Shown here: positions 1 through 64,000 of the stretch, one piece after another | Numbering within the stretch: the stretch's first letter is position 1 | Layout: each line of letters starts with the position of its first letter | Assembly (NCBI GenBank): GCA_963823665.1 | Contig: CAWGMQ010000010.1 | Location: forward strand, 256,001 to 320,000 | Source of the DNA: an uncultured Planctomycetota bacterium | GTDB lineage: Bacteria > Planctomycetota > Planctomycetia > Isosphaerales > Isosphaeraceae | Length of the DNA: 64,000 nucleotides | Reading direction: 5' to 3' | Program-made: the position numbers and the translations under genes | The notes under the pieces: model-generated | The model's database searches: none | What the model was told of the DNA's origin: nothing | Seen by the model: the letters and a program-made list of their open reading frames with translations, nothing else

Positions 1-20
1 CGTACATCAACCAGTCGCCG

Positions 21-1171
21 GTGCGCTCGAAGAGACGATTTCCTGCCGGAGTGGACATGAACGCCGAGAACCCCTCAGTCCGAAAACTCGATGGCGTCTC
101 GACGCTCGACCTGATGTTCTTCACGGCCGGGTTTGCCTGCGGCTGGGTGATGCATCAGTCGTTCAGTACGCGAATCGCGCGATACTATTCGGTGTGGTGG
201 GGGGACAGCTTCCAGTCGCTGCTGGGCACAGCCTGGGTCGGCTGGCTCTGGGCATATATGACCGGCCTGGCGTTCTTGATCGTCGCTCGCCCGTTCCGTT
301 ACGGCTCTCGCAACCGTCCCGCCGAGTGGCTCGGCGTCGCGCTGGCAATCGTTCTCTTCGAGTCGTGTTATCCATATTCTCGGTCCGTTCACCCGGGATA
401 TCACGGGGAAATGCACGCGGATTACGACTGGGACTGGCCAAGCAGTCCGTTCCGGTTCGAGGCCCAGTTATTGCTTGGCGGTCAGCTTTATCCGACCAAT
501 ATCGCGTCCGATCGTCCGGTCACCTTCGTCGTGCGCTGGCTGCCGCAATGGGAACCGTGGGACGGTCCCTGGTGGGCCCCCGGGTTGCCCTTCACTGTGG
601 CGGCTGTGATCTACGGAGTCGCCGCATGGTGCCTGCGCGCAAGGTCAACCCGGGCTGGGTCGCGCTTCTGGTGACTGCGTTTGCGGTCCTGGTCGCTTTG
701 GGACCGGTCCGGCTTGCCGAGGCGACGTCGAGGGAAATCACCTATTACGTCTACGATCACAACGATGGCGCGATTCTGCCCTCGCTCGGGGGGAAACCTT
801 GGCGTTGGATGTGGCTGTACGTTTATCTCGACATCCGCGCCTGGGCCGGTTACTCGATCCGCGCCTTGGCGCTGATGATGCTCGCCCTACTGGCGACCGC
901 CAGTTTGGTGAAGCGATGGCGGCGCTGGCTCTGGACGGAATGGGCGGCATTTCTCTCCGCGTTGGTCATCGCCGGCTGCTGGATCTACGATGAGTTCGTC
1001 GCTCGACCCGCGCTGGATCGAACAGTTCGGGTAACAGTCCTTGCCACCGGGCTTCTCGTGATCGCAATCGTCGCGGCCGTCGTGCTGTTCGTTGGCTCCG
1101 TGATCGCGCGGCGCGTCCAGAGATTCCACGTGGCCCCACCGCGGGCCCATGCGGAATGCACGACTTCGTAA
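21..1171 (+). CDS. Hypothetical multi-pass membrane protein, frameshifted near 640
   Basis: Hydrophobic TM-like segments run through ORF 21..674 up to AAWCL and continue in ORF 194..1171 from RKVNPGWVALLV. Confidence 0.6.
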
Positions 1172-1325
1172 CGGAGTCGCGGCGTCCGACTTTCGGTGAA
1201 ACGGAGCCGCTTGCCGACCGCCGTGGCGGATCGGGCTCACGCCCGAGGCTGGAGGACGTGCGTCCCGTCCGAACCACGGTCTCACGACAGTGGTCACGGG
1301 ATTCGCGTTCCCCGTGCAATCTCCA

Positions 1326-3272
1326 TCAGTCCCCGCCATCACGCGCAAAGACCACAAACCCATTCGCCGGAATCACCACGCTGGCCGAAGCAGGAAGCCC
1401 ATGCATCGGCGGCCCGGACGCAGTCACGCCGTCGCCGTTGCCGGCGGTGATCGGGTTCACCCAGTTGTCGTAGACGTCGCTGTTGAAAACCTCCCGCCAG
1501 AATCCGGGTCCGGGGAAGCCGATCGAATACCCCCAGTACGTCGATTCGGCCAGCGTGGCGGCAACCACCACGTCGCGGCCGGCGCCCACCACCCAGCGCT
1601 GGAAAGCCACAACTCGGTTCTGATCGTGCACGTGAAACACGTTCACCGCATCCGCTCGCAGCGCCGGCTGGTGCATCCGAAGCGCGATCAGCTCGCGGCA
1701 GAATCGCAGGTAATCTTGCATCACCTTGTCGGTCTTTAATCCGTCCCAGTAGATGAGCAGGTTTTGCTCGCTGTCGCTCCACTGTTTGTCTTCCAGAAAC
1801 TCTTCCCCCATGAAGAGCATGGGGATTCCCGGCGACGTCATGAGCAGGCCTGTCGCCACACGTGAGCGACTGCGCGCGTACCACGAGCGGCTGTTCGATC
1901 CATCGGCCAGGTGGGCGATGCGGGGGCCGCTGCCCGCGAAGACAATGTCGTGATTTTCCAGATGGGTGACCGATCTCCACGCCGCCGAGAACCCCGGCGG
2001 CGGGTAAATGTTGTCGCCGATCGCGTCGAACGAGACGGGTGCACTGGCGCCCGAGGAGGCCGCCCCCAGCGCTCCCCGCACCGCGCCCCTGAGCCGGTCC
2101 GACCAGGTCGCGTCAAACCCCGCACCGCCCTCTGACGTCGGCTTCACAACCCAGGTCTGATCGGGGTTCCAGTATTCGGCAATGTGAATGCTCTGATCCT
2201 TGACGAAATGTGCCGTGTCGGTCAGGTTCTGGCAGAAATTCCAGCCACCGAAGCGATCGATCACGGTCACCTCGTCGTACCGGAAGCCGTCGCAATGGCA
2301 CTCGGTCATGAAGTAGTTCGCATTGTCGATCAGGAATTGCTGGACATCCTGGTTCCAGTATGCAAACACCTTGCCGCCGGCCCAGCCCTGGTCGGTGAAA
2401 TAGAGGCTCCGGTTGTCGTCGCCGCCGGGCTGGCGGTCGTAGTAGTACATGCTCTCGTCGTCGAGAGAGCCGCCGGCGTGGTTGTAGACGACGTCGAAGA
2501 GAACGGCGATCCCGTAAAGGTGAAAGAGATCAACCATCGCCTTCATCTGGCTGATCTGTGTGCTGAGCTGCTCGGCCTTGACGGGAGCTTTCCCTTTGGC
2601 CTGGAGCAGCCGGTTGACCACGCCTGTCAGTCGCACCAGGTCGGGCCCCGGCGGCAGGGTGTAATCCATTTCAGGTGAGAAATAGTCCGTGTAGTTGTAG
2701 CCCTCGCTGGTGGTCGTCGGAAACTCGATCACGGGCAGCGGCTCGATGGCATTGATTCCCAGGTCGACCAGATACTCGAGACGGTCGACCACGCCGAGGA
2801 ACGTGCCCGGCCGCTTCAGGCGCGCGTCATTTCCGGCCGAGTCAGCGGCGTAATAGACGCCGATGTGAAACTGATAGACGATCAGGTCGCTGAAGTTGGG
2901 CATACGAAAACCCTGGTCGTGCCAGGGATAGTCGCCGGGATTCCGCACGATGCAGTTGCTGCTTGGAAACGGTGGGTCCAGCGAAAGCTCGCGCGCGTAG
3001 GGGTCGCGCTTCCAGCCCGTGGATCCGGTGCCAACCACCCAGAACTTGTATTCAGTGCCGTCGCCGGCCGTTGAAACGAAGCCGGACCAGACGCCCGCGC
3101 TGTTCTTGACGAGCAGGAAGGCCGGATCAACGACCTTCCAGTTGTTGAACGCGCCGACCACGTACACGGCCGTTGCGCTCGGCGCCCAGGTGCGGAAGGT
3201 GACTCCGCCCTCGGGCACGATGCTGGCGCCCAACGGCGTCTTGTCGTCGATGTGCGCTTGAGAAAGGGGCAT
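1326..3272 (-). CDS. GH13 alpha-amylase family enzyme with N-terminal CBM48-like domain (branching-enzyme/trehalohydrolase-like)
   Basis: N-terminal FRTWAPSA..VVGAFNNW; GH13 regions DVVYNH, GFRYDEV, IAEYW, ENHD; C-terminal WREVFNSD. Confidence 0.9.
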   Translation of the reverse strand: MPLSQAHIDDKTPLGASIVPEGGVTFRTWAPSATAVYVVGAFNNWKVVDPAFLLVKNSAGVWSGFVSTAGDGTEYKFWVVGTGSTGWKRDPYARELSLDPPFPSSNCIVRNPGDYPWHDQGFRMPNFSDLIVYQFHIGVYYAADSAGNDARLKRPGTFLGVVDRLEYLVDLGINAIEPLPVIEFPTTTSEGYNYTDYFSPEMDYTLPPGPDLVRLTGVVNRLLQAKGKAPVKAEQLSTQISQMKAMVDLFHLYGIAVLFDVVYNHAGGSLDDESMYYYDRQPGGDDNRSLYFTDQGWAGGKVFAYWNQDVQQFLIDNANYFMTECHCDGFRYDEVTVIDRFGGWNFCQNLTDTAHFVKDQSIHIAEYWNPDQTWVVKPTSEGGAGFDATWSDRLRGAVRGALGAASSGASAPVSFDAIGDNIYPPPGFSAAWRSVTHLENHDIVFAGSGPRIAHLADGSNSRSWYARSRSRVATGLLMTSPGIPMLFMGEEFLEDKQWSDSEQNLLIYWDGLKTDKVMQDYLRFCRELIALRMHQPALRADAVNVFHVHDQNRVVAFQRWVVGAGRDVVVAATLAESTYWGYSIGFPGPGFWREVFNSDVYDNWVNPITAGNGDGVTASGPPMHGLPASASVVIPANGFVVFARDGGD

Positions 3273-3497
3273 TGGGTTCCTCCCAGCTTATCGTCCCGGA
3301 ATGCGATCCGCGTTCACCGGGGTGAGCGTCGGCGTAGCCACGCCGTAGACATCCACGCGGCCGTCTTATGTGGCCACAACCGTCGCCAGACAGAACCAAC
3401 ATCATGAATCGGTTCCGCCACCCGAAGGGGCTCGCTTGGATCGCCTGTTCTTTGAGCTCGTCCAGGTTAACCGGCGCCGCGGTTCTCGGCCACTGTC

Positions 3498-5643
3498 TCA
3501 ATCTACATAAAGAAAGGCGTTTAGGTTGATCAGCGCCAGGCAAAGGTCGGTCATCGACCCCCCGGCGAGAAACTCGGCCATCATCCGCCGCTCGGCGTCA
3601 TCCGGTGCTCGACCCAGTGCCAGTCTCGCCGCCGCTTCGGATTGACCGATGGAGCTCGAATTGAGCCGGCAGACACGCTCCGCGAGCTTGCCGGCCGCTT
3701 CGTGGGCCAGGCTGCTGTTCAAAAGCGAGAGCGCCTGCGGCGCAATCGTCGTGACCGGCCGCTGCGGGCAACTTGCATTCGTGTCCGGGCGATCGAAGAC
3801 CTCGAAGAAGGGGTAGCGCAGATTGCGCCGTACGAAGACATAGAGGCTGCGACGGCTGCGGTCGGCGGGTCCGGGCGAGACGGGCCAGACCGCCCCCTTG
3901 CTGCTCAATTTGCTCAGCTCAGGCGGCAGCTCGGGGAACCCCGAAGGCCCCCGCATCGCGGGATTGAGGGCGCCCGAGACAAACAATAGCGCATCGCGAA
4001 TCGCCTCGCCGTCCAGCCGTCGGCGGTTCTGCCGGCTGAAAAGCAAGTTGTCTGGATCAGCAGCGAGGATTTCCCGATCGGCGACCGACGACTGCCGGTA
4101 CGTCGCGCTCGTGACGATCAGCCGGTGCATCCTCTTGAGGCTCCAGCCCTGGGCAACCAGCTCGGTGGCCAGCCAGTCGAGCAGTTCGGGGTGAGACGGC
4201 TCTTCGCCCATCGTGCCGAAGTCGCTGGCGGTCGCCACCAGGCCGCGGCCGAAATGATGCTGCCAGAGGCGATTGACGATCACACGCGCTGTGAGCGGAT
4301 GATCGGGCCGAACCAGCCAGTCCGCCAGCGCGCTGCGCCGGCCGCTCGAGCGCGACGACGAAACGGGCTTCGTCGCCGCCGCGGTCGCGAGGACTGCCGG
4401 AACCTGCCGGCGCCATCTCGGGGCCTCGCGCTGTGTAGTCACCGCGGCGGAGCAGATAAGTGATCGGAGCGGCCGGGCCGGTCTCGTCGATTCCCCGCGC
4501 CTTGGGCAGCTCAGGTGGCGGCTGCCGCATCATCCGATCCAGCTTCGTGAGCAGCTCTTGCCGCTGCGACCAGGCCCCGGGGTCAAGCGAGCTTTTCCAC
4601 ACACCGGGCGCGATCCGCCGATCGGCCTTGAGTGCGTCGAAAACGAGCTTGACCTCATGTGCCGACCGCTCGGCCGCGGGCTTCGCGAATGCGGCCGCCG
4701 TCTCGTCATTCAATCCAGGAGGGTTCCCAGGCGCCATCTTCTCTCGCACGGGCGCCTCGAGACGAATCAAGGCGGCTTGTACCTCGGAGAGCTCGTGCTC
4801 CCAGGCGGTCCGAGCGAGCAAATACTCCTGACGCCTCCGCGCGGTGGCCAGCGGAAAGTCGTCGCGGAAGCGTGATCCGGCGAAGAACGCCTGGAGCTGG
4901 TAATAGTCAGTCTGCTTGATCGGGTCGAATTTGTGGTCGTGGCAGCGGGCGCAGCCGATCGTCAGCCCCAGGAAGACAAGCCCGGTCGTCTCGGTGATGT
5001 CGTCCAGAGCATTCTGCCGGCGAAGCTGCTGATCGTTCAGGTCGACCATGTCGGGGTAGCAGCGGTTGAATCCCGTGGCGATGAACGCCCAGGAATCGTC
5101 GGGCTGAATTTCGTCACCGGCAAGCTGAAGCCGGACGAAACGGTCGTAAGGCAAGTCGCGGTTCAAGGCATCGACGACCCAATCGCGATATCGCCACGCA
5201 TCAGGCCGAGCCTGGTCGAACTCAAAACCGTCGGTTTCGGCAAACCGCGCCAGGTCGAGCCAGTGCTGCCCCGCGCGCTCCCCATACTGGGGGCTTGCAA
5301 GCAGGCGGTCGACCAGCCGCTCGTAGGCATCCGGCGACCTGTCGGCGAGAAACGCCTGCTGCAGTTCGAGGCTCGGTGGCAATCCGATCAAGTCGAAGCT
5401 GAGCCGCCGCAAGAGCGTCGAACGATCGGCTTCGCGCGCGTGCTTTTGCTTTTGCGATTCCAATCGCGCAAGGATGAAGCGGTCGATCGGATTGCGCACC
5501 CAGGCCAATTCGCGCACGCGCGGCACCGCCGGGCGCACAGGCGAAACGAACGCCCAGTGCTTGTCGTCGTCCGCACGCGAAGGTGGTGCGGCCAGAAGCA
5601 CGAAGGCGCAGCACAATGGAATCAGAGCGTGCTTTCGTTTCAT
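3498..5643 (-). CDS. DUF1549/DUF1553 (PSD1-type) planctomycete protein, frameshifted near 4410
   Basis: HWAF..P, NPIDRFI, LLRRLSFDLIGLPP, HWLDLARFAET, CARCHDHKFDP; the C-terminal half has TARVIVNRLWQHHFGRGLV and HPELLDWLA in another frame. Confidence 0.9.
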
Positions 5644-5649
5644 GGATAT

Positions 5650-7092
5650 TCAAGCAAGGATCGATCGAATCACGGTGCCGGAAGTATCGGTGAGGCGGTC
5701 GTCGCGGCCGTTGTGCGGGAAGGTGAGCCGGGTGTGGTCGAGGCCGAGTAGATGGAGAATCGTCGCATGCAAGTCGTGCACGTGCACGCGATCCACGGCG
5801 GCCCGCAGACCGACTGCATCGGTCGCGCCGTGAATCGTGCCGCCTTTGACGCCACCGCCGGCCATCCAGTAGCAGAAGCCATGCGGATTGTGATCGCGTC
5901 CCTTGCGGCTCTCCGACATGGGCATCCGCCCGAATTCGCCACCCCAGATGACGAGCGTGCTGTCGAGAAGTCCGCGGCGCTTCAAGTCTTTGAGCAGACC
6001 GGCGACGGGTTTATCGGTGCGGCCGCACATGGTGGCGTGATTCACCTCGACGTCGTCGTGGGCATCCCATCCGTTGACGTCCCCCGAATAAAGCTGAACG
6101 AATCGCACGCCGCGTTCGACGAGCCGACGCGCTAAAAGGCAGCGGGTGCCGAATTCGGCGGTCTGGCGGTCGTCGAGTCCGTACAGACGGCGAGTTTCTT
6201 CGGTTTCACGGCCCAGGTCGACGGCTTCCGGTGCGGCGGTTTGCATGCGGAAGGCCAGCTCATAAGACTGGATCCGCGCCTCGAGCTCGGGGTCGCCGCC
6301 GCGCTGTTCGAGATGATGACGATCGAGCCGATCGATCAAGTCGATGACGTCGCGCTGGCTTTTGGCTGAGCGGCTCGCGGGGGGCAAAAGGTCAAGAATC
6401 GGCCGGTCGCCGCCGCGCATCAATGTCCCCTGGTGGCCCGCGGGCAAAAACCCGGCACCATAAGCCGGCGGCCCCCCCTTGATACCGCCGCCGGGGTCAG
6501 GCAAGACCAGAAACGACGGCAAATCCTGATTCTCGGTCCCCAGTCCGTAGCTGACCCACGACCCCAGGCACGGCTTTCCCATCAAGATGGTGCCGGTGTT
6601 CATCTCGTAGACGGCCTGCGGATGATTGACGCTATCGGCCCAGCACGACCGGATGACGGCGAGGTCATCGGCACATTCGTGGAGATGCGGCAGAAAATCC
6701 GAGATCTCGATCCCGCTCTGACCGCGCTTGCCGAATGTGCGCTTGGTGGCGAGCAGCGGATTATGAGCGACCTTCCGCCGGGTGGCGACGGCGCCAAAGC
6801 TGGCGGGTAGCGGCTCTCCGGCCAGCCGCTGGAGATCAGGCTTGGGATCAAACGTCTCGAGGTGGCTCGGCCCGCCGTGCATGAAGAGGTAGATGACGCT
6901 GTGGGCTTTGGCGGGGAAATGGCCGGCCCGTGGGGCGTGGGGGTGTTTCGGCCCGGGCGAATTTGCCGCAGCTTCGTGCTCGAGCAGCCAGTGCAAGGCG
7001 AGCGCACCCAAACCGCCGCCGGCTTGGTGCAGGAAGTCGCGGCGGCCAACACCGGTGTCGGCGTGGCCGCGAAATGGTTGCTGCGTCGGCAT
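5650..7092 (-). CDS. DUF1501 domain (sulfatase-like) protein
   Basis: Tat-like RRDFL; FMHGGPSHLETFDPKP, ARRLVERGVRFVQ, WDAH, GEFGRMP, GRDHNP; directly upstream of the DUF1553 gene. Confidence 0.92.
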   Translation of the reverse strand: MPTQQPFRGHADTGVGRRDFLHQAGGGLGALALHWLLEHEAAANSPGPKHPHAPRAGHFPAKAHSVIYLFMHGGPSHLETFDPKPDLQRLAGEPLPASFGAVATRRKVAHNPLLATKRTFGKRGQSGIEISDFLPHLHECADDLAVIRSCWADSVNHPQAVYEMNTGTILMGKPCLGSWVSYGLGTENQDLPSFLVLPDPGGGIKGGPPAYGAGFLPAGHQGTLMRGGDRPILDLLPPASRSAKSQRDVIDLIDRLDRHHLEQRGGDPELEARIQSYELAFRMQTAAPEAVDLGRETEETRRLYGLDDRQTAEFGTRCLLARRLVERGVRFVQLYSGDVNGWDAHDDVEVNHATMCGRTDKPVAGLLKDLKRRGLLDSTLVIWGGEFGRMPMSESRKGRDHNPHGFCYWMAGGGVKGGTIHGATDAVGLRAAVDRVHVHDLHATILHLLGLDHTRLTFPHNGRDDRLTDTSGTVIRSILA

Positions 7093-7134
7093 TTCGCTGG
7101 AATCCCTAGGGACGACGATCGAGGCGATGTCATT

Positions 7135-8223
7135 CTACTCTGTAACGCCGTGTGTCTCCAGCGGGTGAGCTCCTGCCGGCTTGGCGTGGTAGAGATGGAG
7201 GCACGGCTCGGTTATTTCCGACTCGGCGGGCTCAGATTCTAATCCTGGACGCGGACCCCACGAGATGCGGATTGTATGACGGCGGCTGTTTGTCTGCACG
7301 GCCCTGCTTCGATCGGCCAGGTGCAGAGGGTTGCTTCGGTGCGGATGTCCCAAGCGGATCGTCGTCGCCATGACCTTCCAGCCTTCGAGTTGATATTGGC
7401 GAATGACTTCCCGGTCTGGTAGGCCCGACCGTGTCCCGGATGAAATAGCCGCCGTTGCGCGGCCCGATGCCGGGTGAATCGATCTGCACACCTCGCTCGA
7501 ATGCGAATCAATCGAACCGTGGTGCGGCACTTTGACTGCGTGGAATTTAGGTTCGTGCCCGCGTTCCGCACAGCATTCGCGCCAGGCGGAGATTGCCCGA
7601 TCGAGGCTCGCGACGTCTGCGTCGCCCGCGAGGAGGAGATTCAGGTACTCGCCGTCGAATCGGACCGACAGTGCGACGATGATCGAGAGCGCGTTCGCGT
7701 TCAGCGTCGAATTGGGATTGCGGTAGAGCTTTTCCAGATCGCGTTGGATCATTCCTCGCTTTGCCTGGTAGTCGGGCCCAATCGGAATGAAATCGATCTG
7801 ACCCGAAAAGCCGAATGGTGAGATGGGCGGACGGTCAGCGTCGAGCTCCCTGAGTCGGACTTTTCCAGACTTGCTCCAGGCAGAGAGCTGCTGTTGCAAG
7901 TTGGCGTATTCCCTGCCGCCGACCCGACCTTGCATCAAGCGCCTGGCGTCATGGGCGTTTACTCCGGTGTCGACATAAGTCAATTGCTTCTGTCCGCGAG
8001 AAAGAAACTCGGCGATCACGTTGGCCATGCCATGGTAGTGGTCGAAGTCGGGGTGTGTCTGGATCACGAGGTCCAGTGCCTTGATCCCCTTTTCTTCAAC
8101 GAAATCCAAAAACCTCTGCCGCGTCCCGTCCCATTGTGGGAGGTAGCAATCGATCAAGCACCATCGGTCTCCCGGCAGCCGAACCAGAATCGTGTCGCCG
8201 TGCCCACAATCGAGCAGAAACAT
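7135..8223 (-). CDS. ComEC/Rec2-like metallo-beta-lactamase fold hydrolase (start uncertain, 8223-8298)
   Basis: LDCGHGD, LIDC, THPDFDHYHG, LLAGDAD, KVPHHGS motifs; no membrane domain. Confidence 0.8.
   Translation of the reverse strand: MFLLDCGHGDTILVRLPGDRWCLIDCYLPQWDGTRQRFLDFVEEKGIKALDLVIQTHPDFDHYHGMANVIAEFLSRGQKQLTYVDTGVNAHDARRLMQGRVGGREYANLQQQLSAWSKSGKVRLRELDADRPPISPFGFSGQIDFIPIGPDYQAKRGMIQRDLEKLYRNPNSTLNANALSIIVALSVRFDGEYLNLLLAGDADVASLDRAISAWRECCAERGHEPKFHAVKVPHHGSIDSHSSEVCRSIHPASGRATAAISSGTRSGLPDREVIRQYQLEGWKVMATTIRLGHPHRSNPLHLADRSRAVQTNSRRHTIRISWGPRPGLESEPAESEITEPCLHLYHAKPAGAHPLETHGVTE
7148..7161 (+). repeat. 14-bp direct repeat CCGTGTGTCTCCAG, copy 1
   Basis: Identical to 8654-8667; the two copies bracket the MBL gene and the small gene. 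Confidence 0.7.
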
Positions 8224-8239
8224 CTCGATCAGGCAGTCG

Positions 8240-8605
8240 TCAGAAGACCATTGGGCCGGTGATTCGATCTCGGGGGTTGTCGGTAGCGTCGTCGCCAAGG
8301 CCTTCCTCTGGGTCTGTGTCCTCGGGTGATTTAGGCTCTAGCACGGCGACAGTGACGACAGTAGCGAGTCGCTGGCCAACTTCAGGGAGGAGCCCGCCGA
8401 TAAACTGATCGCGCTGATAAGTCTGCTCGACCAGATCGTCGCTGATCTCGTAAACCACGACGACCTCGTCACCGTCAACGCTGACTACCTGGCCTTCGTA
8501 CGACTCGTTCATCAACACCCGGTGTGGCTCACTATCGGGATAGGACATCGCCTCCTTCTCGGGCTTTGTCGGGTTTTTCGTCGCTGGCCGAGTTGGTGTT
8601 GCCAT
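8240..8605 (-). CDS. Small acidic hypothetical protein, partner of the MBL gene
   Basis: ORF with GGAGG upstream of MATPTR; globular core YEGQVVSVDGDEVVVVY; abuts the MBL ORF. Confidence 0.6.
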   Translation of the reverse strand: MATPTRPATKNPTKPEKEAMSYPDSEPHRVLMNESYEGQVVSVDGDEVVVVYEISDDLVEQTYQRDQFIGGLLPEVGQRLATVVTVAVLEPKSPEDTDPEEGLGDDATDNPRDRITGPMVF

Positions 8606-8653
8606 TTCGCCCTCCACCGGCAATTCGAACTTACATTATTGTACCGCGTGTCT

Positions 8654-8667
8654 CCGTGTGTCTCCAG
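8654..8667 (+). repeat. 14-bp direct repeat CCGTGTGTCTCCAG, copy 2
   Basis: Identical to 7148-7161. Confidence 0.7.
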
Positions 8668-8669
8668 GC

Positions 8670-9222
8670 TGGCTCCGCGAGGTCGGACCAGCGGCGCAGA
8701 AGCGAATCTGGATCCTGCTCGACCAATCGGCACCGGATGCCGGGCGATACGACCTCGTTCACGTCGTTCTCAACGCCAATGGCGACCTGACCGAACCGGC
8801 GGAACGCTTCGCCGGCGAGACCGAGGGCAACGATATCCGCTTTCGCCTCCCGGACGTCAAGGACCCGGTCACCGGAGCCACCCACACCCGTTTCACCGCC
8901 CGTGTTTCCAATGCCAAACCGGCCAGCCGGGCGCGGGGAAAGCTCATTCTGGGCATTCCAGGAGCACTTCTTGCCGGAATCCGAGGCGGTGAAGGCGACA
9001 CTCATCTACCGAGATGCCCAGGACAAGCAACAGCAGGTTGTCTGCCGGGTCAAAAAGCGATGCTGAGGCATGCTCCATCACGGCCCGGTTCGGGTCCCCG
9101 CGCTTGCACGTCCTGGCAAGGCAATTGTCCGCGTCGAATTTCCCGAGGGAGCCACCTACCAGTCGATCGCGACGGACATCGAAGTAGAGCTGGTAAAACC
9201 GCGACGAAGACGGAATGACTAA
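8670..9222 (+). pseudogene. Truncated, internally deleted gene remnant containing in-frame Cys-TGA-Gly (candidate selenoprotein family)
   Basis: Protein-like segments RIWILLDQSAPDAGRYDLVHVVLNANGDLTEP and SSFWAFQEHFLP...VKKRC*GMLHHGPVRVP...VELVKP lie in different frames; no start codon or N-terminus. Confidence 0.55.
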
Positions 9223-9288
9223 CTCAGGCCCCGTCGGGCCCGCCGCCCACCAGGTTTGCAAGCGGCCCCGAAATATTTCGAGATGCTG

Positions 9289-9337
9289 TTGACCTCTCAG
9301 ACGGATTGTCTTAGAGTGTCTATCAGACATGTTGTCT
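9289..9337 (+). promoter_or_regulatory. Sigma70-type promoter with two tandem palindromic operators (candidate BlaI boxes)
   Basis: TTGACC (9289)-17 bp-TAGAGT (9312); AGAC-N5-GTCT at 9299-9311 and 9325-9337. Confidence 0.65.
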
Positions 9338-9353
9338 TGGAGGTAGGGCTGGC

Positions 9354-9749
9354 ATGAACCGGCAGCAGCATGATGTGACCGAGGCCGAGCTGGCGCTTTT
9401 GCAGTCGCTCTGGGACGCGGGGCCTGCGACGATCCGGCAACTGGTTGACCGGGTCTACAAGCAGGAAGGGCCGTCGGTTTACGCGACCGTGCAGAAGTTG
9501 CTCGATCGGCTCGAATCGAAGGGGTTTGTCCAGAGGGACCGGGGTGCCGCGGTGCACGTGTTCCGGGCGGCCGTTGACCGTGAAGAGTTGATCGGCCGGC
9601 GGCTCCGCGCCGTCGCCGATTCCCTTTGCGGCGGGTCGCTCTCGCCGCTTCTCTCCCATCTGGTCGAAGACAAGGGCCTTTCCGAAGCCGAGCGGCGCGA
9701 GCTGCGCGGCTTGATCGAGCGGCTCGATCGCAAACGGCGATCGCGCTAA
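9354..9749 (+). CDS. BlaI/MecI/CopY family transcriptional repressor
   Basis: TEAELALLQSLWDAGPATIRQL, YATVQKLLDRLESKGFV, GGSLSPLLSHLV. Confidence 0.93.
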   Translation: MNRQQHDVTEAELALLQSLWDAGPATIRQLVDRVYKQEGPSVYATVQKLLDRLESKGFVQRDRGAAVHVFRAAVDREELIGRRLRAVADSLCGGSLSPLLSHLVEDKGLSEAERRELRGLIERLDRKRRSR

Positions 9750-9851
9750 AGGTACAGGCAGAGCGCGGCGAGCTGCGCGCACTGGTTTCTCGGGCGGTAG
9801 TGGAACGATTGACTTCCATCGATTCTGCGTGAGGCTGAAAGGGGTCCGGCC

Positions 9852-11966
9852 GTGGAGACGCTCTTGCACGCCGGTTTGAACAACGCCGTGTCCGCAACGA
9901 TTCTGGCTCTGGTCGTCGCGTGCCTGTCACGCCTGCTCGCCCGGCGCCCTGCCGTGTTGCACTGCCTCTGGCTGCTGGTTCTCTTGAAGCTTGTCACGCC
10001 CCCGCTCTACTCCGTCGCGATACCCTGGCCCGAATCGCTTTCGCCGAGCGAGGAGGCCGCCGCGACGCCCGAAGAGACGCGACTGGCCTTCCAGCTATTG
10101 CGCGTCGACATCGATGCTCTGCCGGAAGCCACGGTGTCGGCCGAGCGCGATCTGGGGGCGGTCGCGATCACCGCCCCTGAGCCCGCCGCGGAAACGGACT
10201 TGGTCGAGCTCGCGCGTGCGGCAATCGGAGACGTCTGGAGCCGGCTCTCGCCCCATTGGGTTCCGATTGTGGGGTCGCTCTGGCTTGCGGGGAGCTTGAT
10301 CGCCGCGTTCGTATCGCTCAAGCGTATCGTGCGCTTTCAGCTCGTGCTCCGCGCAGCGACGCCGGGTTCCGAAGAGATCCAGAGCTGGGTCGACGAGCTT
10401 TCGGCCAACCTTGGTATGGATCGTGCGCCCCAGGTCTGGTGCATTAGCGGCAAGCTCTCGCCGATGCTGTGGGCTCTGGGCGCCTGTCCGCGGCTGATCA
10501 TCCCGGTCGAGCTATGGAAAGGCCTCGACCAGCGCCAGCGAGGAACTTTGCTCGTTCACGAGCTCGCGCACCTGAAGCGCGGCGATCATCGGGTGCGGAT
10601 CTTCGAGCTGGTCGTGACCGTGCTCTACTGGTGGAACCCCGTCCTCTGGTGGGCACGCCAGGCGCTGCGCGACGTCGAAGAGCAATGCTGTGATGCCTGG
10701 GTCGTCTGGGCCTTTCCCGAAGCGGCCAGGTCGTATGCGGAAACCTTGCTTGAAACCCTCGACTTTCTCAATCGATCCCGAGTCTCCGAGCCGCTTCTTG
10801 CGAGCGGTTTCGGAAAAGTTCAACACTTGCGAAGGAGATTAACCATGATCATGAGCGGTACGACCCCCAGGCTCCTCGGTCTGCGTGGGGCGTTGCGGCG
10901 CTGTGCGCCGGTGTGCTTTTGCTGCCGGTGAATGCGAGCTGGGCCCAGAAGCCCGAGGAACAGAAAGACGTCCGGGTTGTCGTCAAGATGGATGACGGCG
11001 ACGACGAAACGGTGGTGAAGCCCGACGACGGTCTGAATACCTCCGTATTCGCATTTAGCGACGCCACCATCGAGGCTGACGACGTTGTCGTTTTCTCCGA
11101 GGCACCGGTCGCACACGACACTGAGAAGTTCTCGTTTGGTGATAGCACGTTCGTCTATTCTGACGACGAAGCGACCGCGGGCACAAAGGCCCAGATCAAC
11201 GTGGTTCTCAAGAATGACGACTCCACAATCTCGGTCTCGGCCGATTCAGTGGACGAGGCAATCAAGAAGATCCAGGAACAGATCAAGGTTCTCAAGTCCA
11301 AGTCGCCGGGGGGCGAAAAGGCCAAGGCGCAGCAAGAGGCGCTCGAGCGAGCGGCCAAGGAGCTCCAGCAGCTTGCAAAGTCTCCAAAGGGTGTGACGAC
11401 GTTCAAGATGGGTGGCAGTGATGGCTCGGGTGGTTTCACCACTACGAGAAATGTCATGATCCGCAAAGTGGACGACGTCAAGTCGGCGAAGACACTTAGC
11501 CCTGAAAAGAAGGCCGAGATCGACAAGATGCGCAGCCGGATCAAGGAGCTGCAGCAAGGAGCTCGCGGCCAGCCAGCGCAAGCTCGCGGAGCTCGAGGGA
11601 GCCAACATGTCTTTTCGCGTGGTGAATGTGCCATCCGTCAAAGTAAACCCGCAAGTGCGATTCAGAGTGACGGAAAAGGCCGACGCCGGCGACGCGAAGA
11701 CCAACCCGACTGCGAAGTTTGAGGCCAAGGACATCAAGGTGATGGTCGTGCCCAAGAAGGTTGAAGCGGACGTAGCAAAGCCCGCCACGAAAGCCGTCAG
11801 AAGCTTCACCATCAAACAGGATGAACCGAAAGTGGTGACCGGCAGATTCACCGCCGAGGGAGTCAAGTCCCTCAAGGCCGATAACGATCGAATTGATGCC
11901 CTCGAGAAGAAGCTCGACAAGGTAATGCAGGCGCTCGAGTCCCTGAAGAAGTCGAAGGGCGACTGA
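9852..11966 (+). CDS. M56 family (BlaR1-like) metallopeptidase with charged coiled-coil C-terminal region; frameshifts near 10900 and 11560
   Basis: LWLLVLLKLVTPP, HELAHLKRGDH, WWNP, EEQCCD; continues in ORFs 10913..11722 and 11607..11966. Confidence 0.85.
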
Positions 11967-12015
11967 TCGATCTCAAGTCGTCGCGATCGCACGTCTCTTT
12001 TGCCCGCCTCGGTGA

Positions 12016-12057
12016 CTGCCGCGCCGGCGATTCCACCCGCCGGCGCGGCAGGTTTTG
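12016..12057. terminator. Hairpin between convergent genes, probable intrinsic terminator
   Basis: 14-bp perfect stem CTGCCGCGCCGGCG / CGCCGGCGCGGCAG followed by GTTTT. Confidence 0.6.
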
Positions 12058-12062
12058 CACGA

Positions 12063-15000
12063 TCAATCGTCGAGCGGGATTGCTGTTGCACGCCACAGCC
12101 ATTTCCACCGTTTTTCCGGTGGCATTCCCAGCACCTGTGCGAGCCTGATCCGAGCCAGTTCCCTCGGATCTGTGCGTCCGGGGTTGCGGGGTGATGATGC
12201 GGATTCCAGCAGAGCCACCGCAGCCCGGGGATCGATGCAGGCCTTCGCGGTCATGAAACTGGGATCGAGCTCGTCGCGCCGGCCCGTTTCGGTGGCCAGG
12301 GCGCGGATGTAGGAATCGAAGGGCTCGAACAACGCGGCGGCCACCTCGCGGTCATACCGGGCGAGCAGCATGCACTCGAAGCTCGCGTTCGAGCGTTTGA
12401 GCAGGTCTTCGTGTTCCGTGTCCACTCGAGAATGAAGCGCCACGGCTCGCCAGTAAACCTCTGCCAGTCGTTCGGGGGCAACCCGCTCGACGACGGGCAG
12501 AATGACGGCGGCTGGGTTGGTTGCGTGCAGATAGAAGACGCCACCCATGCTTGGTTCCGGGCTCGGAGCCAGTTCCCGCAGCCGATCGATCTCCCGGATC
12601 GCGCGATCGATCGCATCGTAGGCGGCGGCCCTGTCCTTTTCAGCCAGCCCAAGTGCCACATGGGCGAAGCCGGAGGCGCGCGTCGCGGGATCGCGTGCTG
12701 AGTCGACCACGCGCATTGCGCGCTGCGGATCGACACTGGCAAGGCGACGGCAGAATCGCAGTAGATCGAACAAGGAATTTGTCTGGTTATTGCCAGCGTC
12801 GCGCAAATTGAAGACCTGCTCGGCCAGCGCCGGGTGGTCGATCGCTAGCTGGCACGCGACCTGCGCGAGGGCATGATCACGCGTACCGGCGTTCGCCTGA
12901 GGCGTCGGTAGCTTCCGCAGGCGTTCGACGATGCCATCGGGCTCGAGCCTGGCAAGCTGGCTGAGGAATTCGGTCTGAAACACGGTAGTTGACATCTTGA
13001 CTTCTTCGAGCAGCAGCCGGGCGCGATCTTGCTCGCCCAGGTCCAGCCACCCTTCGGCGAGTGCGGAGACCTGTTGCAGGTGACTCACGTCGCTCACGCG
13101 TTGGGCACCATGCTTGAGCATTGCGGTTGCTCGTTCCAGGATCGCGCGCTTCCGGATGCGCTCGGACGTGGGCAGGGCTTTGACCACGCCCGCCAGAGCG
13201 CTGACTCTCGTCGCTGGGTCGACGAGCGAATCGGCCATCGCCTCAGCCTGCGCGGGTTCCTTCACCGCAAGCTTGGCCGCTAGGGATTTCCGGACCAGTT
13301 GATCAATGCGATCCTCGTCGCGGAACTCGCCAGCGCGTAACAGTTCGAGTGCCCGGCTCAGGTCAATCTCACTGAGCGCGGCGATGGCCGCGGGCCTGGG
13401 CGCGTTCACGCCATTTTCCCCAGGGATACGCAGGTACGGGTCGAGCAGCCGGTTTGCCAGGGCTCGTGACTCGTCGAGGGAGATCGGATCGGCCAGCGGC
13501 TTCATGTTCGCTGTGATTGATTCACTCACGCGCACCAGCGTCAATTCCCCCACATCGGCCGTTGACGACGGATCGACCAATTGACCGTGAAGTCGGAAGC
13601 CCTTCTGCTCGACCAGAATGACGGCCTTACCGGGGGCGATGCCGGTAAGAGTAAATCCCCCTTGGGCATCGGTCAGCGCGGACGGGCCACCAGCCGGGAT
13701 GAAGACCCGGACGCCCGCGAGTGAGCGTCCCTTTTGGTCCTTGATCCGGCCCGTCAACTTTTGAAGCGGCTGAAGACGGATGGGAGGAATCGCAGCGCGA
13801 TCGCCACTTAGCGTGACCCAGTCGGAGACAAACGGTTGGAACCCCTCGTGCCGGATTATCACGCGGTAGGTCGAGCCGGAGAGCAGAGTGGCGGGAGTCT
13901 GGAACGCGCCTTGAGGTCCTGTTCTAAGCGGCTCGGGTTCGAGCCGAAGTATCTCGTCCGGCGTGATTCGTCGATTACCGAATGGGTCGCTTGCGCTGAA
14001 GTCGCTCCGCAGAATCTTTGGCCCTTGGACCCAGACCTGCACCGGAATGCCGGCCAGCGGCGCACCGGATGTCGCACGGACGATTCCGACCACTCGCCCT
14101 GGACGGCCAAGCTTGAGGACCGCGTTCGACCCTTCCGGTGATTCGAGTCGAAGCGTGTGCGGCGCAACTCCTTGACCAGCGACCCGGACTGACACGGGCT
14201 TCATGATTCCGGGTAGGTAAGTCAGCGTGGCCACGCCCGTGCCGTTTGTTGTCGCGGTCAGCCGCTCGTGCCATGACGCTGGAATCGTGGCCCACACGGA
14301 TTTGCCCGGCACCGTGCGCCTGAGCATGTCTGGAGTGACGCGAAGGTCTGTGATGGGCCGGTTATCCTGCCCGAGAACGTTGATGGTGAACTTAGACTGG
14401 TCGTCGAGGGTCACGAGAACCACGAAGGGATTCGCATTTCTGGCGAATGAGACATCCTTCGTCGCGATCGCACGCCCGGGCTGGTAGACCCAGATATTTG
14501 CGGAGTGGACTCGCGCCCCGGGGCGCTGCTCGAGCAACTTCGAGCTGCGCATTGCCGGTGCCGTCGGTGTCGACACGCTTGACGACCGGCTCGAGACTTC
14601 CAGCGCGCTGCGCGCATACCAGAGCGTCACCGCGACATCGGCCCCGGAGAGCCGCCGACCCGCCGAATCGGTGACTTCCACCCGGAGGACGAACGGACCT
14701 GAATACGTGGCCGGTTTCGCGGCCGGAGCGCGGGACTGGGCCTCGGCGGCCGGAGAAGCCGTCGGGCGCTCGAGAGCTTCCTGGCCCGGTTCGCCGGTGG
14801 GTGCGGGATTCTTGTCGCGAGCTGATGAAAACCCCATCACGCACGCCCCAGCGGTCAAAAGCCCGGCAATCAAAGCCGCGGCGGCCATGAGAGTCAGCTT
14901 GGCATTCGTCATCGATTTGATCGTCGCTTCCAGTAAGACAACGGCTTCGGACGACACGACCCCGACCAGCGATACCCTGTCGATCCCCGCCAGGAGCGCG

Positions 15001-15686
15001 CCACGCAACGTCGTATCCGCGAGACGCGCTGCAAGCAGCACCTGGGCCGATTCCGTGTCTCGCGATGAGTCTGCTGGGTCGAACGGAAGCACCGCCGGGC
15101 CGACACCGCGCTGGATCAACCGCATACGCAGTCGCTCGCGTGCCCAGGCCAATCGGCTTTTCACCGATCCCACCGGCCAGCCCAGACGCTCGGCGGCCAT
15201 CTCGTGGGTCAGCCCTTCGAGGTAGCACAACACGACGGCCGCCCGGTATTTCCCGGGGAGTCGGCCGATCTCTTCGTGGATGGCGAGGGTCAACTCTGCG
15301 TCACACACAGGATCGTAGAGGGACTCCTGGGTGACGGTTGATTTCATTCCAGCTCGCGCCAGCTCGTGCCGTCGGCGCACGGCCGCTCGCGAGCGCTCAG
15401 AAGCCGCGACTCGAAGCGCCACACCGTGCAACCACGACGCCACCGAATCGCGTCGGCGGATCGAACGCGCGCGGACGGCGAGCACGAGGAAGGTCGCCTG
15501 AAAGGCGTCCTCGACCTCGTGCCGATCGCCAAGCACACCCCGACAGACGCGAAGCACCATCAGGCCGTGTCGTGCCAGAAGCGCGGCAAAGGCGAGCTCG
15601 GCGGTCTCGTCGTGTTCGCTCCGGCGCGACTCAAACCGTTGCAAGAGCTCCTCGTCGCTCAGGCCGGCCGGCGAGCCATAGCGCAA
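12063..15686 (-). CDS. ECF sigma-70 factor with TM segment and large C-terminal extension (planctomycete type)
   Basis: LSDEELLQRF, AFAALLARHGLMV, EDAFQATFLVL, SWLHGVALRVA, LCYLEGLT, GSVKSRL; carboxypeptidase-regulatory-like repeats; a compensating frameshift pair is likely near 14530-14590. Confidence 0.88.
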   Translation of the reverse strand: MRYGSPAGLSDEELLQRFESRRSEHDETAELAFAALLARHGLMVLRVCRGVLGDRHEVEDAFQATFLVLAVRARSIRRRDSVASWLHGVALRVAASERSRAAVRRRHELARAGMKSTVTQESLYDPVCDAELTLAIHEEIGRLPGKYRAAVVLCYLEGLTHEMAAERLGWPVGSVKSRLAWARERLRMRLIQRGVGPAVLPFDPADSSRDTESAQVLLAARLADTTLRGALLAGIDRVSLVGVVSSEAVVLLEATIKSMTNAKLTLMAAAALIAGLLTAGACVMGFSSARDKNPAPTGEPGQEALERPTASPAAEAQSRAPAAKPATYSGPFVLRVEVTDSAGRRLSGADVAVTLWYARSALEVSSRSSSVSTPTAPAMRSSKLLEQRPGARVHSANIWVYQPGRAIATKDVSFARNANPFVVLVTLDDQSKFTINVLGQDNRPITDLRVTPDMLRRTVPGKSVWATIPASWHERLTATTNGTGVATLTYLPGIMKPVSVRVAGQGVAPHTLRLESPEGSNAVLKLGRPGRVVGIVRATSGAPLAGIPVQVWVQGPKILRSDFSASDPFGNRRITPDEILRLEPEPLRTGPQGAFQTPATLLSGSTYRVIIRHEGFQPFVSDWVTLSGDRAAIPPIRLQPLQKLTGRIKDQKGRSLAGVRVFIPAGGPSALTDAQGGFTLTGIAPGKAVILVEQKGFRLHGQLVDPSSTADVGELTLVRVSESITANMKPLADPISLDESRALANRLLDPYLRIPGENGVNAPRPAAIAALSEIDLSRALELLRAGEFRDEDRIDQLVRKSLAAKLAVKEPAQAEAMADSLVDPATRVSALAGVVKALPTSERIRKRAILERATAMLKHGAQRVSDVSHLQQVSALAEGWLDLGEQDRARLLLEEVKMSTTVFQTEFLSQLARLEPDGIVERLRKLPTPQANAGTRDHALAQVACQLAIDHPALAEQVFNLRDAGNNQTNSLFDLLRFCRRLASVDPQRAMRVVDSARDPATRASGFAHVALGLAEKDRAAAYDAIDRAIREIDRLRELAPSPEPSMGGVFYLHATNPAAVILPVVERVAPERLAEVYWRAVALHSRVDTEHEDLLKRSNASFECMLLARYDREVAAALFEPFDSYIRALATETGRRDELDPSFMTAKACIDPRAAVALLESASSPRNPGRTDPRELARIRLAQVLGMPPEKRWKWLWRATAIPLDD

Positions 15687-15816
15687 CAGATCCGACAGGA
15701 ATCTCGGTATGCCGTGGGAGGATTCGGTAATGATGACTCAACCGCCCTCAAGCTTGCGCCTCGAAATCCAACCTGTTCGAAATAGTCTCGCGCGGGATGG
15801 TGGGCGATCAGGTTTT

Positions 15817-16285
15817 TTACGGCGCACCCGCCGATTCCCGGCTGGCGGCGACATATTCGGCCACGTACGCCAGAGTGCGATCGAGCTGCGACTTCAAGTG
15901 GCGCACCCGCAGGATGCTGCGGATGCGGCAGAGAAGCTCGGTCTTGTTCACTGGCTTTGTCAGGAAGTCGTCGGTGCCCGCCTGCACGCCGCGCTCGAAA
16001 TCGGCCGCTTCGTTGAGCGCGGTGACCATAAGGATCAGCAGCTCCTTGGTCTTGGGATTGGCGCGGATCTTCTTGCAAACCTCGAAACCCGATAGTCGAG
16101 GCATCATCACGTCCAGCAAGCAGAAGATCGGGCTCGAACTCCTCGACGACGTGCAATGTTTCCTCGCCATCGGCAGCGGTACGGATTTCGCATGGGAAAT
16201 CGCTCAAGTAGGCCTCGAGCAGTTCGACATTCTGCAGATTGTCGTCGGCGATCAAGATTTTGGGAGGGGCCGCGGATGGATCCAA
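15817..16285 (-). CDS. Response regulator receiver protein, frameshifted near 16115
   Basis: KILIADDN, then LLDVMMPRLSGFEVCK, MVTAL, DDFLTKP. Confidence 0.88.
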
Positions 16286-16672
16286 TTCGTTTTCCCCAAA
16301 TCACGGAGGAAGCCTGCGGCGCGCAAGCGATTGCCGAGATCCGGTGCGACGGAACCGCTCGCCCCATGCCGATTCGCTTCAGCCCGCCTGCGATCGCACG
16401 AATCGTCAAACCGCGCAACTTCGTGGAGCAACGCTGCTTGACGCCGGCGGTCGCTCATTCTAACGGAGATCGCGGTCCAGCGCAAACCACAAAATTCCTG
16501 GAGAAAGTCGTCCCGGCCTCACCACTGGAACTCGTGACAAGAAAACGTCATGCCGCCAGCAGTTGCCGCGACACAGTATTGTGCTACAATTGTAGAGTTT
16601 AAGAGCCTGCCGAAGGCTCGTTCTGCCCAACCCGATCGACCTGAGCATACATCGCTTGAAGGAGGCACCGCC

Positions 16673-17258
16673 GTGCCTTTGCGCGACATCGACAGCAAGC
16701 TCATCGATCGCTGCCTGGGCAAGGAGCCCGGGGCGTGGAACGACTTTGTTGACCGGTACATGGGCTTGATCTACCACGTGATCCAGCACGTTGCGTATGC
16801 CCGGAGCCGTCTGCGTCAGCACCGAAGATGTCGAGGACATCGCCGCCGAGATCTTTCTGAAGATCGTCGACAACGACTACGCCGTCCTCAAGAAATTCAA
16901 AGGAATGAGCTCGCTGCCGACCTATCTGACGGTGATCGCGCGGCGCATCTGCGTGAAAGAGCTCATCAAGCGTCATCGCGAGCAAGAGCTCGGCCATGCG
17001 AACGCCCACCGGGCCGCTGTCGACGACGGCGGTTCAGACGAAGTCGAGGCGATCGTCTCGGCCGAGGAAGTCGACAAGATGCTCGAGGACTTGACCGAGA
17101 CCGAAGCGGAAGTCGTCCGGCTCTACCACTTGAAGTTCCTGAACTATCGCGATATCGCCAAGCAGCTCGGCATGAAGGAAAACTCCGTCGGGCCGATCCT
17201 TGCGCGTGCACGGAAGAAGCTTCGCGAAGCTGCGGAACATCAACAGAGCGCGAGCTGA
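16673..17258 (+). CDS. ECF sigma factor, frameshifted near 16808
   Basis: GGAGG RBS; AWNDFVDRYMGLIY, then EDIAAEIFLKI, TYLTVIARR, YRDIAKQLGMKENSVGPILARAR. Confidence 0.85.
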
Positions 17259-17351
17259 GCGGTGGAGTGCTCTGCTGGAAATCGCGGTGCGCCCCTTGGG
17301 AGCGCTGCGGAGTAGCGAGCATAGCGTTCCCACGCGGGGCGCAGAAACGTG

Positions 17352-18491
17352 TTATCGCCCGACCGGTGAGTCGTCGGCCGCGGTCCAGCGGGCCGATTCG
17401 TCGGCGGGGCCAGACGGCATCGGAGCACGCACCACGTCTTCAAGCGGGCTGGAGATCCGGCCGGGAGCTGCGCGGCGTGCATCAGAGGCACGGGCGGTCG
17501 GGGTCGAGTCAGGCTCATCCGTTACGGGAGTCGGCCGCCCGAGCTTCACTCCATTTCGCGGCGCGGGAGCTGGCAGCGTTCGCCGCACGGTCGTCCGGTT
17601 ATCTTTCGCTTCCGATCGGGCCATATCGGCCAGGTTCACGCGCTTATATCCGGGAATGGACGGCTCGACGAAGAGTCTGGCCGCCTTGGAGCTATCAAAC
17701 TGATTGACGATCACGTCCTTGAGGGCGACATCCAGCATCAACTGGTCTCTCTTCCATTCGAGTCTGAGTCTTTCGGGCAAGTAGCAGCTTTGAAAGGCGC
17801 CCGACTCTGATCTCTCGATGTCGAAGTCCTTGTATCCCGGGATTACCGCCTGGGTCAGCATGGTGTTGATGTGGCCGACGACACAGATCCGGTACTCCTT
17901 GACGCGCCGGGTGTAGTTCGAGACGATCATCACGCGCTGATACGATTCGCCCCGGCTCTTGGCAGGGGGAAAGACCACGGCGCTCAGATTGGGATTATCG
18001 GTTTTCTGCACGCGGATCGAGTCGGCCTCCTCCGGCGTGATCGGCTTCAAGCCGAGGGCTTCCATGATCCAGTCCGGCTGATAGGTGACCGACAGAGCGC
18101 TCGATTCCAGGTCGTTGTAGTTGCACCAGTAGATCGAGCGATCTTCGTCACTCTGCACCCAGAACCAGAATTCCTCGTCGTTTGACCCGATGTCGGCTTT
18201 CTTCTGGCCCATGTGCGTGAGCTCGAGCTTGAAGCTCTGCGGACGGACCATACCCAGCTTGCCATCGGCCTGGACTTTCATGATCTTGCTGTGCACGGCG
18301 ATCGTGGGCCTGGCGTCCAGGCTCTGAATCAAATCGGCGTTCCGGTTGTGCTCGGCAACGAACTGGTCGATATCGAGCGTTCGGTCGGCAACCGGTCGCG
18401 ATTTCGGAGCGAGCGTGCTGCGGTTGAGCGCGGCACAACCTCCCAGACCGAGCGCGGCCATCGCCAGCAAGACATGCCGCGCGGCGATCAT
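17352..18491 (-). CDS. Conserved hypothetical lipoprotein (possibly LolA/LolB-like fold)
   Basis: Lipobox LGGC; DIGSNDEEFWFW core; Pro-rich tail. Confidence 0.7.
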   Translation of the reverse strand: MIAARHVLLAMAALGLGGCAALNRSTLAPKSRPVADRTLDIDQFVAEHNRNADLIQSLDARPTIAVHSKIMKVQADGKLGMVRPQSFKLELTHMGQKKADIGSNDEEFWFWVQSDEDRSIYWCNYNDLESSALSVTYQPDWIMEALGLKPITPEEADSIRVQKTDNPNLSAVVFPPAKSRGESYQRVMIVSNYTRRVKEYRICVVGHINTMLTQAVIPGYKDFDIERSESGAFQSCYLPERLRLEWKRDQLMLDVALKDVIVNQFDSSKAARLFVEPSIPGYKRVNLADMARSEAKDNRTTVRRTLPAPAPRNGVKLGRPTPVTDEPDSTPTARASDARRAAPGRISSPLEDVVRAPMPSGPADESARWTAADDSPVGR

Positions 18492-18635
18492 TCAGCACTC
18501 CCTCTGCGTGGAACCAGCCCGCGCGCGAACTCCGCGCACCGCTACTACTTAATGATTCGGCAGCCAGAGATGTGGCCGTGAAGGGGCAGGCAACTTATCC
18601 CAAGTGCCCATATTGAACAAGGGCGAATCCGAGGA

Positions 18636-19826
18636 TCAGCGCAGGAACCGCTCGAGCGCGTCAAAGCCTTTCTCGAGCGTCCGGAGGCTGGTGGCGAACG
18701 ACATGCGGGCGTATCCCTCAGCACCAAACGCAGAACCCATCACGAGAGCCACGTTAGCTTGGCTGAGTGCGGCCATGCAGAACGACGTGGAATTCTCGAT
18801 GAGTGTGCCGCCGATCGTCCGGCCGAAATGGGCCGAGACGTTCATGAAGGCGTAAAAGGCACCGTCCGGGGGGGTGCAAGTGACATCCGCCAGCGTGCTG
18901 ATGCGCGACATCACGTAGTCCCGTCGCTTTTGAAACTCGGCTTTCATCCGGACCACCGAGTCCTGCGGGCCGATGACGGCCTCGAGTGCCGCCCACTGGC
19001 TGACGGAGCAGGGGTTGCTGGTTTCCTGGCTCTGAATGTCCCCCATGAATTTCGCGACGGGCTCGGCCGCGACCGCCCAGCCGATGCGCCAGCCGGTCAT
19101 CGCATACGTCTTGCTGACGCCGGAAATCGTGATGGTGCGATCGGCCAGTCCAGGGCGAAGCGTGGCAAAACACGTGGGTTTTGCGTCGCCGTACGTGAGC
19201 TGCTCGTAAATCTCGTCGGAGAGGACTCCGGCGTCCGTCTGGAGGATCACGTCGGCAAGTGCCTCCAGCTCATCGCGTTGATAAACGACCCCAGTGGGGT
19301 TTGACGGGCTGTTGATCATGAAAAGCTTGGCACGTGGCGTGATGGCTTCTCGCAACTGGCGAGGCGAAAGCTTGAAGCCGGCGGCCTCCGGCGTGGGAAT
19401 GATCACGGGCGTTGCGCCGGTCAGTTTAACCAGGTCGGAGTAGCTCACCCAGTACGGCGCTGGAATCACGACTTCGTCACCCGGCCCGCAGACCGCCATC
19501 AGTGCGTTATGCAGGGAGTGCTTCGCACCATTCGAGACGACCACCTGTGCGGCTTCGGTCTTCAAACCGTGATGACGCGTGTAATGCGAAGCGATCGCCT
19601 GGCGCAGCTCCGGAATGCCGGCGGGGGGCGTGTAATGCGTCAAGCCGCCCGAGATCGCTTTCCACGCCGCCTGCTGGATATTGTCCGGCGTATCGAAATC
19701 GGGCTCGCCGAGCGCGAAGTCCAGCACCTCGATCCCCTTCGCTTTCAAGCGACGGGCTTCCGCCCCCATCATCAGCGTTGCCGACGGCTCGATCAAACTC
19801 GAACGCTTCGCAAGTGTTAAAAACAC
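18636..19826 (-). CDS. aspC: PLP-dependent aminotransferase class I (aspartate aminotransferase-like)
   Basis: GEPDFDTP, NSPSNPTG, SDEIYE, SKTYAMTGWRIG. Confidence 0.92.
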   Translation of the reverse strand: MFLTLAKRSSLIEPSATLMMGAEARRLKAKGIEVLDFALGEPDFDTPDNIQQAAWKAISGGLTHYTPPAGIPELRQAIASHYTRHHGLKTEAAQVVVSNGAKHSLHNALMAVCGPGDEVVIPAPYWVSYSDLVKLTGATPVIIPTPEAAGFKLSPRQLREAITPRAKLFMINSPSNPTGVVYQRDELEALADVILQTDAGVLSDEIYEQLTYGDAKPTCFATLRPGLADRTITISGVSKTYAMTGWRIGWAVAAEPVAKFMGDIQSQETSNPCSVSQWAALEAVIGPQDSVVRMKAEFQKRRDYVMSRISTLADVTCTPPDGAFYAFMNVSAHFGRTIGGTLIENSTSFCMAALSQANVALVMGSAFGAEGYARMSFATSLRTLEKGFDALERFLR

Positions 19827-20341
19827 AGCCTATCCTCCCAGTCGACGCTCACCGGTCAACCCGTCGAATGGACTCACGCCGGCCCGCCGGAGTTCGCCCA
19901 GAACGACAGCAATCATCAAGTTGCCGTAACGCCGCAGTTTGCCTAGAGTGCGAACGAAATTTGCTGGAAACTCCGGGGTGTGGTAAATTATGCTGACGGG
20001 GCAAATGTTACCGATCGCGAGTTCGGTGGAAGCTGTTCGTTGGTGGAATTTGCATAATCCGGGGAACCGGTTTCTTGTGCTTGAGCCGCCGACGGACAGC
20101 GTTTGCCTGGTCACGATTTTCAGTTCGAGCGAGCCCGGCACGGAGGGACGGCAGAGCCAGTCCTTAAGCGGGGCGCTGCGTGGTCTCGGATTCGCATGCA
20201 TGTCTTTCCCGTTCGGGTTGAGACTTCGTCGAAACGCGACCTAGTGTAACTACGCGGACCATGGAGGGATAAGAGCGAAGAACTGGAAATCACCCGCACC
20301 GCACCCTTGAGCTTCTGCAACGATTGAGCGTGGGGGAAAAA

Positions 20342-21621
20342 ATGCACCGCGTGGTGGTGAGCGGAGTCGGCGTTGTCGCGCCCAACGGCGTGGGCCGTCG
20401 CGACTTTTCCGAAGCAATCTTCGAAGGCCGATCCGGAGTTGGTTTCATCGAGAGCTTCGACACATCCGGCCAGAGCATCAAGATCGCCGGAGAGGTCAAG
20501 CACTTCGACGTGCTGCCTTTCCTGGGCGAGTACAAGAAGAACCTGAAGATGATGAGCCGGGCCGTGCGGTTCGCCGTCGGGGCCGCGGCGCTGGCCGTGG
20601 AGGATTCCGGTGTCGATACGAACCGGCTGGACCCCGGCCGATTCGGCGTTTGCATGGGGACCGGGATCACGCCGGTGGATGTGGGCGAGCTGGTCGACCC
20701 GATCATGAGGGGGGTCGGCACGGACGGTGAGTTCGACATGGGCCGGTTTGCCCTGGCGCGCGCCGAGTCGATTTTCCCGTTGTGGCTGCTCCAGCACCTC
20801 CCCAACATGGCGGCGGCCCACATCTCGATTCTTCACCACGCGATGGGACCCAACAACACGATCGTGACAGCGTGCGCGGCCGGGACGCAGGCCGTCGGGG
20901 AAGCCTTCAGGTTGATCGCCCGGGGAGATGCCGACATCATGCTGGCCGGCGGCTGCGACAGCCGGCTCGATCCCCACCTCATGGTGGCCTACACCGCCAT
21001 GAAGGCCGTCAGCACCTCGGCGCGACCGCCGAGCGAGGTGTCGCGGCCGTTTGACGCCGAACGGAATGGATTCGTGCTGGGCGAGGGTGCGGCTGTCATC
21101 GTGCTGGAAAGCTACCGGCGAGCCAAGCGGCGGGGGGCGACGATCTACGCCGAGATCACGGGATACGGCTCATCGTTCGACGCGTTCGGAATCACCCGGC
21201 CAGAGCCCGAAGGGAAGGGGGCGGCGCTTTCGATGTCGGCGGCGCTTCGCGAGGCGCGGGTCGATCCCTCCGAGATCAATTACATCAACGCCCACGGCAC
21301 CAGCACGCGGCTCAACGACCTGATGGAGACGGTCGCGGTCAAACGCGTTTTCGGCCACCGGGCCAATTCGATTCCGATCAGCTCGCAGAAGTCGATGATC
21401 GGCCACTTGATCGGCGCCTCGGCGCGGTTGAAGCCGCCGCAACGGCACTGTCGCTGCGCGAGGGCGTGGTGCCCCCGACCATCAACCTGGCGACGCCCGA
21501 TCCCGAGTGCGACCTCGATTATGTTCCCAACACATCGCGAGAAATCCCGGTCGAAACAGCCATTTCCAACAGCTTCGGTTTCGGTGGGCAGAATGCGTCG
21601 CTGGTGATGACCAGAGTTTGA
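20342..21621 (+). CDS. fabF: Beta-ketoacyl-ACP synthase II family, frameshifted near 21425
   Basis: [34 protein letters not shown]-terminal [11 protein letters not shown] in the shifted frame ending TGA 21619-21621. Confidence 0.9.
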
Positions 21622-21652
21622 GCGCTCTCGTCTACGCCAGGTAGTCGAGAAA

Positions 21653-22516
21653 CTAGCCCGACTCGCCTTTTCCGCTGCCAGCCAGCCGCGCGGCCTGGTG
21701 TCGCAATGCGATACCGCGGCCAAGCCGCCAAAGCGCGAGGAAAGCGATGACGCCGCCCAGCGCCGGTAACCGTGCACGATTGTGGTCCGGCGGTCCAGCA
21801 TTTCGGCCGCGCTGTTGAGGGTTTTCGATGAATTGGACCACACCGATGGCAAGAATGGGCACTCCGGCCAGCAACCCGATCACGCCAGTCACCAGATCTC
21901 GCCGCGCCTTGATTCGAATCGGCCGGGCGACGTCACTTCCGCACTCGAGTCGTGTCTGCTTCCGATAACTGTCGATCTCTCGAATCAGAGGCTTGGGCGC
22001 CAGGAACCAGTAACAGGGAATCTCCGCGGCTCCCCATCGTGTGATTTTCTTGGCTGCCTCGAAGATCTCCCCTGTCGAAACATCGTGTAGGTCGTCTTCG
22101 GGCGGAGACCACTCGTCTGTCGCCACGCCGAGGTGCTCGCCGCTGACGAATCCGGGCAATCGAATGCCCAACTCGGCCCAGCTCCGCGCAAAGCGGCTTG
22201 CACGCGAACCGTCCGGGCGGATCAGTTCGCAATGGGTCTTGCCCAGGACGAGCTGCCAGATCTCGTCTCGACCTCCGATTTCGGCATGAATCAATCGATA
22301 CGTCGGTTCCAGGGCGTCGATGACCCGGAAATCCGGAAGGTCTTTCCGTTTCCTCTCCCGGAGGAACAGCGACACGATGGAGCCGAGCACGCACACGACC
22401 GCCAGGATCCACATGGCCCGCTCGCTCGGCCCGCCAAACGCCACGGCGACCCAGACGCAAAGAGCGGCACATATGGTCATCGAGGTGGCGAAGATAATTC
22501 GAGAAGGAAGGCTCAT
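21653..22516 (-). CDS. Hypothetical membrane protein
   Basis: Four predicted TM segments flanking a soluble core. Confidence 0.6.
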   Translation of the reverse strand: MSLPSRIIFATSMTICAALCVWVAVAFGGPSERAMWILAVVCVLGSIVSLFLRERKRKDLPDFRVIDALEPTYRLIHAEIGGRDEIWQLVLGKTHCELIRPDGSRASRFARSWAELGIRLPGFVSGEHLGVATDEWSPPEDDLHDVSTGEIFEAAKKITRWGAAEIPCYWFLAPKPLIREIDSYRKQTRLECGSDVARPIRIKARRDLVTGVIGLLAGVPILAIGVVQFIENPQQRGRNAGPPDHNRARLPALGGVIAFLALWRLGRGIALRHQAARLAGSGKGESG

Positions 22517-22684
22517 CGCGTTGACAACCCCGTGATTTCCCCGTAAGACCCATCTCAGTGAAAAAGGCGACGCGAACGCGAAAACAGCCCATCGAAGCGA
22601 CGCCTCCGGCGTCTCTTCCATTAGAATCTAACCACCGCCCGGGAACGATGGTCAGCCGTCCCCACGCCGCTGAGGGAACATTTG

Positions 22685-24097
22685 ATGCCCGAGCGCCGGT
22701 TGAGCTTGCTCCAGGCCGTCAGCCTCAACATGTCGATGATGGTCGGGACCGGCATCTTCATCACGCTGCCGGACCTCATGAAAACTCTCCACGGCCCCCA
22801 GGCGATGATCGGCTGGGTTCTGGGGGGATTGATCGCCCTGGCCGACGGCATGGTCTGGAGCGAGCTGGCCGCTGCGTTTCCGGGGTCGGGCGGCACGTAT
22901 CACTTTTATGACGCCGCTTACGGTCAGTCGCGGGTGGGTCGAATTCTCAAGTTCCTGTTCGTCTGGCAGTTCTTCTTCAGCGGTCCGCTCGAGATCGCCA
23001 CCGGGGCGATCGGCATGGTCAAGTACCTCGGGTACTTCGTGCCGATCCTGCGGGCACCCGTCTGGAATTGGGGGCAGATCCTTCCCGGAGTCAACGCACC
23101 GGTGACCCTTGGCCAGGTGGGTGCGATGGGCGTGATGCTGCTCGTCACGGTGCTCGCCTATCGCCGGATCTCGGTTGCGGCGCGAATGATGGTTGTGCTG
23201 TGGGTGGGGATGCTGATCACGGTGGTTTTGATCATTGCCGCCGGTTTCACGCACTGGAGCGCCGCACTGGCTTTTGATTTCCCGGAAGGGGCGTTCCACG
23301 TCGATCAGCGGTCAGCCATGGGACTGGGCGCGGCACTCTCGATCGCCATGTACAACTACTTCGGCTACTACCAGGTCTGCTACCTCGCCGACGAAGTCGC
23401 GGTTCCTGCCCGGACGATTCCGCGCTCAATCTTGATCTCGGTGCTGCTCGTCGCCTTCATGTACGTGGCGATGAACCTCGCCATTCTGGGTGTGATACCC
23501 TGGCGCGCCGTGATCGAGTCGCACCACATCGCCAGCGACCTGGTGCTCCAGGTTTACGGCTCGTGGGCGGCCCGGCTGGCGACGTTGCTCATCGTCTGGA
23601 CCGCCTTCGCGTCGGTGTTTGCCGCGATGCTGGGATATAGCCGGATCCCGTTCGCGGCGGCGCGGGCCGGTGATTTCTTCAGGGCATTCGGCAAGCTCCA
23701 TCCCGTGGGCGGGTTTCCGCACCGTTCCCTGGTCTTGATCGGCGGTCTGGCGGCGCTGGCGTGCCTCGCCGAGCTCGAGACCGTCATCGAAGCCCTGGTG
23801 GCGGCGAGAATCCCGATGCAGTTCCTCGCGCAGATCATCACGGTGTTTTATCTTCGGTCGAAGTGGAAAGGGCGTCCGGCGACCTTCGGGATGCCCCTCT
23901 ACCCGCTGCCGGCGGTCGTGGCACTGGTCGGGTGGCTCTTCGTCTTCTGGACTCGAACGCCGGTCGTCATCGCCTTCAGCCTGGGTTCGCTCGTGGCGGG
24001 CGTGGCGGCGTTCTTCATTTGGGACCAGGCAGCGCGGCGTATGGACAAACGTTCTGGAACCGCGGGTTCGCTTGCTTCTGAAACGGGCACGGAGTAA
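22685..24097 (+). CDS. APC family amino acid permease
   Basis: MVGTGIF, ELAAAFPGSGG, about 12 TM segments, YSRIPFAAAR. Confidence 0.9.
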   Translation: MPERRLSLLQAVSLNMSMMVGTGIFITLPDLMKTLHGPQAMIGWVLGGLIALADGMVWSELAAAFPGSGGTYHFYDAAYGQSRVGRILKFLFVWQFFFSGPLEIATGAIGMVKYLGYFVPILRAPVWNWGQILPGVNAPVTLGQVGAMGVMLLVTVLAYRRISVAARMMVVLWVGMLITVVLIIAAGFTHWSAALAFDFPEGAFHVDQRSAMGLGAALSIAMYNYFGYYQVCYLADEVAVPARTIPRSILISVLLVAFMYVAMNLAILGVIPWRAVIESHHIASDLVLQVYGSWAARLATLLIVWTAFASVFAAMLGYSRIPFAAARAGDFFRAFGKLHPVGGFPHRSLVLIGGLAALACLAELETVIEALVAARIPMQFLAQIITVFYLRSKWKGRPATFGMPLYPLPAVVALVGWLFVFWTRTPVVIAFSLGSLVAGVAAFFIWDQAARRMDKRSGTAGSLASETGTE

Positions 24098-24211
24098 CAT
24101 CGGCGTACCGAGAATTTACGGGTGACATGGGATTGCGGATGGCGGGCCGGCCGGAATCTCCCGTGGGTCGAATGCGATGCCGGCTCTTTCCAGGTAATGC
24201 TTGAGGAAACG

Positions 24212-24412
24212 ATGTCGCTTGACAAGAGTTTGAAGAAGGGCGGAAGCCTGGCGCAGGCGCGCAACGTTTTGACACGTGCCGAGCGGATGGCCTTGTTGCA
24301 AGAAGACGACCGCTGGAACCCCGAGAAGGGCGTGTACAACCTGCCCAAGACGAAGTACCGCCGCCTGGCTCCTGGTCAATCCGGCCCGAAGAGGCCGGCG
24401 CCAAAAGGTTGA
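24212..24412 (+). CDS. PVC superphylum 'small basic protein'
   Basis: MSLDKSLK...RNVLTRAER...LPK signature; GAGG RBS. Confidence 0.85.
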   Translation: MSLDKSLKKGGSLAQARNVLTRAERMALLQEDDRWNPEKGVYNLPKTKYRRLAPGQSGPKRPAPKG

Positions 24413-24463
24413 AGCTGCCGGGGCGGCGCAGTGCCGTCTCGTCTTGTCGTGCCCGGTCCTGTC

Positions 24464-24751
24464 CTAGCGGTCGGTGGGAACCTCGTTGATCAGTGCGGCG
24501 AGCGTGAAATCGCGATCGGTGAGACCGCCAGCATCGTGAGTGGAGAGTTCCATTCGAACGTTGCGATAGCTGACGATCATGTCCGGGTGGTGATCGGCCT
24601 TGTCACTGATGGCCGCCACTTGATTCACAAACTCCATCGCGCGGCGGAACGACGGGAATTGCCACGAGCGGACGAGCATGTCTCCGTGCCGTTCCCAATC
24701 CTTGGCCTTCGGCAGTCGTTCGAGGATCTCGGTTTCGCTGAGCTTCTGCAT
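24464..24751 (-). CDS. phhB: Pterin-4-alpha-carbinolamine dehydratase
   Basis: DHHPD, LSTHDAGGLTDRDF. Confidence 0.92.
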   Translation of the reverse strand: MQKLSETEILERLPKAKDWERHGDMLVRSWQFPSFRRAMEFVNQVAAISDKADHHPDMIVSYRNVRMELSTHDAGGLTDRDFTLAALINEVPTDR

Positions 24752-24994
24752 GAGAGCACCTTGGTCGGGCCTGGGTCAAGCGCGGGTTCGAGCGGTCGAA
24801 ATTTGAACCACCGCAAACTCCCGCGCCGGACGCACTGGCTTCCAAAATGTATTATTTCGTTCGACGCCAATCGGGCACAAGGGTCGTTCGGGCGGGCTGG
24901 CCGCCGGACGAGTCGAGCAGCTTTCGCGGCGCATTGCCGGGAATGAACAAATGACGCGCGGGCTGGCCGGGGCAGGTGCGGCAAGGCGAACGAC

Positions 24995-25858
24995 ATGACG
25001 ATCACGCTCGTTGCGACTTGCGTGGCCGTGCTGGTGGCCAGCGTCCTGGGTGGGATCGTTCCGCTGGCGACGGTGCTGAACCACACCCGGCTGCAAGTTT
25101 ACCTCAGTTTTTCGGCCGGGACGATGCTGGGCGCGGCATTCTTCCACATGATGCCGGAAGCCGTGCGGGTCGGTTCGGCCGCGACGATTCCGTGGGCGGC
25201 GGCGGGTCTGCTGGCGCTCTTCTTTCTGGAGCGGTTCTTCTCATTTCACCACCACGAGTCGCAAGAGCGTGCGACCCACTCTCATCACGCCGGCCACAAT
25301 CGTCACGAACCGCGCGAGCATTCGCTTCATTTACATTCGGAAGCGTCGACTGCGCATACACCGGCTGGGGCCGGCCATGCACTCGCGTGGGCACCCGCGG
25401 CTTTTGGTCTGGCGGTTCATTCCCTGGTGGGCGGCGTGGCTCTGGCCAGCGCCGTCGCTGCGGATTTCCAGGAACATCGTGGCCTCGGTGAAGCGGGAAT
25501 TGGCGTGTTGCTGGCCACTCTGGTGCACAAGCCGGCCGATGCGCTGACGATCTCGACGCTGATGGTGCGGGGCGGATCGGCCCGCTGGTTTGTCCATCTG
25601 GTCAATCTGGGATTCGGGTTGATGATCCCGCTCGGCGTGGCTCTCTTCGTGATCGGTATGTCGGAATTCACACCCGGCGCGGCGGCGTCATTTGCGGCCG
25701 GAGCACTTTCCTTCTCCGCCGGCACGTTTCTGTGCATTGCGCTTTCGGACCTGCTTCCGGAGCTTCAATTCCACTCGCACGATCGGCTCAAGTTATCAGT
25801 GGCGTTGCTCGTCGGGGTGGTGTTGATGGGGGCGACGGCGATCTTGTCGCCCGGGTAG
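24995..25858 (+). CDS. ZIP family metal transporter
   Basis: SFSAGTMLG..FFHMMPEA, His-rich loop, VHS, VHKPAD, DLLPEL. Confidence 0.88.
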   Translation: MTITLVATCVAVLVASVLGGIVPLATVLNHTRLQVYLSFSAGTMLGAAFFHMMPEAVRVGSAATIPWAAAGLLALFFLERFFSFHHHESQERATHSHHAGHNRHEPREHSLHLHSEASTAHTPAGAGHALAWAPAAFGLAVHSLVGGVALASAVAADFQEHRGLGEAGIGVLLATLVHKPADALTISTLMVRGGSARWFVHLVNLGFGLMIPLGVALFVIGMSEFTPGAAASFAAGALSFSAGTFLCIALSDLLPELQFHSHDRLKLSVALLVGVVLMGATAILSPG

Positions 25859-26042
25859 ACGAGGGCGGATGCGGCGAGACGAAAACACCAAGACTCGTTG
25901 CGATAAGAGATGGTGAACATCGGCGAAACGTCGTGGTTATATTGCGACCGCTCGAACGACGCGCTGGTGGAGATGGCGACGCCCCATCTGGTAGAATACC
26001 ACCTCAACGATTTGGCCATCGAGTGCGACCACGGATCCAGGA

Positions 26043-26395
26043 ATGGCGAACATGGATCAAACCATTAGGTACCCCGCGCTCACTGAGGGGCTGCTCAGCG
26101 AAGTAGTACAGCGCGTGCTTAAGGTAGGATCGCCGCACAAGATCGTGCTCTTCGGTTCGCACGCGCGCGGGGACGCGCGCCGGATAGTGACCTAGACCTG
26201 CTCATTCTTGAAGATTCGGAGCTGCCGAGGTATCAGCGAAGTCCACGCTATTACCATGCATTGGCGGGGGTTTTCCCAGCCAAGGATATTCTGGTATACA
26301 CGCCCGACGAGGTCAAAGTGTGGTGCGACGTTCCGAACGCGTTTGTGACGACCGCGCTGCGCGAAGGAAGGGTATTGTATGGCGACGCCGGCTGA
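26043..26395 (+). CDS. Minimal nucleotidyltransferase (MNT) antitoxin, frameshifted near 26180; absent from the ORF track
   Basis: Manual translation: KIVLFGSHARGDAR / PDSDLDLLIL...DILVYTPDE...REGRVLY; overlaps the HEPN gene. Confidence 0.85.
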
Positions 26396-26777
26396 CCTGG
26401 CGCGAGGGTGGATGCAGAAAGGGGATAGCGACCGTCTCAATGCCGACCGTACCACGCAGACGCCCGGCCCTTATGACACCGCGTGCTTCCATGCCCAGCA
26501 AGCCGTAGAGAAATACCTCAAAGCGGTGCTCGCTTTTTCGGGGTCGCCGATCCTTCGCACGCATGACCTGGAAGACATTGACAATTCGTGTCTCGCCGTT
26601 GCGCCTGCGCTCGTGCTTGACCGCATGGAGTTGTCGACACTCACGCCGTACGCAGTGCAACTCCGCTATGATATGGGCTTCTGGCCAGACCAAGCGACGG
26701 CGCATGAGGCGCTCGCAACGGCTGATCGAGTACGCGCAACGGTGCTTTCGGTCCTGCCGCCTTCAGCGCACCCTTGA
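26379..26777 (+). CDS. HEPN domain protein
   Basis: CFHAQQAVEKYLKA, RTHDL, LTPYAVQLRY. Confidence 0.9.
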   Translation: MATPADLARGWMQKGDSDRLNADRTTQTPGPYDTACFHAQQAVEKYLKAVLAFSGSPILRTHDLEDIDNSCLAVAPALVLDRMELSTLTPYAVQLRYDMGFWPDQATAHEALATADRVRATVLSVLPPSAHP

Positions 26778-26936
26778 AGGCTTTGCAGTCGCTGGTCAAT
26801 TCCAGGCCGGTCGGCAGGACATCAGATCGCGCGTCGGAATGTGAATCGCAGGAGCAAGGAATCATAATGGAACCAGCGCGCATTCTGCGGACACTACTGC
26901 AGGAATCGCACAAGACCTCCTGTACGATTGGTTGTC

Positions 26937-29074
26937 ATGGCAAAAGCTCGAACGAGATGCCGTTACGCTCACACGCTGTTCAACCTCGGGTCGTTCGGTG
27001 CCTTGCCCGACGGTGAGCTACTGAGCCTGTTCGCTTCGCGGCGCGATGAAGCCGGGGAACTGGCATTTGCCGTACTCGTCGAGCGCCATGGGCCGATGGT
27101 CCATCGTGTGTGCCGGTCAATTCTACGCGACGAGCATGACGCCCAGGACGCTGTGCAAGCGACATTCCTGGTGCTCGTGCGCCGCGGCGGCACAGTACGT
27201 AATCGGGGCTCGATCGGAAGCTGGCTGCACGGAGTGGCGCTTCGGGTGGCCTCGTGCGCCAGGGTTTCGGCCGGCCGGCGATGGGCGCGCGAACGCCGGG
27301 CCGCTGCACTCGTGCCGGCGGAGTCGATGGGAGCAATGAGCGAATCCGGCCTCACTGAAGCGCTTCACGAAGAGCTTGAGCGTCTGCCGGAGCGTCATCG
27401 GGCGGCAATCGTGCTCTGCTACCTCGAGGGCCTACCTTGCGACACCGCGGCGAGCCGGCTCGGCGTGCCAGTGGGCACGGTCAAAAGCCGGCTGGCGCGG
27501 GGCCGGGAGCGTCTGCGAGACCAATTGATCCGCCGCGGATTTGCGCCATCCGCGGGGTTGTTCTCGCCTGCGGGATGGCTGGACGGTCCATCGCCCGGGC
27601 TTCCGGCTGGTGCTGTGGAATCGATCGCCCGAACGGCTGTCGCCTTTGCCGCGGGAGATGAGGCGAGCCTGGGGGCCGTCTCCTCCTGGATTGCTTACAT
27701 CGCTAAACGGGTGCTGTTCAGCATGTCCTTGCGCGCGCTGGCGCGGGCTGCGGGTGTGGTGCTCACCGTCGTGGTTGCATCGATCGGCCTGACGGCGTTT
27801 GCGCAGAGGACTTCAGCCGATCGTGCCACAACACAGGCCGCCGGCAGGAACGAAGCGTCGCGCGAACCTGCCCCGGCGCGCGTTGAACCGGAGTCGGTAA
27901 TCAAGCAGGCGCTCCGCGCGGCGGACGAGATTCCGGTTCCCTGGACGAAGGCGTACGCACTGGCCGATATCGGGGCGATCCAGGCGAAATTCGGGCAGGC
28001 TGAGCCAGCGCGGGCGACCTTTCGCCGCGCGGCTGAGATCATCGAGGGAAATCGCGGCAACCAGTCTTTGCACACCACGCAGCTCGCGTGGCTGGCCAAG
28101 GCGCAGGCGGCCGGGGGTGATCGCGCGGGCGCTCGGGCGACGATCGTCAAGATCATCGAGAGCGCCGGGCTCATCGGCGACGCGGCGAACCGCGACCGAG
28201 CGATTGACAACGCCGCGCGATGGCAGGCCCAGGCAGGCAACCCGGAGGGTGCACTCGCGCTACACGAGGCGATCAAGGACGCGCCGGCATGGATGCGAGC
28301 GTTTACCTTGTCCGAGATCGGTGGGGCGCAGGCCGGGGCGGGCGACTTGGCCGGTGCCCGCGCGACGATGGCGCGCGCACTGACAGCGGCCGAGCGCGCG
28401 GAAAACGAACCAGGCGCGAACAACCATGATGCCATTCGCGCGCTCGACGCCATGCGGCTTGCCCATGTGCGCGGGATCGCGCCGTTTGCCAGGGCGGAGG
28501 CGAAGACCGGGGACGTGAAGGAGGCTCGCGCCACGCTCGCGCGGGCTCGGATTGTCGCCGCTCGCGTGCGCGACCAGTGGCGGCCGGCTCCGCTGGCCGA
28601 GATCGCGATGGCTTATCGTGTCGCCGGTGATGCGAAGGCCGCGGACGAGGCACTGAAATCGGCCGTCGCAATCGCGATGGGATTCGCGGAGCCAGGACAG
28701 CGGATCGAACAGTTGCGCGCGTGGCGATCATCCAGGCGGAAGCCGGTGACCGAAAGGCGGGGCGCGAAACTTATGATCAAGCCTTATGGATCGCCGCGCA
28801 GAACCCGCCGGCGCCGGGCAGTCTAGCTTACCAGTGCCTTTCGGGTGCAAAGGCGCGCGTGGGAGATTGGTCCGGGGCGCGGGAGTTCGCATTGGGACAG
28901 ACTGATTCGTTCCTCAGGGCGACGCACGCGGAGGGGGCATGCTTTGAGCAGTCGAAGGCGGGCGAAACTCGCGATGCGCTCGCATGGGCTCTCGGGCAGT
29001 CCGATCCGATCAATCGGGCGCGGGCGTTGCTTGGGGTCGTCCGTGGGATGATGGAGCAGAAGCAAATAAAATAG
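26937..29074 (+). CDS. ECF sigma factor with TM segment and helical-repeat C-terminal extension, frameshifted near 28715
   Basis: DGELLSLF, AFAVLVERHGPMV, DAVQATFLVL, LCYLEGL, GTVKSRLARGR; continues in ORF 28721..29074. Confidence 0.88.
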
Positions 29075-29203
29075 TCGTGGCCACTCGAGCCGGGTCGAGC
29101 GATCGCGCAAGCCATTTGATAAAGAAAAACGCACTTTCGCGGAGCGAAAGGCGACTTTGTTTCGCTGTCGAACGCAGACCGACTTGACCTCTGCGCGGGC
29201 GGC

Positions 29204-29830
29204 TCAGGTTACCCACCATCGAATCAAAAGCGTGCAAATCAATAGCAGCACGAGAGCGACGCCTAGCCCCAGGGCGATACGCTGCCGACTGCTTAACCCG
29301 CGGCGCAGTGAGGCGAAGTCGGTCTTCAACTGTTTGAGCGTCCGCTCGAGCTCGGCGTCGTTGGCGGCCGCGTGCCAGAGGTGAACGTAAGCACGCATCC
29401 GTTCCCTCCACGCGTCTTGAAGCACGCGCCGCTCGGCTTGATATCCGGCGGGGTCAGGGTGCTTCGAATCAGACGGAAGGTCGAGCTGCTCGAGCGTCCG
29501 GTCGTGCGTGCAGCCGTCTTCGGCAGACAGCAGCCAAACCGGCTTGTTGCGGCGACGGGCGTAGAGTAGCTCGTACTGGGTGTAAGAGACACGCTCGAAC
29601 TCGGGATCGGGCGCCGGCGGCTCAGCGCCGTAGGCTCGGCCGATGATCTGAATGAGGCCCTGACACGGGTCAATCTGGAGGCGGATCACTTCCTTCAAGT
29701 CACCGGACTCCGTGCCAAGAAAATCATGCCAGACCGGCTCGTAGCCCATTCGGCGCAAAACCTTCGCCGCGAGTTGCCGGATCGACCCCAGCTCGGACGG
29801 CACCGTCGAAAGATAGATTCGGGGTTTCAC
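29204..29830 (-). CDS. DUF4062 domain protein with C-terminal TM helix
   Basis: RIYLSTVPSEL..R, IIGRAYG, SYTQYELLYA; hydrophobic C-terminus. The N-terminal extension in the ORF track is antisense to the LRR gene. Confidence 0.75.
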   Translation of the reverse strand: MKPRIYLSTVPSELGSIRQLAAKVLRRMGYEPVWHDFLGTESGDLKEVIRLQIDPCQGLIQIIGRAYGAEPPAPDPEFERVSYTQYELLYARRRNKPVWLLSAEDGCTHDRTLEQLDLPSDSKHPDPAGYQAERRVLQDAWRERMRAYVHLWHAAANDAELERTLKQLKTDFASLRRGLSSRQRIALGLGVALVLLLICTLLIRWWVT

Positions 29831-29980
29831 CGGGGACCTCGGAACAACAGGAACGAGTCTTGATTGATTATAGTCAGTTGTAAGAGCGGACGGTTTGCAA
29901 TGCCGAACCCTACATAGAGCATGGGATTTCTCGCGGCGTATACTCCCTGGCGCGTTGATTTTTGTGGCGAGCGACGAATC

Positions 29981-31204
29981 GTGTCTACACCTGGAAGCGT
30001 GAAGCCGCGCCGCGGTCGCTTTGCTATCAGCTTGCGGGGGCTGATTCTGGTTGTCCTGATCCTGGGCGGCTGGATGGGGTGGATCATCAACCGGGCCGAG
30101 TCGCGTCGTAGCGCGGTCGCCGCGCTCAAGAAGAACGGGGCGATCGCGCTCTACGACTACGAGAGCATGCGCGGGATCAAGACGCCGACGTCGCGGCCGT
30201 GGGCGCCGGGCTGGCTGCGGAGCAGCCTCGGGGACGACTATTTTCAAAGTGTGACGTACGTCAACATGACGCCGGCCGTCGGCCACGACTATCAGCTCGT
30301 TGATCGCGACTTCGCGCCCCTTGCAGCGCTCGACCGGCTTGAAGAGCTCGTCGTCCTTGACACTCCGCTCACCGATGCGGGGCTTGCGCATTTAGAAGGA
30401 CTGACCGATCTCAGACGACTGATCCTTATCAATTTGGACCCGGCCAAGCCCAAGATGCGGTTGACCGACGCGGGCGTTGCGCGGCTGCGAGGGATGACCA
30501 AGCTTCATACGTTGGACCTGACCGGCGCGAGCATAAGCGATGGCGGGCTCGAGGCTCTTCGGCGGATGACCGACCTTGAATCACTCGGCCTCCGAAGCAC
30601 CAAGATCACCGGCCCAGGGTTGGTTCACTTGCACGGGATGACGCATCTCAAGGCGCTTCGTGTGAGCCGCACGCCACTCACCGATGCCGGGTTGGCACAA
30701 CTGAGCGACATGGTGAGCCTCGAGGAATTGAGGATCGACGCGACGAATACGACGGACGCGGGTCTCAAGCATCTGGTGCGGCTCACGGCGCTTCGCAGGT
30801 TAGACCTGGGGCTGGAGAACAGCTCGGACTCCGGGCTCGCACACCTGGCAGGTTTGACGAATCTGCAGGTGCTCGAGCTCAGTGGCGAGCGCGTGACCGA
30901 TGTCGGGATGGTGCATCTGTACGGGCGCAAAAACATGACGGAGCTCTACATGATCGACTCGAGGGTCACTGACGCGGGGCTCGTTCATCTAGAAGGCTTG
31001 GACAAGCTCACATCGCTCGCGGTCGTCGGTGCGCGTGGAGTGACGGATGCCGGGCTGGCTCACTTTCGCGGGATGAGCCAGCTCAAGGAACTGCACGTAA
31101 GCGGCACAAGTGTGACCGACGATGGATTGGAAGAGTTCTACGCGGCGATGCCGGCGGTCCGCCGGACTGCGAAGAGGCAAGTAAAGAGTGTCGCGGGGAA
31201 ATGA
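29981..31204 (+). CDS. Leucine-rich repeat protein with N-terminal TM (planctomycete type)
   Basis: About eleven 24-aa repeats TDAGLAHL.GL..L..L.L; FAISLRGLILVV N-terminus. Confidence 0.9.
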   Translation: MSTPGSVKPRRGRFAISLRGLILVVLILGGWMGWIINRAESRRSAVAALKKNGAIALYDYESMRGIKTPTSRPWAPGWLRSSLGDDYFQSVTYVNMTPAVGHDYQLVDRDFAPLAALDRLEELVVLDTPLTDAGLAHLEGLTDLRRLILINLDPAKPKMRLTDAGVARLRGMTKLHTLDLTGASISDGGLEALRRMTDLESLGLRSTKITGPGLVHLHGMTHLKALRVSRTPLTDAGLAQLSDMVSLEELRIDATNTTDAGLKHLVRLTALRRLDLGLENSSDSGLAHLAGLTNLQVLELSGERVTDVGMVHLYGRKNMTELYMIDSRVTDAGLVHLEGLDKLTSLAVVGARGVTDAGLAHFRGMSQLKELHVSGTSVTDDGLEEFYAAMPAVRRTAKRQVKSVAGK

Positions 31205-31231
31205 TGGCTTCTGGTGCGGTGGCTGTCCGGC

Positions 31232-31870
31232 TTATTTCGAAGTCGCAGGCGTGGGGTTGGATGTGGGTTGCGCGGCTGCGTGGGGCTTGTCCTTGGCAAC
31301 CTCGAGCACTGCGGCGGCTTCTTCGCGGAAGCGCTGGAGCTCCCGGTTGTTGGGATCGCGCTGACGCATCCATTCGATGGCTTTCGCATACCACTTCGCT
31401 GCCTCGTCATGCTGGCCGAGCCGCGCGTGGGCCATCGCGAGGAAAAAAGCATTGTGGCTTTCGACGTCACTGGACTTTTCGCTGAGGGCGAGCGTCTGGA
31501 TCGCGCCTGCAAAGTCGCCCGTGCGATAGCGCGCGATGCTCAGCGTGTTCGCCTGACCGGTGTTCTTCGGCTCTGCCGCCACGGCCAAGCTCGTTGATCA
31601 GGCGATATCGCTCTTGAAGCACGGTGCCTGGCTTGAAGTCGTCGAAGACTCTCTTGAGCGCCTCCGGCTCGAGGGCGAGGTGGCGCGGTCTCCATTGCCG
31701 CCACCGCGCGCAACGATGTACGAGACGGTTGCCTTGGGATCATTGAGCGTTGCGGCTGCCTTCAGTTTCGAAAACCAAGGCGTTCGATCCGGGGGGATCG
31801 TTGCCTTCTCGGCGATCGAGGTTGATGCATCGTCTTTGAATGGCTCGGTGGCTGTGTTTGCAACGGGCAA
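31232..31870 (-). pseudogene. Ser/Thr protein kinase-TPR gene remnant with the kinase body deleted
   Basis: PGTVLQERYRLINELGRGG (kinase subdomain I) is joined at 31575-31586 to a TPR tail FFLAMAHARLGQHDEAAKWY...EEAAAVL. Confidence 0.75.
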
Positions 31871-32077
31871 GGAGGCTCGCCTCCGCTCAATGCAATGCGA
31901 AACCGAAAATCGTGTAGCACGATCGGATTTATCCTGGTGGAAAACGCGCGTGCACACCACCTTGACAGGCAGGGTGCAAGGTGGAATGCGGAAGGCTGAG
32001 CCTTGTCTCCGATCGCCGCGCGGGCTGGCCTTCGCTCGCTAGCGTTCGACTGCCGACGTGATCGCGTCCGACGAGGA

Positions 32078-33070
32078 TCACCGCGGCTCGGAACCAACCC
32101 GCTTCCGGGCCTGGAGCATCACCGAAAGCATCGCACGCGCCATGTCGTCCCGCCGTTCGGCATACTTCGCCTCTTCAAATGCACCCCCGTCATAAATCTT
32201 GGGATCGAGATACGGCATCGACACACGCAGGACCGAGCCCGTGACCGAGGGGCACGCGGCATCCGCTTCGCCGCAGACCATGAGCGCGGCAAAGCCGTGT
32301 TGCGGATTGGTGGAATCGTCGTAGCGCTTGGAGAACTCCGTCGTTTCCAGGGACACCTCGCCCGACTCGGGCGTTCCCCAGCACAACCGGTAGATCGGAT
32401 TGGCCGTTCTGGCCTCACCTCTGGGCGCTTCCTTGCCGGTCGGCTCGACTTCAACGCCGATCGTCTTGAGCGCATGTACTGTCCGACTGTTGAATGCGCT
32501 CGCCGCGGTGCCGCCGCTGTGAAAGCGGATCTCGGGCATCCCGTAGTAGGCCGCAGCGATGTTGCCCATCGTCTCCCCCAGAAAGCTCCGCCGGGAGTTG
32601 GCCGTGCACACCGCGATCACATCAAGCTGCTTGCCCGGACGGTAGTTCGCGGCGATCCACTCCGCCAGCTTTTGCCCGGCGAGGCGGTGCTTTTCGTCGA
32701 TCATGTCGAAGGACGTCGTGAGAAAATCAGCGTGAGCCCTGACCCTGGGCAACAGCCGCAGCCGGCTGCGCGGAACATCCGATTCGAGCACTCGCTCGAC
32801 CTCCGCCGGATTGATCCGGCCGTCGGCGCCGGCCAGCTTTTTGAATGTCTCGCGTTCCATGAGCCCATCCAGACTGGAAAGCTCCAGCTCGCCGTCCTTG
32901 CCAAGAGCCTTGAACAAAACTCCCTTTAGCCGCGGGTCGTTCGCGGGATCGGCCGCCTCGGCTGTCCCGAAGCGCTGAAGCAACCACAAGGCCCGCACGA
33001 AGGGCCCGGTGTCGCCGGCCGATTGCGGGCCAGCCCCCAGAGCCAGCGCCACGATGAGCGAATGGTGCAT
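32078..33070 (-). CDS. Low-molecular-weight PTP / ArsC-like protein with N-terminal signal-like and EF-hand-like extension
   Basis: P-loop VCTANSRRS (CX5R), SGGT, VCGEADAACP, YLDPK. Confidence 0.82.
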   Translation of the reverse strand: MHHSLIVALALGAGPQSAGDTGPFVRALWLLQRFGTAEAADPANDPRLKGVLFKALGKDGELELSSLDGLMERETFKKLAGADGRINPAEVERVLESDVPRSRLRLLPRVRAHADFLTTSFDMIDEKHRLAGQKLAEWIAANYRPGKQLDVIAVCTANSRRSFLGETMGNIAAAYYGMPEIRFHSGGTAASAFNSRTVHALKTIGVEVEPTGKEAPRGEARTANPIYRLCWGTPESGEVSLETTEFSKRYDDSTNPQHGFAALMVCGEADAACPSVTGSVLRVSMPYLDPKIYDGGAFEEAKYAERRDDMARAMLSVMLQARKRVGSEPR

Positions 33071-33178
33071 GGCGAACGATCCTCCTATTTGGTGGCCGTG
33101 ATGTTCGCGCTGCCGGAGTGTACCAGCACTCGCAATATTCATCCGCATGGCCGAATATAGTCGGCCTGCCGGAGTCGG

Positions 33179-34900
33179 TCAAGAGGCTACCCGAACGGCG
33201 CAATCGGCGGCATCGGGGATTGCGATGTGTCTTGCAGCGGTCTCGGGCATTCGGCCGAAGCAGCGGTTGAAGGTCATCAGCGTAAGCGCTGCGAGGGCCG
33301 ACGCGCCGAGAAGGTAGACAATGATCCAGAGGATCCAGGCGCTGCGCAGGGCCGCCCATTCGTGCGGTTGGAAGATTTGCATTGCAAGCGTCGGGAAAGC
33401 CAGGCCAATGATCGGGCTGCCGGCAGCGAAGCTGGGAAAACTGCGCCCCGGGCCCAATAGTCCGACGACGAAAAGCCATCCGATGGTCACGCCGCCGAGA
33501 ACGGCCACATTCAGGGCGACTGCGAGATCGATCCGGGTAATCCAGGTTGCCAGCGCCAGCCCGAGGCTGGTGACGGCCGCGCCATACGCGAGAAACAGCC
33601 CGACGATCAGCAATGCACCATCCCAGCGGCCGCTGTCGCGAGCCAGCGCGGCGGCCAGCACGCCGGGACAGATGGCCACGATGGGAACGGCTCGATACGC
33701 GCCGCACCATTTGCCCCAGACGATTGACCTGGTGCGCAGCGGCGTGGCGAGCAGGACATCCAGGTTTGCGCGGACGCGCTCCTCCCCGAGCGAAGTGGCC
33801 GCGGCGACGCTCAAGAGCAACAGGCCGATGCCGGCCTGGAACCCATTGGCGATCGACGCGACTTGACGGGGCACGGGCCTGCCACTCGAGATCAGGACGA
33901 TCAAGGTGACGGTAAGTCCGATCGACATTGCACCGTAAAGTGACCAGACACCGGCCGCCCAGCGCGACGGACTCAGGCGGTGCCACTCGCGCCAGAGAAC
34001 GGGGTTGGTGTCAATCGACGGGCCCGGCAACAGCTTGAGCATGAAAGCGGATAGAATGGGCGCTCGAAGCAAACGAAGACCCGGAAATGGCGCCGATTCG
34101 CCGCGAGGCGAGACACGGCGGAGCTGCGTTGTCGCGACCGTGATGAACGCGGCCGAGACGATCACGCTGACGGCGAGGAAAGCGATGTAGTCTTCGATGC
34201 CGACGGCGTTCGGCCAGAGGTAAGGGGCCGCAACGAGCCAGACGGGATTGGCCTTTGGGAGCCAGTAGGGCGGTGCCGGGCCCCCGCCCATGACAAGCAG
34301 GTAACCCCACCACATGGGCAGCGCGAGCAGCCAGAGCGCCCAGGCGGCGTAAGTAGTTAATAGCACCTCATGCGTCTTCGTTCCGCAGGCGGAAAATGCC
34401 AGCGCCGCAGCGCAACCGCTGATTGCGACTGCCGTTGTCACGAGCATCGCACAACCGATCATCGGCGCATCGACGCCACCAAGCAGCGACTCAAGCGCGA
34501 GAATCGGCATCGTGCAAAAGAGGATTCCGAGCACGGGCACGAGACGCGCGGCCAGCTTTCCCACCACGATCTCCGCGGACGTGAGATCAGTTGCGAGCAC
34601 GTGGACGAGCGTCCCGCGGGCGCGATCCAGGCAGATCGCGCCGGCCGTCGCCGCCGGCGCCGCCAGCAGCACAACGGCTAGTTGGGTCGCGGTCATCGCT
34701 GCCCAGAAATTCCGGCCGACGGCGGCCTGCGCCTGTACCGACGATTCCGAGCGGCTTCCAACTCGCACCCACCAACCCACCGTCAGGACACATAGAACGC
34801 CGAGAACAAACACCGATCGCGCGATGTACCATTGCCATCGCCGGCTGACGCGCAGCCATTCTGACAGAAACACCGGGCCAAAGGCCGTTCGCTTTGCCAT
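33179..34900 (-). CDS. ABC-2 type transporter permease with duplicated permease domain
   Basis: PAATAGAI..DRARGTL..L.TDL...EIVVGKL, NPVLWRE, EERVRANLDVLLATPL...IVWGKW. Confidence 0.82.
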   Translation of the reverse strand: MAKRTAFGPVFLSEWLRVSRRWQWYIARSVFVLGVLCVLTVGWWVRVGSRSESSVQAQAAVGRNFWAAMTATQLAVVLLAAPAATAGAICLDRARGTLVHVLATDLTSAEIVVGKLAARLVPVLGILFCTMPILALESLLGGVDAPMIGCAMLVTTAVAISGCAAALAFSACGTKTHEVLLTTYAAWALWLLALPMWWGYLLVMGGGPAPPYWLPKANPVWLVAAPYLWPNAVGIEDYIAFLAVSVIVSAAFITVATTQLRRVSPRGESAPFPGLRLLRAPILSAFMLKLLPGPSIDTNPVLWREWHRLSPSRWAAGVWSLYGAMSIGLTVTLIVLISSGRPVPRQVASIANGFQAGIGLLLLSVAAATSLGEERVRANLDVLLATPLRTRSIVWGKWCGAYRAVPIVAICPGVLAAALARDSGRWDGALLIVGLFLAYGAAVTSLGLALATWITRIDLAVALNVAVLGGVTIGWLFVVGLLGPGRSFPSFAAGSPIIGLAFPTLAMQIFQPHEWAALRSAWILWIIVYLLGASALAALTLMTFNRCFGRMPETAARHIAIPDAADCAVRVAS

Positions 34901-35229
34901 GCAAAGTTCTCCTGGGATGACTGTAACAACGATCGCGGCGGCCGAACAGCCGAAGTCGGAGAATTCGCGGCTCCAGCCTCCTCCGTGCGTGTTCGGCCGG
35001 GAATCGACGGGCCGGTGCGTGCGGCGCTCGCGGCCGTTGCCCCGCGGCAGGCGTCATGACATAATGTGGCTCATCCAATCGTGAACGATCGCCTCGATCC
35101 GACGCCAATCCATTGATTGCGCGTGACAGAGGCTCGAGGAAACGGCCCACAAATCCCCGGAGTGAATTGCCGGAGCTTCAGGTGACGAGCAGCGTACCGG
35201 CGCGTCCGAGTCGAGGAGAACCGACCGAA

Positions 35230-36315
35230 ATGAGATCGCATCGTTTCCTGGGCAGCATCGGAGCCTTGGCGGGCCTCGCGGCCATTTTCAGCTTGCCGCC
35301 TCGCGCCGCGGGGCAGGAAGTCAAGAGGCCCCAGGCTCCCGCGGCCGCCGGCGACAGCGTCAAGTCGATCGACGACGAATATGATCAGGAGCTTCTTCGA
35401 CTTGACCGCCGGCGGTTGGAACGGCTGGAACGGCTCGCAGCCGGCCAGAACCCCCCGGAGGCTGCCGCGACTTATGAACGGCTTTTCCGTCTGGCGATAG
35501 CGGGCAACCTGTTCCGCGACGGGGAAGGGGCGGCCAAGACGCTGCTGGGCCGCGGCAGCCCCTCGCGGACGGCGATGGCGCTGGCCCACATGGTGAAAAT
35601 TATTGCCGAGGCTGATCGGGGTGCGCACGACGACTCGATCGAGAGTTTGCGGACGGCGGTCGCCGCGAATGCCGAGGCGGCCAAGGGTGGTGCGCCGCGG
35701 GCGGAGCTCGCGACCGGCGAGATCGTGGGAATCTGCGAGGCCTATTATCAGCGGCTGATTCACGCAGGCCGGTACGACACGGCACGACAGGCCCTGGGGA
35801 TGATTCTTGCCCAGACGCAGCGTCCGATCCTGAAGGAGTTCCTCTCGGACCGTCTGGCGCGGCTCGACCAGGTCGGCAAGCCCGCGCCCAGGATTACCGG
35901 AACGGACCTCGAGGGAAAGCGGTTTGACCTGGCCGATGCCAAGGGCAAGGTCGTTCTGGTCGTATTCTGGGCGAGCTGGTGCCTGCCCAGTGCCGCCGAG
36001 GTCGAATCGCTCCAGAAAGTGGACGAGGCTTTTCGCGGCCGAGGACTTCGAATCCTCGGCATCGATCTCGACGCATTGCAGGAAAGCGGTCAAAAGCCAG
36101 ATGCCGCTATCGCGAACGCACGGCGGTTCCTGCTGGATTACAACGTCACCTGGCCCACCCTGATCAGCGGCGAGGGGGAGACCGACTACGCCAAGTTATA
36201 TCGCGTGACGGAAATCCCGGCGAACGTGTTGATCGCCAAGGATGGGACGATCGCGCACATCGACCTGGTTCATAAGAACCTGGAAGACATGGTGGCGCGC
36301 ACGCTCGGCGACTGA
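35230..36315 (+). CDS. Secreted TlpA-like thioredoxin-fold protein with CxxS active site
   Basis: Signal peptide; GKPAP, KGKVVLVVFWASWCLPS, IPANVLI. Confidence 0.85.
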   Translation: MRSHRFLGSIGALAGLAAIFSLPPRAAGQEVKRPQAPAAAGDSVKSIDDEYDQELLRLDRRRLERLERLAAGQNPPEAAATYERLFRLAIAGNLFRDGEGAAKTLLGRGSPSRTAMALAHMVKIIAEADRGAHDDSIESLRTAVAANAEAAKGGAPRAELATGEIVGICEAYYQRLIHAGRYDTARQALGMILAQTQRPILKEFLSDRLARLDQVGKPAPRITGTDLEGKRFDLADAKGKVVLVVFWASWCLPSAAEVESLQKVDEAFRGRGLRILGIDLDALQESGQKPDAAIANARRFLLDYNVTWPTLISGEGETDYAKLYRVTEIPANVLIAKDGTIAHIDLVHKNLEDMVARTLGD

Positions 36316-36373
36316 AGCGATTCCGTGGAGCCGATTACCGCCGGTGCGGCTGTTGCGAACCGTTCGACCGTAG

Positions 36374-37123
36374 TCAGGGCAAAGGCGGTGCCGGCGGGAT
36401 CTTGCGCGGTTCTGGCGGTGCCGCGGATTGAGCGAGCGAGTCGTAGAGTGACAGCAGAAACATGTGGAAGGCGTCGGAGACCGCGGGCGTGGAGCTCGAG
36501 CGAATCTCCTGGAGGGCAGGGCGGCCGTAGTCGAGCAGCTTCTGCCGCGCGAATGTGGCGCTCGAAACCGACGCAGTGATTTGCCGTTTCGTTTCCTCGA
36601 GCACCGCGAGGCTTGCCTGGTCAGAGACTTCGCGTTTCCCCTGGAGCTCTCCAGCGGTGGGCGATTCGCCGGGCCAGATCAGCTTCTGGGCGGCGTCAAA
36701 GAAGCTGGTGAGCGGCAGGATGGGGTTGCCGGCCAGGAGCTCGCCCCGCCGTGACTGCACCTGGCTCGTGTTTGCGGCGGAGGCAGCTGCGGTTCGCGGC
36801 TGGTAACTCGGCGGCCGCCGCCGGCGCACCTCGTAAGTTGATTGGAAGCCGGGATCGCGAAGCTTGTTGATAAACGAGTTGGGGTTGTTCGCATAGGGGG
36901 TGCGCGAGGGAACGCCTTCACGCGGTCGGTTTGCGGCGGCCAGGGCCTGCTGGTTCAAGTACCCGGTAGGAGACGGCACCTGATGAAAGCCGAAAAAGCC
37001 GCCCATACCCATACCCATGCCCATGTCGAATTGAGCATGGGCGTCGCTCGCGCCGAGCAAAAGCGCCGCGATGGCCGCAGAGAATCCCAGCAATCGCGGC
37101 AGATGCCGATCGGTCCTTAACAT
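36374..37123 (-). CDS. Secreted hypothetical protein
   Basis: Signal peptide ending AHAQ, Gly/Met-rich start, helical C-terminal domain. Confidence 0.7.
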   Translation of the reverse strand: MLRTDRHLPRLLGFSAAIAALLLGASDAHAQFDMGMGMGMGGFFGFHQVPSPTGYLNQQALAAANRPREGVPSRTPYANNPNSFINKLRDPGFQSTYEVRRRRPPSYQPRTAAASAANTSQVQSRRGELLAGNPILPLTSFFDAAQKLIWPGESPTAGELQGKREVSDQASLAVLEETKRQITASVSSATFARQKLLDYGRPALQEIRSSSTPAVSDAFHMFLLSLYDSLAQSAAPPEPRKIPPAPPLP

Positions 37124-37165
37124 TGGAAGATCCTTGGGTGTGCTTCGGAAATCGCGGCCGACGGG

Positions 37166-37776
37166 TCACTTCGACTGGCCCGAGGCCGCGGCTCGAGCAG
37201 GCGCCTTCTTTTGCAGATCATTGTAGTCCATCTTCGAGAAGAAGTCGCCGAGCGCGGCGGTTTCAACCTGGTGGGGCCGGGTGTTGGCCAAGGGGATGTT
37301 GCGAATGGTCTCGCCGCCGATCTTCGCCTTCGAGCCCTCGAGCGCCCGGCCGTAGACCCTGGGGTCGTCAATCTCATCGACGGCCACATTCAGGGCATCT
37401 CCCGAGAACACGTCACGCTGCTCGGGGCTGTTGCGGAGCCGCGCCTGGATCTTGTCGAGCTCGGCGCTGGTGCGCGCACTCTCTGGCTGGCCTGGTATTG
37501 CCGGTTGGCTTCTTTATTAGATTCATAAATATATTAATTAAATCGTATGATGGTGTCGAGGTTGATCGAATCGGCGATGGCGGTTGCCTTATTGTAGCAG
37601 CCGGCGCCCTGGGCATAGGCGCCCATTCCTCTTGCCAGGCTTCCCTCGGGAATGTCGACGCCCCAGCCGCACATGCCGAAGCCGCCGGGGTAACCCCATT
37701 GCGCTTGGGCCGTCGCCCCTTGCCCCGCCAATAGCGCCAGCGCGAGCACCGGCACCCATCGAACCTTTCCTCGCAT
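37166..37776 (-). pseudogene. Degraded secreted-protein gene (in-frame TAA, frameshift, probable internal deletion)
   Basis: Signal peptide ..AQAQWGYPGGFG; INLDTIIRFN*YIYESNKE; resumes in another frame as LRNSPEQRDVFSGDALNV. Confidence 0.6.
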
Positions 37777-38320
37777 CGCGATTGCTCCGCGCAAAGTGCC
37801 ATTCCGGCATGGTGCAGCTCGGCAGCGCAATTGACGATGGACCGATCGATCGGTCAAACAACCCATCAACAACCGGCACTGTTCACTGTGATCTCGATAT
37901 GCCGAGCGGACTCAAGATTAACCCGGTAGCCAGCCGCAGGCAATGGGCCGGCGGGCAGCCGGCGTCTCCAGCGGCAATCGCACCGGCCATTACGCCCATC
38001 AGGACGGGAATGTCATTCAGTCATATGTGAACCGTTACAGGAGACGCGATCACGAAGATTCGCTCGTTTCGAGCGACAGAGCGGCGCGATCAAGGCACTT
38101 GGTCTTGACCGGCACCCTCTCGATCGGTTTGACTCAATAACGTATTCTTAAGGAGATGACATTCAGGCGAGACTCAAAGGCCTGTCGGCCTCGCCGTCAC
38201 AATCTCAATCTTTCGTTCCGGCGGCTCGGCAGAAGTGTGAAGCCGCAGCACCACGAATGGTCTCCGGTCGAACGGGCCGGAAATCGCAGCCGGGAACGAA
38301 CGCAACAGGAAAAAAACACC

Positions 38321-40237
38321 ATGGATTGCACGCGTGTGATCGCTGCCGGCGCCAGAGGAGCGATACTCCTTGCCCTCGTTCTTATTTCGGGTGCCGGCAA
38401 CTTGCCCGCCCGGGCAGCCGATCCGCCCGAACTTTCGAACGCGACCGTTCACGGCCTGCAGGGCCATCGCATCAAACTGGCTGCCCCGCAAGGCGGAGCG
38501 ACCGTGCTGATTTTTTATTCCACCGAGTGCCCGATCTCGAACAGCTACAGCCCGACTCTCAATGGCCTTGTCGAGGGTTTCCCCGCCGAGAAGTTGAAGT
38601 GGATCGGCGTGTGCATTGACCCCGACCTGAGCGACGCGGACGTGAAGACCCACGCCCGCGACTTCAACTTGAAGTTCCCGTTGTCGCGCGACAAGCACGG
38701 AGCCCTGGCGCGAAAGCTCGGTGTGAAGGTGACGCCCGAGGCAGTTGTGATCGACGGGCATGGTCGCGTGCGGTATCGCGGCCGGATCGACGACCAGTTC
38801 GCCGCCCGCCAGAAGCGAAATGCGAATCCGACCGTAAATGATCTGAAGAATGCGCTCGAAGCGCTCTTGAGCGGCAAAGAACTGAAGACGGACTTCGTGG
38901 AGGCCGTCGGCTGCCCGCTGCCGGAGATCGCGCAGGCGGCGCGGCCGACCTATTGCAAGGATGTGGCACCGATCATTCAGAAGAACTGCCAGGAGTGCCA
39001 CCGGCCTGGCCAGGTCGGCCCATTCCCGCTGGAGACTTACGACCAGGCGCGGAAGCGTGCGTCGGACATCGCGGGCGTGGTCGATGATCGAACGATGCCC
39101 CCGTGGAAGGCCAACCCGCACGTCGGTCCCAAGTTCCGGGACGTGCGCACGCTCTCGGAGGCAGAGGTCGAGACCATTCTCACCTGGGCCGAGAACGACG
39201 CGCCGGAGGGAAATCCGACAGAACTGCTTGCAGCCCCCAAGTTTTCAGACGAGTGGGAGCTGGGCACTCCCGATCTGGTTCTCGATATCGGCGCCGACTA
39301 TGAAGTGCCCGCCAGTGGTGAGGACATCTACCGTTGTTTCGTCGTGCCGACCGGCCTGACCGAAGACAAGTACGTCTCGGCCGTCGAGTTCCGGGCGGGC
39401 AACCGCAGCGTGGTTCATCACATACTGGCATATGTCGACATTTCCGGCAAAGCACGCGAGCGCGACACAGCGGACCCGGGGCCGGGGTATTCCTGCTTCG
39501 GCGGTCCCGGCGACCCGATTCACGGCGGCCTGGGCGGCTGGGCGCCCGGCAATCGGCCGAGCTTTCTCGACGAGGGGGTGGGCCGGTCGCTGCCCGCCAA
39601 GAGCGATGTGATCATCCAGGTGCACTACCACACGCGCGGCAAGGCAGAGACGGACCGCAGCAAGATCGGCATCTATTTCTGCAAGAAGCCGGTCAAGCAG
39701 ATCCTGCACTGGAGCGTCGTGATCAACCCGGAGCTGGTGCTGCCTCCCGGGCAGTCCAACATCGAGGTCAAGGCTGCGTGGGAAGTTCCCGTCGACGTTA
39801 CTCTACGCAACGTCTCGCCGCACATGCATCTGCTCGGCCACGACATGCAGATCTCGGCGAAGTTCCCCGACGGCAACGTGCACGACCTGATCCGGATTGA
39901 CGACTGGGACTTCAACTGGCAATACACTTACCACCTCGAGACGCCCATGGAGCTTCCGAAGGGCACCGTCGTTTACCTGGTTTCACACTTCGACAACTCG
40001 GCGGCGAACCCGAGAAACCCAAACCATCCGCCCAAGGAAGTGCGTTGGGGCGAGGCGACGACGGACGAGATGTGCATCGGCTTTCTGGGCGTCACCAAGA
40101 AGGGCCAGGACCTCACTCGGCCCGGCGAAAAAGACGACTACATGGACATTCTCCGGAAACAGCAGGAGCAATACCGCGAGAAGTACGAAAAGATGCGCCG
40201 GGATGCAAAGGCGCGCAAGGGAAAGAGCTCGTCTTAG
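38321..40237 (+). CDS. Secreted redoxin + CxxCH + copper-monooxygenase-like multidomain protein
   Basis: STECPIS, TPEAVV, YRGRIDDQ, CQECHRPG, VVHH, QVHYH, PHMHLLG, WDFNWQ, DEMC. Confidence 0.88.
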   Translation: MDCTRVIAAGARGAILLALVLISGAGNLPARAADPPELSNATVHGLQGHRIKLAAPQGGATVLIFYSTECPISNSYSPTLNGLVEGFPAEKLKWIGVCIDPDLSDADVKTHARDFNLKFPLSRDKHGALARKLGVKVTPEAVVIDGHGRVRYRGRIDDQFAARQKRNANPTVNDLKNALEALLSGKELKTDFVEAVGCPLPEIAQAARPTYCKDVAPIIQKNCQECHRPGQVGPFPLETYDQARKRASDIAGVVDDRTMPPWKANPHVGPKFRDVRTLSEAEVETILTWAENDAPEGNPTELLAAPKFSDEWELGTPDLVLDIGADYEVPASGEDIYRCFVVPTGLTEDKYVSAVEFRAGNRSVVHHILAYVDISGKARERDTADPGPGYSCFGGPGDPIHGGLGGWAPGNRPSFLDEGVGRSLPAKSDVIIQVHYHTRGKAETDRSKIGIYFCKKPVKQILHWSVVINPELVLPPGQSNIEVKAAWEVPVDVTLRNVSPHMHLLGHDMQISAKFPDGNVHDLIRIDDWDFNWQYTYHLETPMELPKGTVVYLVSHFDNSAANPRNPNHPPKEVRWGEATTDEMCIGFLGVTKKGQDLTRPGEKDDYMDILRKQQEQYREKYEKMRRDAKARKGKSSS

Positions 40238-40360
40238 TCTGGCAAAAAGTCGTGACGCGTGGGCGATCTGGCGAGTCAGGAACGTGTCCGTTCTCGTGCT
40301 GCCTTTCTGGGCCCGTTCACGGACTTCGATTCGACAATGCCGGCATAAACAGGAATAAAC

Positions 40361-40390
40361 TTGCTTTTCGCTCGCTGCGAGGTGTACCAT
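40361..40390 (+). promoter_or_regulatory. Candidate sigma70 promoter for the leader and sugar-phosphate operon
   Basis: TTGCTT-18 bp-TACCAT about 55 nt upstream of the conserved leader. Confidence 0.45.
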
Positions 40391-40444
40391 GGCGACTGTA
40401 TTGTCGGGAGTCGACATGAGACAACCGACCCGCGGCTCCCGGAG

Positions 40445-40566
40445 ATGATCTGAATTTGTCGGATGACTGGACGAAGGGCAGCTCGGCAATCCCGGGTGGT
40501 CCGTCGAAAAGTAAGCCGGCGTGGTCGAGGACCTTGAGGGTTCTCGACCACGCCGGCTTTTTTTTT
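40445..40566 (+). ncRNA. Candidate cis-regulatory leader RNA (antiterminator/terminator), copy A
   Basis: Aligns without gaps to the reverse complement of 61971-62087 (18 mismatches in the first 80 nt by my count); upstream of the operon starting at 40707. Confidence 0.75.
40513..40566 (+). terminator. Intrinsic terminator inside leader A
   Basis: About 21-bp stem AAGCCGGCGTGGTCGAGGACC / GGTTCTCGACCACGCCGGCTT; its 3' end runs into a T9 tract (40558-40566). Confidence 0.85.
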
Positions 40567-40706
40567 CGCTCGCGCTGACTTCGCTCGGCCGCTATTCGCC
40601 AACCACTGACCTGAACGACCGGCCCGGTACAGCAAACGCGCAACTGCTCACTGGTCTCCGCGTCAACAACTGCTAATTTCACCAAAGTTTAGCAAGGAGG
40701 AATCAG

Positions 40707-41246
40707 ATGATGTCAGAAAAGAACTCGGTCGTCGCGATCTTCGAGTCGCACGGGCGGGCCGAAGACGCGATCCGCGAACTACAGCGAAGCGGCTTCGACA
40801 TGAAGAAGCTGTCGATCATCGGTAAGGATTACCACACGGAGGAGAACGTCGTCGGCTACTACACGACCGGCGAGCGCATGAAGTACTGGGGCAAGCTGGG
40901 AGCCTTCTGGGGCGGCTTCTGGGGGATTCTGTTCGGTTCAGCATTCTTCTGGCTGCCCGGCATCGGGACGGTGCTCGTGGCTGGTCCGCTCGTGGTCTGG
41001 ATCGTTGGCGCGCTCGAGAGCGCCGCGGTGATGGGCGGGCTCAGCGCCATGGGTGCCGCACTGTACAGCATCGGCATCCCGGAGGACAGTATCCTTCGAT
41101 ACGAAACACACGTGAAGAACGGCAAACTCCTCTTGCTCGTCCATGGGACGCCCGAGGAAGTGGAACGCGCCAAGAACCTCCTGGATCGGTCCGACGCAAA
41201 TTCAACGACGGTCCATGGCGAACAACTGGCCACCGCTGGCGCGTAA
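40707..41246 (+). CDS. General stress protein (YflT/DUF1269-like membrane protein)
   Basis: SVVAIF, LSIIGKDY, GAFWGGFWG, AGPL, ALYSIGIP; AAGGAGG RBS. Confidence 0.85.
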   Translation: MMSEKNSVVAIFESHGRAEDAIRELQRSGFDMKKLSIIGKDYHTEENVVGYYTTGERMKYWGKLGAFWGGFWGILFGSAFFWLPGIGTVLVAGPLVVWIVGALESAAVMGGLSAMGAALYSIGIPEDSILRYETHVKNGKLLLLVHGTPEEVERAKNLLDRSDANSTTVHGEQLATAGA

Positions 41247-41330
41247 CTCAAGGAAATCCGTGCAACACAAAGTTCCGGTCGGCCGCCGACCGGAACGTTA
41301 CACAGAAACATTCTCACGGGGAGGAACGAA

Positions 41331-42167
41331 GTGAGTTATGTAGAACGCTTCAGAGTGCCTCCCAGCACCACCGTCAAGCTTGCAGACATCGACCCGAGTT
41401 TCAAAAACCATCACGAGGGCCACAAGGAGGCGGCCAAGGAGATCGAGCACTACCGGCTGAGGCTGAGAGAACTGCAAGAGTTGCTCTATGCCGATGGACG
41501 GCGATCGCTCCTCATCTGCCTCCAAGCGCTCGACGCAGGGGGCAAGGACGGGACGATCGAACATATCCTGGGTTCGATGAATCCGCAAGGCTGCAAAGTG
41601 GTGGGGTTCAAGCAGCCTTCCGCCTTGGAGTGTGCGCATGATTTCCTGTGGCGAATCCATCGTGCCGTGCCTGCCCGTGGTGAAGTGGTCATCTTCAACC
41701 GTTCACATTACGAGGACGTCTTGATCGCTCGCGTTCATCACCTGGTCCCACATGAGATTTGGGCCCGCCGTTACGATCGAATCAATGCCTTCGAGAGTGG
41801 CCTCGTTGAGGACGGCACGGGCATTCTCAAGTTCTACCTCCATATCTCGAAACGCGAGCAACTGAAACGCTTCAAGGATCGGCTCGACGACCCTGCCAAG
41901 CAATGGAAGATCAGCGAGGCCGATTACAAGGAGCGAACCTGCTGGGGCGACTACACGGCGGCTTACGAAGATGCGCTCGCCCGTTGCAGCACCGAGCATG
42001 CCCCGTGGTTCATTATCCCTTCCGACCACAAGTGGTTCAGGAACCTCGCCGTGGCTCGGATCGTCGTGGAGCACCTGGAAGCGCTGAAGATGACATTCCC
42101 GCCTCCTTCGGTGGACATCGAGCACATTCGCAAGGAATATCACGCAGCGAAGAAGCATAGCCACTGA
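41331..42167 (+). CDS. ppk2: Polyphosphate kinase 2 family protein
   Basis: QALDAGGKDG, FKQPS, HDFLWR, FNRSHYEDV, APWFIIPSDHKW. Confidence 0.93.
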   Translation: MSYVERFRVPPSTTVKLADIDPSFKNHHEGHKEAAKEIEHYRLRLRELQELLYADGRRSLLICLQALDAGGKDGTIEHILGSMNPQGCKVVGFKQPSALECAHDFLWRIHRAVPARGEVVIFNRSHYEDVLIARVHHLVPHEIWARRYDRINAFESGLVEDGTGILKFYLHISKREQLKRFKDRLDDPAKQWKISEADYKERTCWGDYTAAYEDALARCSTEHAPWFIIPSDHKWFRNLAVARIVVEHLEALKMTFPPPSVDIEHIRKEYHAAKKHSH

Positions 42168-42235
42168 CCTGGAAGGCAGCGTTTCGAGAGAATGCGCCCG
42201 CGGCGGATTTGCGATGCTTGAAGCGGAGACACGAA

Positions 42236-43225
42236 ATGATCAGAGTGCCCATGTATCCGTTGCGATTCGAACCGATTTACCAGTATCGGCTCTGGGGCGG
42301 CCGGCGTTTGGCCTCGTTGCTGAAGGCGCCCCTCCCCGGCGACGGACCCATCGGCGAAGCCTGGCTGCTCTCCGACCGCGATGACCATCTCAGCACGGTC
42401 GCCGACGGACCGCTCAAAGGATCGACCATCCGGCAATTGATGGAGCAGTCGCCGGAGCAGTTGCTGGGAAATTTGGCGGGGCGATTCCGACGGTTCCCGG
42501 TGCTCCTCAAATTCCTCGACGCACACGACAAGCTCTCGGTTCAGGTGCATCCCCAGGATGAGCAGACCGACTATATCCCAGCCGGCGAGAGCGGCAAGAC
42601 CGAAGCATGGGTCGTGCTCGACGTGGCAAGGGACAGTTGTATCTACGCGGGCCTGAAGCGAGGCACCACTCAAGGTGATCTCGACCGAGCGCTCAAAAAC
42701 CGGGCGGTGGCGGACCTTCTGGCAGGCTTCACGCCGACGGTCGGCGACGCCGTCCTCGTCCGAGCTGGGACCGTTCACTCTCTCTCTGACGTGGTGGTTT
42801 TCGAAGTGCAGGAAAATAGCGACGTCACATTTCGCCTGTACGACTGGGATCGAACTGATCCCAAGACAGGCAAGCCTCGACCGTTGCAGGTCGAGCAGGC
42901 GGTTGCCTGCATCGATTTCGACCAGGTCGCGATAGGTCCGCTCAAGCCGGTGGTCGAGCAGGCGGCGCCGGTCCGGCGCGAGCGACTCTTTCAGTGTGAG
43001 CATTTCTCGGTGTGGCGGCACTCGGGACAGTCGCCGTTCACAGTCGGCGCGGCGAGCACGCCACGCGTGCTGGTTTGTCTCGCCGGCGAAGGGGAGCTCG
43101 AGCACGGCGGCGCCGATTATCCCCTCGGCCGCGGCGACGTCGTGCTCTTGCCGGCGGAGGTCGGCGCATGTTCCTGCCGGCCGCGCAATGCCGTCAGCCT
43201 GCTGGAGGTCGCGCTGCCGGAATAG
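42236..43225 (+). CDS. manA: Mannose-6-phosphate isomerase class I
   Basis: LWGG, IGEAW, FPVLLKFLDA..LSVQVHP, GKTEAW, GTVHSL, EVQENSDVTFRLYDW. Confidence 0.92.
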   Translation: MIRVPMYPLRFEPIYQYRLWGGRRLASLLKAPLPGDGPIGEAWLLSDRDDHLSTVADGPLKGSTIRQLMEQSPEQLLGNLAGRFRRFPVLLKFLDAHDKLSVQVHPQDEQTDYIPAGESGKTEAWVVLDVARDSCIYAGLKRGTTQGDLDRALKNRAVADLLAGFTPTVGDAVLVRAGTVHSLSDVVVFEVQENSDVTFRLYDWDRTDPKTGKPRPLQVEQAVACIDFDQVAIGPLKPVVEQAAPVRRERLFQCEHFSVWRHSGQSPFTVGAASTPRVLVCLAGEGELEHGGADYPLGRGDVVLLPAEVGACSCRPRNAVSLLEVALPE

Positions 43226-43243
43226 TTCCGCGCGGAGGGCACA

Positions 43244-43987
43244 ATGAAAAAGCTCGTGGTTTTCGACCTGGACGGAACCCTTGCCCAGAGCAAGTCATCG
43301 ATCGATGCCGAGATGGCAGCATTATTTGATAAGCTGCTCGTGATCATCAAAGTTTCTGTGATATCCGGTGGTAACTGGCCGCAATTTCAAAAACAGGTGC
43401 TTTCTCACCTTGCCAGTGACCAGCGATTGAAGAATCTTTCTCTCCTGCCTACTTGTGGAACACAGTTCTACAAATACGAAAGTGATTGGACTCGGATTTA
43501 CGCGGAGGATTTTACCCCTGAACAGAAAGAGAAGATTATCAGCTCACTCAAGAAAGCGATCGAGCAATCGGGCCTGAAGGCCGAAAAGGTCTGGGGCGAG
43601 GTGATCGAAGACCGGGGAAGTCAAATCACCTTTTCCGCGTTAGGTCAAGAAGCGCCGCTCGAAGAAAAGGTGAAATGGGACCCTGAGTTCGCCAAGCGGA
43701 AGAAGATGAAAGGTTTTCTTGACACGTTGATCCCGGAATTTGCAGTCCGCCTCGGTGGGTCGACGTCCATTGACGTCACGAAGCCGGGCATCGACAAAGC
43801 ATACGGGATCAGAAAGTTGCGAGACATTCTTGGCATTGCCATCGAAGAGATGATCTTTGTCGGCGATGCCTTGTTTCCCGGCGGCAACGACTATCCGGCC
43901 GAGCAAGCCGGTGTTGTTTCGATCCGGGTCAAGGATCCGCATGAGACGAAACGCGTTATCGAAACAATCATCGCTTGTCTGGGTTGA
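43244..43987 (+). CDS. HAD-IIB family hydrolase (phosphomannomutase-like)
   Basis: FDLDGTL, ISGG, IEDRGSQITFSALG, GGSTSIDV, GDALFPGGNDYP. Confidence 0.85.
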   Translation: MKKLVVFDLDGTLAQSKSSIDAEMAALFDKLLVIIKVSVISGGNWPQFQKQVLSHLASDQRLKNLSLLPTCGTQFYKYESDWTRIYAEDFTPEQKEKIISSLKKAIEQSGLKAEKVWGEVIEDRGSQITFSALGQEAPLEEKVKWDPEFAKRKKMKGFLDTLIPEFAVRLGGSTSIDVTKPGIDKAYGIRKLRDILGIAIEEMIFVGDALFPGGNDYPAEQAGVVSIRVKDPHETKRVIETIIACLG

Positions 43988-44020
43988 GTCCGGCCGAGCG
44001 AGACCTTGTGAGGGGAGCTA

Positions 44021-45211
44021 ATGGCAGGATTCCAAATGAAGCGACTCGGGATGCTGATGGAGCCCGAGCCGGGAAATGCCCTGGAGGTCGAAGGCGTCTT
44101 GAACCCGGCGGGGATTCGCGGCCCTGACGGTCAATTTTACCTTTTCCCTCGCCTGGTCGCGAAGGGGAATTTCTCGCGCATCGGCATCGCACGCGTGAAG
44201 TTCAATGAGGCCGGCGATCCGATGGGCGTTGAGCGCCTGGGCATCGCGCTCGAGCCCCAAACCGATTACGAGCTGCGGCCTGACGGCAGCGGAGGCTGTG
44301 AGGATCCGCGAATTACTTTTGGCGAAGACATCAAACGCTACGTCATGACTTACACGGCGCTTTCGCCCGAAGGCCCACGGATTGCCCTGGCCCTATCCGA
44401 GGACCTGTTCCACTGGCAGCGTTTGGGGCTGGCGACCTTCCGCCCGTATGAGGGCATCGAGTTCGACGGTGTGGACAACAAGGATGCCAGCATCTTCCCA
44501 GTGGCCATTCGCGATCCTGAAGGGAAGCCGGCAATGGCCATACTCCACAGGCCACTCTTTCCCGGAACTCGTCCTGAGGAAACGGTCTCTCAACCGGCGT
44601 CCCGCGCGGTTGATCCGCAGCGAGAGAGCATCTGGATTTCCTACTGTCCACTGGGCAGGGTTGACGATCTTCCGTATCACCTCAGCCATTTTACTCTGCA
44701 TAACCGGTTGGCCAGCCCGGTGGCGCCCTGGGAGCAGCTCAAGATCGGCGGCGGCACTCCTCCCGTCCTGACCCGGCACGGATGGATGGTTATCTACCAC
44801 GGCGTCCGCACACTGGCGGGCTCGACCACGGCAGCGCGCAAGTTATGTTACTCCGCCGGTGTGATGGTGCTCTCCAAAGAGCTTCCCCGTTTGATTCGTT
44901 ATCGCTCGCCTGAACCGGTGCTGACGCCGGAATTGCCGCAGGAATGCATCGGGACCGTTGCCCACGTCGTGTTTCCGACCGCCATCGACCGGCGCGATGA
45001 TCTCGGCCTGCCCGATCGATTCGACGTTTATTACGGGATGGCCGACAACCGGATCGGAGTGGCGCGTCTCGACGTGCCGAAGACCTTGCCCCCAGGGGGA
45101 CTCGCCGACCCGCCCCGAGCCAATCGCTCAATTCCCATCGATCGTCAATCCAAGACGGAGAGTCGCGAACGCGTCCCGGTCAACACTAAAGGAGGTTCCT
45201 CGCCAACATGA
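44021..45211 (+). CDS. GH130-like glycosidase / mannoside phosphorylase
   Basis: [44 protein letters not shown]. Confidence 0.85.
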
Positions 45212-47252
45212 CTTACTCAGCCACCATCGCTCCGCCGGAACTGGACGAGCTCTGTGTCAATACGCTGCGCTTCCTGGCGGTGGACGCCGTGCAGAAAGCC
45301 AAGTCCGGCCACCCCGGCCTGCCTCTGGGTTCCTCGGCGATGGCTTATGCACTCTGGGATCGCTTTCTCAAGTTCAACCCGTGTGATCCCATCTGGCCCG
45401 ACCGCGATCGCTTTGTTCTCTCGGCCGGCCATGGATGTGCGCTCTTGTACGCGCTGCTTCATGTCACGGGCTTCGATTTGCCGCTGGCGGAGCTCGAGAG
45501 GTTCCGCCAGTGGGGAAGCCGTACCCCAGGCCATCCGGAATATGGAAAGACGGAAGGCGTCGAGGCCACCACCGGTCCCTTGGGGCAAGGCCTGGCCAAC
45601 GCCGTCGGCATGGCCATCGCCGAGGTCGCTCTTGCAGCGCGCTTCAATCGACCTCGTCACCAAATCGTGGACCACTACACTTACGTTTTGGCCAGCGATG
45701 GCGATCTGGAGGAAGGGATATCTTCCGAGGCTGGATCAGAAGCCGGTCACCTGCGGCTTGGCAAGCTCATCGTCCTCTATGCCGACAACCACATCACGAT
45801 CGAGGGCAGCACGAAGCTCGCCTTTACCGAAGACCGTTCGGCCCGTTTCGCCGCGTTCGGCTGGCATGTCCAGCGGGTCGAAGCCAGCAACGACGTTGAC
45901 GCGATCGCTGCCGCGATCGAGGCTGCCAGGGAAGAGACGGGTCGGCCGTCCTTGATTCAGGTTCGCACCCACATCGGCTTCGGCAGCCCCCACAAGCAAG
46001 ACACCGCTGCGGCCCACGGCGAGCCACTCGGCCTGGAAGAAGTTCGTCTGACCAAAGAGGCGCTGGGCTGGCCGGTCGAACCTCCCTTCCATATTCCCGA
46101 GGAGGCCCTGGATCATTTCCGGGAAGCAGTCGCGCGGGGAGCACTGCGCACGCGGAATGGAAGTTACGTCTCGAACTTTATGCGGAGGAACACCCCGACC
46201 TCGCCGCAGAGTTCGAGCGGGTCACGCTTCGGCAACTTTCGAGCGGCTGGGATGCCGACCTCCCGACATTCACCTCAGGCGAAGGCCCAATGGCAACCCG
46301 CATCGCTTCGGGAAAGACGATCGCGGCTCTGGGCTCTCGTCTTCCCGAGTTGATGGGAGGCTCGGCCGATCTTGCTCCCAGCACCCATACGAACATGGAC
46401 GGGGCCGGCAGCTTCGAGCCTGAGACCCGATCGGGACGCAACATGCACTTCGGCATCCGGGAGCATGCCATGGGCGCCATTCTGAACGGTATGGCGCTCC
46501 ACCGCGGCCTCATCCCGTATGGAGCAACCTTCCTGATCTTCAGCGATTATATGCGTCCGCCGATGCGCTTAGCGGCCATGAACGGCCTGCCGGTGATCTA
46601 TGTCTTCACCCACGACAGCATCGCCATGGGAGAGGACGGCCCAACCCATCAGCCTGTCGAACATTTGCTGGGACTCAGATCCATCCCCGGCATGGTTGTC
46701 ATCCGGCCGGCCGATGCGAACGAGACGGTTGCCGCCTGGCGTGTCGCGATCGAGCACAGAGAAGGTCCGGTCGCCCTGGTGCTCACGCGCCAGGGACTCC
46801 CCGTGCTCGAAATTGCCCGATATCCGGGCGTACCCGCTGGAGTGCCCCTGGGTGGCTATGTCCTCGTGGACTCTCCTGCCAGTTGTTTACCCGATATCAT
46901 TCTGATTGCGACCGGTTCCGAAGTGCATCTCGCGCTCGAGAGCCGTGAACGGTTGGCGACCGAGGGCGTCCAGGCCAGGGTGGTGAGTCTGCCGAGCACC
47001 AACCTCTTCTCGATGCAGTCGGAGAAATATCGGAACAAGGTCTTGCCCCCGGGCGTGCCCCTCTTGGCCATCGAGGCCGGTGCGTCCCTCGGCTGGAAAT
47101 CCTATGTCGGTCCCCAGATCGCCGTGATCGGCGTGGACACCTTCGGGGCATCAGCCCCCGGGCCAGTCGTGATGCAGCATTATGGCTTCACAGTCGAGAA
47201 TGTCTGCAACCAAACCCATAACTTGCTCGGCCAAGTCAAGGAGAAACGGTGA
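45208..47252 (+). CDS. tkt: Transketolase, frameshifted near 46140
   Basis: [58 protein letters not shown]. Confidence 0.95.
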
Positions 47253-47698
47253 TGCGCGTGGGAATTGCCGCGGACCATGGAGGGTTTGCTCTCAAGGTAG
47301 AGATGGCTGAGGCCCTTCGGACCGCCGGGCATGAAGTCGTCGATTTCGGCGCACGCATCCTGACTTCGGGGGATGACTACCCCGATTACGTTGTACCCCT
47401 GGCTCTGTCGGTGGCAGAGGAGAAAGTCGAACGTGGCGTGGCCTTTTGCGGGAGTGGCGTGGGAGCGTCCGTCGCCGCCAACAAGGTGCCCGGCGTTCGT
47501 GCCGGTCTGATCCACGACGTTTACTCGGCGCACCAGGGAGTCGAAGACGACAACATGAACATGCTTTGCATGGGTGGACGGGTAATCGGCCCGGCGCTGG
47601 CGTGGGAACTCGTCCAGGCGTTCGTGGCCGCCCGCTTCAGCGGAGCCGAACGCCACCAGCGCCGTTTGGCGAAGGTGGCGGCCCTGGAGAACGACTGA
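47252..47698 (+). CDS. rpiB: Ribose-5-phosphate isomerase B
   Basis: ADHGG, DYPD, CGSGVG, ANKVPGVRA, RHQRR. Confidence 0.93.
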   Translation: MRVGIAADHGGFALKVEMAEALRTAGHEVVDFGARILTSGDDYPDYVVPLALSVAEEKVERGVAFCGSGVGASVAANKVPGVRAGLIHDVYSAHQGVEDDNMNMLCMGGRVIGPALAWELVQAFVAARFSGAERHQRRLAKVAALEND

Positions 47699-47743
47699 GG
47701 AGAATATCGCCGTGGAAGCGCAGATGCGGTCCCGGACGCGAAG

Positions 47744-47978
47744 ATGAAACCTCGCGATCAAGGACAATTCACTTTCGATCGTCCTGTTCGTGCTCTTTCT
47801 CATCTGCATTTCCGCACATAGCATTGCCGGCCGGTGGCTCCAAAACGATATTCTTGCGGCACACGGGCGCTCGTCGGTCGGCTACTGGCGTTTTCTGTCA
47901 ACCGGCGCCTTCCTTGAGGGCCTCGCCTCAAACTGGCAGGCAGCCGTCCTTCAAACAACCGGCAAGGCGAACAAATAA
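47744..47978 (+). pseudogene. Truncated DUF6766-like membrane protein fragment
   Basis: DNSLSIVLFVLFL...HG...FLSTGAFLEGLASNWQAAVLQ resembles the first half of this family, then stops. Confidence 0.45.
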
Positions 47979-48064
47979 TCAGCACGGATCAAGACGTCGG
48001 TTCTCTTGACACGGCGAGCCACTTGCGCGTCAGCGGCCCGATCAGGTCGAAGGTCCGCATGGTG

Positions 48065-48439
48065 TCAGCGCTTGGCTTGGTGGCAAGGGGGTGGCTCGGC
48101 CAGCGTCACGACAACAAACGCTTCGCCGGTTACCGTGCTGATGTCGTGGTGCAGACTGACCACCTTGACGTCGGTGACATCCTGGACCATCGCTTGTATG
48201 AGCGGCTTCGCCGTTTCGATCAGTTGGGTCCGTATTTGCTTGAGCAAATCCCTCCCCCTATCGGATGGGAATTTGGCAAGGTGCTGTTCGGCGGGTGTCA
48301 ACATGCCCTGAAGCCGGACGACGATGAAATCCCCGAGCAGGAAGGCGCGAATGTTTTTGGGGCCTCGGCCCCTGTATTCCTGCTCAAAGCGACTCATCAC
48401 GTCGCAGATGGCGGCCTCGATTTCTCCTTGGGTTTTCAT
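48065..48439 (-). CDS. DUF2294 (MpsC-like) protein
   Basis: KTQGEIEAAI, GRGP, LTPAEQHL, GRDLLKQIR, SLHHDISTVTGE; ATGA-overlaps the kinase stop. Confidence 0.92.
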   Translation of the reverse strand: MKTQGEIEAAICDVMSRFEQEYRGRGPKNIRAFLLGDFIVVRLQGMLTPAEQHLAKFPSDRGRDLLKQIRTQLIETAKPLIQAMVQDVTDVKVVSLHHDISTVTGEAFVVVTLAEPPPCHQAKR

Positions 48440-50406
48440 CGTGCCGGCAACTCCGAGACGGTCGCCAAGATTTGCAGCACCTTCCCGAAATCGCCCGGCT
48501 TGACCAGGTGGTGATCGAACCCCGCATCGAACGAACGCTGAAGGTCGCTCACCCCTCCGTACCCGGTCATGGCGACAAGCACAGCATTCTGGAGAGCGGG
48601 CTGCTGACGTATCTGCTTCGCGACCTCAAAGCCATTGAGCCCCGGCAAGCCGATGTCGAGCAGCACCACGTTCGGCCGGTAATCGAGGGCCGCTTCCAGG
48701 ACGGCTGAGCCGTCGTAAGCCATCCTGACATCGTGGCCGGATTCATTCACCAGCAATGCCAGGGTCGTCACGGTATCCACGTTGTCATCCACAACCAGCA
48801 CGCGCAAGGATTGTCCGCTCGATTGGGCCGACTGGGGAGACGGCGATGCCGGCTGCTGCTGGGGAGGTGACACCACCGGCAGACGCACGACGAACTCGCT
48901 GCCTTGCCCCAAAACGCTAGTTGCCGCCACCGTTCCACCGTGCATTTCCACGAGGCGCTGCACCAAAGCCAGTCCGATGCCCAACCCACCTTGCGAGCGG
49001 TCCAGGGACCGTTCCCCCTGGGTGAACAGGTCGAAGATGCGGGGCAGTGTTTCGGGGGCGATGCCGACGCCCGTATCCCGCACACGCAGCACCGCCTCCG
49101 TGCCCTCTTGTTGCAACGTCAACCAAACGTGACCGCCTCGCTCCGTGTACTTGGCGGCATTGGTCAGCAGGTTCACCATCACTTGTTCCAACCGGGCAGC
49201 GTCGGCGTTTAGCCAGATCGCTTGCGCGGGCAGCGACACGGTGAGTTCATGCTTGCGCAGGTCGATCAGCGACCGGACGGTCGCAACCGCGTGTTCCACG
49301 ACGACGCCCACGGCAATCGGTTCTTGATGAAGCTGAATCCTTCCGGTGGTAATGCGAGAGACTTCGAGTAGTTCATCAACGATCTGCGTCAGTTGTCCGA
49401 CCTGACGCTCAATGATGCTGGCGGATTGCTGAAGTATTGGGTTCTCGATACCGTGCAGTCGATTCCGATTGCTGTGCAGGCGCAGGAGAAGAGCGGCATT
49501 GAGGATGGGGGCAAGGGGGTTGCGAAGTTCATGGCTGAGCATCGCCAGGAACTCATCTTTGCGGCGGTCCAGGTCGGCGAGTGCCGCTGCCTGCTCCTGG
49601 GTCAGTCGCTGCAAGCGTCTGCGTTCGGTGATGTCGCGGATGTTGCATTGAACGACCTGGTGTTGGTTCTCCGCATAGACGTTGCTGACGAACTCGACCT
49701 CGACGTTTTGGCCACTTCTGTTCTCGAGGGGCAGGTTTTCATAGCGGACGTAGCCCGTCTTTTGCAGTTCCCGGTAGGCGGCCTGGCTCTCTTCGATATG
49801 GCGGAACAGACCGATCTCCCAGAGTTCCTTGCCCAGGAACTCATCGTGCGAGAAGCCCAGCAAGGTCGTCATGAACGGGTTGGCGTCGATCACCTTACCC
49901 GTGAGTGCGTCGAGGATGAGGATGCCGTCCTTGGCCATCTGGAACAGCCGCCGATACCGGACTTCGGAGTGCGCCATGGCGGCGTCCGTCTGCCGGCGAG
50001 CAGTAACGTCCTCGATGGCTAGAAGGACCAATTCCGGCTCGTTGCTCTCCGGCGGGAACCTGCGGGCGTTAAGCAGCATTGTCCTTTGCCCGAGAGTCGG
50101 GAAGGTGTGTTCAACCTCGACGTCTTCAATGGGATGGCTGTTGGAAAGAACTTGGGGCAGCAACGTCCGCAGTTGGGGGATGTCCCACTGACCGTTGCCC
50201 AGGTCATAGACGAAGCGGCCCTCCGTGTCCTCTTTCGAGGCATGGAAATCCCGGTAGAACGCGCCGTTGGCGGTGCGTACCCGCAGGCTCTTGTCGAGAA
50301 CCACGAACGGCTCTCTCAGGGTCGCGATGATGTTTTCAGCGTACGCAAGGGCGAGCTGCAGTTCTGTTGTGCGCTTGTCAACGTTCGTTTCCATGCCGTT
50401 TCCCAT
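48436..50406 (-). CDS. PAS-PAS hybrid histidine kinase / receiver
   Basis: FLAMLSHELRNPL, NLLTNAAKY, DTGVGI, GLGIGL, VLVVDD, LDIGLP. Confidence 0.93.
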   Translation of the reverse strand: MGNGMETNVDKRTTELQLALAYAENIIATLREPFVVLDKSLRVRTANGAFYRDFHASKEDTEGRFVYDLGNGQWDIPQLRTLLPQVLSNSHPIEDVEVEHTFPTLGQRTMLLNARRFPPESNEPELVLLAIEDVTARRQTDAAMAHSEVRYRRLFQMAKDGILILDALTGKVIDANPFMTTLLGFSHDEFLGKELWEIGLFRHIEESQAAYRELQKTGYVRYENLPLENRSGQNVEVEFVSNVYAENQHQVVQCNIRDITERRRLQRLTQEQAAALADLDRRKDEFLAMLSHELRNPLAPILNAALLLRLHSNRNRLHGIENPILQQSASIIERQVGQLTQIVDELLEVSRITTGRIQLHQEPIAVGVVVEHAVATVRSLIDLRKHELTVSLPAQAIWLNADAARLEQVMVNLLTNAAKYTERGGHVWLTLQQEGTEAVLRVRDTGVGIAPETLPRIFDLFTQGERSLDRSQGGLGIGLALVQRLVEMHGGTVAATSVLGQGSEFVVRLPVVSPPQQQPASPSPQSAQSSGQSLRVLVVDDNVDTVTTLALLVNESGHDVRMAYDGSAVLEAALDYRPNVVLLDIGLPGLNGFEVAKQIRQQPALQNAVLVAMTGYGGVSDLQRSFDAGFDHHLVKPGDFGKVLQILATVSELPAR

Positions 50407-50562
50407 CTCCTGCCGTTTTCGGAGCTTAGCCCTTCGATCTAAAGGCTGTAACCAGAAAGTACATCTTATCGGGGGATCGGATGTGCCTCAACTAACGCCG
50501 ATCCTATGCCCGCCTGGACGTCTTTGACCAAGGCGGATCCTTCGGTTGGGGAAGGTGAGGAT

Positions 50563-51102
50563 TCAAGATGTCGGCGGCTCGTAGACATTGATGTGGTCCG
50601 GCCCTTGGGCGGCTAGCAGGCTGTGCGCGCGGGCCACGACCTCCGGAATGGACCGGACGATTACGAGAAACTTGCCCCCCTTGACGTGATTCTCGTAGTT
50701 GATCGCCCGGTCCTTCGGAACACCCCAGCCTACGAGCGCGCCCGCGAGGGTGCCCAGCGCGGTTCCCGCCAGCGCCCCTTCGATGCCCGCCAAGAGCGCC
50801 GCCGCGAGTGGACCGGCGACCCCGACGAGGCCCAGTCCCGGCAAGACCAGGAATCCCGCTCCAACGCACAGGCCGAACAGCCCCCCGAACAAGGACCCGC
50901 TTTCCGCCCCGGCCGTGACATAGTCGCCGCGGCTGACGAAGCCGCATGGCACCTCGGTCACCTGAGAGCCGCGGCCCACGATCGAGAGATCGTCGAGCGC
51001 GAACCCACCTACGTGGAGCTGCCGCACCGCGCGCTCGGCGGAAGCATGGTCGGGATAAACCGCCACGACGCTGGAAACAATCGCAGTTACCGCCTGGCTC
51101 AT
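50563..51102 (-). CDS. General stress protein, paralog family of 40707..41246
   Basis: SVVAVY, LSIVGR, GGLFG, AGPL, ALVGWGVP, YENHVKGGK. Confidence 0.85.
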   Translation of the reverse strand: MSQAVTAIVSSVVAVYPDHASAERAVRQLHVGGFALDDLSIVGRGSQVTEVPCGFVSRGDYVTAGAESGSLFGGLFGLCVGAGFLVLPGLGLVGVAGPLAAALLAGIEGALAGTALGTLAGALVGWGVPKDRAINYENHVKGGKFLVIVRSIPEVVARAHSLLAAQGPDHINVYEPPTS

Positions 51103-51151
51103 GATCGATTCCTTTTGTCGGGATTACTGCCCGGTTGGACGCCAGTGAAAG

Positions 51152-52633
51152 TCAGTTGGTTTCAGGGATCTCCTTCGCTTCCGTGACGGGACCGCCTTGA
51201 GTGAGGATCGACAGGTTTCCCAGGATCATCTGCTCCGTGCCGTCGATCGGCGTCCAGGGTTCATCGCCGCTGGACGCCGCGTCGGAGCCTGAGCCGCGGC
51301 GATTGGTGACCTCGATCCACTCGCCGTCGCTGACCCCGGTCTCTACTTCGATCCGTTTCGCATAGCCGTTCTCGCAGATCCAGCAGAACGACCTCTCCCC
51401 GACCTGCAATATGGTCTTGTCGCCGAGGTGCATGAGCGCCGAAACCGGCAGAGCCCACACGCCGGGCCGCTCGATTGTCACTTTGGCGTAAGCGTACATC
51501 CCTGGAAGGAGCTGGCTGCCTGGGTTGGTCAGGTCGATCTCGGCGCGGAGAGTGCGGCTCTCGATGTCGAGCGCCCATGCCGTTCGCGTGACGGTGCCGG
51601 GAATCGGCTGGTCGCGGAACGCCCTGATGAGCACGGTGGCCTTGGAGCCAACGTGGACGTAATTCGCGTAATGCTCCGGGATGTCGACGAAGATGCGGAC
51701 GATGTCCGTGCGGTCGACCACATAGATCGGCGCGGCGGAGCCACCGGGCGAGAGGTAGGGACCGCGGCGATTGGCCGAGGGGTCGCCCGTGCTGGGCAGG
51801 ACGAAATCGAAGGTATTGGCATTACGGGCCACGATGACGCCGTCATAGGGCGCGGGAAGTACGAGGTAATCCACCCAGGCCTGGAGCCGCTTCTCTTCGC
51901 TCTGGGCGAATTTCAGGTCGGCTTCGGCGACACCGACGTCCACGTTGGCCTCGGATAGCGCGGCCCGCTCGGAAAGCAGTTCGGCGCCGGCCTTCAGGAC
52001 CGTTGCGGCCGCCGCGTCCCGGGACGCGACGGACGCCTTCCAACGATTCGTGGTCTGGAGGACATCCTGGGGATTGACCACGCCCCGCTTGAGCTCCTTG
52101 TCCAGCCGCTTGGTCTCCGAGTCCCAGCGCTCGGCCTCGGCCCGATAGCCGGCGTGTTCCGCCCGGGCTTCCTCAAGCCGCGCCTGGGCCGCCTCGACGT
52201 CGGCCTTGGCCACTTTCACGGCCGCCTTGGCCAGCTCGATCTGCTCCAGGTCGAGCGCGACTATCGCCTTCTTCGTAGCGTGGTCCTCAACCAGCTCGGG
52301 CGCGAAGAGGTTGGCGAGCACATCGCCTTTCTTAACCTTGTCGCCGATGTCTACGATCCAATTCAGGATGTAAGCGTTCATTTTCGGATAGACCGACGAG
52401 CGCTCGTAGCTCTGCGTGAAGCTGGGCTGCCCGATGACCCGGACGATATCCCGGACCTGCGGCTGGACCAGCCGCACTGTCGGGGGTCTGCCCACACTCG
52501 TATAGTGGGACTCCGCCTTGTGGTGGCACCCCGACGGCACCAGGACGGCCAGAAGACCGAACGGGAGCTGGAACACCAGGCGGCGGCAGTGCACCAGGCT
52601 ATCCGAACGGGCGGAGAACGTGAATCGGCGCAT
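51152..52633 (-). CDS. RND efflux periplasmic adaptor (MFP) 2
   Basis: Lipobox-like SGC, VDIGDKVKKGD, coiled coil, APYDGVI, SRTLRAEIDL, LLPGMY. Confidence 0.9.
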   Translation of the reverse strand: MRRFTFSARSDSLVHCRRLVFQLPFGLLAVLVPSGCHHKAESHYTSVGRPPTVRLVQPQVRDIVRVIGQPSFTQSYERSSVYPKMNAYILNWIVDIGDKVKKGDVLANLFAPELVEDHATKKAIVALDLEQIELAKAAVKVAKADVEAAQARLEEARAEHAGYRAEAERWDSETKRLDKELKRGVVNPQDVLQTTNRWKASVASRDAAAATVLKAGAELLSERAALSEANVDVGVAEADLKFAQSEEKRLQAWVDYLVLPAPYDGVIVARNANTFDFVLPSTGDPSANRRGPYLSPGGSAAPIYVVDRTDIVRIFVDIPEHYANYVHVGSKATVLIRAFRDQPIPGTVTRTAWALDIESRTLRAEIDLTNPGSQLLPGMYAYAKVTIERPGVWALPVSALMHLGDKTILQVGERSFCWICENGYAKRIEVETGVSDGEWIEVTNRRGSGSDAASSGDEPWTPIDGTEQMILGNLSILTQGGPVTEAKEIPETN

Positions 52634-52646
52634 CACTGGCCCCCCA

Positions 52647-54197
52647 TCAAGGTAGGCGCCTCGCCAGGCGCGAAGTGTCAGGAAGTCGGGGATCGCCCGG
52701 GGACAGTCGTGTGCCTGGATCATGATCCGGCGCGGGCGCCTCGATCGCGATTTTCGTCGCCACCGTCGCGGCGGTGATCTCAACGGCGCCGCCCTCGGTG
52801 AGCGCTGACAAATCGCCGAGGATCACCTGTTCCTTGCCGTCGATCTGCGCCCAGGCAACCGAGTCGCGGGGCGCCTCCCGTGGGACCGGGGGCCGGCGAT
52901 TGCTGATCTCGACCCATTTGTCGTCGCTGACGCCCGTCTCGACTTCAGTCCGCACTGCCTTGCCGTTTTCGTAGAGCCAGCAGAAGGTCTGGTCGCCGTT
53001 ATGAACGAGTGCCGAAAGCGGCAGCGCCTGGACGTCCGGACGCTCAATGATCACCTTGACGTAGGCGTACATCCCGGGCAGGAGCTGGCCTTCAGGGTTG
53101 CTAAGGTCGACCTCGGCGCGGAGCGTTCGGCTCTTCATGTTCAGCGCCCAGGACGTGCGCGTGACGGTGGCCGGCAACTCGGTGTCGCGGAAGTCCCGGG
53201 CAAGCACGCTCGCCTTTGTCCCGATTTTTACGAAGTTGGCGTCTCGTTCCGGGATGTCGAGAAAGATCCGGACGATGTCGAGTCGCTCGACCACGTAGAT
53301 CGGCGCGGCCGTGCCGCTGGGCGAAAGGTTGGGGGAGAGGTAGTAGGCCGTGGGATCGCCTGTAGTGGGTTGGACAAAGTCGAAAGTGTTGGCGTTGCGG
53401 GCTGAGATCACGCCGGTGAAAGGGGCATTTAGCGTGAGATAGTCCACCCAGGCTTTCGCATATCTCTCTTCGCTGTCGGCCACCTTCAGAGTGGCTACCG
53501 CGACCCTGACGGCGACCTGCGTCTTTTCGAGCTTGGCCCGCGCGCTGAGCAATTCCGCCTTCGCCCTCTTGATGGTCGCTTTCGCCTTGTCCAGCGCAGA
53601 GATGCTCGATTTGAGTTGATTGGTCGACTCGAAGAGGATCAAGGGATGGATCACGTGCAGGGCGACCTGTCGAGCCAGCCGATCGACCTCCGTTTGCCAG
53701 CGGTCGACCTCGGCATTGTACTTATTGAGGATCGCCTCGGCCGCTGCAAGGCGCGCCTCGGCCGCGTCGACGTTGGCCCGGGCCACCTCGACCATCTCTT
53801 TGGCCAGCGATATCCGTTCTCGGTCGAGCACGACGGCTGCCTTCTTCGTTCCGAGCTCCTCGACTAGCTCGGGCGCGAACAGGGTGGCAACCACGTCGCT
53901 TTTCTTTACCTTGTCGCCGATGTCGACGATCCACTTCGTTATGTAGGCTGTCGGCTTGGGATAGATCGACGTGCGCTCGTAGCTCTCGATGAAGCTGGGC
54001 TGGCCCACGACCCGCACGATGTTCCGAGACTGCGGCTGGATCAGCCGCACGCTCGGCGGCTTCGTGTTGCCTTCGAATTCGATCTTGTGTTCGCTACGGC
54101 AGCCAGACGCCGCCAGGGTGACAATGAGCCAGGGCACCAGCCGACGGCGGCCGGCGGCCCGATCCGAAATCGCGGGCGAGAGAATCCGGCGCATCAA
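52647..54197 (-). CDS. RND efflux periplasmic adaptor (MFP) 1
   Basis: ASGC, VDIGDKVKK, APFTGVI, SRTLRAEVDL, LLPGMY. Confidence 0.9.
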   Translation of the reverse strand: MMRRILSPAISDRAAGRRRLVPWLIVTLAASGCRSEHKIEFEGNTKPPSVRLIQPQSRNIVRVVGQPSFIESYERTSIYPKPTAYITKWIVDIGDKVKKSDVVATLFAPELVEELGTKKAAVVLDRERISLAKEMVEVARANVDAAEARLAAAEAILNKYNAEVDRWQTEVDRLARQVALHVIHPLILFESTNQLKSSISALDKAKATIKRAKAELLSARAKLEKTQVAVRVAVATLKVADSEERYAKAWVDYLTLNAPFTGVISARNANTFDFVQPTTGDPTAYYLSPNLSPSGTAAPIYVVERLDIVRIFLDIPERDANFVKIGTKASVLARDFRDTELPATVTRTSWALNMKSRTLRAEVDLSNPEGQLLPGMYAYVKVIIERPDVQALPLSALVHNGDQTFCWLYENGKAVRTEVETGVSDDKWVEISNRRPPVPREAPRDSVAWAQIDGKEQVILGDLSALTEGGAVEITAATVATKIAIEAPAPDHDPGTRLSPGDPRLPDTSRLARRLP

Positions 54198-57100
54198 GGA
54201 CCTCCGGGTGAGAAAAGTGCGGGCCCCGGCGAATGTCCGCCATCAGGGGACCGGCGGTGTTCGTCCGTTTGCGGCTGAGACAAGGCCGAATCGGCAGCGT
54301 CTTCATCGTCAGACATGCTCTGGCCGGCGGCGGCAGGCGGGACGAAGTGCTCGCTGTCGGGATCGTCCGGATGAATCGACGACGAGACGGCCTTCTTCTT
54401 GCCGATCACGATCGCAAAGATTGACGGGACGATGAGCAAGGTGGCCACCGTCGACATCACCAGCCCGCCGATCACCGCGCGGCCGAGCGGGGCCTGCATC
54501 TGGCTCCCGCGCTCCAAGGCCAGCGCCATCGGCACCATGCCGGTGGTCATCGCGCAGGCCGTCATCAGGATCGGCCGCATACGCTCGCTGGCACCGAGCA
54601 CCGCCGCCTGCGCTGACCGGTTTCCGGCCTTCCAGTGATCGTTGGTGAAAGCAACGAGCATGACCGAGTTCGAGACCGAGACGCCCAGGCTCATGATCGA
54701 GCCCATGAACGACTCGATGTTCAGAGATGTGTTGGTCACATAGAGGATGATCGCGATGCCGGCCAAGACACCCGGCACGGCGCTGATCGATATCAGGGCC
54801 AGGCGCAGCGACTGGAAATAGGCGGTCAAGAGCACGAGGATCACGAACACAGCGACCCCCAGCCCGATCCCGAGCGACTCGAACATCTCGTCCATCGGCG
54901 GCAGCTGGCCCATGGTCTCGACCCGCACGCCGCGGGGCGGATCACCGACGGCGGCGAGCGCCTGGGCGACCTGCCGTGACGCCCGGCCCATGTCCTCGCC
55001 CTCGACATTCGCCGTCAGCGTCAGGTAGCGCTGTGACATGTCGCGGTCGATCTCGCCGGGCCGCACGCCCCTCTCGACCGTGGCCACGTCACGGATCATC
55101 AGATTGACCAGCGGGTTGATCGATTCCAGCGGCAACGTCTCGATGCCTTCTGGCTTGTCGATCCGCAACGGCGGTATCTGGAGCTGCACCAGGTAGTCGA
55201 AACCCGTCTTCTCGTCGATCCAGTAGTTGAGCGAGGCGAAGCGGGTCGACGCCGTCGCCATGACGATGGCATGGGCCACGTCGGAGACCTTGGCTCCGGA
55301 GAGCCCCGCCTTTTCGCGGTCGATGGTGACCTCGACGGTCGGGTAGTCGAGCGACTGCACGAACTCGACGTCGCGGAGGAACGGGATGCGCCTCATGTTG
55401 GTCGCGATCTTTTCTGCGTGCTGCCGCACCAGCTTCAGATCGGTGCCGACGATCCGGACCGCGATCGGCGTCAGCGAGCCGAAGCTCATGACCTTGGTGA
55501 CCATATCGCCCGGTTCGAAACCGAAGGTCGACAGCGCCGCTTGCTTTTCCGCCTCCTCCTTGGCCAGGCCACCCTGCTCCAGCCGCTTGGCCAGCCATGG
55601 AATCACCCGCTTGGGCAGGACCTTGCGCAGGCGCTCGCGGAACTCGTCGAGCTTGATCCCGCTGTCCTCCGTGAGCGCGATCCGCAACTGGCCGTCGTCG
55701 GGCCCGCGCATGAACAAGACCATGTTGTCGATGCCGAAGTTTGTAGCGACCTGGCCGACGTAGCCCATCGTGATCTTCATATGCTCGGGCGTTGCCTCGC
55801 GCTCGATCTCCTCCAAGCACTTGATCGCCATCTGGCGCGTCAACTCGAAGTTCGAGCCGGGCGGCGGCCGGAACCGCAGCACGAATTCCCCCGAATCGAT
55901 CTGCGGGAACAGCTCGGTGCCAACCTGCAACCCGACCAGCCAGAGGATCAGGCCGCACGCCCCGAGATATCCCGGCACCACAAGCCAGCGCAGGCGAACG
56001 AGCCAGGTCACAACTTTGGTATAAGCATCGAGAAACCGATCGAACAGCCCGCGCTTTTTGCCATGCCCCTTGTTCTTGACCATGTGCACGCACAGGATCG
56101 GTACCAACATGATCGTGAGCAGATACGCCGAGATCATGGCGAACCCAACCGCCAGTGTCAGTGGCATGAACAGCGACCGGAGCGGGTCTTTCATGATCAG
56201 CGCCGGTGTGAATACGGACAGGATGCATAACAGTGCCAGCAGGATCGGCACGGCCGTGGCGTTGGCCGCGCCCAGCACCGCCCTGGCAATCTTGGGCGTT
56301 TGCCCCATCTGCACATGCAAGTTCTCGATGTTTACCGTCGACATATCGACGAGGATGCCGATCGACAGCGCCATGCCGCCCAGCGACATGATGTTGATCG
56401 TGTTGCCCGTCAGCCAGAGTCCGACGAACGACCCCATGAGCGCCAGCGGGATGGTGGCCACGACGACGAGCATGCTCCTCAAGTCGCCGAGGAACAGGAA
56501 GATCATGAGTCCGGTCAAGCCCGCGCCAATCAAACCTTCTGTAGCGACGCTCTCGACGGCCGCCACCACGGCGGGCGACTCGTCGAACTCGAAGTTGATC
56601 GAGACGTCCTTGGGGACCGCGTCGCGGAACATCTTCATCGACTTGTGGACGTCGGCCACGACGGTCAACGTCGATCCAGTGTCTTTCTTGATGACCGGCA
56701 GGTAGACCGCGTTCTTGCCGTTGACGAGCGCGTATCCATACGTGATATCGACATAGTCCTGGATAGTCGCCACGTCGCGGAGGTAGACGTTCCTCTCCAT
56801 CCGGAGCGGAATATCGCCCAGCTTCTGGATGTCGCCCACCGTCGCGTTATTGGCGACCATCGGCATCGAGTCGTGGATGTAGACGTTCCCCGCGGGGATG
56901 ACGGTATTCCCAGTCGCCAGGGCATCAATGACCTGCTGCGGCGTCAGGTTGTAGTCCAGGAGCTTGTGCGGGTCGACGTTGACGACGATCGACCGCATGT
57001 TCGGGCCGAACGGCGAGATCGCCACCGTGCCGGGGACGTTCTTTTGCACCAGCGGCCGGATGACGTTATTGGCCAGGTCCCCCATCGCCCCCAGCGAGGT

Positions 57101-57541
57101 GACGTCGCTCTCGAACACCAGGTAGCCGACCGGGACGGAGCCTGAGTCCATCCGCATGATCATCGGCGGCAAGGTCCCCTTGGGCATCCACGACATCGCC
57201 CGGTCGGACATCGCCACGACCTGGGCCATCGCCTGGCCCATGTCGGTCCCGGGGAAGAACGAGAGCTCGCACAAGGCCACCTGCTGGATGTTCCGCGTAT
57301 TGATATCCTTGATGCCATCGACGTACTGGAAATACAACTCGAGCTCATTGACGATGAAGCCCTCCATCTGGTCGGGGCTCATGCCGATGTAATCGAGGAA
57401 GACGTAAATCTTCGGGACGTTCAGCGAGGGGAAGATATCCACCCGCATCCTGGTGAAGCCCAGAAGGCCACCGCTGATCAGGGCCACGACCAGCATCATG
57501 ATCGTGATCGGGCGCCGCATCGCGAATGAAGTCGGGTTCAT
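54194..57541 (-). CDS. RND efflux permease, copy B
   Basis: VDIFP, TINIMSLGG, GILVDMSTVNIEN, LFMPL, RMRPILMT, PLGRAVIGGL. Confidence 0.93.
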   Translation of the reverse strand: MNPTSFAMRRPITIMMLVVALISGGLLGFTRMRVDIFPSLNVPKIYVFLDYIGMSPDQMEGFIVNELELYFQYVDGIKDINTRNIQQVALCELSFFPGTDMGQAMAQVVAMSDRAMSWMPKGTLPPMIMRMDSGSVPVGYLVFESDVTSLGAMGDLANNVIRPLVQKNVPGTVAISPFGPNMRSIVVNVDPHKLLDYNLTPQQVIDALATGNTVIPAGNVYIHDSMPMVANNATVGDIQKLGDIPLRMERNVYLRDVATIQDYVDITYGYALVNGKNAVYLPVIKKDTGSTLTVVADVHKSMKMFRDAVPKDVSINFEFDESPAVVAAVESVATEGLIGAGLTGLMIFLFLGDLRSMLVVVATIPLALMGSFVGLWLTGNTINIMSLGGMALSIGILVDMSTVNIENLHVQMGQTPKIARAVLGAANATAVPILLALLCILSVFTPALIMKDPLRSLFMPLTLAVGFAMISAYLLTIMLVPILCVHMVKNKGHGKKRGLFDRFLDAYTKVVTWLVRLRWLVVPGYLGACGLILWLVGLQVGTELFPQIDSGEFVLRFRPPPGSNFELTRQMAIKCLEEIEREATPEHMKITMGYVGQVATNFGIDNMVLFMRGPDDGQLRIALTEDSGIKLDEFRERLRKVLPKRVIPWLAKRLEQGGLAKEEAEKQAALSTFGFEPGDMVTKVMSFGSLTPIAVRIVGTDLKLVRQHAEKIATNMRRIPFLRDVEFVQSLDYPTVEVTIDREKAGLSGAKVSDVAHAIVMATASTRFASLNYWIDEKTGFDYLVQLQIPPLRIDKPEGIETLPLESINPLVNLMIRDVATVERGVRPGEIDRDMSQRYLTLTANVEGEDMGRASRQVAQALAAVGDPPRGVRVETMGQLPPMDEMFESLGIGLGVAVFVILVLLTAYFQSLRLALISISAVPGVLAGIAIILYVTNTSLNIESFMGSIMSLGVSVSNSVMLVAFTNDHWKAGNRSAQAAVLGASERMRPILMTACAMTTGMVPMALALERGSQMQAPLGRAVIGGLVMSTVATLLIVPSIFAIVIGKKKAVSSSIHPDDPDSEHFVPPAAAGQSMSDDEDAADSALSQPQTDEHRRSPDGGHSPGPALFSPGGP

Positions 57542-60500
57542 TTCCCATCCCTCCCGTCCTGGCTGTCAAGGTCGGTGTGCGGCTGAAACGAACCTGAATC
57601 GAAAGCGTCCTCTTCGTCGGAGGTGCTCTCGGCGCCGGCGGCCGGCGGGTCGTAGTGGGTACTATCGGGATCGTCCGGATGAATCGACGGCGAGACGGCC
57701 TTCTTCTTGCCGATCACGATCGCAAAGATTGACGGGACAATTAGCAAGGTGGCCACCGTCGACATCACCAACCCGCCGATCACCGCGCGGCCGAGCGGGG
57801 CCTGCATCTGGCTCCCGCGCTCCAAGGCCAGCGCCATCGGCACCATGCCGATGGTCATAGCGCAGGCCGTCATCAAGATCGGCCGCATACGCTCGCTGGC
57901 ACCGATTACGGCCGCCTCCGCTGCCGGCTTTCCGGCCTTCCAATGTTCGTCGATAAACGTCACGAGCATCACCGAGTTCGAGACCGAGACGCCCAGGCTC
58001 ATGATCGAGCCCATGAACGACTCGATATTGAGTGAGGTATTGCTGAAGTAGAGGATGGTCGCGATGCCCGCCAAGACCCCGGGCACCGCTCCAATCGATA
58101 TCAAGGCCAGGCGCGGCGATTGGAAGTAAGCCGTCAAGAGCACGAGGATCACGAACACGGCGACTCCTAGCCCGATCCCGAGCGACTCGAACATCTCGTT
58201 CATCGGCGGGAGCTGGCCCATGGTCTCGACCCGCACGCCGCGGGGCGGATCACCGACGGCGGCGAGCGCCTGGGCGACCTGCCGCGACGCCCGGCCCATG
58301 TCCTCGCCCTCGACATTCGCGGTCAGCGTCAGGTAGCGCTGTGACATGTCGCGGTCGATCTCGCCGGGCCGCACGCCCCTCTCGACCGTGGCCACATCGC
58401 GGATCATCAGGTTGACGAGCGGGTTGATCGATTCCACCGGCAAGGTTTCGATGTCTTCCGGCTTGTCGATCCGCGATGGCGGTATCTGGAGCTGCACCAG
58501 GTAGTCGAAACCCGTCTTCTCGTCAATCCAGTAGTTGAGCGAGGCGAAGCGGGTCGACGCCGTCGCCATGACGATGGCATGGGCCACGTCCGAGACCTTG
58601 GCTCCGGAGAGCCCCGCCTTTTCGCGGTCGATGGTGACCTCGATCGTCGGGTAGTCGAGCGACTGCACGAACTCGACGTCGCGGAGGAACGGGATGTGCC
58701 TCATGTTGGTCGCGATCTTTTCTGCGTGCTGCCGCACCAGCTTCAAATCGGTGCCGACAATCCGGACCGCGATCGGCGTCAGCGAGCCGAAGCTCATGAC
58801 CTTGGTCACCATATCACCCGGCTCGAAACCGAAGGTCGACAACTTCGCTTGCTTTTCCGCCTCCTCCTCGGCCAGGCCACCCTGCTCGAGCCGCTTGGCC
58901 ATCCAGGGAATCACTCGCTTGGGCAGGACCTCGCGCAGCCGCTCGCGGAATTGGTCGAGTTTGATCCCGCTGTCCTCCGTGAGCGCGATCCGCAACTGGC
59001 CGTCGTCGGGCCCGCGCATGAAGAGCACCATGTTGTCGATGCCGAAATTCGGGGCAACCTGGCCGACGTAGCCCATCGTGATCTTGATATGCTCGGGCGT
59101 TGCCTCTCGCTCGATCTCCTCCAAGCACTTGATCGCCATCTGGCGCGTCAACTCGAAATTCGAGCCGGGCGGCGGCCGGAACCGCAGCACGAATTCCCCC
59201 GAATCGATCTGCGGGAACAGCTCGGTGCCGACCTGCAAGCCCAGCACCCAGAGCACCAGGCCGCACGCCGCAAGATAGGCTGGCACGGTCAGCCATCGCA
59301 GCCGGACGAACCAGCCTACCGCCCTTCCGTAGACCTTGAGGGCCCGGTCGAATAGCCCGGGCTTCTTCTCGCCATGGCCCCCGTGGTGCTTCAGCAGGGC
59401 CACGCTCATGATCGGCACGAACATGCTCGAGAGCAGGTACGACGAGATCATTGCAAACCCGACGCCCAAGGTCAGCGGCATGAACAGCGACCGGAGCGGG
59501 TCGGTCATGATGAAGGCCGGGATGAACACCGACAGGATGCAGAGCAGCGCCAGGAGACGCGGCACGGCCGTGGCGTTGCTCGCGCAGCATCGCCATTGCG
59601 ACGTTCGGCGCGTGCTCCATCTGGACGTGCGTGTTCTCGATCGTCACCGTCGCCTCGTCGACCAGGATGCCGATCGACAGCGCCATGCCGCCCAGTGACA
59701 TGATGTTGATCGTGTTGCCCGTCAGCCATAGCCCGACCAACGACCCCATGAGCGCCAGCGGAATGTTGGCCACCACGACGAGCACGCTCCTCAGATCGCC
59801 GAGGAACAACAGGATCATTAGCCCCGTCAATCCCGCGCCAATCATGCCCTCGGTGGCCACGCTCTCAACCGCTGCCACCACGGTTGGCGACTCGTCGAAC
59901 TCGAAGTTGATCGAGACGTTCTTGGGAACGGCGTCGCGGAACAACTGCATCGACTTATGGACGTCGGCCACCACGGTCAACGTCGATCCCGTGTCTTTCT
60001 TGATGATCGGCAGATAGACCGCGTTCTTGCCGTTCACGAGCGCGTATCCATACGTGATATCGACATAGTCCTGGATAGTCGCCACGTCGCGGAGGTAGAC
60101 GTTCCTCTCCATCCGGAGCGGAATATCGCCCAGCTTCTGGATGTCGCCCACCGTCGCGTTGTTGGCGACCATGGGCATCGAGTCGTTGATGTAGACGTTC
60201 CCCGCGGGGATGACGGTGTTCCCTGTCGCCAGGGCATCAATGACTTGCTGCGGCGTCAGGTTGTAGTCGAGGAGCTTGTGCGGGTCGACGTTGACGACGA
60301 TCGACCGCATGTTCGGTCCAAACGGCGAGATCGCCACCGTGCCGGGGACGTTCTTTTGCACCAGCGGCCGGATGACGTTATTGGCCAGGTCCCCCATCGC
60401 CCCCAGCGAGGTGACGTCGCTCTCGAACACCAGGTAGCCGACCGGGACGGAGCCTGAGTCCATCCGCATGATCATCGGCGGCAAGGTCCCCTTGGGCATC

Positions 60501-60853
60501 CACGACATCGCCCGGTCGGACATCGCCACGACCTGGGCCATTGCCTGGCCCATGTCGGTCCCGGGGAAGAACGAGAGCTCGCACAGGGCCACCTGCTGAA
60601 TGTTCCGTGTATTGATATCCTTGATGCCATCAACGTACTGGAAATACAACTCGAGCTCATTGACGATGAAGCCCTCCATCTGGTCGGGGCTCATGCCGAT
60701 GTAATCGAGGAAGACGTAAATCTTCGGGACGTTCAGCGACGGGAAGATATCCACACGCATCCGGTTGAGGCCCAGAAGGCCGCCGCTGATCAGGGCCACG
60801 ACCAGCATCAGGGTCGTGACTGGGCGCCTCATGGCGAAGCCGGTCGGATTCAC
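57538..60853 (-). CDS. RND efflux permease, copy A, frameshifted near 59585
   Basis: Paralog of copy B; GILVDEATVTIEN; split over ORFs 58814..60889 and 57538..59565. Confidence 0.9.
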
Positions 60854-60888
60854 AGTCCACACTCCCTGTCTGCTGCGCGACCGCGGCA

Positions 60889-61926
60889 TTATTCTTCAGG
60901 ACGGCTCGGTCCTTCGTCTGTCGGGTTGCCTGCTTTGCTCCCGCCCCTCGAGGAGGTGGGCGCGGCGGACCCGGCTAGAGGGGTGAGACCGGGGATCCGA
61001 TCGCCATTCGAGTGAGCTTGCGCCGCGTCGAGGCGCTCCCGCAGAGTCTTGAGCTCCTCCTTGAGGGCCTCCAGTTGATTGTCGAACTGTCGGTGTGCCG
61101 CCGGCAGCGCGGCGACTTCAGCCATCGCATGAGTCAGCTCGCTCAGCTTTATCTGCATTTTTCGCAGCGCCGGCGGCGTCGCGTCGGTGGGCAGTGTTAC
61201 ACCGTCCACTCGCTCGCGCAAGTGGTCGACCCGGCGCGACAGGTCCGTGATTAGCTGCTTGAGCATATCCGCGTCTTTGGCCGGCGAGACGCCGGGAATC
61301 GAGTTCTTGGTCGATGCCTGCGCGTTCGATCCCTTGCCCGACTCCTTACTTTCCGCACTGCCGGACTTCTTTTCAGGGCCCGAATCCTTCGTCGAGCCCG
61401 AATCGCTCTTGCCCTGCGACTCTTTCGACTTGGGTCCCGCGGACTTCGGCCCGAAAAAGTACGAGTAGCCCATCGCGCCGATCACACCGCAGGCCAAGGC
61501 GACGCCAGCCGTGATCAGAAGATTCTTCATCATCGAAGGCTGCTGTTGCCGAGATCCGTCTTCGCGAAGGTGTTCTTGATCCTGCACTCGATCTGCGTCA
61601 TGCTGGCGAGCCTGCTGACCGCCTCGATTCTTACTGTGGCCGTTCTGGTCCTGAGGGCGGTCTTGAGAATTGCCCTGTTCCTTGTGAGCGAAGACCGTCC
61701 GGACTCCCGTGGCGCCGAGCAGGTCCGACTCGCTCACCTGGGTCGTCTCGACGCTGATGGTGGCGTCCGGGTTAAGCTTCCGGTCTGACGGGTGCTCGAC
61801 CACCTTGTCAATAACCGGATCAGCGGTGTCGATGGTGATCGGCGCTGGGTCCTCGTCAGGAAGCTTGCCCGCCTGTGAGTGCTCGTCAACCCGGTGGGAT
61901 TCGTCGGTCGAATTGGATTTGTCCAT
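60889..61926 (-). CDS. Hypothetical single-TM protein with coiled coil; first gene after leader B
   Basis: GAGGGA RBS before MDKSNS; TM LLITAGVALACGVIGAMGYSYF; heptad C-terminal region. Confidence 0.7.
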   Translation of the reverse strand: MDKSNSTDESHRVDEHSQAGKLPDEDPAPITIDTADPVIDKVVEHPSDRKLNPDATISVETTQVSESDLLGATGVRTVFAHKEQGNSQDRPQDQNGHSKNRGGQQARQHDADRVQDQEHLREDGSRQQQPSMMKNLLITAGVALACGVIGAMGYSYFFGPKSAGPKSKESQGKSDSGSTKDSGPEKKSGSAESKESGKGSNAQASTKNSIPGVSPAKDADMLKQLITDLSRRVDHLRERVDGVTLPTDATPPALRKMQIKLSELTHAMAEVAALPAAHRQFDNQLEALKEELKTLRERLDAAQAHSNGDRIPGLTPLAGSAAPTSSRGGSKAGNPTDEGPSRPEE

Positions 61927-61970
61927 CGGTTCGTCCCTCGTGAGTGTCACCACCCGTCGCCGACGCAAAC

Positions 61971-62087
61971 AAAAAACCGGCGTGGCGGAACACCCTGAGG
62001 TATTCGACCACGCCGGCTTACTCGTCAACGGGCCCCCCGGCAAAGCCGGAGTGCCCTTTATCTAGTCGTCCGACGAAATCAGCTCAT
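61971..62087 (-). ncRNA. Candidate cis-regulatory leader RNA (antiterminator/terminator), copy B
   Basis: Homologous to 40445-40566; stem CCGGCGTGG../..CCACGCCGG followed by T6GT3; ends 45 nt before the start codon at 61926. Confidence 0.75.
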
Positions 62088-62157
62088 GTCTTGGTGGGAT
62101 CTGCCTGCTCGCTCGCGCAGGCTATCCATTCGGTCTCCATTGTCCTATTTGGAGCGT

Positions 62158-62183
62158 AAATAGCAAGGCCATTGTTGCTATTT
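62158..62183. promoter_or_regulatory. Perfect inverted repeat AAATAGCAA-N8-TTGCTATTT overlapping a candidate minus-strand -35 box
   Basis: Seen directly; on the minus strand TTGCTA-16 bp-GACAAT precedes leader B. Confidence 0.5.
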
Positions 62184-62598
62184 CTCACATGAAAATCTTC
62201 AGACTCTTCGGGTAGTCGCGCATGCGGGCATGAGCTTTCTCGCCGGCCTTTTCGTCGGCGAGGGCAAGTTCGAGCAGACCAGAGACAATCTCGATCTGGA
62301 GCGATGGTTTCGCTTGCCCAAGAGTCACGAGCGGCGAATCCACGGTCATCCCCACGCGGGCATTCGAATCGTTCTCCGCAGGCATCGTCGGCCAGGCCGA
62401 TCGGGAATCCCGTCGAATCTCCCGATCGAGCGTCTCGCATCGACAAATCAAATTATTCTAAATATTTTTTGCGTAGAATCTGCATATTCATTACTTTGGG
62501 CGTGGGAATCGCGTGAGAAGCAAGCTGCGGTCCAGAACGCGACGGGGGGATTTCCCCCTTCGGAATTGTTCCGCGGGTTCACAACACGGAGTGCAGCG

Positions 62599-63354
62599 AT
62601 GATTCGGTTCCTCAGATTCTCCCCGAGAGCGATCAAAGCGACAGCGCTGGCGATGACGGTCCTGGCGGCCTCGGCCTCCTCGACATTCGCTCATGGTGGA
62701 GGCGGTGGCGGTCACGGCGGTGGCAGTCACGGCGGTGGCGGCCGCATGGGCGGCTACGGCGGTGGTTATCGAGGCGGCTACGGTGGAGGCGGCTACGGCG
62801 GTGGTTATCGAGGCGGTTACAACGGCTATGGATACGGCCTCTTCGGTCTCGGGATGGGTGGATACGGCTACGGCGGCTATGGCAGCGGGTATGGCTACGG
62901 CGGCTATGGCAGCGGGTATGGCTACGGCGGCTATGGCAACGGGTATGGCTACGGCGGCTACGGCAATGGATATGGCCTCTTAGGCGTCGGCCTGGGTGGA
63001 TACGGCTACGGCGGCTATGGCAACGGGTACGGCTACGGTGGCTACGGCAATGGATACGTCGGGAACAATTACTATTCGAGTGGCTACAACTCGGCTCCGG
63101 TCGTCAACCAGGCTTCCTCGGCCCCGTACTTGACCACTCAGACCTACGAGCCGGGCGACGGCTACCGTTACCCGCTTTATTACAACCCGGCCACCGGGGG
63201 TCACATCTATTACCCTTCGGCTCCGGTCGTCAACCAGGCTTCCTCGGCCCCGTACTTGACCACTCAGACCTACGAGCCGGGCGATGGCTACCGTTACCCG
63301 CTCTACTACAACGCGGCCACCTCGCGTTACATCTATTACACGGTCGCCCGCTGA
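62599..63354 (+). CDS. Secreted Gly/Tyr-rich low-complexity protein with a duplicated C-terminal module
   Basis: Signal peptide ending STFA; GYGYGGYG(S/N) repeats; 42-aa module twice. Confidence 0.75.
   Translation: MIRFLRFSPRAIKATALAMTVLAASASSTFAHGGGGGGHGGGSHGGGGRMGGYGGGYRGGYGGGGYGGGYRGGYNGYGYGLFGLGMGGYGYGGYGSGYGYGGYGSGYGYGGYGNGYGYGGYGNGYGLLGVGLGGYGYGGYGNGYGYGGYGNGYVGNNYYSSGYNSAPVVNQASSAPYLTTQTYEPGDGYRYPLYYNPATGGHIYYPSAPVVNQASSAPYLTTQTYEPGDGYRYPLYYNAATSRYIYYTVAR
62860..63054 (+). repeat. 27-nt tandem repeats encoding GYGYGGYG(S/N) (4 + 2 copies)
   Basis: GG(G/A)TA(T/C)GGCTACGG(C/T)GGCTA(T/C)GGCA(G/A)(C/T) units. Confidence 0.85.
63091..63339 (+). repeat. 126-nt tandem duplication (63091 and 63217)
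   Basis: TCGGCTCCGGTCGTCAACCAGGCTTCC... occurs twice, nearly identical. Confidence 0.9.
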
Positions 63355-63408
63355 TCGAGCGGAAAAGGGGGACGGCTGGCAACCCCGCCGTCCGACGGCA
63401 CGAGCACG

Positions 63409-64000
63409 CTACCGGCCGTTCCCTCTCGCCGTTACCGGAGTTGTTTCGACTCCCGCGATCTTCTCGGATTGGGCCGGCTCCGTCATTGTCGGGGATGCGT
63501 CCGCGGGCCGCCCATCAACCTCGGCACCCGCGCCGTCCCGGTGATGCTTCAGGAATGGCCCCAACAGTTCCAGCGGCAACGGGAAGATAATAGTGGAATT
63601 CTGATCTGAGGCCACGTCCGCGAGAGCTTGGAGGTAGCGCATCTGCATCGCCATGGGATAGGGAGTCATGATCTGGGCGGCTTGCCGGAGTTTGTCGGCG
63701 GCCTGGAACTCCCCCTCGGCGTTGATAACCTTGGCGCGCCGTTCGCGTTCGGCCTCGGCCTGCCGCGCCATCGACCGCTTCATCGCCTCGGGGAGGTCCA
63801 CGTCCTTGACTTCCACGACGGAGACCTTCACCCCCCACGGCTCGGTGTGCCCATCGATGATCTCTTGCAAGCGGCGGTTCACTTTCTCCCGCTCAGTCAA
63901 GAGGTCATCGAGCTCCGCCTGACCCAGCGTGCTGCGCAATGTAGTCAAGGCCACCTGGGAGGTGGCGAACAAGAAATCGGCCACTTCCAAGACCGATCGC
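63409..64000 (-). CDS. SPFH/stomatin-like (slipin) protein, 5' part outside the window
   Basis: [52 protein letters not shown]. Confidence 0.92.

Follow-up and report, generated by a model that had tools for sequence, protein, structure and literature searches.

The element present twice in the window (the whole 64,000-nucleotide stretch of DNA that was analysed) is a real, uncatalogued and phylum-wide terminator-switch RNA, and very probably a transcription attenuator. Our best reading of the leader, to which we give a probability of about 60%, is antitermination dependent on MpsC/DUF2294 (PF10057); in the choice between a riboswitch and a protein-dependent switch, gene context favours the protein.

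A sequence-only reading had placed one copy at 40445..40566 (+) and a second at 61971-62087 (-), and both sets of coordinates were reproduced, as were the 18 mismatches and absence of gaps in the first 80 nt when the alignment was recomputed, and the GC-rich hairpin plus U-tract at the 3' end of both copies (in copy 1 a 20-bp stem, 40515-40557). The interrupted stem drawn in that reading is also the fold that RNAfold gave for both 5' parts taken alone, at -29.2 kcal/mol (z -2.9; 2/200 shuffles folding equally well) for copy 1 and -34.3 kcal/mol (z -3.5; 1/200 shuffles) for copy 2. In the full-length copies the 20-bp terminator is predicted to take the CCGGC strand from the base of the 5' stem, in agreement with the proposal that the two folds exclude each other. 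The leader starts ahead of the flagged 5' end, as a promoter-like sequence and an additional short hairpin (P0) lie 40-100 nt upstream; for copy 1 we infer a transcription start near 40397, and a strict sigma70 scanner made no call at the promoter-like site of this copy. The P0 hairpin varies between copies and shows no sequence conservation. Candidate leader peptides, short AUG-N-stop frames, occur in both window copies and are missing from most other copies. The features of the two leaders and their operons are as follows.

40361..40390, plus strand: promoter-like site of copy 1 (TTGCTT, 18 nt, TACCAT), from sequence, the motif recurring in homologs
40405..40441, plus strand: variable 5' hairpin (P0) of the copy 1 leader, from sequence and RNAfold
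40458..40520, plus strand: predicted antiterminator hairpin of copy 1 (GUCGG/CCGGC base, AUG/AAG internal loop, ACU/AGU, upper stem), from folding, covariation and the top match of model R2 (see below)
40515..40566, plus strand: intrinsic terminator of copy 1 (stem 40515-40557, U-tract 40558-40566), from prediction and covariation; its first 6 nt double as the 3' base of the antiterminator hairpin
40707..47698, plus strand: operon behind copy 1, from ORFs and Pfam, the operon inferred from spacing
48065..48439, minus strand: MpsC/DUF2294 gene of type a, candidate trans-acting factor (Pfam PF10057, E 1.2e-35)
48436..61926, minus strand: remainder of the copy 2 operon, from ORFs and Pfam
61971..62017, minus strand: intrinsic terminator and U-tract of copy 2, from sequence and folding
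62012..62074, minus strand: predicted antiterminator hairpin of copy 2, from folding and an R2 match
62097..62127, minus strand: variable 5' hairpin (P0) of the copy 2 leader, from RNAfold
62139..62166, minus strand: promoter-like site of copy 2 (TTGCTA, 16 nt, GACAAT), from sequence and motif statistics

The earlier failure to recognise an Rfam family was borne out with Rfam 15, which gave no match at the gathering threshold in the window; around copy 1, seven matches at E<=10 all lay far under their cut-offs, the one with the best E-value (24.1 bits against a cut-off of 90) covering the terminator alone, and a search of the sister leaders described below, in 20 loci, found no Rfam 15 family. 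Literature searches turned up no account of this RNA and, for 'DUF2294', returned nothing relevant; neither the main texts of Brewer 2021 and Narunsky 2024 (PMC8632094, PMC11109978) nor one supplement of PMC8632094 mentions Planctomyc, DUF2294 or bicarbonate.

The description 'present twice' holds for the window but not for the genome, which has 26 copies. BLAST of the source genome gave 20 distinct copies, which were used to build a covariance model (R1); this model returned 26 full-length sense matches at >=59 bits, including the 20 training copies, the other 21 rows being antisense matches to terminators. Of the 26, 13 are located in a 65-kb island (C10:2,424,713-2,489,111), and four are inside the window or adjacent to it; two stand just beyond its right end (G000:C10:320432-320552 and 320930-321050). 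Besides its 13 leaders, the island (G000:C10:2423000-2490000; L031-L034) carries five MpsC genes and PAS kinases, together with CsbD, DUF1328-like, DUF3309, HPr, desaturase and ice-binding-like genes, and relatives carry similar islands. At E<1e-10, R1 matched at least 38 of 100 genomes of the same family (with three further weak matches), and it matched at least 5 of 150 genomes sampled across Planctomycetota. A pattern scan of GTDB gave at least 125 loci; among the 125 matches listed, 116 are from Planctomycetota (Isosphaeraceae, Gemmataceae, Pirellulales, Tepidisphaeraceae, Phycisphaerae), four real ones belong to two bins, labelled 'delta proteobacterium' and Bryobacteraceae, and five are chance. 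The matches in Massilia, Zoogloea (two), Myxococcota and Arthrobacter were rejected as chance, having neither a model match nor MpsC. Relatives account for only small shares of the sequencing runs examined. RNA contigs of relatives cover leader homologs, one joining a leader to a yflT-like gene, and such contigs reveal neither ends nor levels.

Each window copy had been described as lying 5' of a co-oriented operon, and the homologs follow the same polarity: they lie 5' of co-oriented genes (among the 20 genome copies, one, L019, has no recognisable gene), and the promoter motif TTGCNN-16-18-NANNAT precedes 110 of 186 elements, mostly at the same distance, compared with 12/186 in the opposite-strand control. 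After the motif come the variable hairpin and then a conserved rod of ~63 nt, consisting of GUCGG, a loop AYG, ACU, an irregular upper stem, AGU, a loop AAG and CCGRC, with the core GG-NNG-AY ... RU-ANR-CC at the base of the hairpin. In alignment A4 (105 full-length sense rows used; 27 antisense or partial rows left out) the strongest covarying column pairs are in the apical stem and the terminator. When the 20 copies from the genome are aligned, pairing holds in 96% of cells, a level that none of 500 shuffles reached, and double changes occur at 8 of 21 pairs, seven of them in the upper stem. Covariation of the 5' stem, on which the first proposal had been made to depend, is thus found in its upper part (and in the terminator) but not in the basal GUCGG/CCGRC helix, which is nearly invariant, so that support for this helix consists of conservation and folding. 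In a metagenome scan with the basal helix left unconstrained, 119/120 matches had G-C at both inner pairs, and variation at the two pairs after these was almost solely by wobble; the basal loop positions A66 and G67 were variable in the set that left both free. A U-tract followed the terminator in 110 of 113 elements of the metagenome set. On folding, the probability of the basal helix exceeded 0.5 in 175 of 179 truncated leaders versus 1 of 179 at full length. The exclusive folds, co-oriented genes, promoter motif and covariation of upper stem and terminator together argue, at the level of sequence, for the proposed regulated leader.

By Pfam, the copy 1 operon encodes a YflT-domain protein, PPK2, phosphomannose isomerase, phosphomannomutase, GH130, transketolase and RpiB. 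Type-a mpsC (48065..48439) is the last gene of the copy 2 operon, directly behind a gene for a PAS histidine kinase-receiver protein; the other genes of this operon encode an unknown membrane protein, an AcrB-type RND protein and a second RND protein, two membrane-fusion proteins, a YflT-domain protein and the PAS kinase-receiver hybrid. Very similar PAS kinase-receiver genes abut type-a mpsC twice (window 48065-50406 (-) and G000:C10:2453270-2455633), an adjacency hinting at kinase input to MpsC. The RND region (window 54194-60889 (-)) consists of tandem near-identical AcrB-type genes followed by the two membrane-fusion proteins, with no outer-membrane factor recognised there. The first AcrB-type gene (57538-60889 (-)) and the transketolase gene (45208-47252 (+)) are each split into two reading frames, through assembly indels or as real pseudogenes. 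Divergent from the copy 2 promoter, a Gly/Tyr-rich low-complexity ORF with a repeated C-terminal segment (window 62230-63354 (+)) has no Pfam match.

The first genes behind 187 elements (Pfam scan of 71 representatives, many without a Pfam match) include YflT, DUF3309, CsbD, transglycosylase-associated (GlsB-like), BON, SPFH, HPr, ferritin-like, Hsp20, KaiC-like, STAS, DksA-like and ice-binding proteins and kinases, a set characteristic of general stress regulons. By far the commonest first gene is MpsC/DUF2294 of type b (39/187 elements), which also stands first in 29 of 104 elements of an independent metagenome set; short motif searches over 29 loci with type-b mpsC placed csrA after it in 10 and type-a mpsC divergently upstream in 18. 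One protein (P0030) has both MpsC and CsrA domains and looks like read-through of neighbouring mpsC-csrA genes and not a true fusion.

Among the 100 family genomes, 36 have both the element and PF10057, two the element alone, five MpsC alone and 57 neither, in a count made over genomes related to each other and partly built in, because the leader stands in front of type-b mpsC too and the genes occur in common islands. Of the two element-only family genomes, G071 and G091, one is 54% complete and the other in 1,220 contigs, and a PF10057 match was lacking in a total of five element-bearing genomes (G071, G091, G169, G264 and G265), all incomplete or fragmented. CsrA is present in 100/100 family genomes; at 3-18 CsrA-like genes per genome in all 100, the family shows an unusual expansion.

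Stronger evidence for the link to MpsC lies in genomes that have type-a mpsC alone and no R1 match, yet carry sister leaders beside mpsC. These leaders (GGCAGAU...AUAGGCC followed by a terminator) adjoin mpsC and stand ahead of genes that encode PEP carboxykinase or a bicarbonate transporter of SbtA type. Related leaders next to mpsC were found in other planctomycetes, Bacillota and one more phylum. In Anoxybacillus amylolyticus the sister leader separates the DUF2294 gene from that of the bicarbonate permease, and the one in Acetoanaerobium noterae separates mpsC from an MFS transporter gene. Less than 800 nt from 29 mpsC genes there were 63 terminators, nine of which carried a strict form of the core, versus 0 of 259 control terminators (340 kb); this strict core was defined after six of its nine matches were known, and one match is an R1 member. 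A second model, R2, was built from 10 sister leaders with their terminators removed and with no member of the window element family; over the 64-kb window it ranked the window copies first and second (23.2 and 22.0 bits; next 11.7), and over 100 kb it placed all 13 island copies within its top 14 matches, a success that is partly by design, as the sisters were picked by the shared core.

A held-out test of R2 used 10 further mpsC loci, taken from the phylum to which G264 belongs (four of them kin of one training locus), together with a 60-kb control. The 12 top-scoring matches were spread over eight of the 10 mpsC loci, and the best control match reached 10.9 bits. All 12 ran straight into a terminator, as did a weaker match in a ninth locus, the terminator check covering only matches in mpsC loci. 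Behind the held-out matches lie genes for Usp, for DUF4914 and for proteins without annotation, and repeatedly another mpsC gene, which means that the targets of sister leaders are not all CO2 genes. On 18 other mpsC loci, including Staphylococcus and two Bacillus loci, R2 found nothing significant (best E 0.25), a result that speaks against generality; several of these loci have a terminator starting with AGGCC or AAGCC behind mpsC, in two cases ahead of isocitrate dehydrogenase. Viral contigs yielded no MpsC relative.

The staphylococcal system is one of the closest known. According to Fan 2019 (PMC6689103), deletion of mpsC in S. aureus gave no phenotype and left its function unassigned, and the mpsA transcript drops under 5% CO2; MpsC of mpsABC belongs to the same Pfam family as the window MpsC and its gene adjoins a bicarbonate transporter. 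The staphylococcal mpsA leader has a terminator, but no clear core was recognised in this leader, nor did R2 give a significant match there.

We know of no RNA-binding role for MpsC. In a shallow alignment, type-a MpsC has invariant basic residues at R25, R42, R64, K68 and R71, and both types were modelled as alpha-beta-beta-alpha-alpha-beta-beta, an order resembling that of type II KH domains. Fold searches with the models gave best Z scores of 6.8-6.9 to unrelated proteins and none at Z>=8 or E<=0.001; RbfA scored Z 5.0-6.0 (at Z 6.0, rmsd 3.8 over 88 aligned), tied with unrelated folds, and Era and KhpB fell within the noise range (Z 4.6-5.2). A HutP fold for MpsC, also considered, found no support: a PDB sequence search, four fold searches (in which no HutP chain appeared) and the ESM Atlas gave no usable match. 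The predicted complex of type-a and type-b MpsC scored 0.01, which says nothing for or against pairing.

Among the alternatives, a new ligand-sensing ON riboswitch, in which a metabolite, ion or second messenger would bind the internal loops and stabilise the hairpin while mpsC is merely regulated or co-inherited, is unlikely, though less so than the others. Many loop nucleotides are near-invariant across the phylum, the terminator-coupled architecture and coherent gene sets would suit such a switch, five element-bearing genomes have no detectable mpsC, and c-di-GMP riboswitches offer a precedent for multi-copy regulons. On the other hand, the element is a single rod with neither junction nor pseudoknot, its basal loop tolerates changes, the sister leaders have only the minimal core in common, and the position of type-a mpsC upstream of or divergent from the leader, and not under it, would go unexplained. 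There is also a slim chance that read-through depends on something else, be it a NusG paralog, the ribosome, temperature or an sRNA acting in trans, or that the short terminated RNA is the product: the effector proposed here is a candidate from gene context, and a promoter for each copy means that ~170-nt RNAs would accumulate, but the link to mpsC across phyla would be left without explanation and no leader peptide is conserved.

Attenuation by CsrA, a paralog of which would bind the GGA of CGGAYGAC, block the antiterminator base and promote termination, appears improbable. The GGA is nearly invariant and sits in a small loop of the terminated fold, one copy heads a csrA gene (L017), and csrA follows type-b mpsC in the loci noted above; against this, CsrA is ubiquitous in the family while the element is in 38 genomes, most sister leaders have GGCAG or GGUCG and no GGA, and the element context UCGGA (YCGGA) departs from the consensus CsrA site, ANGGA in a hairpin loop, although the specificity of planctomycete CsrA may differ. 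CsrA could still act as a second input to the leader. Least credible is a mobile or repetitive, MITE/REP-like DNA element spreading within genomes. The 26 copies, their clustering in islands and their patchy occurrence in relatives are what such an element would give, yet the order promoter, hairpin, terminator and gene is strand-polar, copies remain ~75-80% alike after divergence with compensatory changes, terminal inverted repeats were not seen, and the gene associations are conserved across classes.

Antitermination by MpsC would have close functional counterparts. Protein-bound RAT elements, the targets of BglG, SacY and LicT, are rods with small internal loops that overlap a terminator; the element is likewise an irregular hairpin with internal loops whose 3' base overlaps an intrinsic terminator, and in both the known and the proposed system protein binding would lead to read-through, with the regulator gene nearby and partly under its own leader. 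They differ in that the RAT is ~30 nt compared with the ~63-nt element hairpin, and in that the element targets stress and CO2-related genes at up to 26 sites per genome. CAT-RBD and PRD Pfam domains were absent from the window genes and the first downstream genes, the window MpsC having PF10057 only. ANTAR proteins (EutV, AmiR, NasT) and HutP share with the proposed system a multi-site regulon, control after initiation, nearby kinases and a small RNA-binding regulator; the ANTAR substrate is defined by twin hairpins with hexaloops, whereas the element consensus is one long hairpin. Terminator-coupled ON riboswitches resemble the element in a conserved 5' domain and a basal helix competing with the terminator, and differ from it in that the element has no junction, pseudoknot or Rfam family at threshold. 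By analogy, the element appears to work like a BglG/LicT RAT or an ANTAR regulon, but judged by the shape of the RNA and by the linked protein it seems to belong to neither. The Rhodopirellula-1 motif of Weinberg 2010 (PMC2864571; not in Rfam) is also a multi-copy Planctomycetes hairpin proposed to be cis-regulatory; identity with the element was rejected by visual comparison with part of its alignment, which is AAC...GUU and integron attC-like, with no common core and no terminator.

For MpsC-dependent antitermination we envisage the following course. A sigma70-type promoter, visible as a motif, would start a leader of ~170 nt, and the nascent RNA is predicted, with partial covariation support, to form first the long irregular hairpin with the core at its base. 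Because the 3' arm of the terminator repeats the GUCGG strand, this arm, once made, is predicted to displace the hairpin base, and strand exchange toward termination would be the expected default. Active MpsC would bind the basal internal loop, keep the hairpin and permit read-through, the likeliest effector being the type-a paralog, encoded beside the leader and usually outside its control; type-b mpsC, lying within the regulon, may provide feedback. The 26 leaders would then form a general-stress regulon that includes type-b mpsC and often csrA, and candidate signals are CO2/bicarbonate for the sister leaders and kinase signalling for the window regulon.

More tentatively, and as a possibility rather than an expectation, the widespread MpsC/DUF2294 family may represent a new class of RNA-binding antiterminator, ancestrally coupling CO2/bicarbonate status to PEP carboxykinase, SbtA and genes related to these through an RNA core shared in several phyla, and expanded in soil planctomycetes, as the type-a/type-b pair, into a general stress regulon operated by read-through at dozens of terminators and not by an alternative sigma factor. 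If so, an orphan protein family would gain a testable function with a named RNA target, the control of general-stress genes in a major soil phylum would be described, and heterotrophs would have a candidate system for gene control in response to CO2/bicarbonate; if a small molecule switches the RNA instead, it would constitute a new and abundant riboswitch class.

Some further arrangements were seen around mpsC genes. On a Bacillus badius plasmid (L370:2483-3652) a gene of a distant DUF2294 subfamily, where the core was not found, lies immediately before fdhD, and on an Anoxybacillus plasmid (L362:6850-6980) a second long hairpin with a terminator, which does not match the core, lies immediately upstream of the DUF2294 gene. 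At four loci (L404, L406, L407 and L366) sister leaders or terminators starting with AGGCC precede members of a large-protein family whose first 223-260 residues have no Pfam match, and at L406 two leaders stand in tandem.

Follow-up and report, generated by a model that had tools for sequence, protein, structure and literature searches.

We identified a conserved genetic module in planctomycetes in which a hybrid sensor kinase and a protein of the DUF2294 family (MpsC) are associated with a structured leader RNA. By sequence comparison the module is real and conserved: the leader, the clade-1 form of the protein (MpsC-A) and the kinase family travel together, and proteins in which MpsC is fused to a receiver domain (REC-MpsC) exist. 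Since MpsC is fused to a receiver in relatives and tracks an uncatalogued leader RNA, the module is probably a two-component system acting on RNA. From these patterns it appears highly likely that MpsC-A works with the leader, and direct binding of MpsC-A to the leader RNA is predicted with somewhat better than even confidence. Control of MpsC-A by the kinase found here is a prediction that we regard as evenly balanced, and the full model, in which a two-component pathway acting on RNA would have MpsC-A as its output, falls a little below that. The earlier note on this DNA had proposed a regulon of kinase, DUF2294 protein and leader. As a genomic unit this regulon is well supported by co-occurrence, proximity, conserved kinase coupling and REC-MpsC fusions, whereas MpsC showed no clear RNA-binding fold.

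The window, which is the whole 64,000-nucleotide stretch analysed, lies on contig C10 of a 16.46 Mb genome (G000) that is 91.9% complete; the relatives used for comparison are Planctomycetota. The DUF2294 gene (48065..48439, minus strand) encodes 124 amino acids and scores 122.4 bits (cut-off 23) for PF10057 over residues 3-114, which is the whole domain. The protein is of the A type, belongs to a kinase-coupled subclade, and is our candidate for an RNA-binding antiterminator output protein. It keeps residues R25, R42, R63, K67, R70, H97 and D99 and is near neutral (pI 7.8, with 16 Lys and Arg versus 15 Asp and Glu). The preceding gene (48436..50406, minus strand) encodes 656 amino acids with two PAS domains (31-139 and 150-261), HisKA (283-355), HATPase (402-511) and REC (536-647). 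The H-box HELRNP at 292, the N and G boxes, and the receiver sequence LLDIGLP at 582 mark it as a hybrid histidine kinase. Its stop overlaps the MpsC start as ATGA (gap -4); coordinates, Pfam scores and gap all agree with the earlier description of a stand-alone 124-aa DUF2294 gene ATGA-coupled to a PAS-PAS-HisKA-HATPase-REC kinase. The order of kinase receiver followed by MpsC is also the order within the REC-MpsC fusions.

Two leader copies head the two gene runs of this region. The minus-strand copy (61968..62078; rod at approximately 62008-62075, terminator at approximately 61969-62014) is followed on the same strand by a run at 50563..61953 comprising an unknown ORF, two RND permeases (one of them frameshifted), two membrane-fusion proteins and a YflT-domain protein. 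Gaps within this run are -4 to 49 nt, and 156 nt then separate it from the kinase. A crude terminator scan found no minus-strand site from this leader to MpsC, and the genes from the leader through to kinase-MpsC probably form one leader-gated operon. The plus-strand copy (40454..40565) precedes genes for YflT, PPK2, mannose-6-phosphate isomerase, PMM, GH130, a split transketolase and RpiB (40707..47698, plus strand), probably a second leader-gated operon. Gene order bears out that MpsC closes the minus-strand run; rpiB converges on it, 366 nt apart. It had been placed midway between the leaders, but it is in fact 7.5 kb from one and 13.5 kb from the other, and thus sits where the two runs, each headed by a leader, converge. 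The block had been said to lack a DNA-binding regulator, and a scan of its proteins (16, plus one RND and one membrane-fusion protein) likewise revealed no HTH domain. The reported absence of mpsAB from the window extends to the whole 91.9%-complete genome, in which DabA/MpsB (PF10070) had no match and, with it, no MpsABC/DabAB locus was found.

The two leaders in the window are copies of one RNA of about 110 nt, a hairpin followed by a terminator, and form a 93-nt inverted repeat at 77% identity. The genome holds at least 25 copies; 25 candidates were scored and 24 aligned, with lengths of 110-114 nt, after antisense echoes of the terminator and a row from genome G072 (E 4e-4) had been dropped from the searches. 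Rfam gave no match at gathering score, and its matches by E-value were just hairpin-level noise. The leader can adopt two mutually exclusive structures, an irregular rod hairpin and an intrinsic terminator, both of which use a CCG(G/A)C segment. Of 117 leaders, 115 have the terminator as their predicted minimum free energy structure and 116 close the rod once truncation has taken away the terminator half; the terminator is the more stable, by a difference of -7.9 +/- 2.4 kcal/mol. Because rod and terminator share this segment and the terminator is more stable, the leader is predicted to be OFF by default; judged by folding, it is a default-OFF attenuator in need of a stabiliser. An antiterminator and a terminator that exclude each other, with the terminator the stabler, are the general mark of protein-dependent antitermination, and the leader has this arrangement.

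Both structures are supported by compensatory changes. In the terminator alignment 93.7% of cells are paired and double changes occur in 13 of 19 pairs. Double changes are seen in 14 of 31 rod columns, mismatch columns counted, and none of 500 shuffles equalled this, in a kind of test that relatedness inflates. Among 106 leaders from other genomes, 13 without an anchor were left out of the rod-base comparison; in the remaining 93 the base of the rod hardly varies and carries fixed A.G and G.A mismatches, and the stem above it is paired and covaries. The base is formed by UCGGAHGACU pairing with AGUAAGCCG, with the fixed A.G mismatches. The rod is a single element of about 65 nt with a variable loop of 3-4 nt and no multi-stem junction. 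GGA is present in the rod of 90 of these 93 leaders; a shorter leader type has GGC where other leaders have GGA. Upstream of the rod, 130 leaders show no positional signal beyond -8, and thus no conserved alternative-sigma promoter or leader peptide. The sequence AUG-NNN-UGA occurs in some leader copies only.

The leader is found near MpsC far more often than expected. We examined 79 related MpsC loci, taken from the best 80 of 601 matches, a set biased to close relatives and with some loci from one genome. A leader lies within 6 kb of MpsC in 73 of these 79 loci, compared to about 2% expected by chance at the leader density of G000. In 58 of the 79 it is divergent from MpsC at less than 500 nt, which is the commonest cassette. 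G000 itself has seven MpsC matches, at 67, 184, 232, 2043, 3751, 7533 and 8326 nt from a leader; the window copy, at 7533 nt, is the second farthest. The same association is evident across genomes. Among 150 genomes sampled from the class, MpsC is present in 33, the leader in 16 and both in 14, such that MpsC occurs in 14 of 16 leader-positive and 19 of 134 leader-negative genomes (p 4e-9). Without the two model-building genomes, G003 and G125, the figures are 12 of 14 and 19 of 134 (p 7e-8). The association also appears within families f1 (p 4e-4), f2 (p 1e-4; 0.0015 without model genomes) and f76 (p 0.018), whose members, being relatives, do not count as independent. For the phylum sample, MpsC is present in four of five leader genomes; without the model-building genomes it is one of two (p 0.16), too few to be informative. 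A leader was found with no detected MpsC in G198 (51.5 bits) and G263 (42.2 bits), both weak leaders, and also in G055, and in G125 and G203 the leader is kept and the sole A-type MpsC match is partial or carries a stop. The co-occurrence and proximity comparison put forward earlier therefore indicates that leader distribution is not independent of DUF2294.

Within the set of 79 MpsC loci (best 80 of 601 matches) the seven closest to the window all carry an orthologous kinase directly upstream of MpsC, six of them overlapping as ATGA and the seventh separated by 108 nt; in the remaining 72 the gene directly upstream is neither a kinase nor a receiver. Together with three further rows, these kinase-coupled MpsC proteins form a subclade of 10 rows (SH-aLRT 98), all of which adjoin a kinase; both of our trees are quick trees, not finished searches. 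MpsC also adjoins a G000 paralogue of the kinase (83% identity), directly upstream of it, and in locus L157 the kinase stands behind the leader and divergent from MpsC, as a leader target. Different MpsC lineages and gene orders are involved, and on this gene-order comparison the kinase-MpsC link is one that survives rearrangement. Among metagenome kinases, stand-alone MpsC adjoins three of four at 75% identity or more, three of 17 at 65-75% and none of 50 below, so that adjacency falls off quickly with identity; the lower bins include a few own-genome kinases. A class-wide kinase search gave 22 loci outside G000, and six of these have MpsC within 1.5 kb.

In five of these six loci, MpsC is fused to a receiver. 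All five genomes have the order leader, related kinase, REC-MpsC, with the leader heading the operon in each; they all come from a single family, with two in the same genus, and carry an altered GRGP motif. Metagenome locus L196, with a kinase followed by REC-MpsC, is a sixth case. A second fusion type keeps GRGP, and the best match of its receiver, below cut-off, is PhyR (E 7.6e-12). In a search of MpsC proteins of 160-511 aa, PF00072 and PF10057 occur together in 51 among the 120 proteins listed (counted from the listing), or 53 of 120 by our own profile, and the atlas cluster of the fusion has 69 members. The phospho-acceptor Asp of the fused receiver is invariant, and its Ser and Lys are each conserved at 90% or more. 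Fusions and gene order together suggest that MpsC serves as the output domain of a response regulator.

On the quick MpsC tree, a split with support 100 sets 20 rows apart from 97 others. Of the 19 genomes of the class sample with MpsC only, 18 were examined (G269 was left out); 16 have the second MpsC type and two have a B-type protein at the examined place. Behind most second-clade MpsC genes lie terminator-ending leaders of other kinds, as judged by eye, and leader type therefore follows protein clade. The B-type paralogue, MpsC-B, is related to MpsC-A at 98.3% by hhalign with 24% identity. It is present in 49 of the 79 loci (best 80 of 601 matches); downstream of 23 of 57 divergent leaders its start is no more than 250 nt away, and all 14 genomes of the class with leader and MpsC have at least two MpsC family matches. 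R25, R42, R63, K67 and R70 are all replaced in MpsC-B, which is acidic (pI 5.2). One may speculate that it is an antagonist or a partner of MpsC-A.

The AF2 model of the window MpsC (pLDDT 93.5) has the order alpha-beta-beta-alpha-alpha-beta-beta. MpsC has no sequence match in the PDB, and Foldseek gave none at E <= 0.001 (best E 0.01). In fold comparison by Z no chain reached 8; the best, a collagenase, scored 7.0. KH-type RbfA gave Z 5.3 (rmsd 3.6 over 89 aligned residues), with unrelated chains scoring higher. The search for an RNA-binding fold that the earlier note had advised thus yielded no clear one. In S. aureus the DUF2294 protein SAUSA300_0178 is enriched after UV crosslinking (log2 2.65, p.adj 0.002; PMC9130240). 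It is one of 384 PTex proteins in a data set with high background in which MpsB is enriched too, and in the accessible supplement of that study the term DUF2294 occurs in the PTex sheet only (PMC9130240).

Early or first genes behind the leaders of G000 encode YflT, BON, Band 7, DUF3309, CsbD, transglycosylase-associated, DUF1328 and BrkB/YihY proteins. Others in such first or early positions encode SpoIIAA-like, HPr, CsrA-like and ferritin-like proteins, kinases and a sigma54 regulator (34 hand-chosen proteins were typed, besides the window genes). We take these gene types to be a general-stress set, and the leader targets thus point to stress, not bicarbonate. Given these targets, and with no DabA found in the 91.9%-complete genome, the bicarbonate framing of the earlier note misfits this clade, and a link of this MpsC clade to bicarbonate and MpsAB was rejected.

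We propose that conserved Arg and Lys residues of MpsC-A contact the invariant rod base, and that the rod so bound would block the terminator and switch on a general-stress regulon. The kinase may activate MpsC, a weaker part of the proposal: in other genomes this would occur via the fused receiver, and in the window genome the signal might pass through the REC at the C-terminus of the kinase itself or through another, separate receiver. A leader ahead of the kinase-MpsC operon would give positive feedback. More speculatively, MpsC-B, under leader control and devoid of the basic residues, could pair with MpsC-A and damp the response. A broader form of this proposal, which we offer tentatively, would make MpsC a so far unrecognised output domain of response regulators that binds RNA and has no close solved structure. 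Planctomycete kinase/(REC-)MpsC pairs would act by antitermination at dozens of leaders to turn on the general stress regulon, MpsC-B being a built-in antagonist. Other clades would apply leaders of their own to carbon-handling genes, from which a function for S. aureus MpsC and B. subtilis YbcI would follow.

A first alternative reading concerns the role of the kinase. MpsC-A might operate the leader under its own ligand, its expression level or MpsC-B, with the kinase a regulon member or cassette passenger that signals to DNA-binding regulators. This would suit the commonest cassette, in which leader and MpsC diverge and the gene directly upstream is not a kinase (58 of 79 loci, best 80 of 601 matches), the kinase as leader target in L157, and the several other kinases and regulators among the G000 leader targets. 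Crp-like pairs, typed as Crp via same-type proteins, flank the kinase in L104, L105, L106 and L108 (L290/L319, equal to it in length and genes, is seemingly the same contig as L108 and is not counted as independent). Crp-like and NarL-like DNA-binding regulators also lie near the own-genome copies and could be the real output of the kinase. However, there are two REC-MpsC fusion types with intact receivers, and kinase adjacency recurs in different MpsC lineages and gene orders, and we consider a passenger kinase unlikely.

A second reading, which we hold to be similarly improbable, is that MpsC relays or senses a signal, for instance with H97 as His phospho-acceptor or as a ligand-binding cofactor, and that the rod is bound by a small molecule, a CsrA-like protein or MpsC-B. 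The conserved HxD motif would suit phosphotransfer or ligand binding, and neither Foldseek nor the Z comparison found a clear RNA-binding fold for MpsC. CsrA would be suggested by the GGA in 90 of 93 rods and by a CsrA-like gene behind 19 of 57 divergent leaders (loci from the best 80 of 601 matches), but G000 has 10 CsrA-family genes and the shorter leader type carries GGC. The single rod with no multi-stem junction argues against a small-molecule binder, and a riboswitch needs no partner gene, yet one is present in 73 of 79 loci (best 80 of 601 matches). MpsC-B, acidic at pI 5.2, has lost R25, R42, R63, K67 and R70, which also speaks against this reading. Finally, leader, MpsC and kinase could merely share mobile stress islands with no mutual action. 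Their patchy distribution (MpsC in 33 and leader in 16 of 150 genomes), their clustering in islands and the non-independence of related genomes are consistent with this. However, fixed spacing (58 of 79 divergent at less than 500 nt, best 80 of 601 matches), association inside families f1, f2 and f76, a leader type that follows MpsC clade and the REC-MpsC fusion itself leave it very improbable. We thus prefer the reading in which MpsC-A acts on the leader as the output of the kinase.

To our knowledge, very few two-component systems act via RNA (ANTAR and CsrA-type outputs). If correct, the preferred reading adds to these a further protein-RNA pair, one with no close solved structure, gives MpsC/DUF2294 a testable function, and hints at the way in which general-stress genes are controlled in some planctomycetes. 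The ndhF operons of S. aureus and B. subtilis presumably hold mpsC and ybcI, and for each species a transcript of terminator type or a short leader has been reported ahead of ndhF. S. aureus RsaX05 is listed as 'Cis-acting leader of ndhF?' (PMC2790875), and B. subtilis ncr181 (158 nt) maps to the adaB-ndhF interval (PMC2965217). According to the accessible part of the report, deletion of S. aureus mpsC gives no growth phenotype and no function is assigned to MpsC (PMC6689103). The available text of a recent preprint leaves ybcI and mpsC unmentioned and calls regulation unexplored (bioRxiv 10.64898/2026.09.08.750065). PMC7857571 has nothing relevant in the text available. Among the papers listed for DUF2294, MpsC, ybcI and PF10057, none is listed as describing this RNA or a REC-MpsC regulator; the motif-survey supplements of PMC5737381 and PMC11109978 lie outside that scope and may hold the motif. 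One supplement file of PMC8632094 contains no match, and the 'yjbJ motif' is, as described in the accessible text, restricted to Streptococcus (PMC11109978).

The window MpsC shares its Pfam family, PF10057, with S. aureus MpsC and B. subtilis YbcI. It differs from them in that no DabA/MpsB was found and in having kinase coupling, a B paralogue and stress-type targets. The target kinds (CsbD, DUF1328, BON, ferritin-like, YflT, transglycosylase-associated, DUF3309 and BrkB/YihY) are those known from the general stress regulons of sigmaB, RpoS and PhyR-NepR-sigmaEcfG. In contrast to these sigma-factor regulons, control here appears to be exerted at transcription termination. The ANTAR systems (EutW/EutV, AmiR and NasT) resemble the module in combining a sensor kinase with a receiver fused to an output domain, a fusion found here in relatives and not in the window gene, where MpsC is separate. 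They likewise have terminator leaders repeated across a regulon, including before the regulator's own operon. However, the output here is the alpha/beta MpsC domain (PF10057, alone or with PF00072), with no ANTAR domain (PF03861), and ANTAR RNAs are twin hairpins with conserved hexaloops rather than one irregular rod of about 65 nt with a variable loop of 3-4 nt. G000 has two ANTAR genes, on contigs C1 and C8; an ANTAR protein as leader binder was rejected on account of the shape of the RNA, which has no twin hexaloop hairpins. In the BglG/SacY/LicT-RAT systems the hairpin is weak, has internal loops and overlaps a stronger terminator at the latter's 5' arm; the default is OFF, as here. However, no CAT or PRD domain is matched by Pfam here, the rod is about twice as long, and stress genes take the place of sugar PTS operons as targets. 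By analogy, the module would work like ANTAR-type antitermination while being a member of neither the ANTAR nor the BglG family.

The genome of the window's bacterium carries a 65-kb island (G000:C10:2424000-2489200, spanning loci L038-L041) that contains 13 leaders and five MpsC matches. It is rich in stress genes and also encodes kinases, a pair of Crp-like proteins, and a regulator of the NarL type. The 83% paralogue of the window kinase also sits in this island. An HPr-family gene (L040:841-1372), located immediately 3' of a leader and shortly after the MpsC-kinase paralogue pair, is a possible phosphorelay component.

In the window, an additional hairpin, GGGAGYC...GGCUCCC (about 40405-40442), lies 5' of the leader rod; it precedes several leaders and is confined to a subset of copies. 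The plus-strand transketolase (45208-47252) occupies two overlapping frames and is also in pieces in the related block of L104. The split reflects either decay or an assembly error. On the minus strand, two RND permease genes stand in tandem, the leading one (57538-60889) frameshifted, and the RND and MFP genes of the window are duplicates with 74-90% identity. A Gly/Tyr-rich repeat protein (62599-63354, plus strand), divergent from the minus-strand leader, has no Pfam match.

Other leader types accompany MpsC elsewhere. A shorter type (GGCAGAU ... AUARGCC) closely follows, on the 3' side, the tree-separated second-clade MpsC (L051:1921-2015, L056:1924-2014, L054:1901-1997, L059:1951-2040, and L052:1963-2058). 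At L056 and L069 a B-like domain comes next, and in L069 it shares one open frame with PEPCK. A third terminator-leader type, GUGACCCG...GACAUAGGCCGG, is found 3' of MpsC in L275, L276, L279, L280, and L281. The next genes in L278, L286, and L280 presumably encode carbonic anhydrase-like or SbtA-like proteins, judging by their N-termini. In a single case (P0303, 346 aa), CheR (PF01739) is joined to MpsC. In L317:3164-8594, the leader is separated from the kinase/REC-MpsC pair by genes that we take, by their sequence, to be KaiC/KaiB-like.

The leader-MpsC cassette also turns up (L136, L158, L167, L177, and L109) in metagenome-assembled genomes that bear the labels archaeon, Alcaligenaceae, Bacillota, Deltaproteobacteria, and Fimbriimonadales, through either mis-binning or transfer. 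Behind the leader or the acidic paralogue MpsC-B, 19 of 57 cassettes carry a CsrA-like gene (for example, L110:1788-2650, L111:643-1476, and L047:9593-10094), which ties the leader regulon to translational control.

Follow-up and report, generated by a model that had tools for sequence, protein, structure and literature searches.

Two similar sequences lie ahead of gene runs in the 64,000-nucleotide stretch of planctomycete DNA analyzed here (the window). This raises the question of whether they act as an RNA leader and, if so, which partner would operate it.

The leader element and its copies

The leader on the minus strand (61967-62075; copy 2) is a second copy of a plus-strand element at 40457-40566 (copy 1). 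A shared 19-mer has only two sense matches in the window, which are the two leaders (chance expectation, 0.00); its one further occurrence corresponds to the terminator arm of copy 1. Over 78 aligned nucleotides, the copies differ at 18 positions (11 unpaired and 7 in stems), and no pair is broken. Five of the stem changes are one-sided G-C/G-U exchanges, and one pair changed on both sides, from G-C to A-U at 62059/62027. A preliminary description of this DNA had claimed that many differences between the copies keep the pairing. All 7 stem differences do so, though only one pair changed two-sidedly. Every string that the description quoted is present in the sequence, and both copies are at the places given.

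Since two copies are thin evidence, further leaders were gathered. A covariance model (R1) was built from 22 copies of the 16.5-Mb host genome, first collected by pattern search. R1 listed 26 leader copies in that genome and scored copy 2, part of its own training set, at 100 bits. Run on 150 genomes of the phylum, with 31 candidates scored per genome, R1 gave at least 5 matches; one of them, in genome G144, lacked a terminator and was rejected as false. A pattern scan of 6 of the 64 parts of GTDB yielded 132 loci (about 1,400 stretches are estimated in total), with titles naming Planctomycetota for 128 and a delta proteobacterium for two. Two pattern loci without a terminator (L142 and L150) were taken as chance matches. 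No Rfam 15 covariance model reached its gathering threshold anywhere in the window or in 10 distant loci, and the best subthreshold scores (17.9 and 24.1 bits) fell far under the cutoffs. The leader RNA is a real, conserved and uncatalogued attenuator-type element.

Within about 1 kb of the window end, another leader lies at G000:C10:320472-320549 on the minus strand (L054), with a divergent leader at 320933-321010. Behind the L054 leader come the remains of an mpsC-B start (about 20 codons) and an SPFH gene that ends at window position 63409.

Fold and covariation of the hairpin

The predicted antiterminator hairpin spans 62011 to 62075 on the minus strand in copy 2 (fold z, -4.1; also recovered by RNAalifold, covariation, R1 and R2, a second model described below) and 40457 to 40521 on the plus strand in copy 1 (fold z, -2.2; R1 and R2). 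From its base, the copy 2 hairpin comprises stem P1 (62075-62070/62016-62011), a 3x3 loop (ACG/AAG), P2 (ACU/AGU), a second loop, P3 (UAA/UUG), an A.G mismatch, P4 (GGGC/GCCC), a 2x2 loop and P5. Conservation points to the basal, purine-rich 3x3 loop with its flanking pairs (62017 to 62069, minus strand; loop strands 62069-62067 facing 62019-62017) as the predicted binding site. This is the most conserved part of the RNA: A-N-G faces A-A-G between GG/CC and AC/GU pairs, and in 197 leaders all columns of this part except the middle 5′ base are 95 to 100% conserved, partly by ascertainment. The strings GG-NAG-A and U-AAG-CC are also retained in distant loci that were selected by protein. The purine-rich loops are a plausible candidate binding site.

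Covariation was assessed in 197 unique leaders (effective number, 153), which were aligned without gaps and anchored on both motifs, with no structure fitting. Nine of the ten strongest column pairs came from P4 and P5 (z, 5.6 to 19.7, values that ignore relatedness), and the tenth was a noncanonical A.G/G.A swap in the 2x2 loop (z, 11.7). Little variation is seen in P1 and P2, in part an effect of the selection of most leaders on these very stems. On the sense strand, the hairpin stems contain 398 G-U against 36 A-C oppositions and the terminator base 88 against 25, as expected for RNA made from that strand. The upper-stem covariation and the G-U excess support the earlier proposal that selection acts on RNA structure and not on a DNA repeat. 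A larger alignment had been suggested as a check, and the larger sets of leaders decided the question of preserved pairing in favor of the preliminary description.

Several details of the preliminary fold required revision. Its middle stem paired GAU with GUU in one copy and GAC with GUC in the other, a register in which all changes are one-sided; the two-sided change at 62059/62027 is present only in the alternative, YRA/UYR. Among the 22 host genome copies, the two registers pair about equally well (61/66 cells for YRA/UYR versus 62/66 for GAY/GUY), with 7 two-sided changes versus 1. In 46 distinct distant leaders, YRA/UYR is paired in 122 of 137 cells (89%) and shows 30 two-sided changes, against 69 of 137 paired cells (50%) for GAY/GUY. 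Judged by these counts, the middle 3-bp helix is probably YRA/UYR and the GAY/GUY register wrong. The 3-bp ACU/AGU helix above the basal loop had been absent from the list of stems. From the proposed six-pair basal stem, a 4-bp core (UCGG/CCGR) survives, and the outer three positions pair in 64, 73 and 22% of the 197 leaders; the basal pairs that hold generally number 4 in planctomycetes and 3 in the distant set. The supposedly invariant AAGGGCA is so in the two window copies, but its GGG is G in only 78, 61 and 90% of the 197 leaders and shows covariation with the strand that it faces. At the terminator top, described as varying freely, the sequence does differ but the pairing is kept in both copies.

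Competition with the terminator and a putative promoter

An intrinsic terminator hairpin with a U-tract is predicted at 61967 to 62019 on the minus strand in copy 2 (fold z, -7.4), and a terminator at 40513 to 40566 on the plus strand in copy 1 (fold z, -9.8). One strand is shared: AAGCCGGCG forms the 5′ side of the terminator and, in the alternative fold, the 3′ side of both P1 and the basal loop, which makes the two structures mutually exclusive. In the full leader, the terminator beats the P1 fold by 7.6 kcal/mol in copy 2 and by 14.1 kcal/mol in copy 1. A strict test found the terminator in 192 of 197 leaders. When the hairpin was folded alone, P1 formed in 196/197 leaders; in the complete leader, the terminator fold prevailed in 193/197. 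The antiterminator hairpin remains the predicted structure up to about 45 nt beyond the start of its 3′ strand. We infer that termination at the leader is regulated.

Upstream of copy 2, a -35 hexamer (TTGCTA, 62161 to 62166, minus strand) is predicted from the sequence, and a -10 hexamer (GACAAT, 62139 to 62144, minus strand) may follow after a 16-nt spacer. The putative promoter of copy 1 (TTGCTT, 18 nt, TACCAT) lies at 40361 to 40390 on the plus strand. TTGCT is invariant across 5 aligned cassettes, and the pattern TTG-N-TANNNT/GANNNT precedes 107 of 194 leaders, compared with 24 in shuffled sequence; the sigma-70-like site sits about 60 nt upstream of the leader. A generic promoter scanner made no call at the -35 hexamer of copy 2. 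A co-oriented gene starts within 300 nt of the leader in 113 of 136 cases. Convergent genes numbered 1 of 136, but under stricter thresholds, so that this figure is not a matched control. Read depth on metatranscriptome contigs is highest at the leader, a place where reads from many paralogous loci accumulate, and the contigs show no ends.

Genes behind the two window copies

The ribosome binding site and first seven codons behind copy 2 (61906 to 61940, minus strand) align near-identically with the start of a type B mpsC gene. Promoter, leader, ribosome site and these codons match a leader-mpsC-B cassette in genome G162 and three paralogous cassettes, so copy 2 arose through copying of such a cassette. 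The first gene itself (60889 to 61926, minus strand) encodes 345 amino acids, has no Pfam family and is present once in the genome. It is followed on the minus strand by an AcrB-family transporter in two frames (57538 to 60889, break near 59590), a second, intact one (54194 to 57541), two HlyD/CusB-type membrane fusion proteins (51152 to 54197), a YflT-domain (heat/general stress) protein (50563 to 51102) and a PAS-PAS-HisKA-HATPase-receiver hybrid kinase (48436 to 50406) with a stop codon that overlaps the next start by 4 nt. That start belongs to a type A MpsC/DUF2294 gene (48065 to 48439, minus strand; PF10057 E value, 1e-35), the candidate trans-acting factor and the final gene of the co-oriented run led by copy 2. 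Copy 1 precedes plus-strand genes for YflT, PPK2, mannose-phosphate isomerase, HAD/PMM, GH130, transketolase (two frames) and RpiB (40707 to 47698).

The AcrB-type genes at 54194-60889 are near-identical tandem duplicates. The frame breaks in the first of them (59540-59620) and in the transketolase gene (46290-46353) are either assembly indels or real. Divergent from copy 2, a 251-residue, Gly/Tyr-rich, secreted-looking protein without a Pfam family is encoded at 62599-63354 (plus strand); it has GYG repeats and a duplicated C-terminal motif. At another locus of the host genome (L032:18276-20000; G000:C10:2453276 onward), a second type A mpsC gene adjoins a frame resembling the PAS hybrid kinase of the window, a further instance of the kinase link in this genome.

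Co-occurrence of the leader with mpsC

Each of the 7 PF10057 matches in the host genome has a leader no farther than 8.4 kb away, a distance that covers 1.7% of the genome, and 18 of the 26 leaders lie within 25 kb of an mpsC match. Among 40 relatives, both RNA and MpsC were found in 13, the RNA only in 1 (a weak match, E value 6e-5), MpsC only in 2 and neither in 24; these genomes are nonindependent kin, several are incomplete, and four reverse-strand shadows were removed from the copy numbers. The family-level subset, likewise of nonindependent kin, gave 11/1/1/11 in the same order. Leader and mpsC copy numbers are correlated (rho, 0.74; n = 13).

More than half of the mpsC matches (30/53) lie within 1 kb of a leader, and 11/53 are on contigs without one. 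Near leaders, the layout is fixed: 12 high-scoring mpsC genes are divergent and upstream, mostly of type A, and 12 low-scoring ones are directly downstream, mostly of type B. At 14 additional MpsC-centered loci, 12 of them from two genomes chosen by their leaders, we found a strong leader in 9 cases, a weak one in 1 and none in 4. A PF10057 search gave no match in two leader-bearing assemblies, G188 (1.5 Mb) and G189; in the latter, a truncated mpsC start stands beside the leader. At L149:2780-2860, a truncated type A mpsC start is divergent from a leader; the assembly has no full PF10057 match. Some of this co-occurrence can be accounted for by gene islands on which the RNA and mpsC spread together.

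Distant loci chosen by protein alone

In Acetoanaerobium noterae, the leader core was found right after the stop codon of mpsC. We collected 79 metagenome loci by alignment to clostridial-type MpsC, with no RNA criterion, of which 63 were distinct and long enough. Of these 63 loci, 49 have the core plus a terminator in the roughly 100 nt that follow the mpsC stop codon, versus 1 of 1,150 control windows, counted with a core pattern that was relaxed after an initial result had been seen; the core test failed in the other 14. This form is shorter than the planctomycete hairpin. The shared core comprises about 14 nt, and the upper part can shrink to a few pairs. In 46 distant leaders, the outer P1 pair, C-G in planctomycetes, is mostly U-A (32 leaders; C-G in 5), and P2 changes from C-G to U-A in 3. 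Altogether, 82 cells are changed on both sides, compared with 22.6 in shuffles.

A second covariance model (R2) was built from 48 protein-selected distant loci only. Over the 64 kb of the window, it ranked copy 1 first (21.8 bits; E value, 0.0004) and copy 2 second (19.2 bits; E value, 0.0023), and the next-best match had an E value of 0.25. Among 31 of 42 downstream genes scanned in the distant set, PurK was found 9 times, MFS 7, PEP carboxylase 5, DUF4914 4 and PurE once; the rest comprised two other DUFs and 3 genes without a family. The downstream genes vary by lineage, and MpsC is the constant.

Four mpsC loci of Bacillota from a plasmid collection were searched with R2, and three of them (Anoxybacillus, Staphylococcus pettenkoferi and Bacillus badius) gave no match. 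Between a DUF2294 gene and a sodium-dependent bicarbonate permease gene of Anoxybacillus (L253:8380-8470), a terminator-bearing hairpin with a variant core was seen by eye; neither R1 nor R2 recovers it, and it was not counted. At L255:3470-3490, a hairpin and U-run that match neither model directly precede the ribosome site of a staphylococcal ndhF/mpsA gene.

The MpsC protein

Type A MpsC has 124 residues, with 16 K+R versus 15 D+E, and is therefore not strongly basic. By profile, it is 38% identical to the clostridial type and 26% identical to type B. R25, R42, K67 and R70 do not vary among 56 planctomycete-type and 26 clostridial-type sequences, the two RNA-adjacent types, and are replaced mostly by H, T, Q and H in type B; because the 42 clostridial sequences from relative genomes are kin to two seeds, this comparison covers two subfamilies. 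A receiver domain (PF00072) occurs in 36 of 89 longer homologs, although read-through artifacts may account for a few of the closest fusions, and one protein carries tandem MpsC-MpsC domains. The proteins P0290 and P0310 contain receiver and MpsC domains only.

A structure model of MpsC (pLDDT, 88.6) has the order helix-strand-strand-helix-helix-strand-strand. Searches with it returned no significant match to solved structures (best Foldseek E value, 0.008; best Z, 7.0), the PDB held no sequence relative, and an atlas search gave no match beyond PF10057. This lack of a match is no evidence of a new fold. RbfA (Z, 5.8) and 3gku (Z, 5.5) lay inside the background. The type II KH RNA-binding fold is characterized by a GxxG loop; between the two middle helices of MpsC, GxxG is absent, and no RNA-binding domain is annotated in the protein.

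The MpsC protein of the S. aureus mpsABC locus and B. subtilis YbcI belong to the same Pfam family, PF10057 (DUF2294), as the MpsC of the window. In the part of PMC6689103 available, S. aureus MpsC is described as dispensable for the bicarbonate pump and without phenotype: its deletion grew normally in air, whereas mpsAB was needed. MpsC is thus no essential activator there. Unlike the window, the staphylococcal mpsC locus examined has no match to this leader RNA.

Target genes across planctomycete leaders

A simple rule for the first gene behind each leader gave 123 candidates, of which 76 were hand-picked and scanned. Among these, MpsC was found 15 times, CsbD 5 times (one under the cutoff), DUF3309 5 times, sigma factors 3 times, and DUF1328, BON and transglycosylase-associated families twice each. 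YflT, ferritin-like, KaiC, CsrA and others were single cases, and 17 genes had no family. We refer to these targets as a general-stress set, by likeness to the SigB and EcfG regulons. No carboxylase or bicarbonate transporter was found among the 76 planctomycete targets scanned or in another scan of 30 proteins. Leaders stand ahead of a csrA-family gene (L195:666-896), a kaiC-family gene (L194:908-2374) and a sigma factor gene (L192:854-1876), so the regulon would take in other regulators.

Proposed mechanism and alternative explanations

The sequences themselves show the RNA family, its fold, the overlap with the terminator, the gene context and the tie to mpsC; how the element works is inferred from these. 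The most likely reading, to which we assign a probability of about 0.6, is that the leader is an attenuator operated by MpsC, with read-through upon binding. By default, transcription would stop at the stronger intrinsic terminator. Type A MpsC/DUF2294 would bind the purine-rich basal loop and keep the short basal stem shut; the closed stem would block the terminator, and read-through would turn the genes on. In planctomycetes, the many copies would form a postinitiation regulon of general-stress-type genes, and the type B paralog directly behind a leader, with its basic residues lost, might speculatively provide negative feedback. In clostridia-like bacteria, a single mpsC gene is followed by a short leader and then by PurK, PurE or PEP carboxylase genes. 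The receiver fusions and the kinase gene overlapping mpsC may point to a phosphorylation signal in some lineages. A broader proposal, which we hold only tentatively and would sooner doubt than accept, is that MpsC/DUF2294 constitutes an unrecognized class of RNA-binding antiterminators and a response regulator output domain that reads the near-symmetric A-N-G/A-A-G loop, controlling CO2/bicarbonate genes in clostridia-like bacteria and, by termination, a general stress regulon in planctomycetes, with a leader-controlled paralog that lacks the basic residues as a brake.

The hairpin might instead sense a small ligand (e.g., an ion, CO2/bicarbonate or a signaling nucleotide) that turns the genes on, with mpsC as a coregulated passenger. 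The conserved purine-rich loops, the A.G/G.A covariation in the 2x2 loop and the overlap with the terminator would suit such a riboswitch, and PurK, PEP carboxylase and PurE among the distant downstream genes suggest an inorganic-carbon signal. However, the shared core is only about 14 nt, with an upper part that can shrink to a few pairs; the planctomycete targets scanned include no carboxylase or bicarbonate transporter; a type A mpsC gene is usually located upstream of the leader or divergent from it, beyond its control; and the receiver fusions identify MpsC as a regulatory output. We therefore regard a riboswitch as unlikely, and the evidence favors a protein, MpsC, over a small ligand as the partner of the hairpin. 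Less probable still is that MpsC is the partner in a negative or indirect way, promoting termination or modulating another factor, while the hairpin persists kinetically without it. The predicted persistence of the hairpin to about 45 nt beyond the start of its 3′ strand is in line with this idea. So are, in the available part of PMC6689103, the normal growth of the S. aureus mpsC deletion and an mpsA level that is lower at 5% CO2, which fits a repressor, and the suggestion in the available part of PMC2790875 of a terminator-bearing leader for S. aureus ndhF. Against it, the staphylococcal locus tested has no match to this RNA. Moreover, the terminator is already favored at equilibrium and the conserved bases are structured only in the antiterminator fold, which implies that a factor is needed to open expression, not to close it.

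We consider it very improbable that the terminated short transcripts are themselves the product, in the form of multicopy small RNAs by which MpsC or another protein would be titrated. CsrB-type RNAs titrate a protein in this manner, and each of the 26 copies combines a promoter-like site about 60 nt upstream with a strong terminator, one leader standing ahead of a csrA-family gene. Yet a co-oriented gene follows within 300 nt in 113/136 copies, the distant element begins a few nucleotides after the mpsC stop codon with no space for its own promoter, and each RNA offers a single binding site. Clustered copies, spread by duplication and accompanied by relics of the mpsC-B start, might suggest a copied promoter-terminator cassette or DNA repeat without a regulated RNA fold. 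The covariation, the strand-specific G-U excess (398 to 36) and the conservation of the core in distant bacteria make this scarcely credible.

If operation by MpsC is true, a widespread orphan family with the misleading name of a transporter subunit would gain a function, and a new class of RNA-binding regulators would stand alongside CAT and ANTAR. Operation by MpsC would also provide a route by which planctomycetes might switch a CsbD/YflT/BON-type stress regulon and a testable link of carboxylase genes to inorganic carbon in bacteria. The small parts (124 residues and about 110 nt) open the claim to direct in vitro testing.

Comparison with known systems

Among multicopy hairpins of planctomycetes, we compared the leader with Rhodopirellula-1, a Weinberg 2010 motif that is not in Rfam. 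Like the leader, Rhodopirellula-1 is a candidate cis-regulatory element, but in the available part of PMC2864571, its rows, compared by eye, show AACNA..GAU..GAAC/GUUAUC..CGUU and lack GGAYGAC/GUAAGCC. On this different consensus, identity was rejected. Available literature gave no description of the leader RNA or of an RNA role for MpsC, although the supplements of PMC5737381 and PMC11109978 and part of PMC2864571 may list the motif.

ANTAR proteins (EutV, AmiR and NasT) are a precedent in which a small domain, alone or fused to a receiver, controls multilocus regulons by antitermination (PMC3369931, as far as available). Similarly, MpsC is found alone or receiver fused (36/89 longer homologs). 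The ANTAR domain is absent from MpsC, however (P0290 and P0310 have receiver and MpsC domains only), and an ANTAR site consists of a pair of small hairpins whose terminal loops are conserved, whereas the leader forms a single long hairpin in which the internal loops are conserved and the terminal loop varies.

A close likeness is to the RAT elements read by BglG, SacY and LicT, in which an antiterminator overlaps a stronger and mutually exclusive terminator, as it does here. For licT, glcT and hutP, the regulator gene adjoins its target, comparable to mpsC beside the leader in the distant loci. The logic of the LicT/RAT antiterminator hairpin is established, and the available part of PMC5393181 gives an 8-nt overlap in licS that involves the basal stem and first loop; the overlap here is about 9 nt. 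The RAT hairpin has two internal loops; internal loops are also present here, the basal one being the most conserved. In contrast to RAT, the leader has a different loop sequence, a 65-nt hairpin, up to 26 copies per genome and stress or carboxylase genes rather than sugar operons as targets, and the co-occurring protein matches PF10057 only, not the CAT and PRD domains of the RAT partner. Membership in both the RAT/LicT and the ANTAR systems fails; the RNA logic is RAT-like, and the RNA and protein are unrelated.
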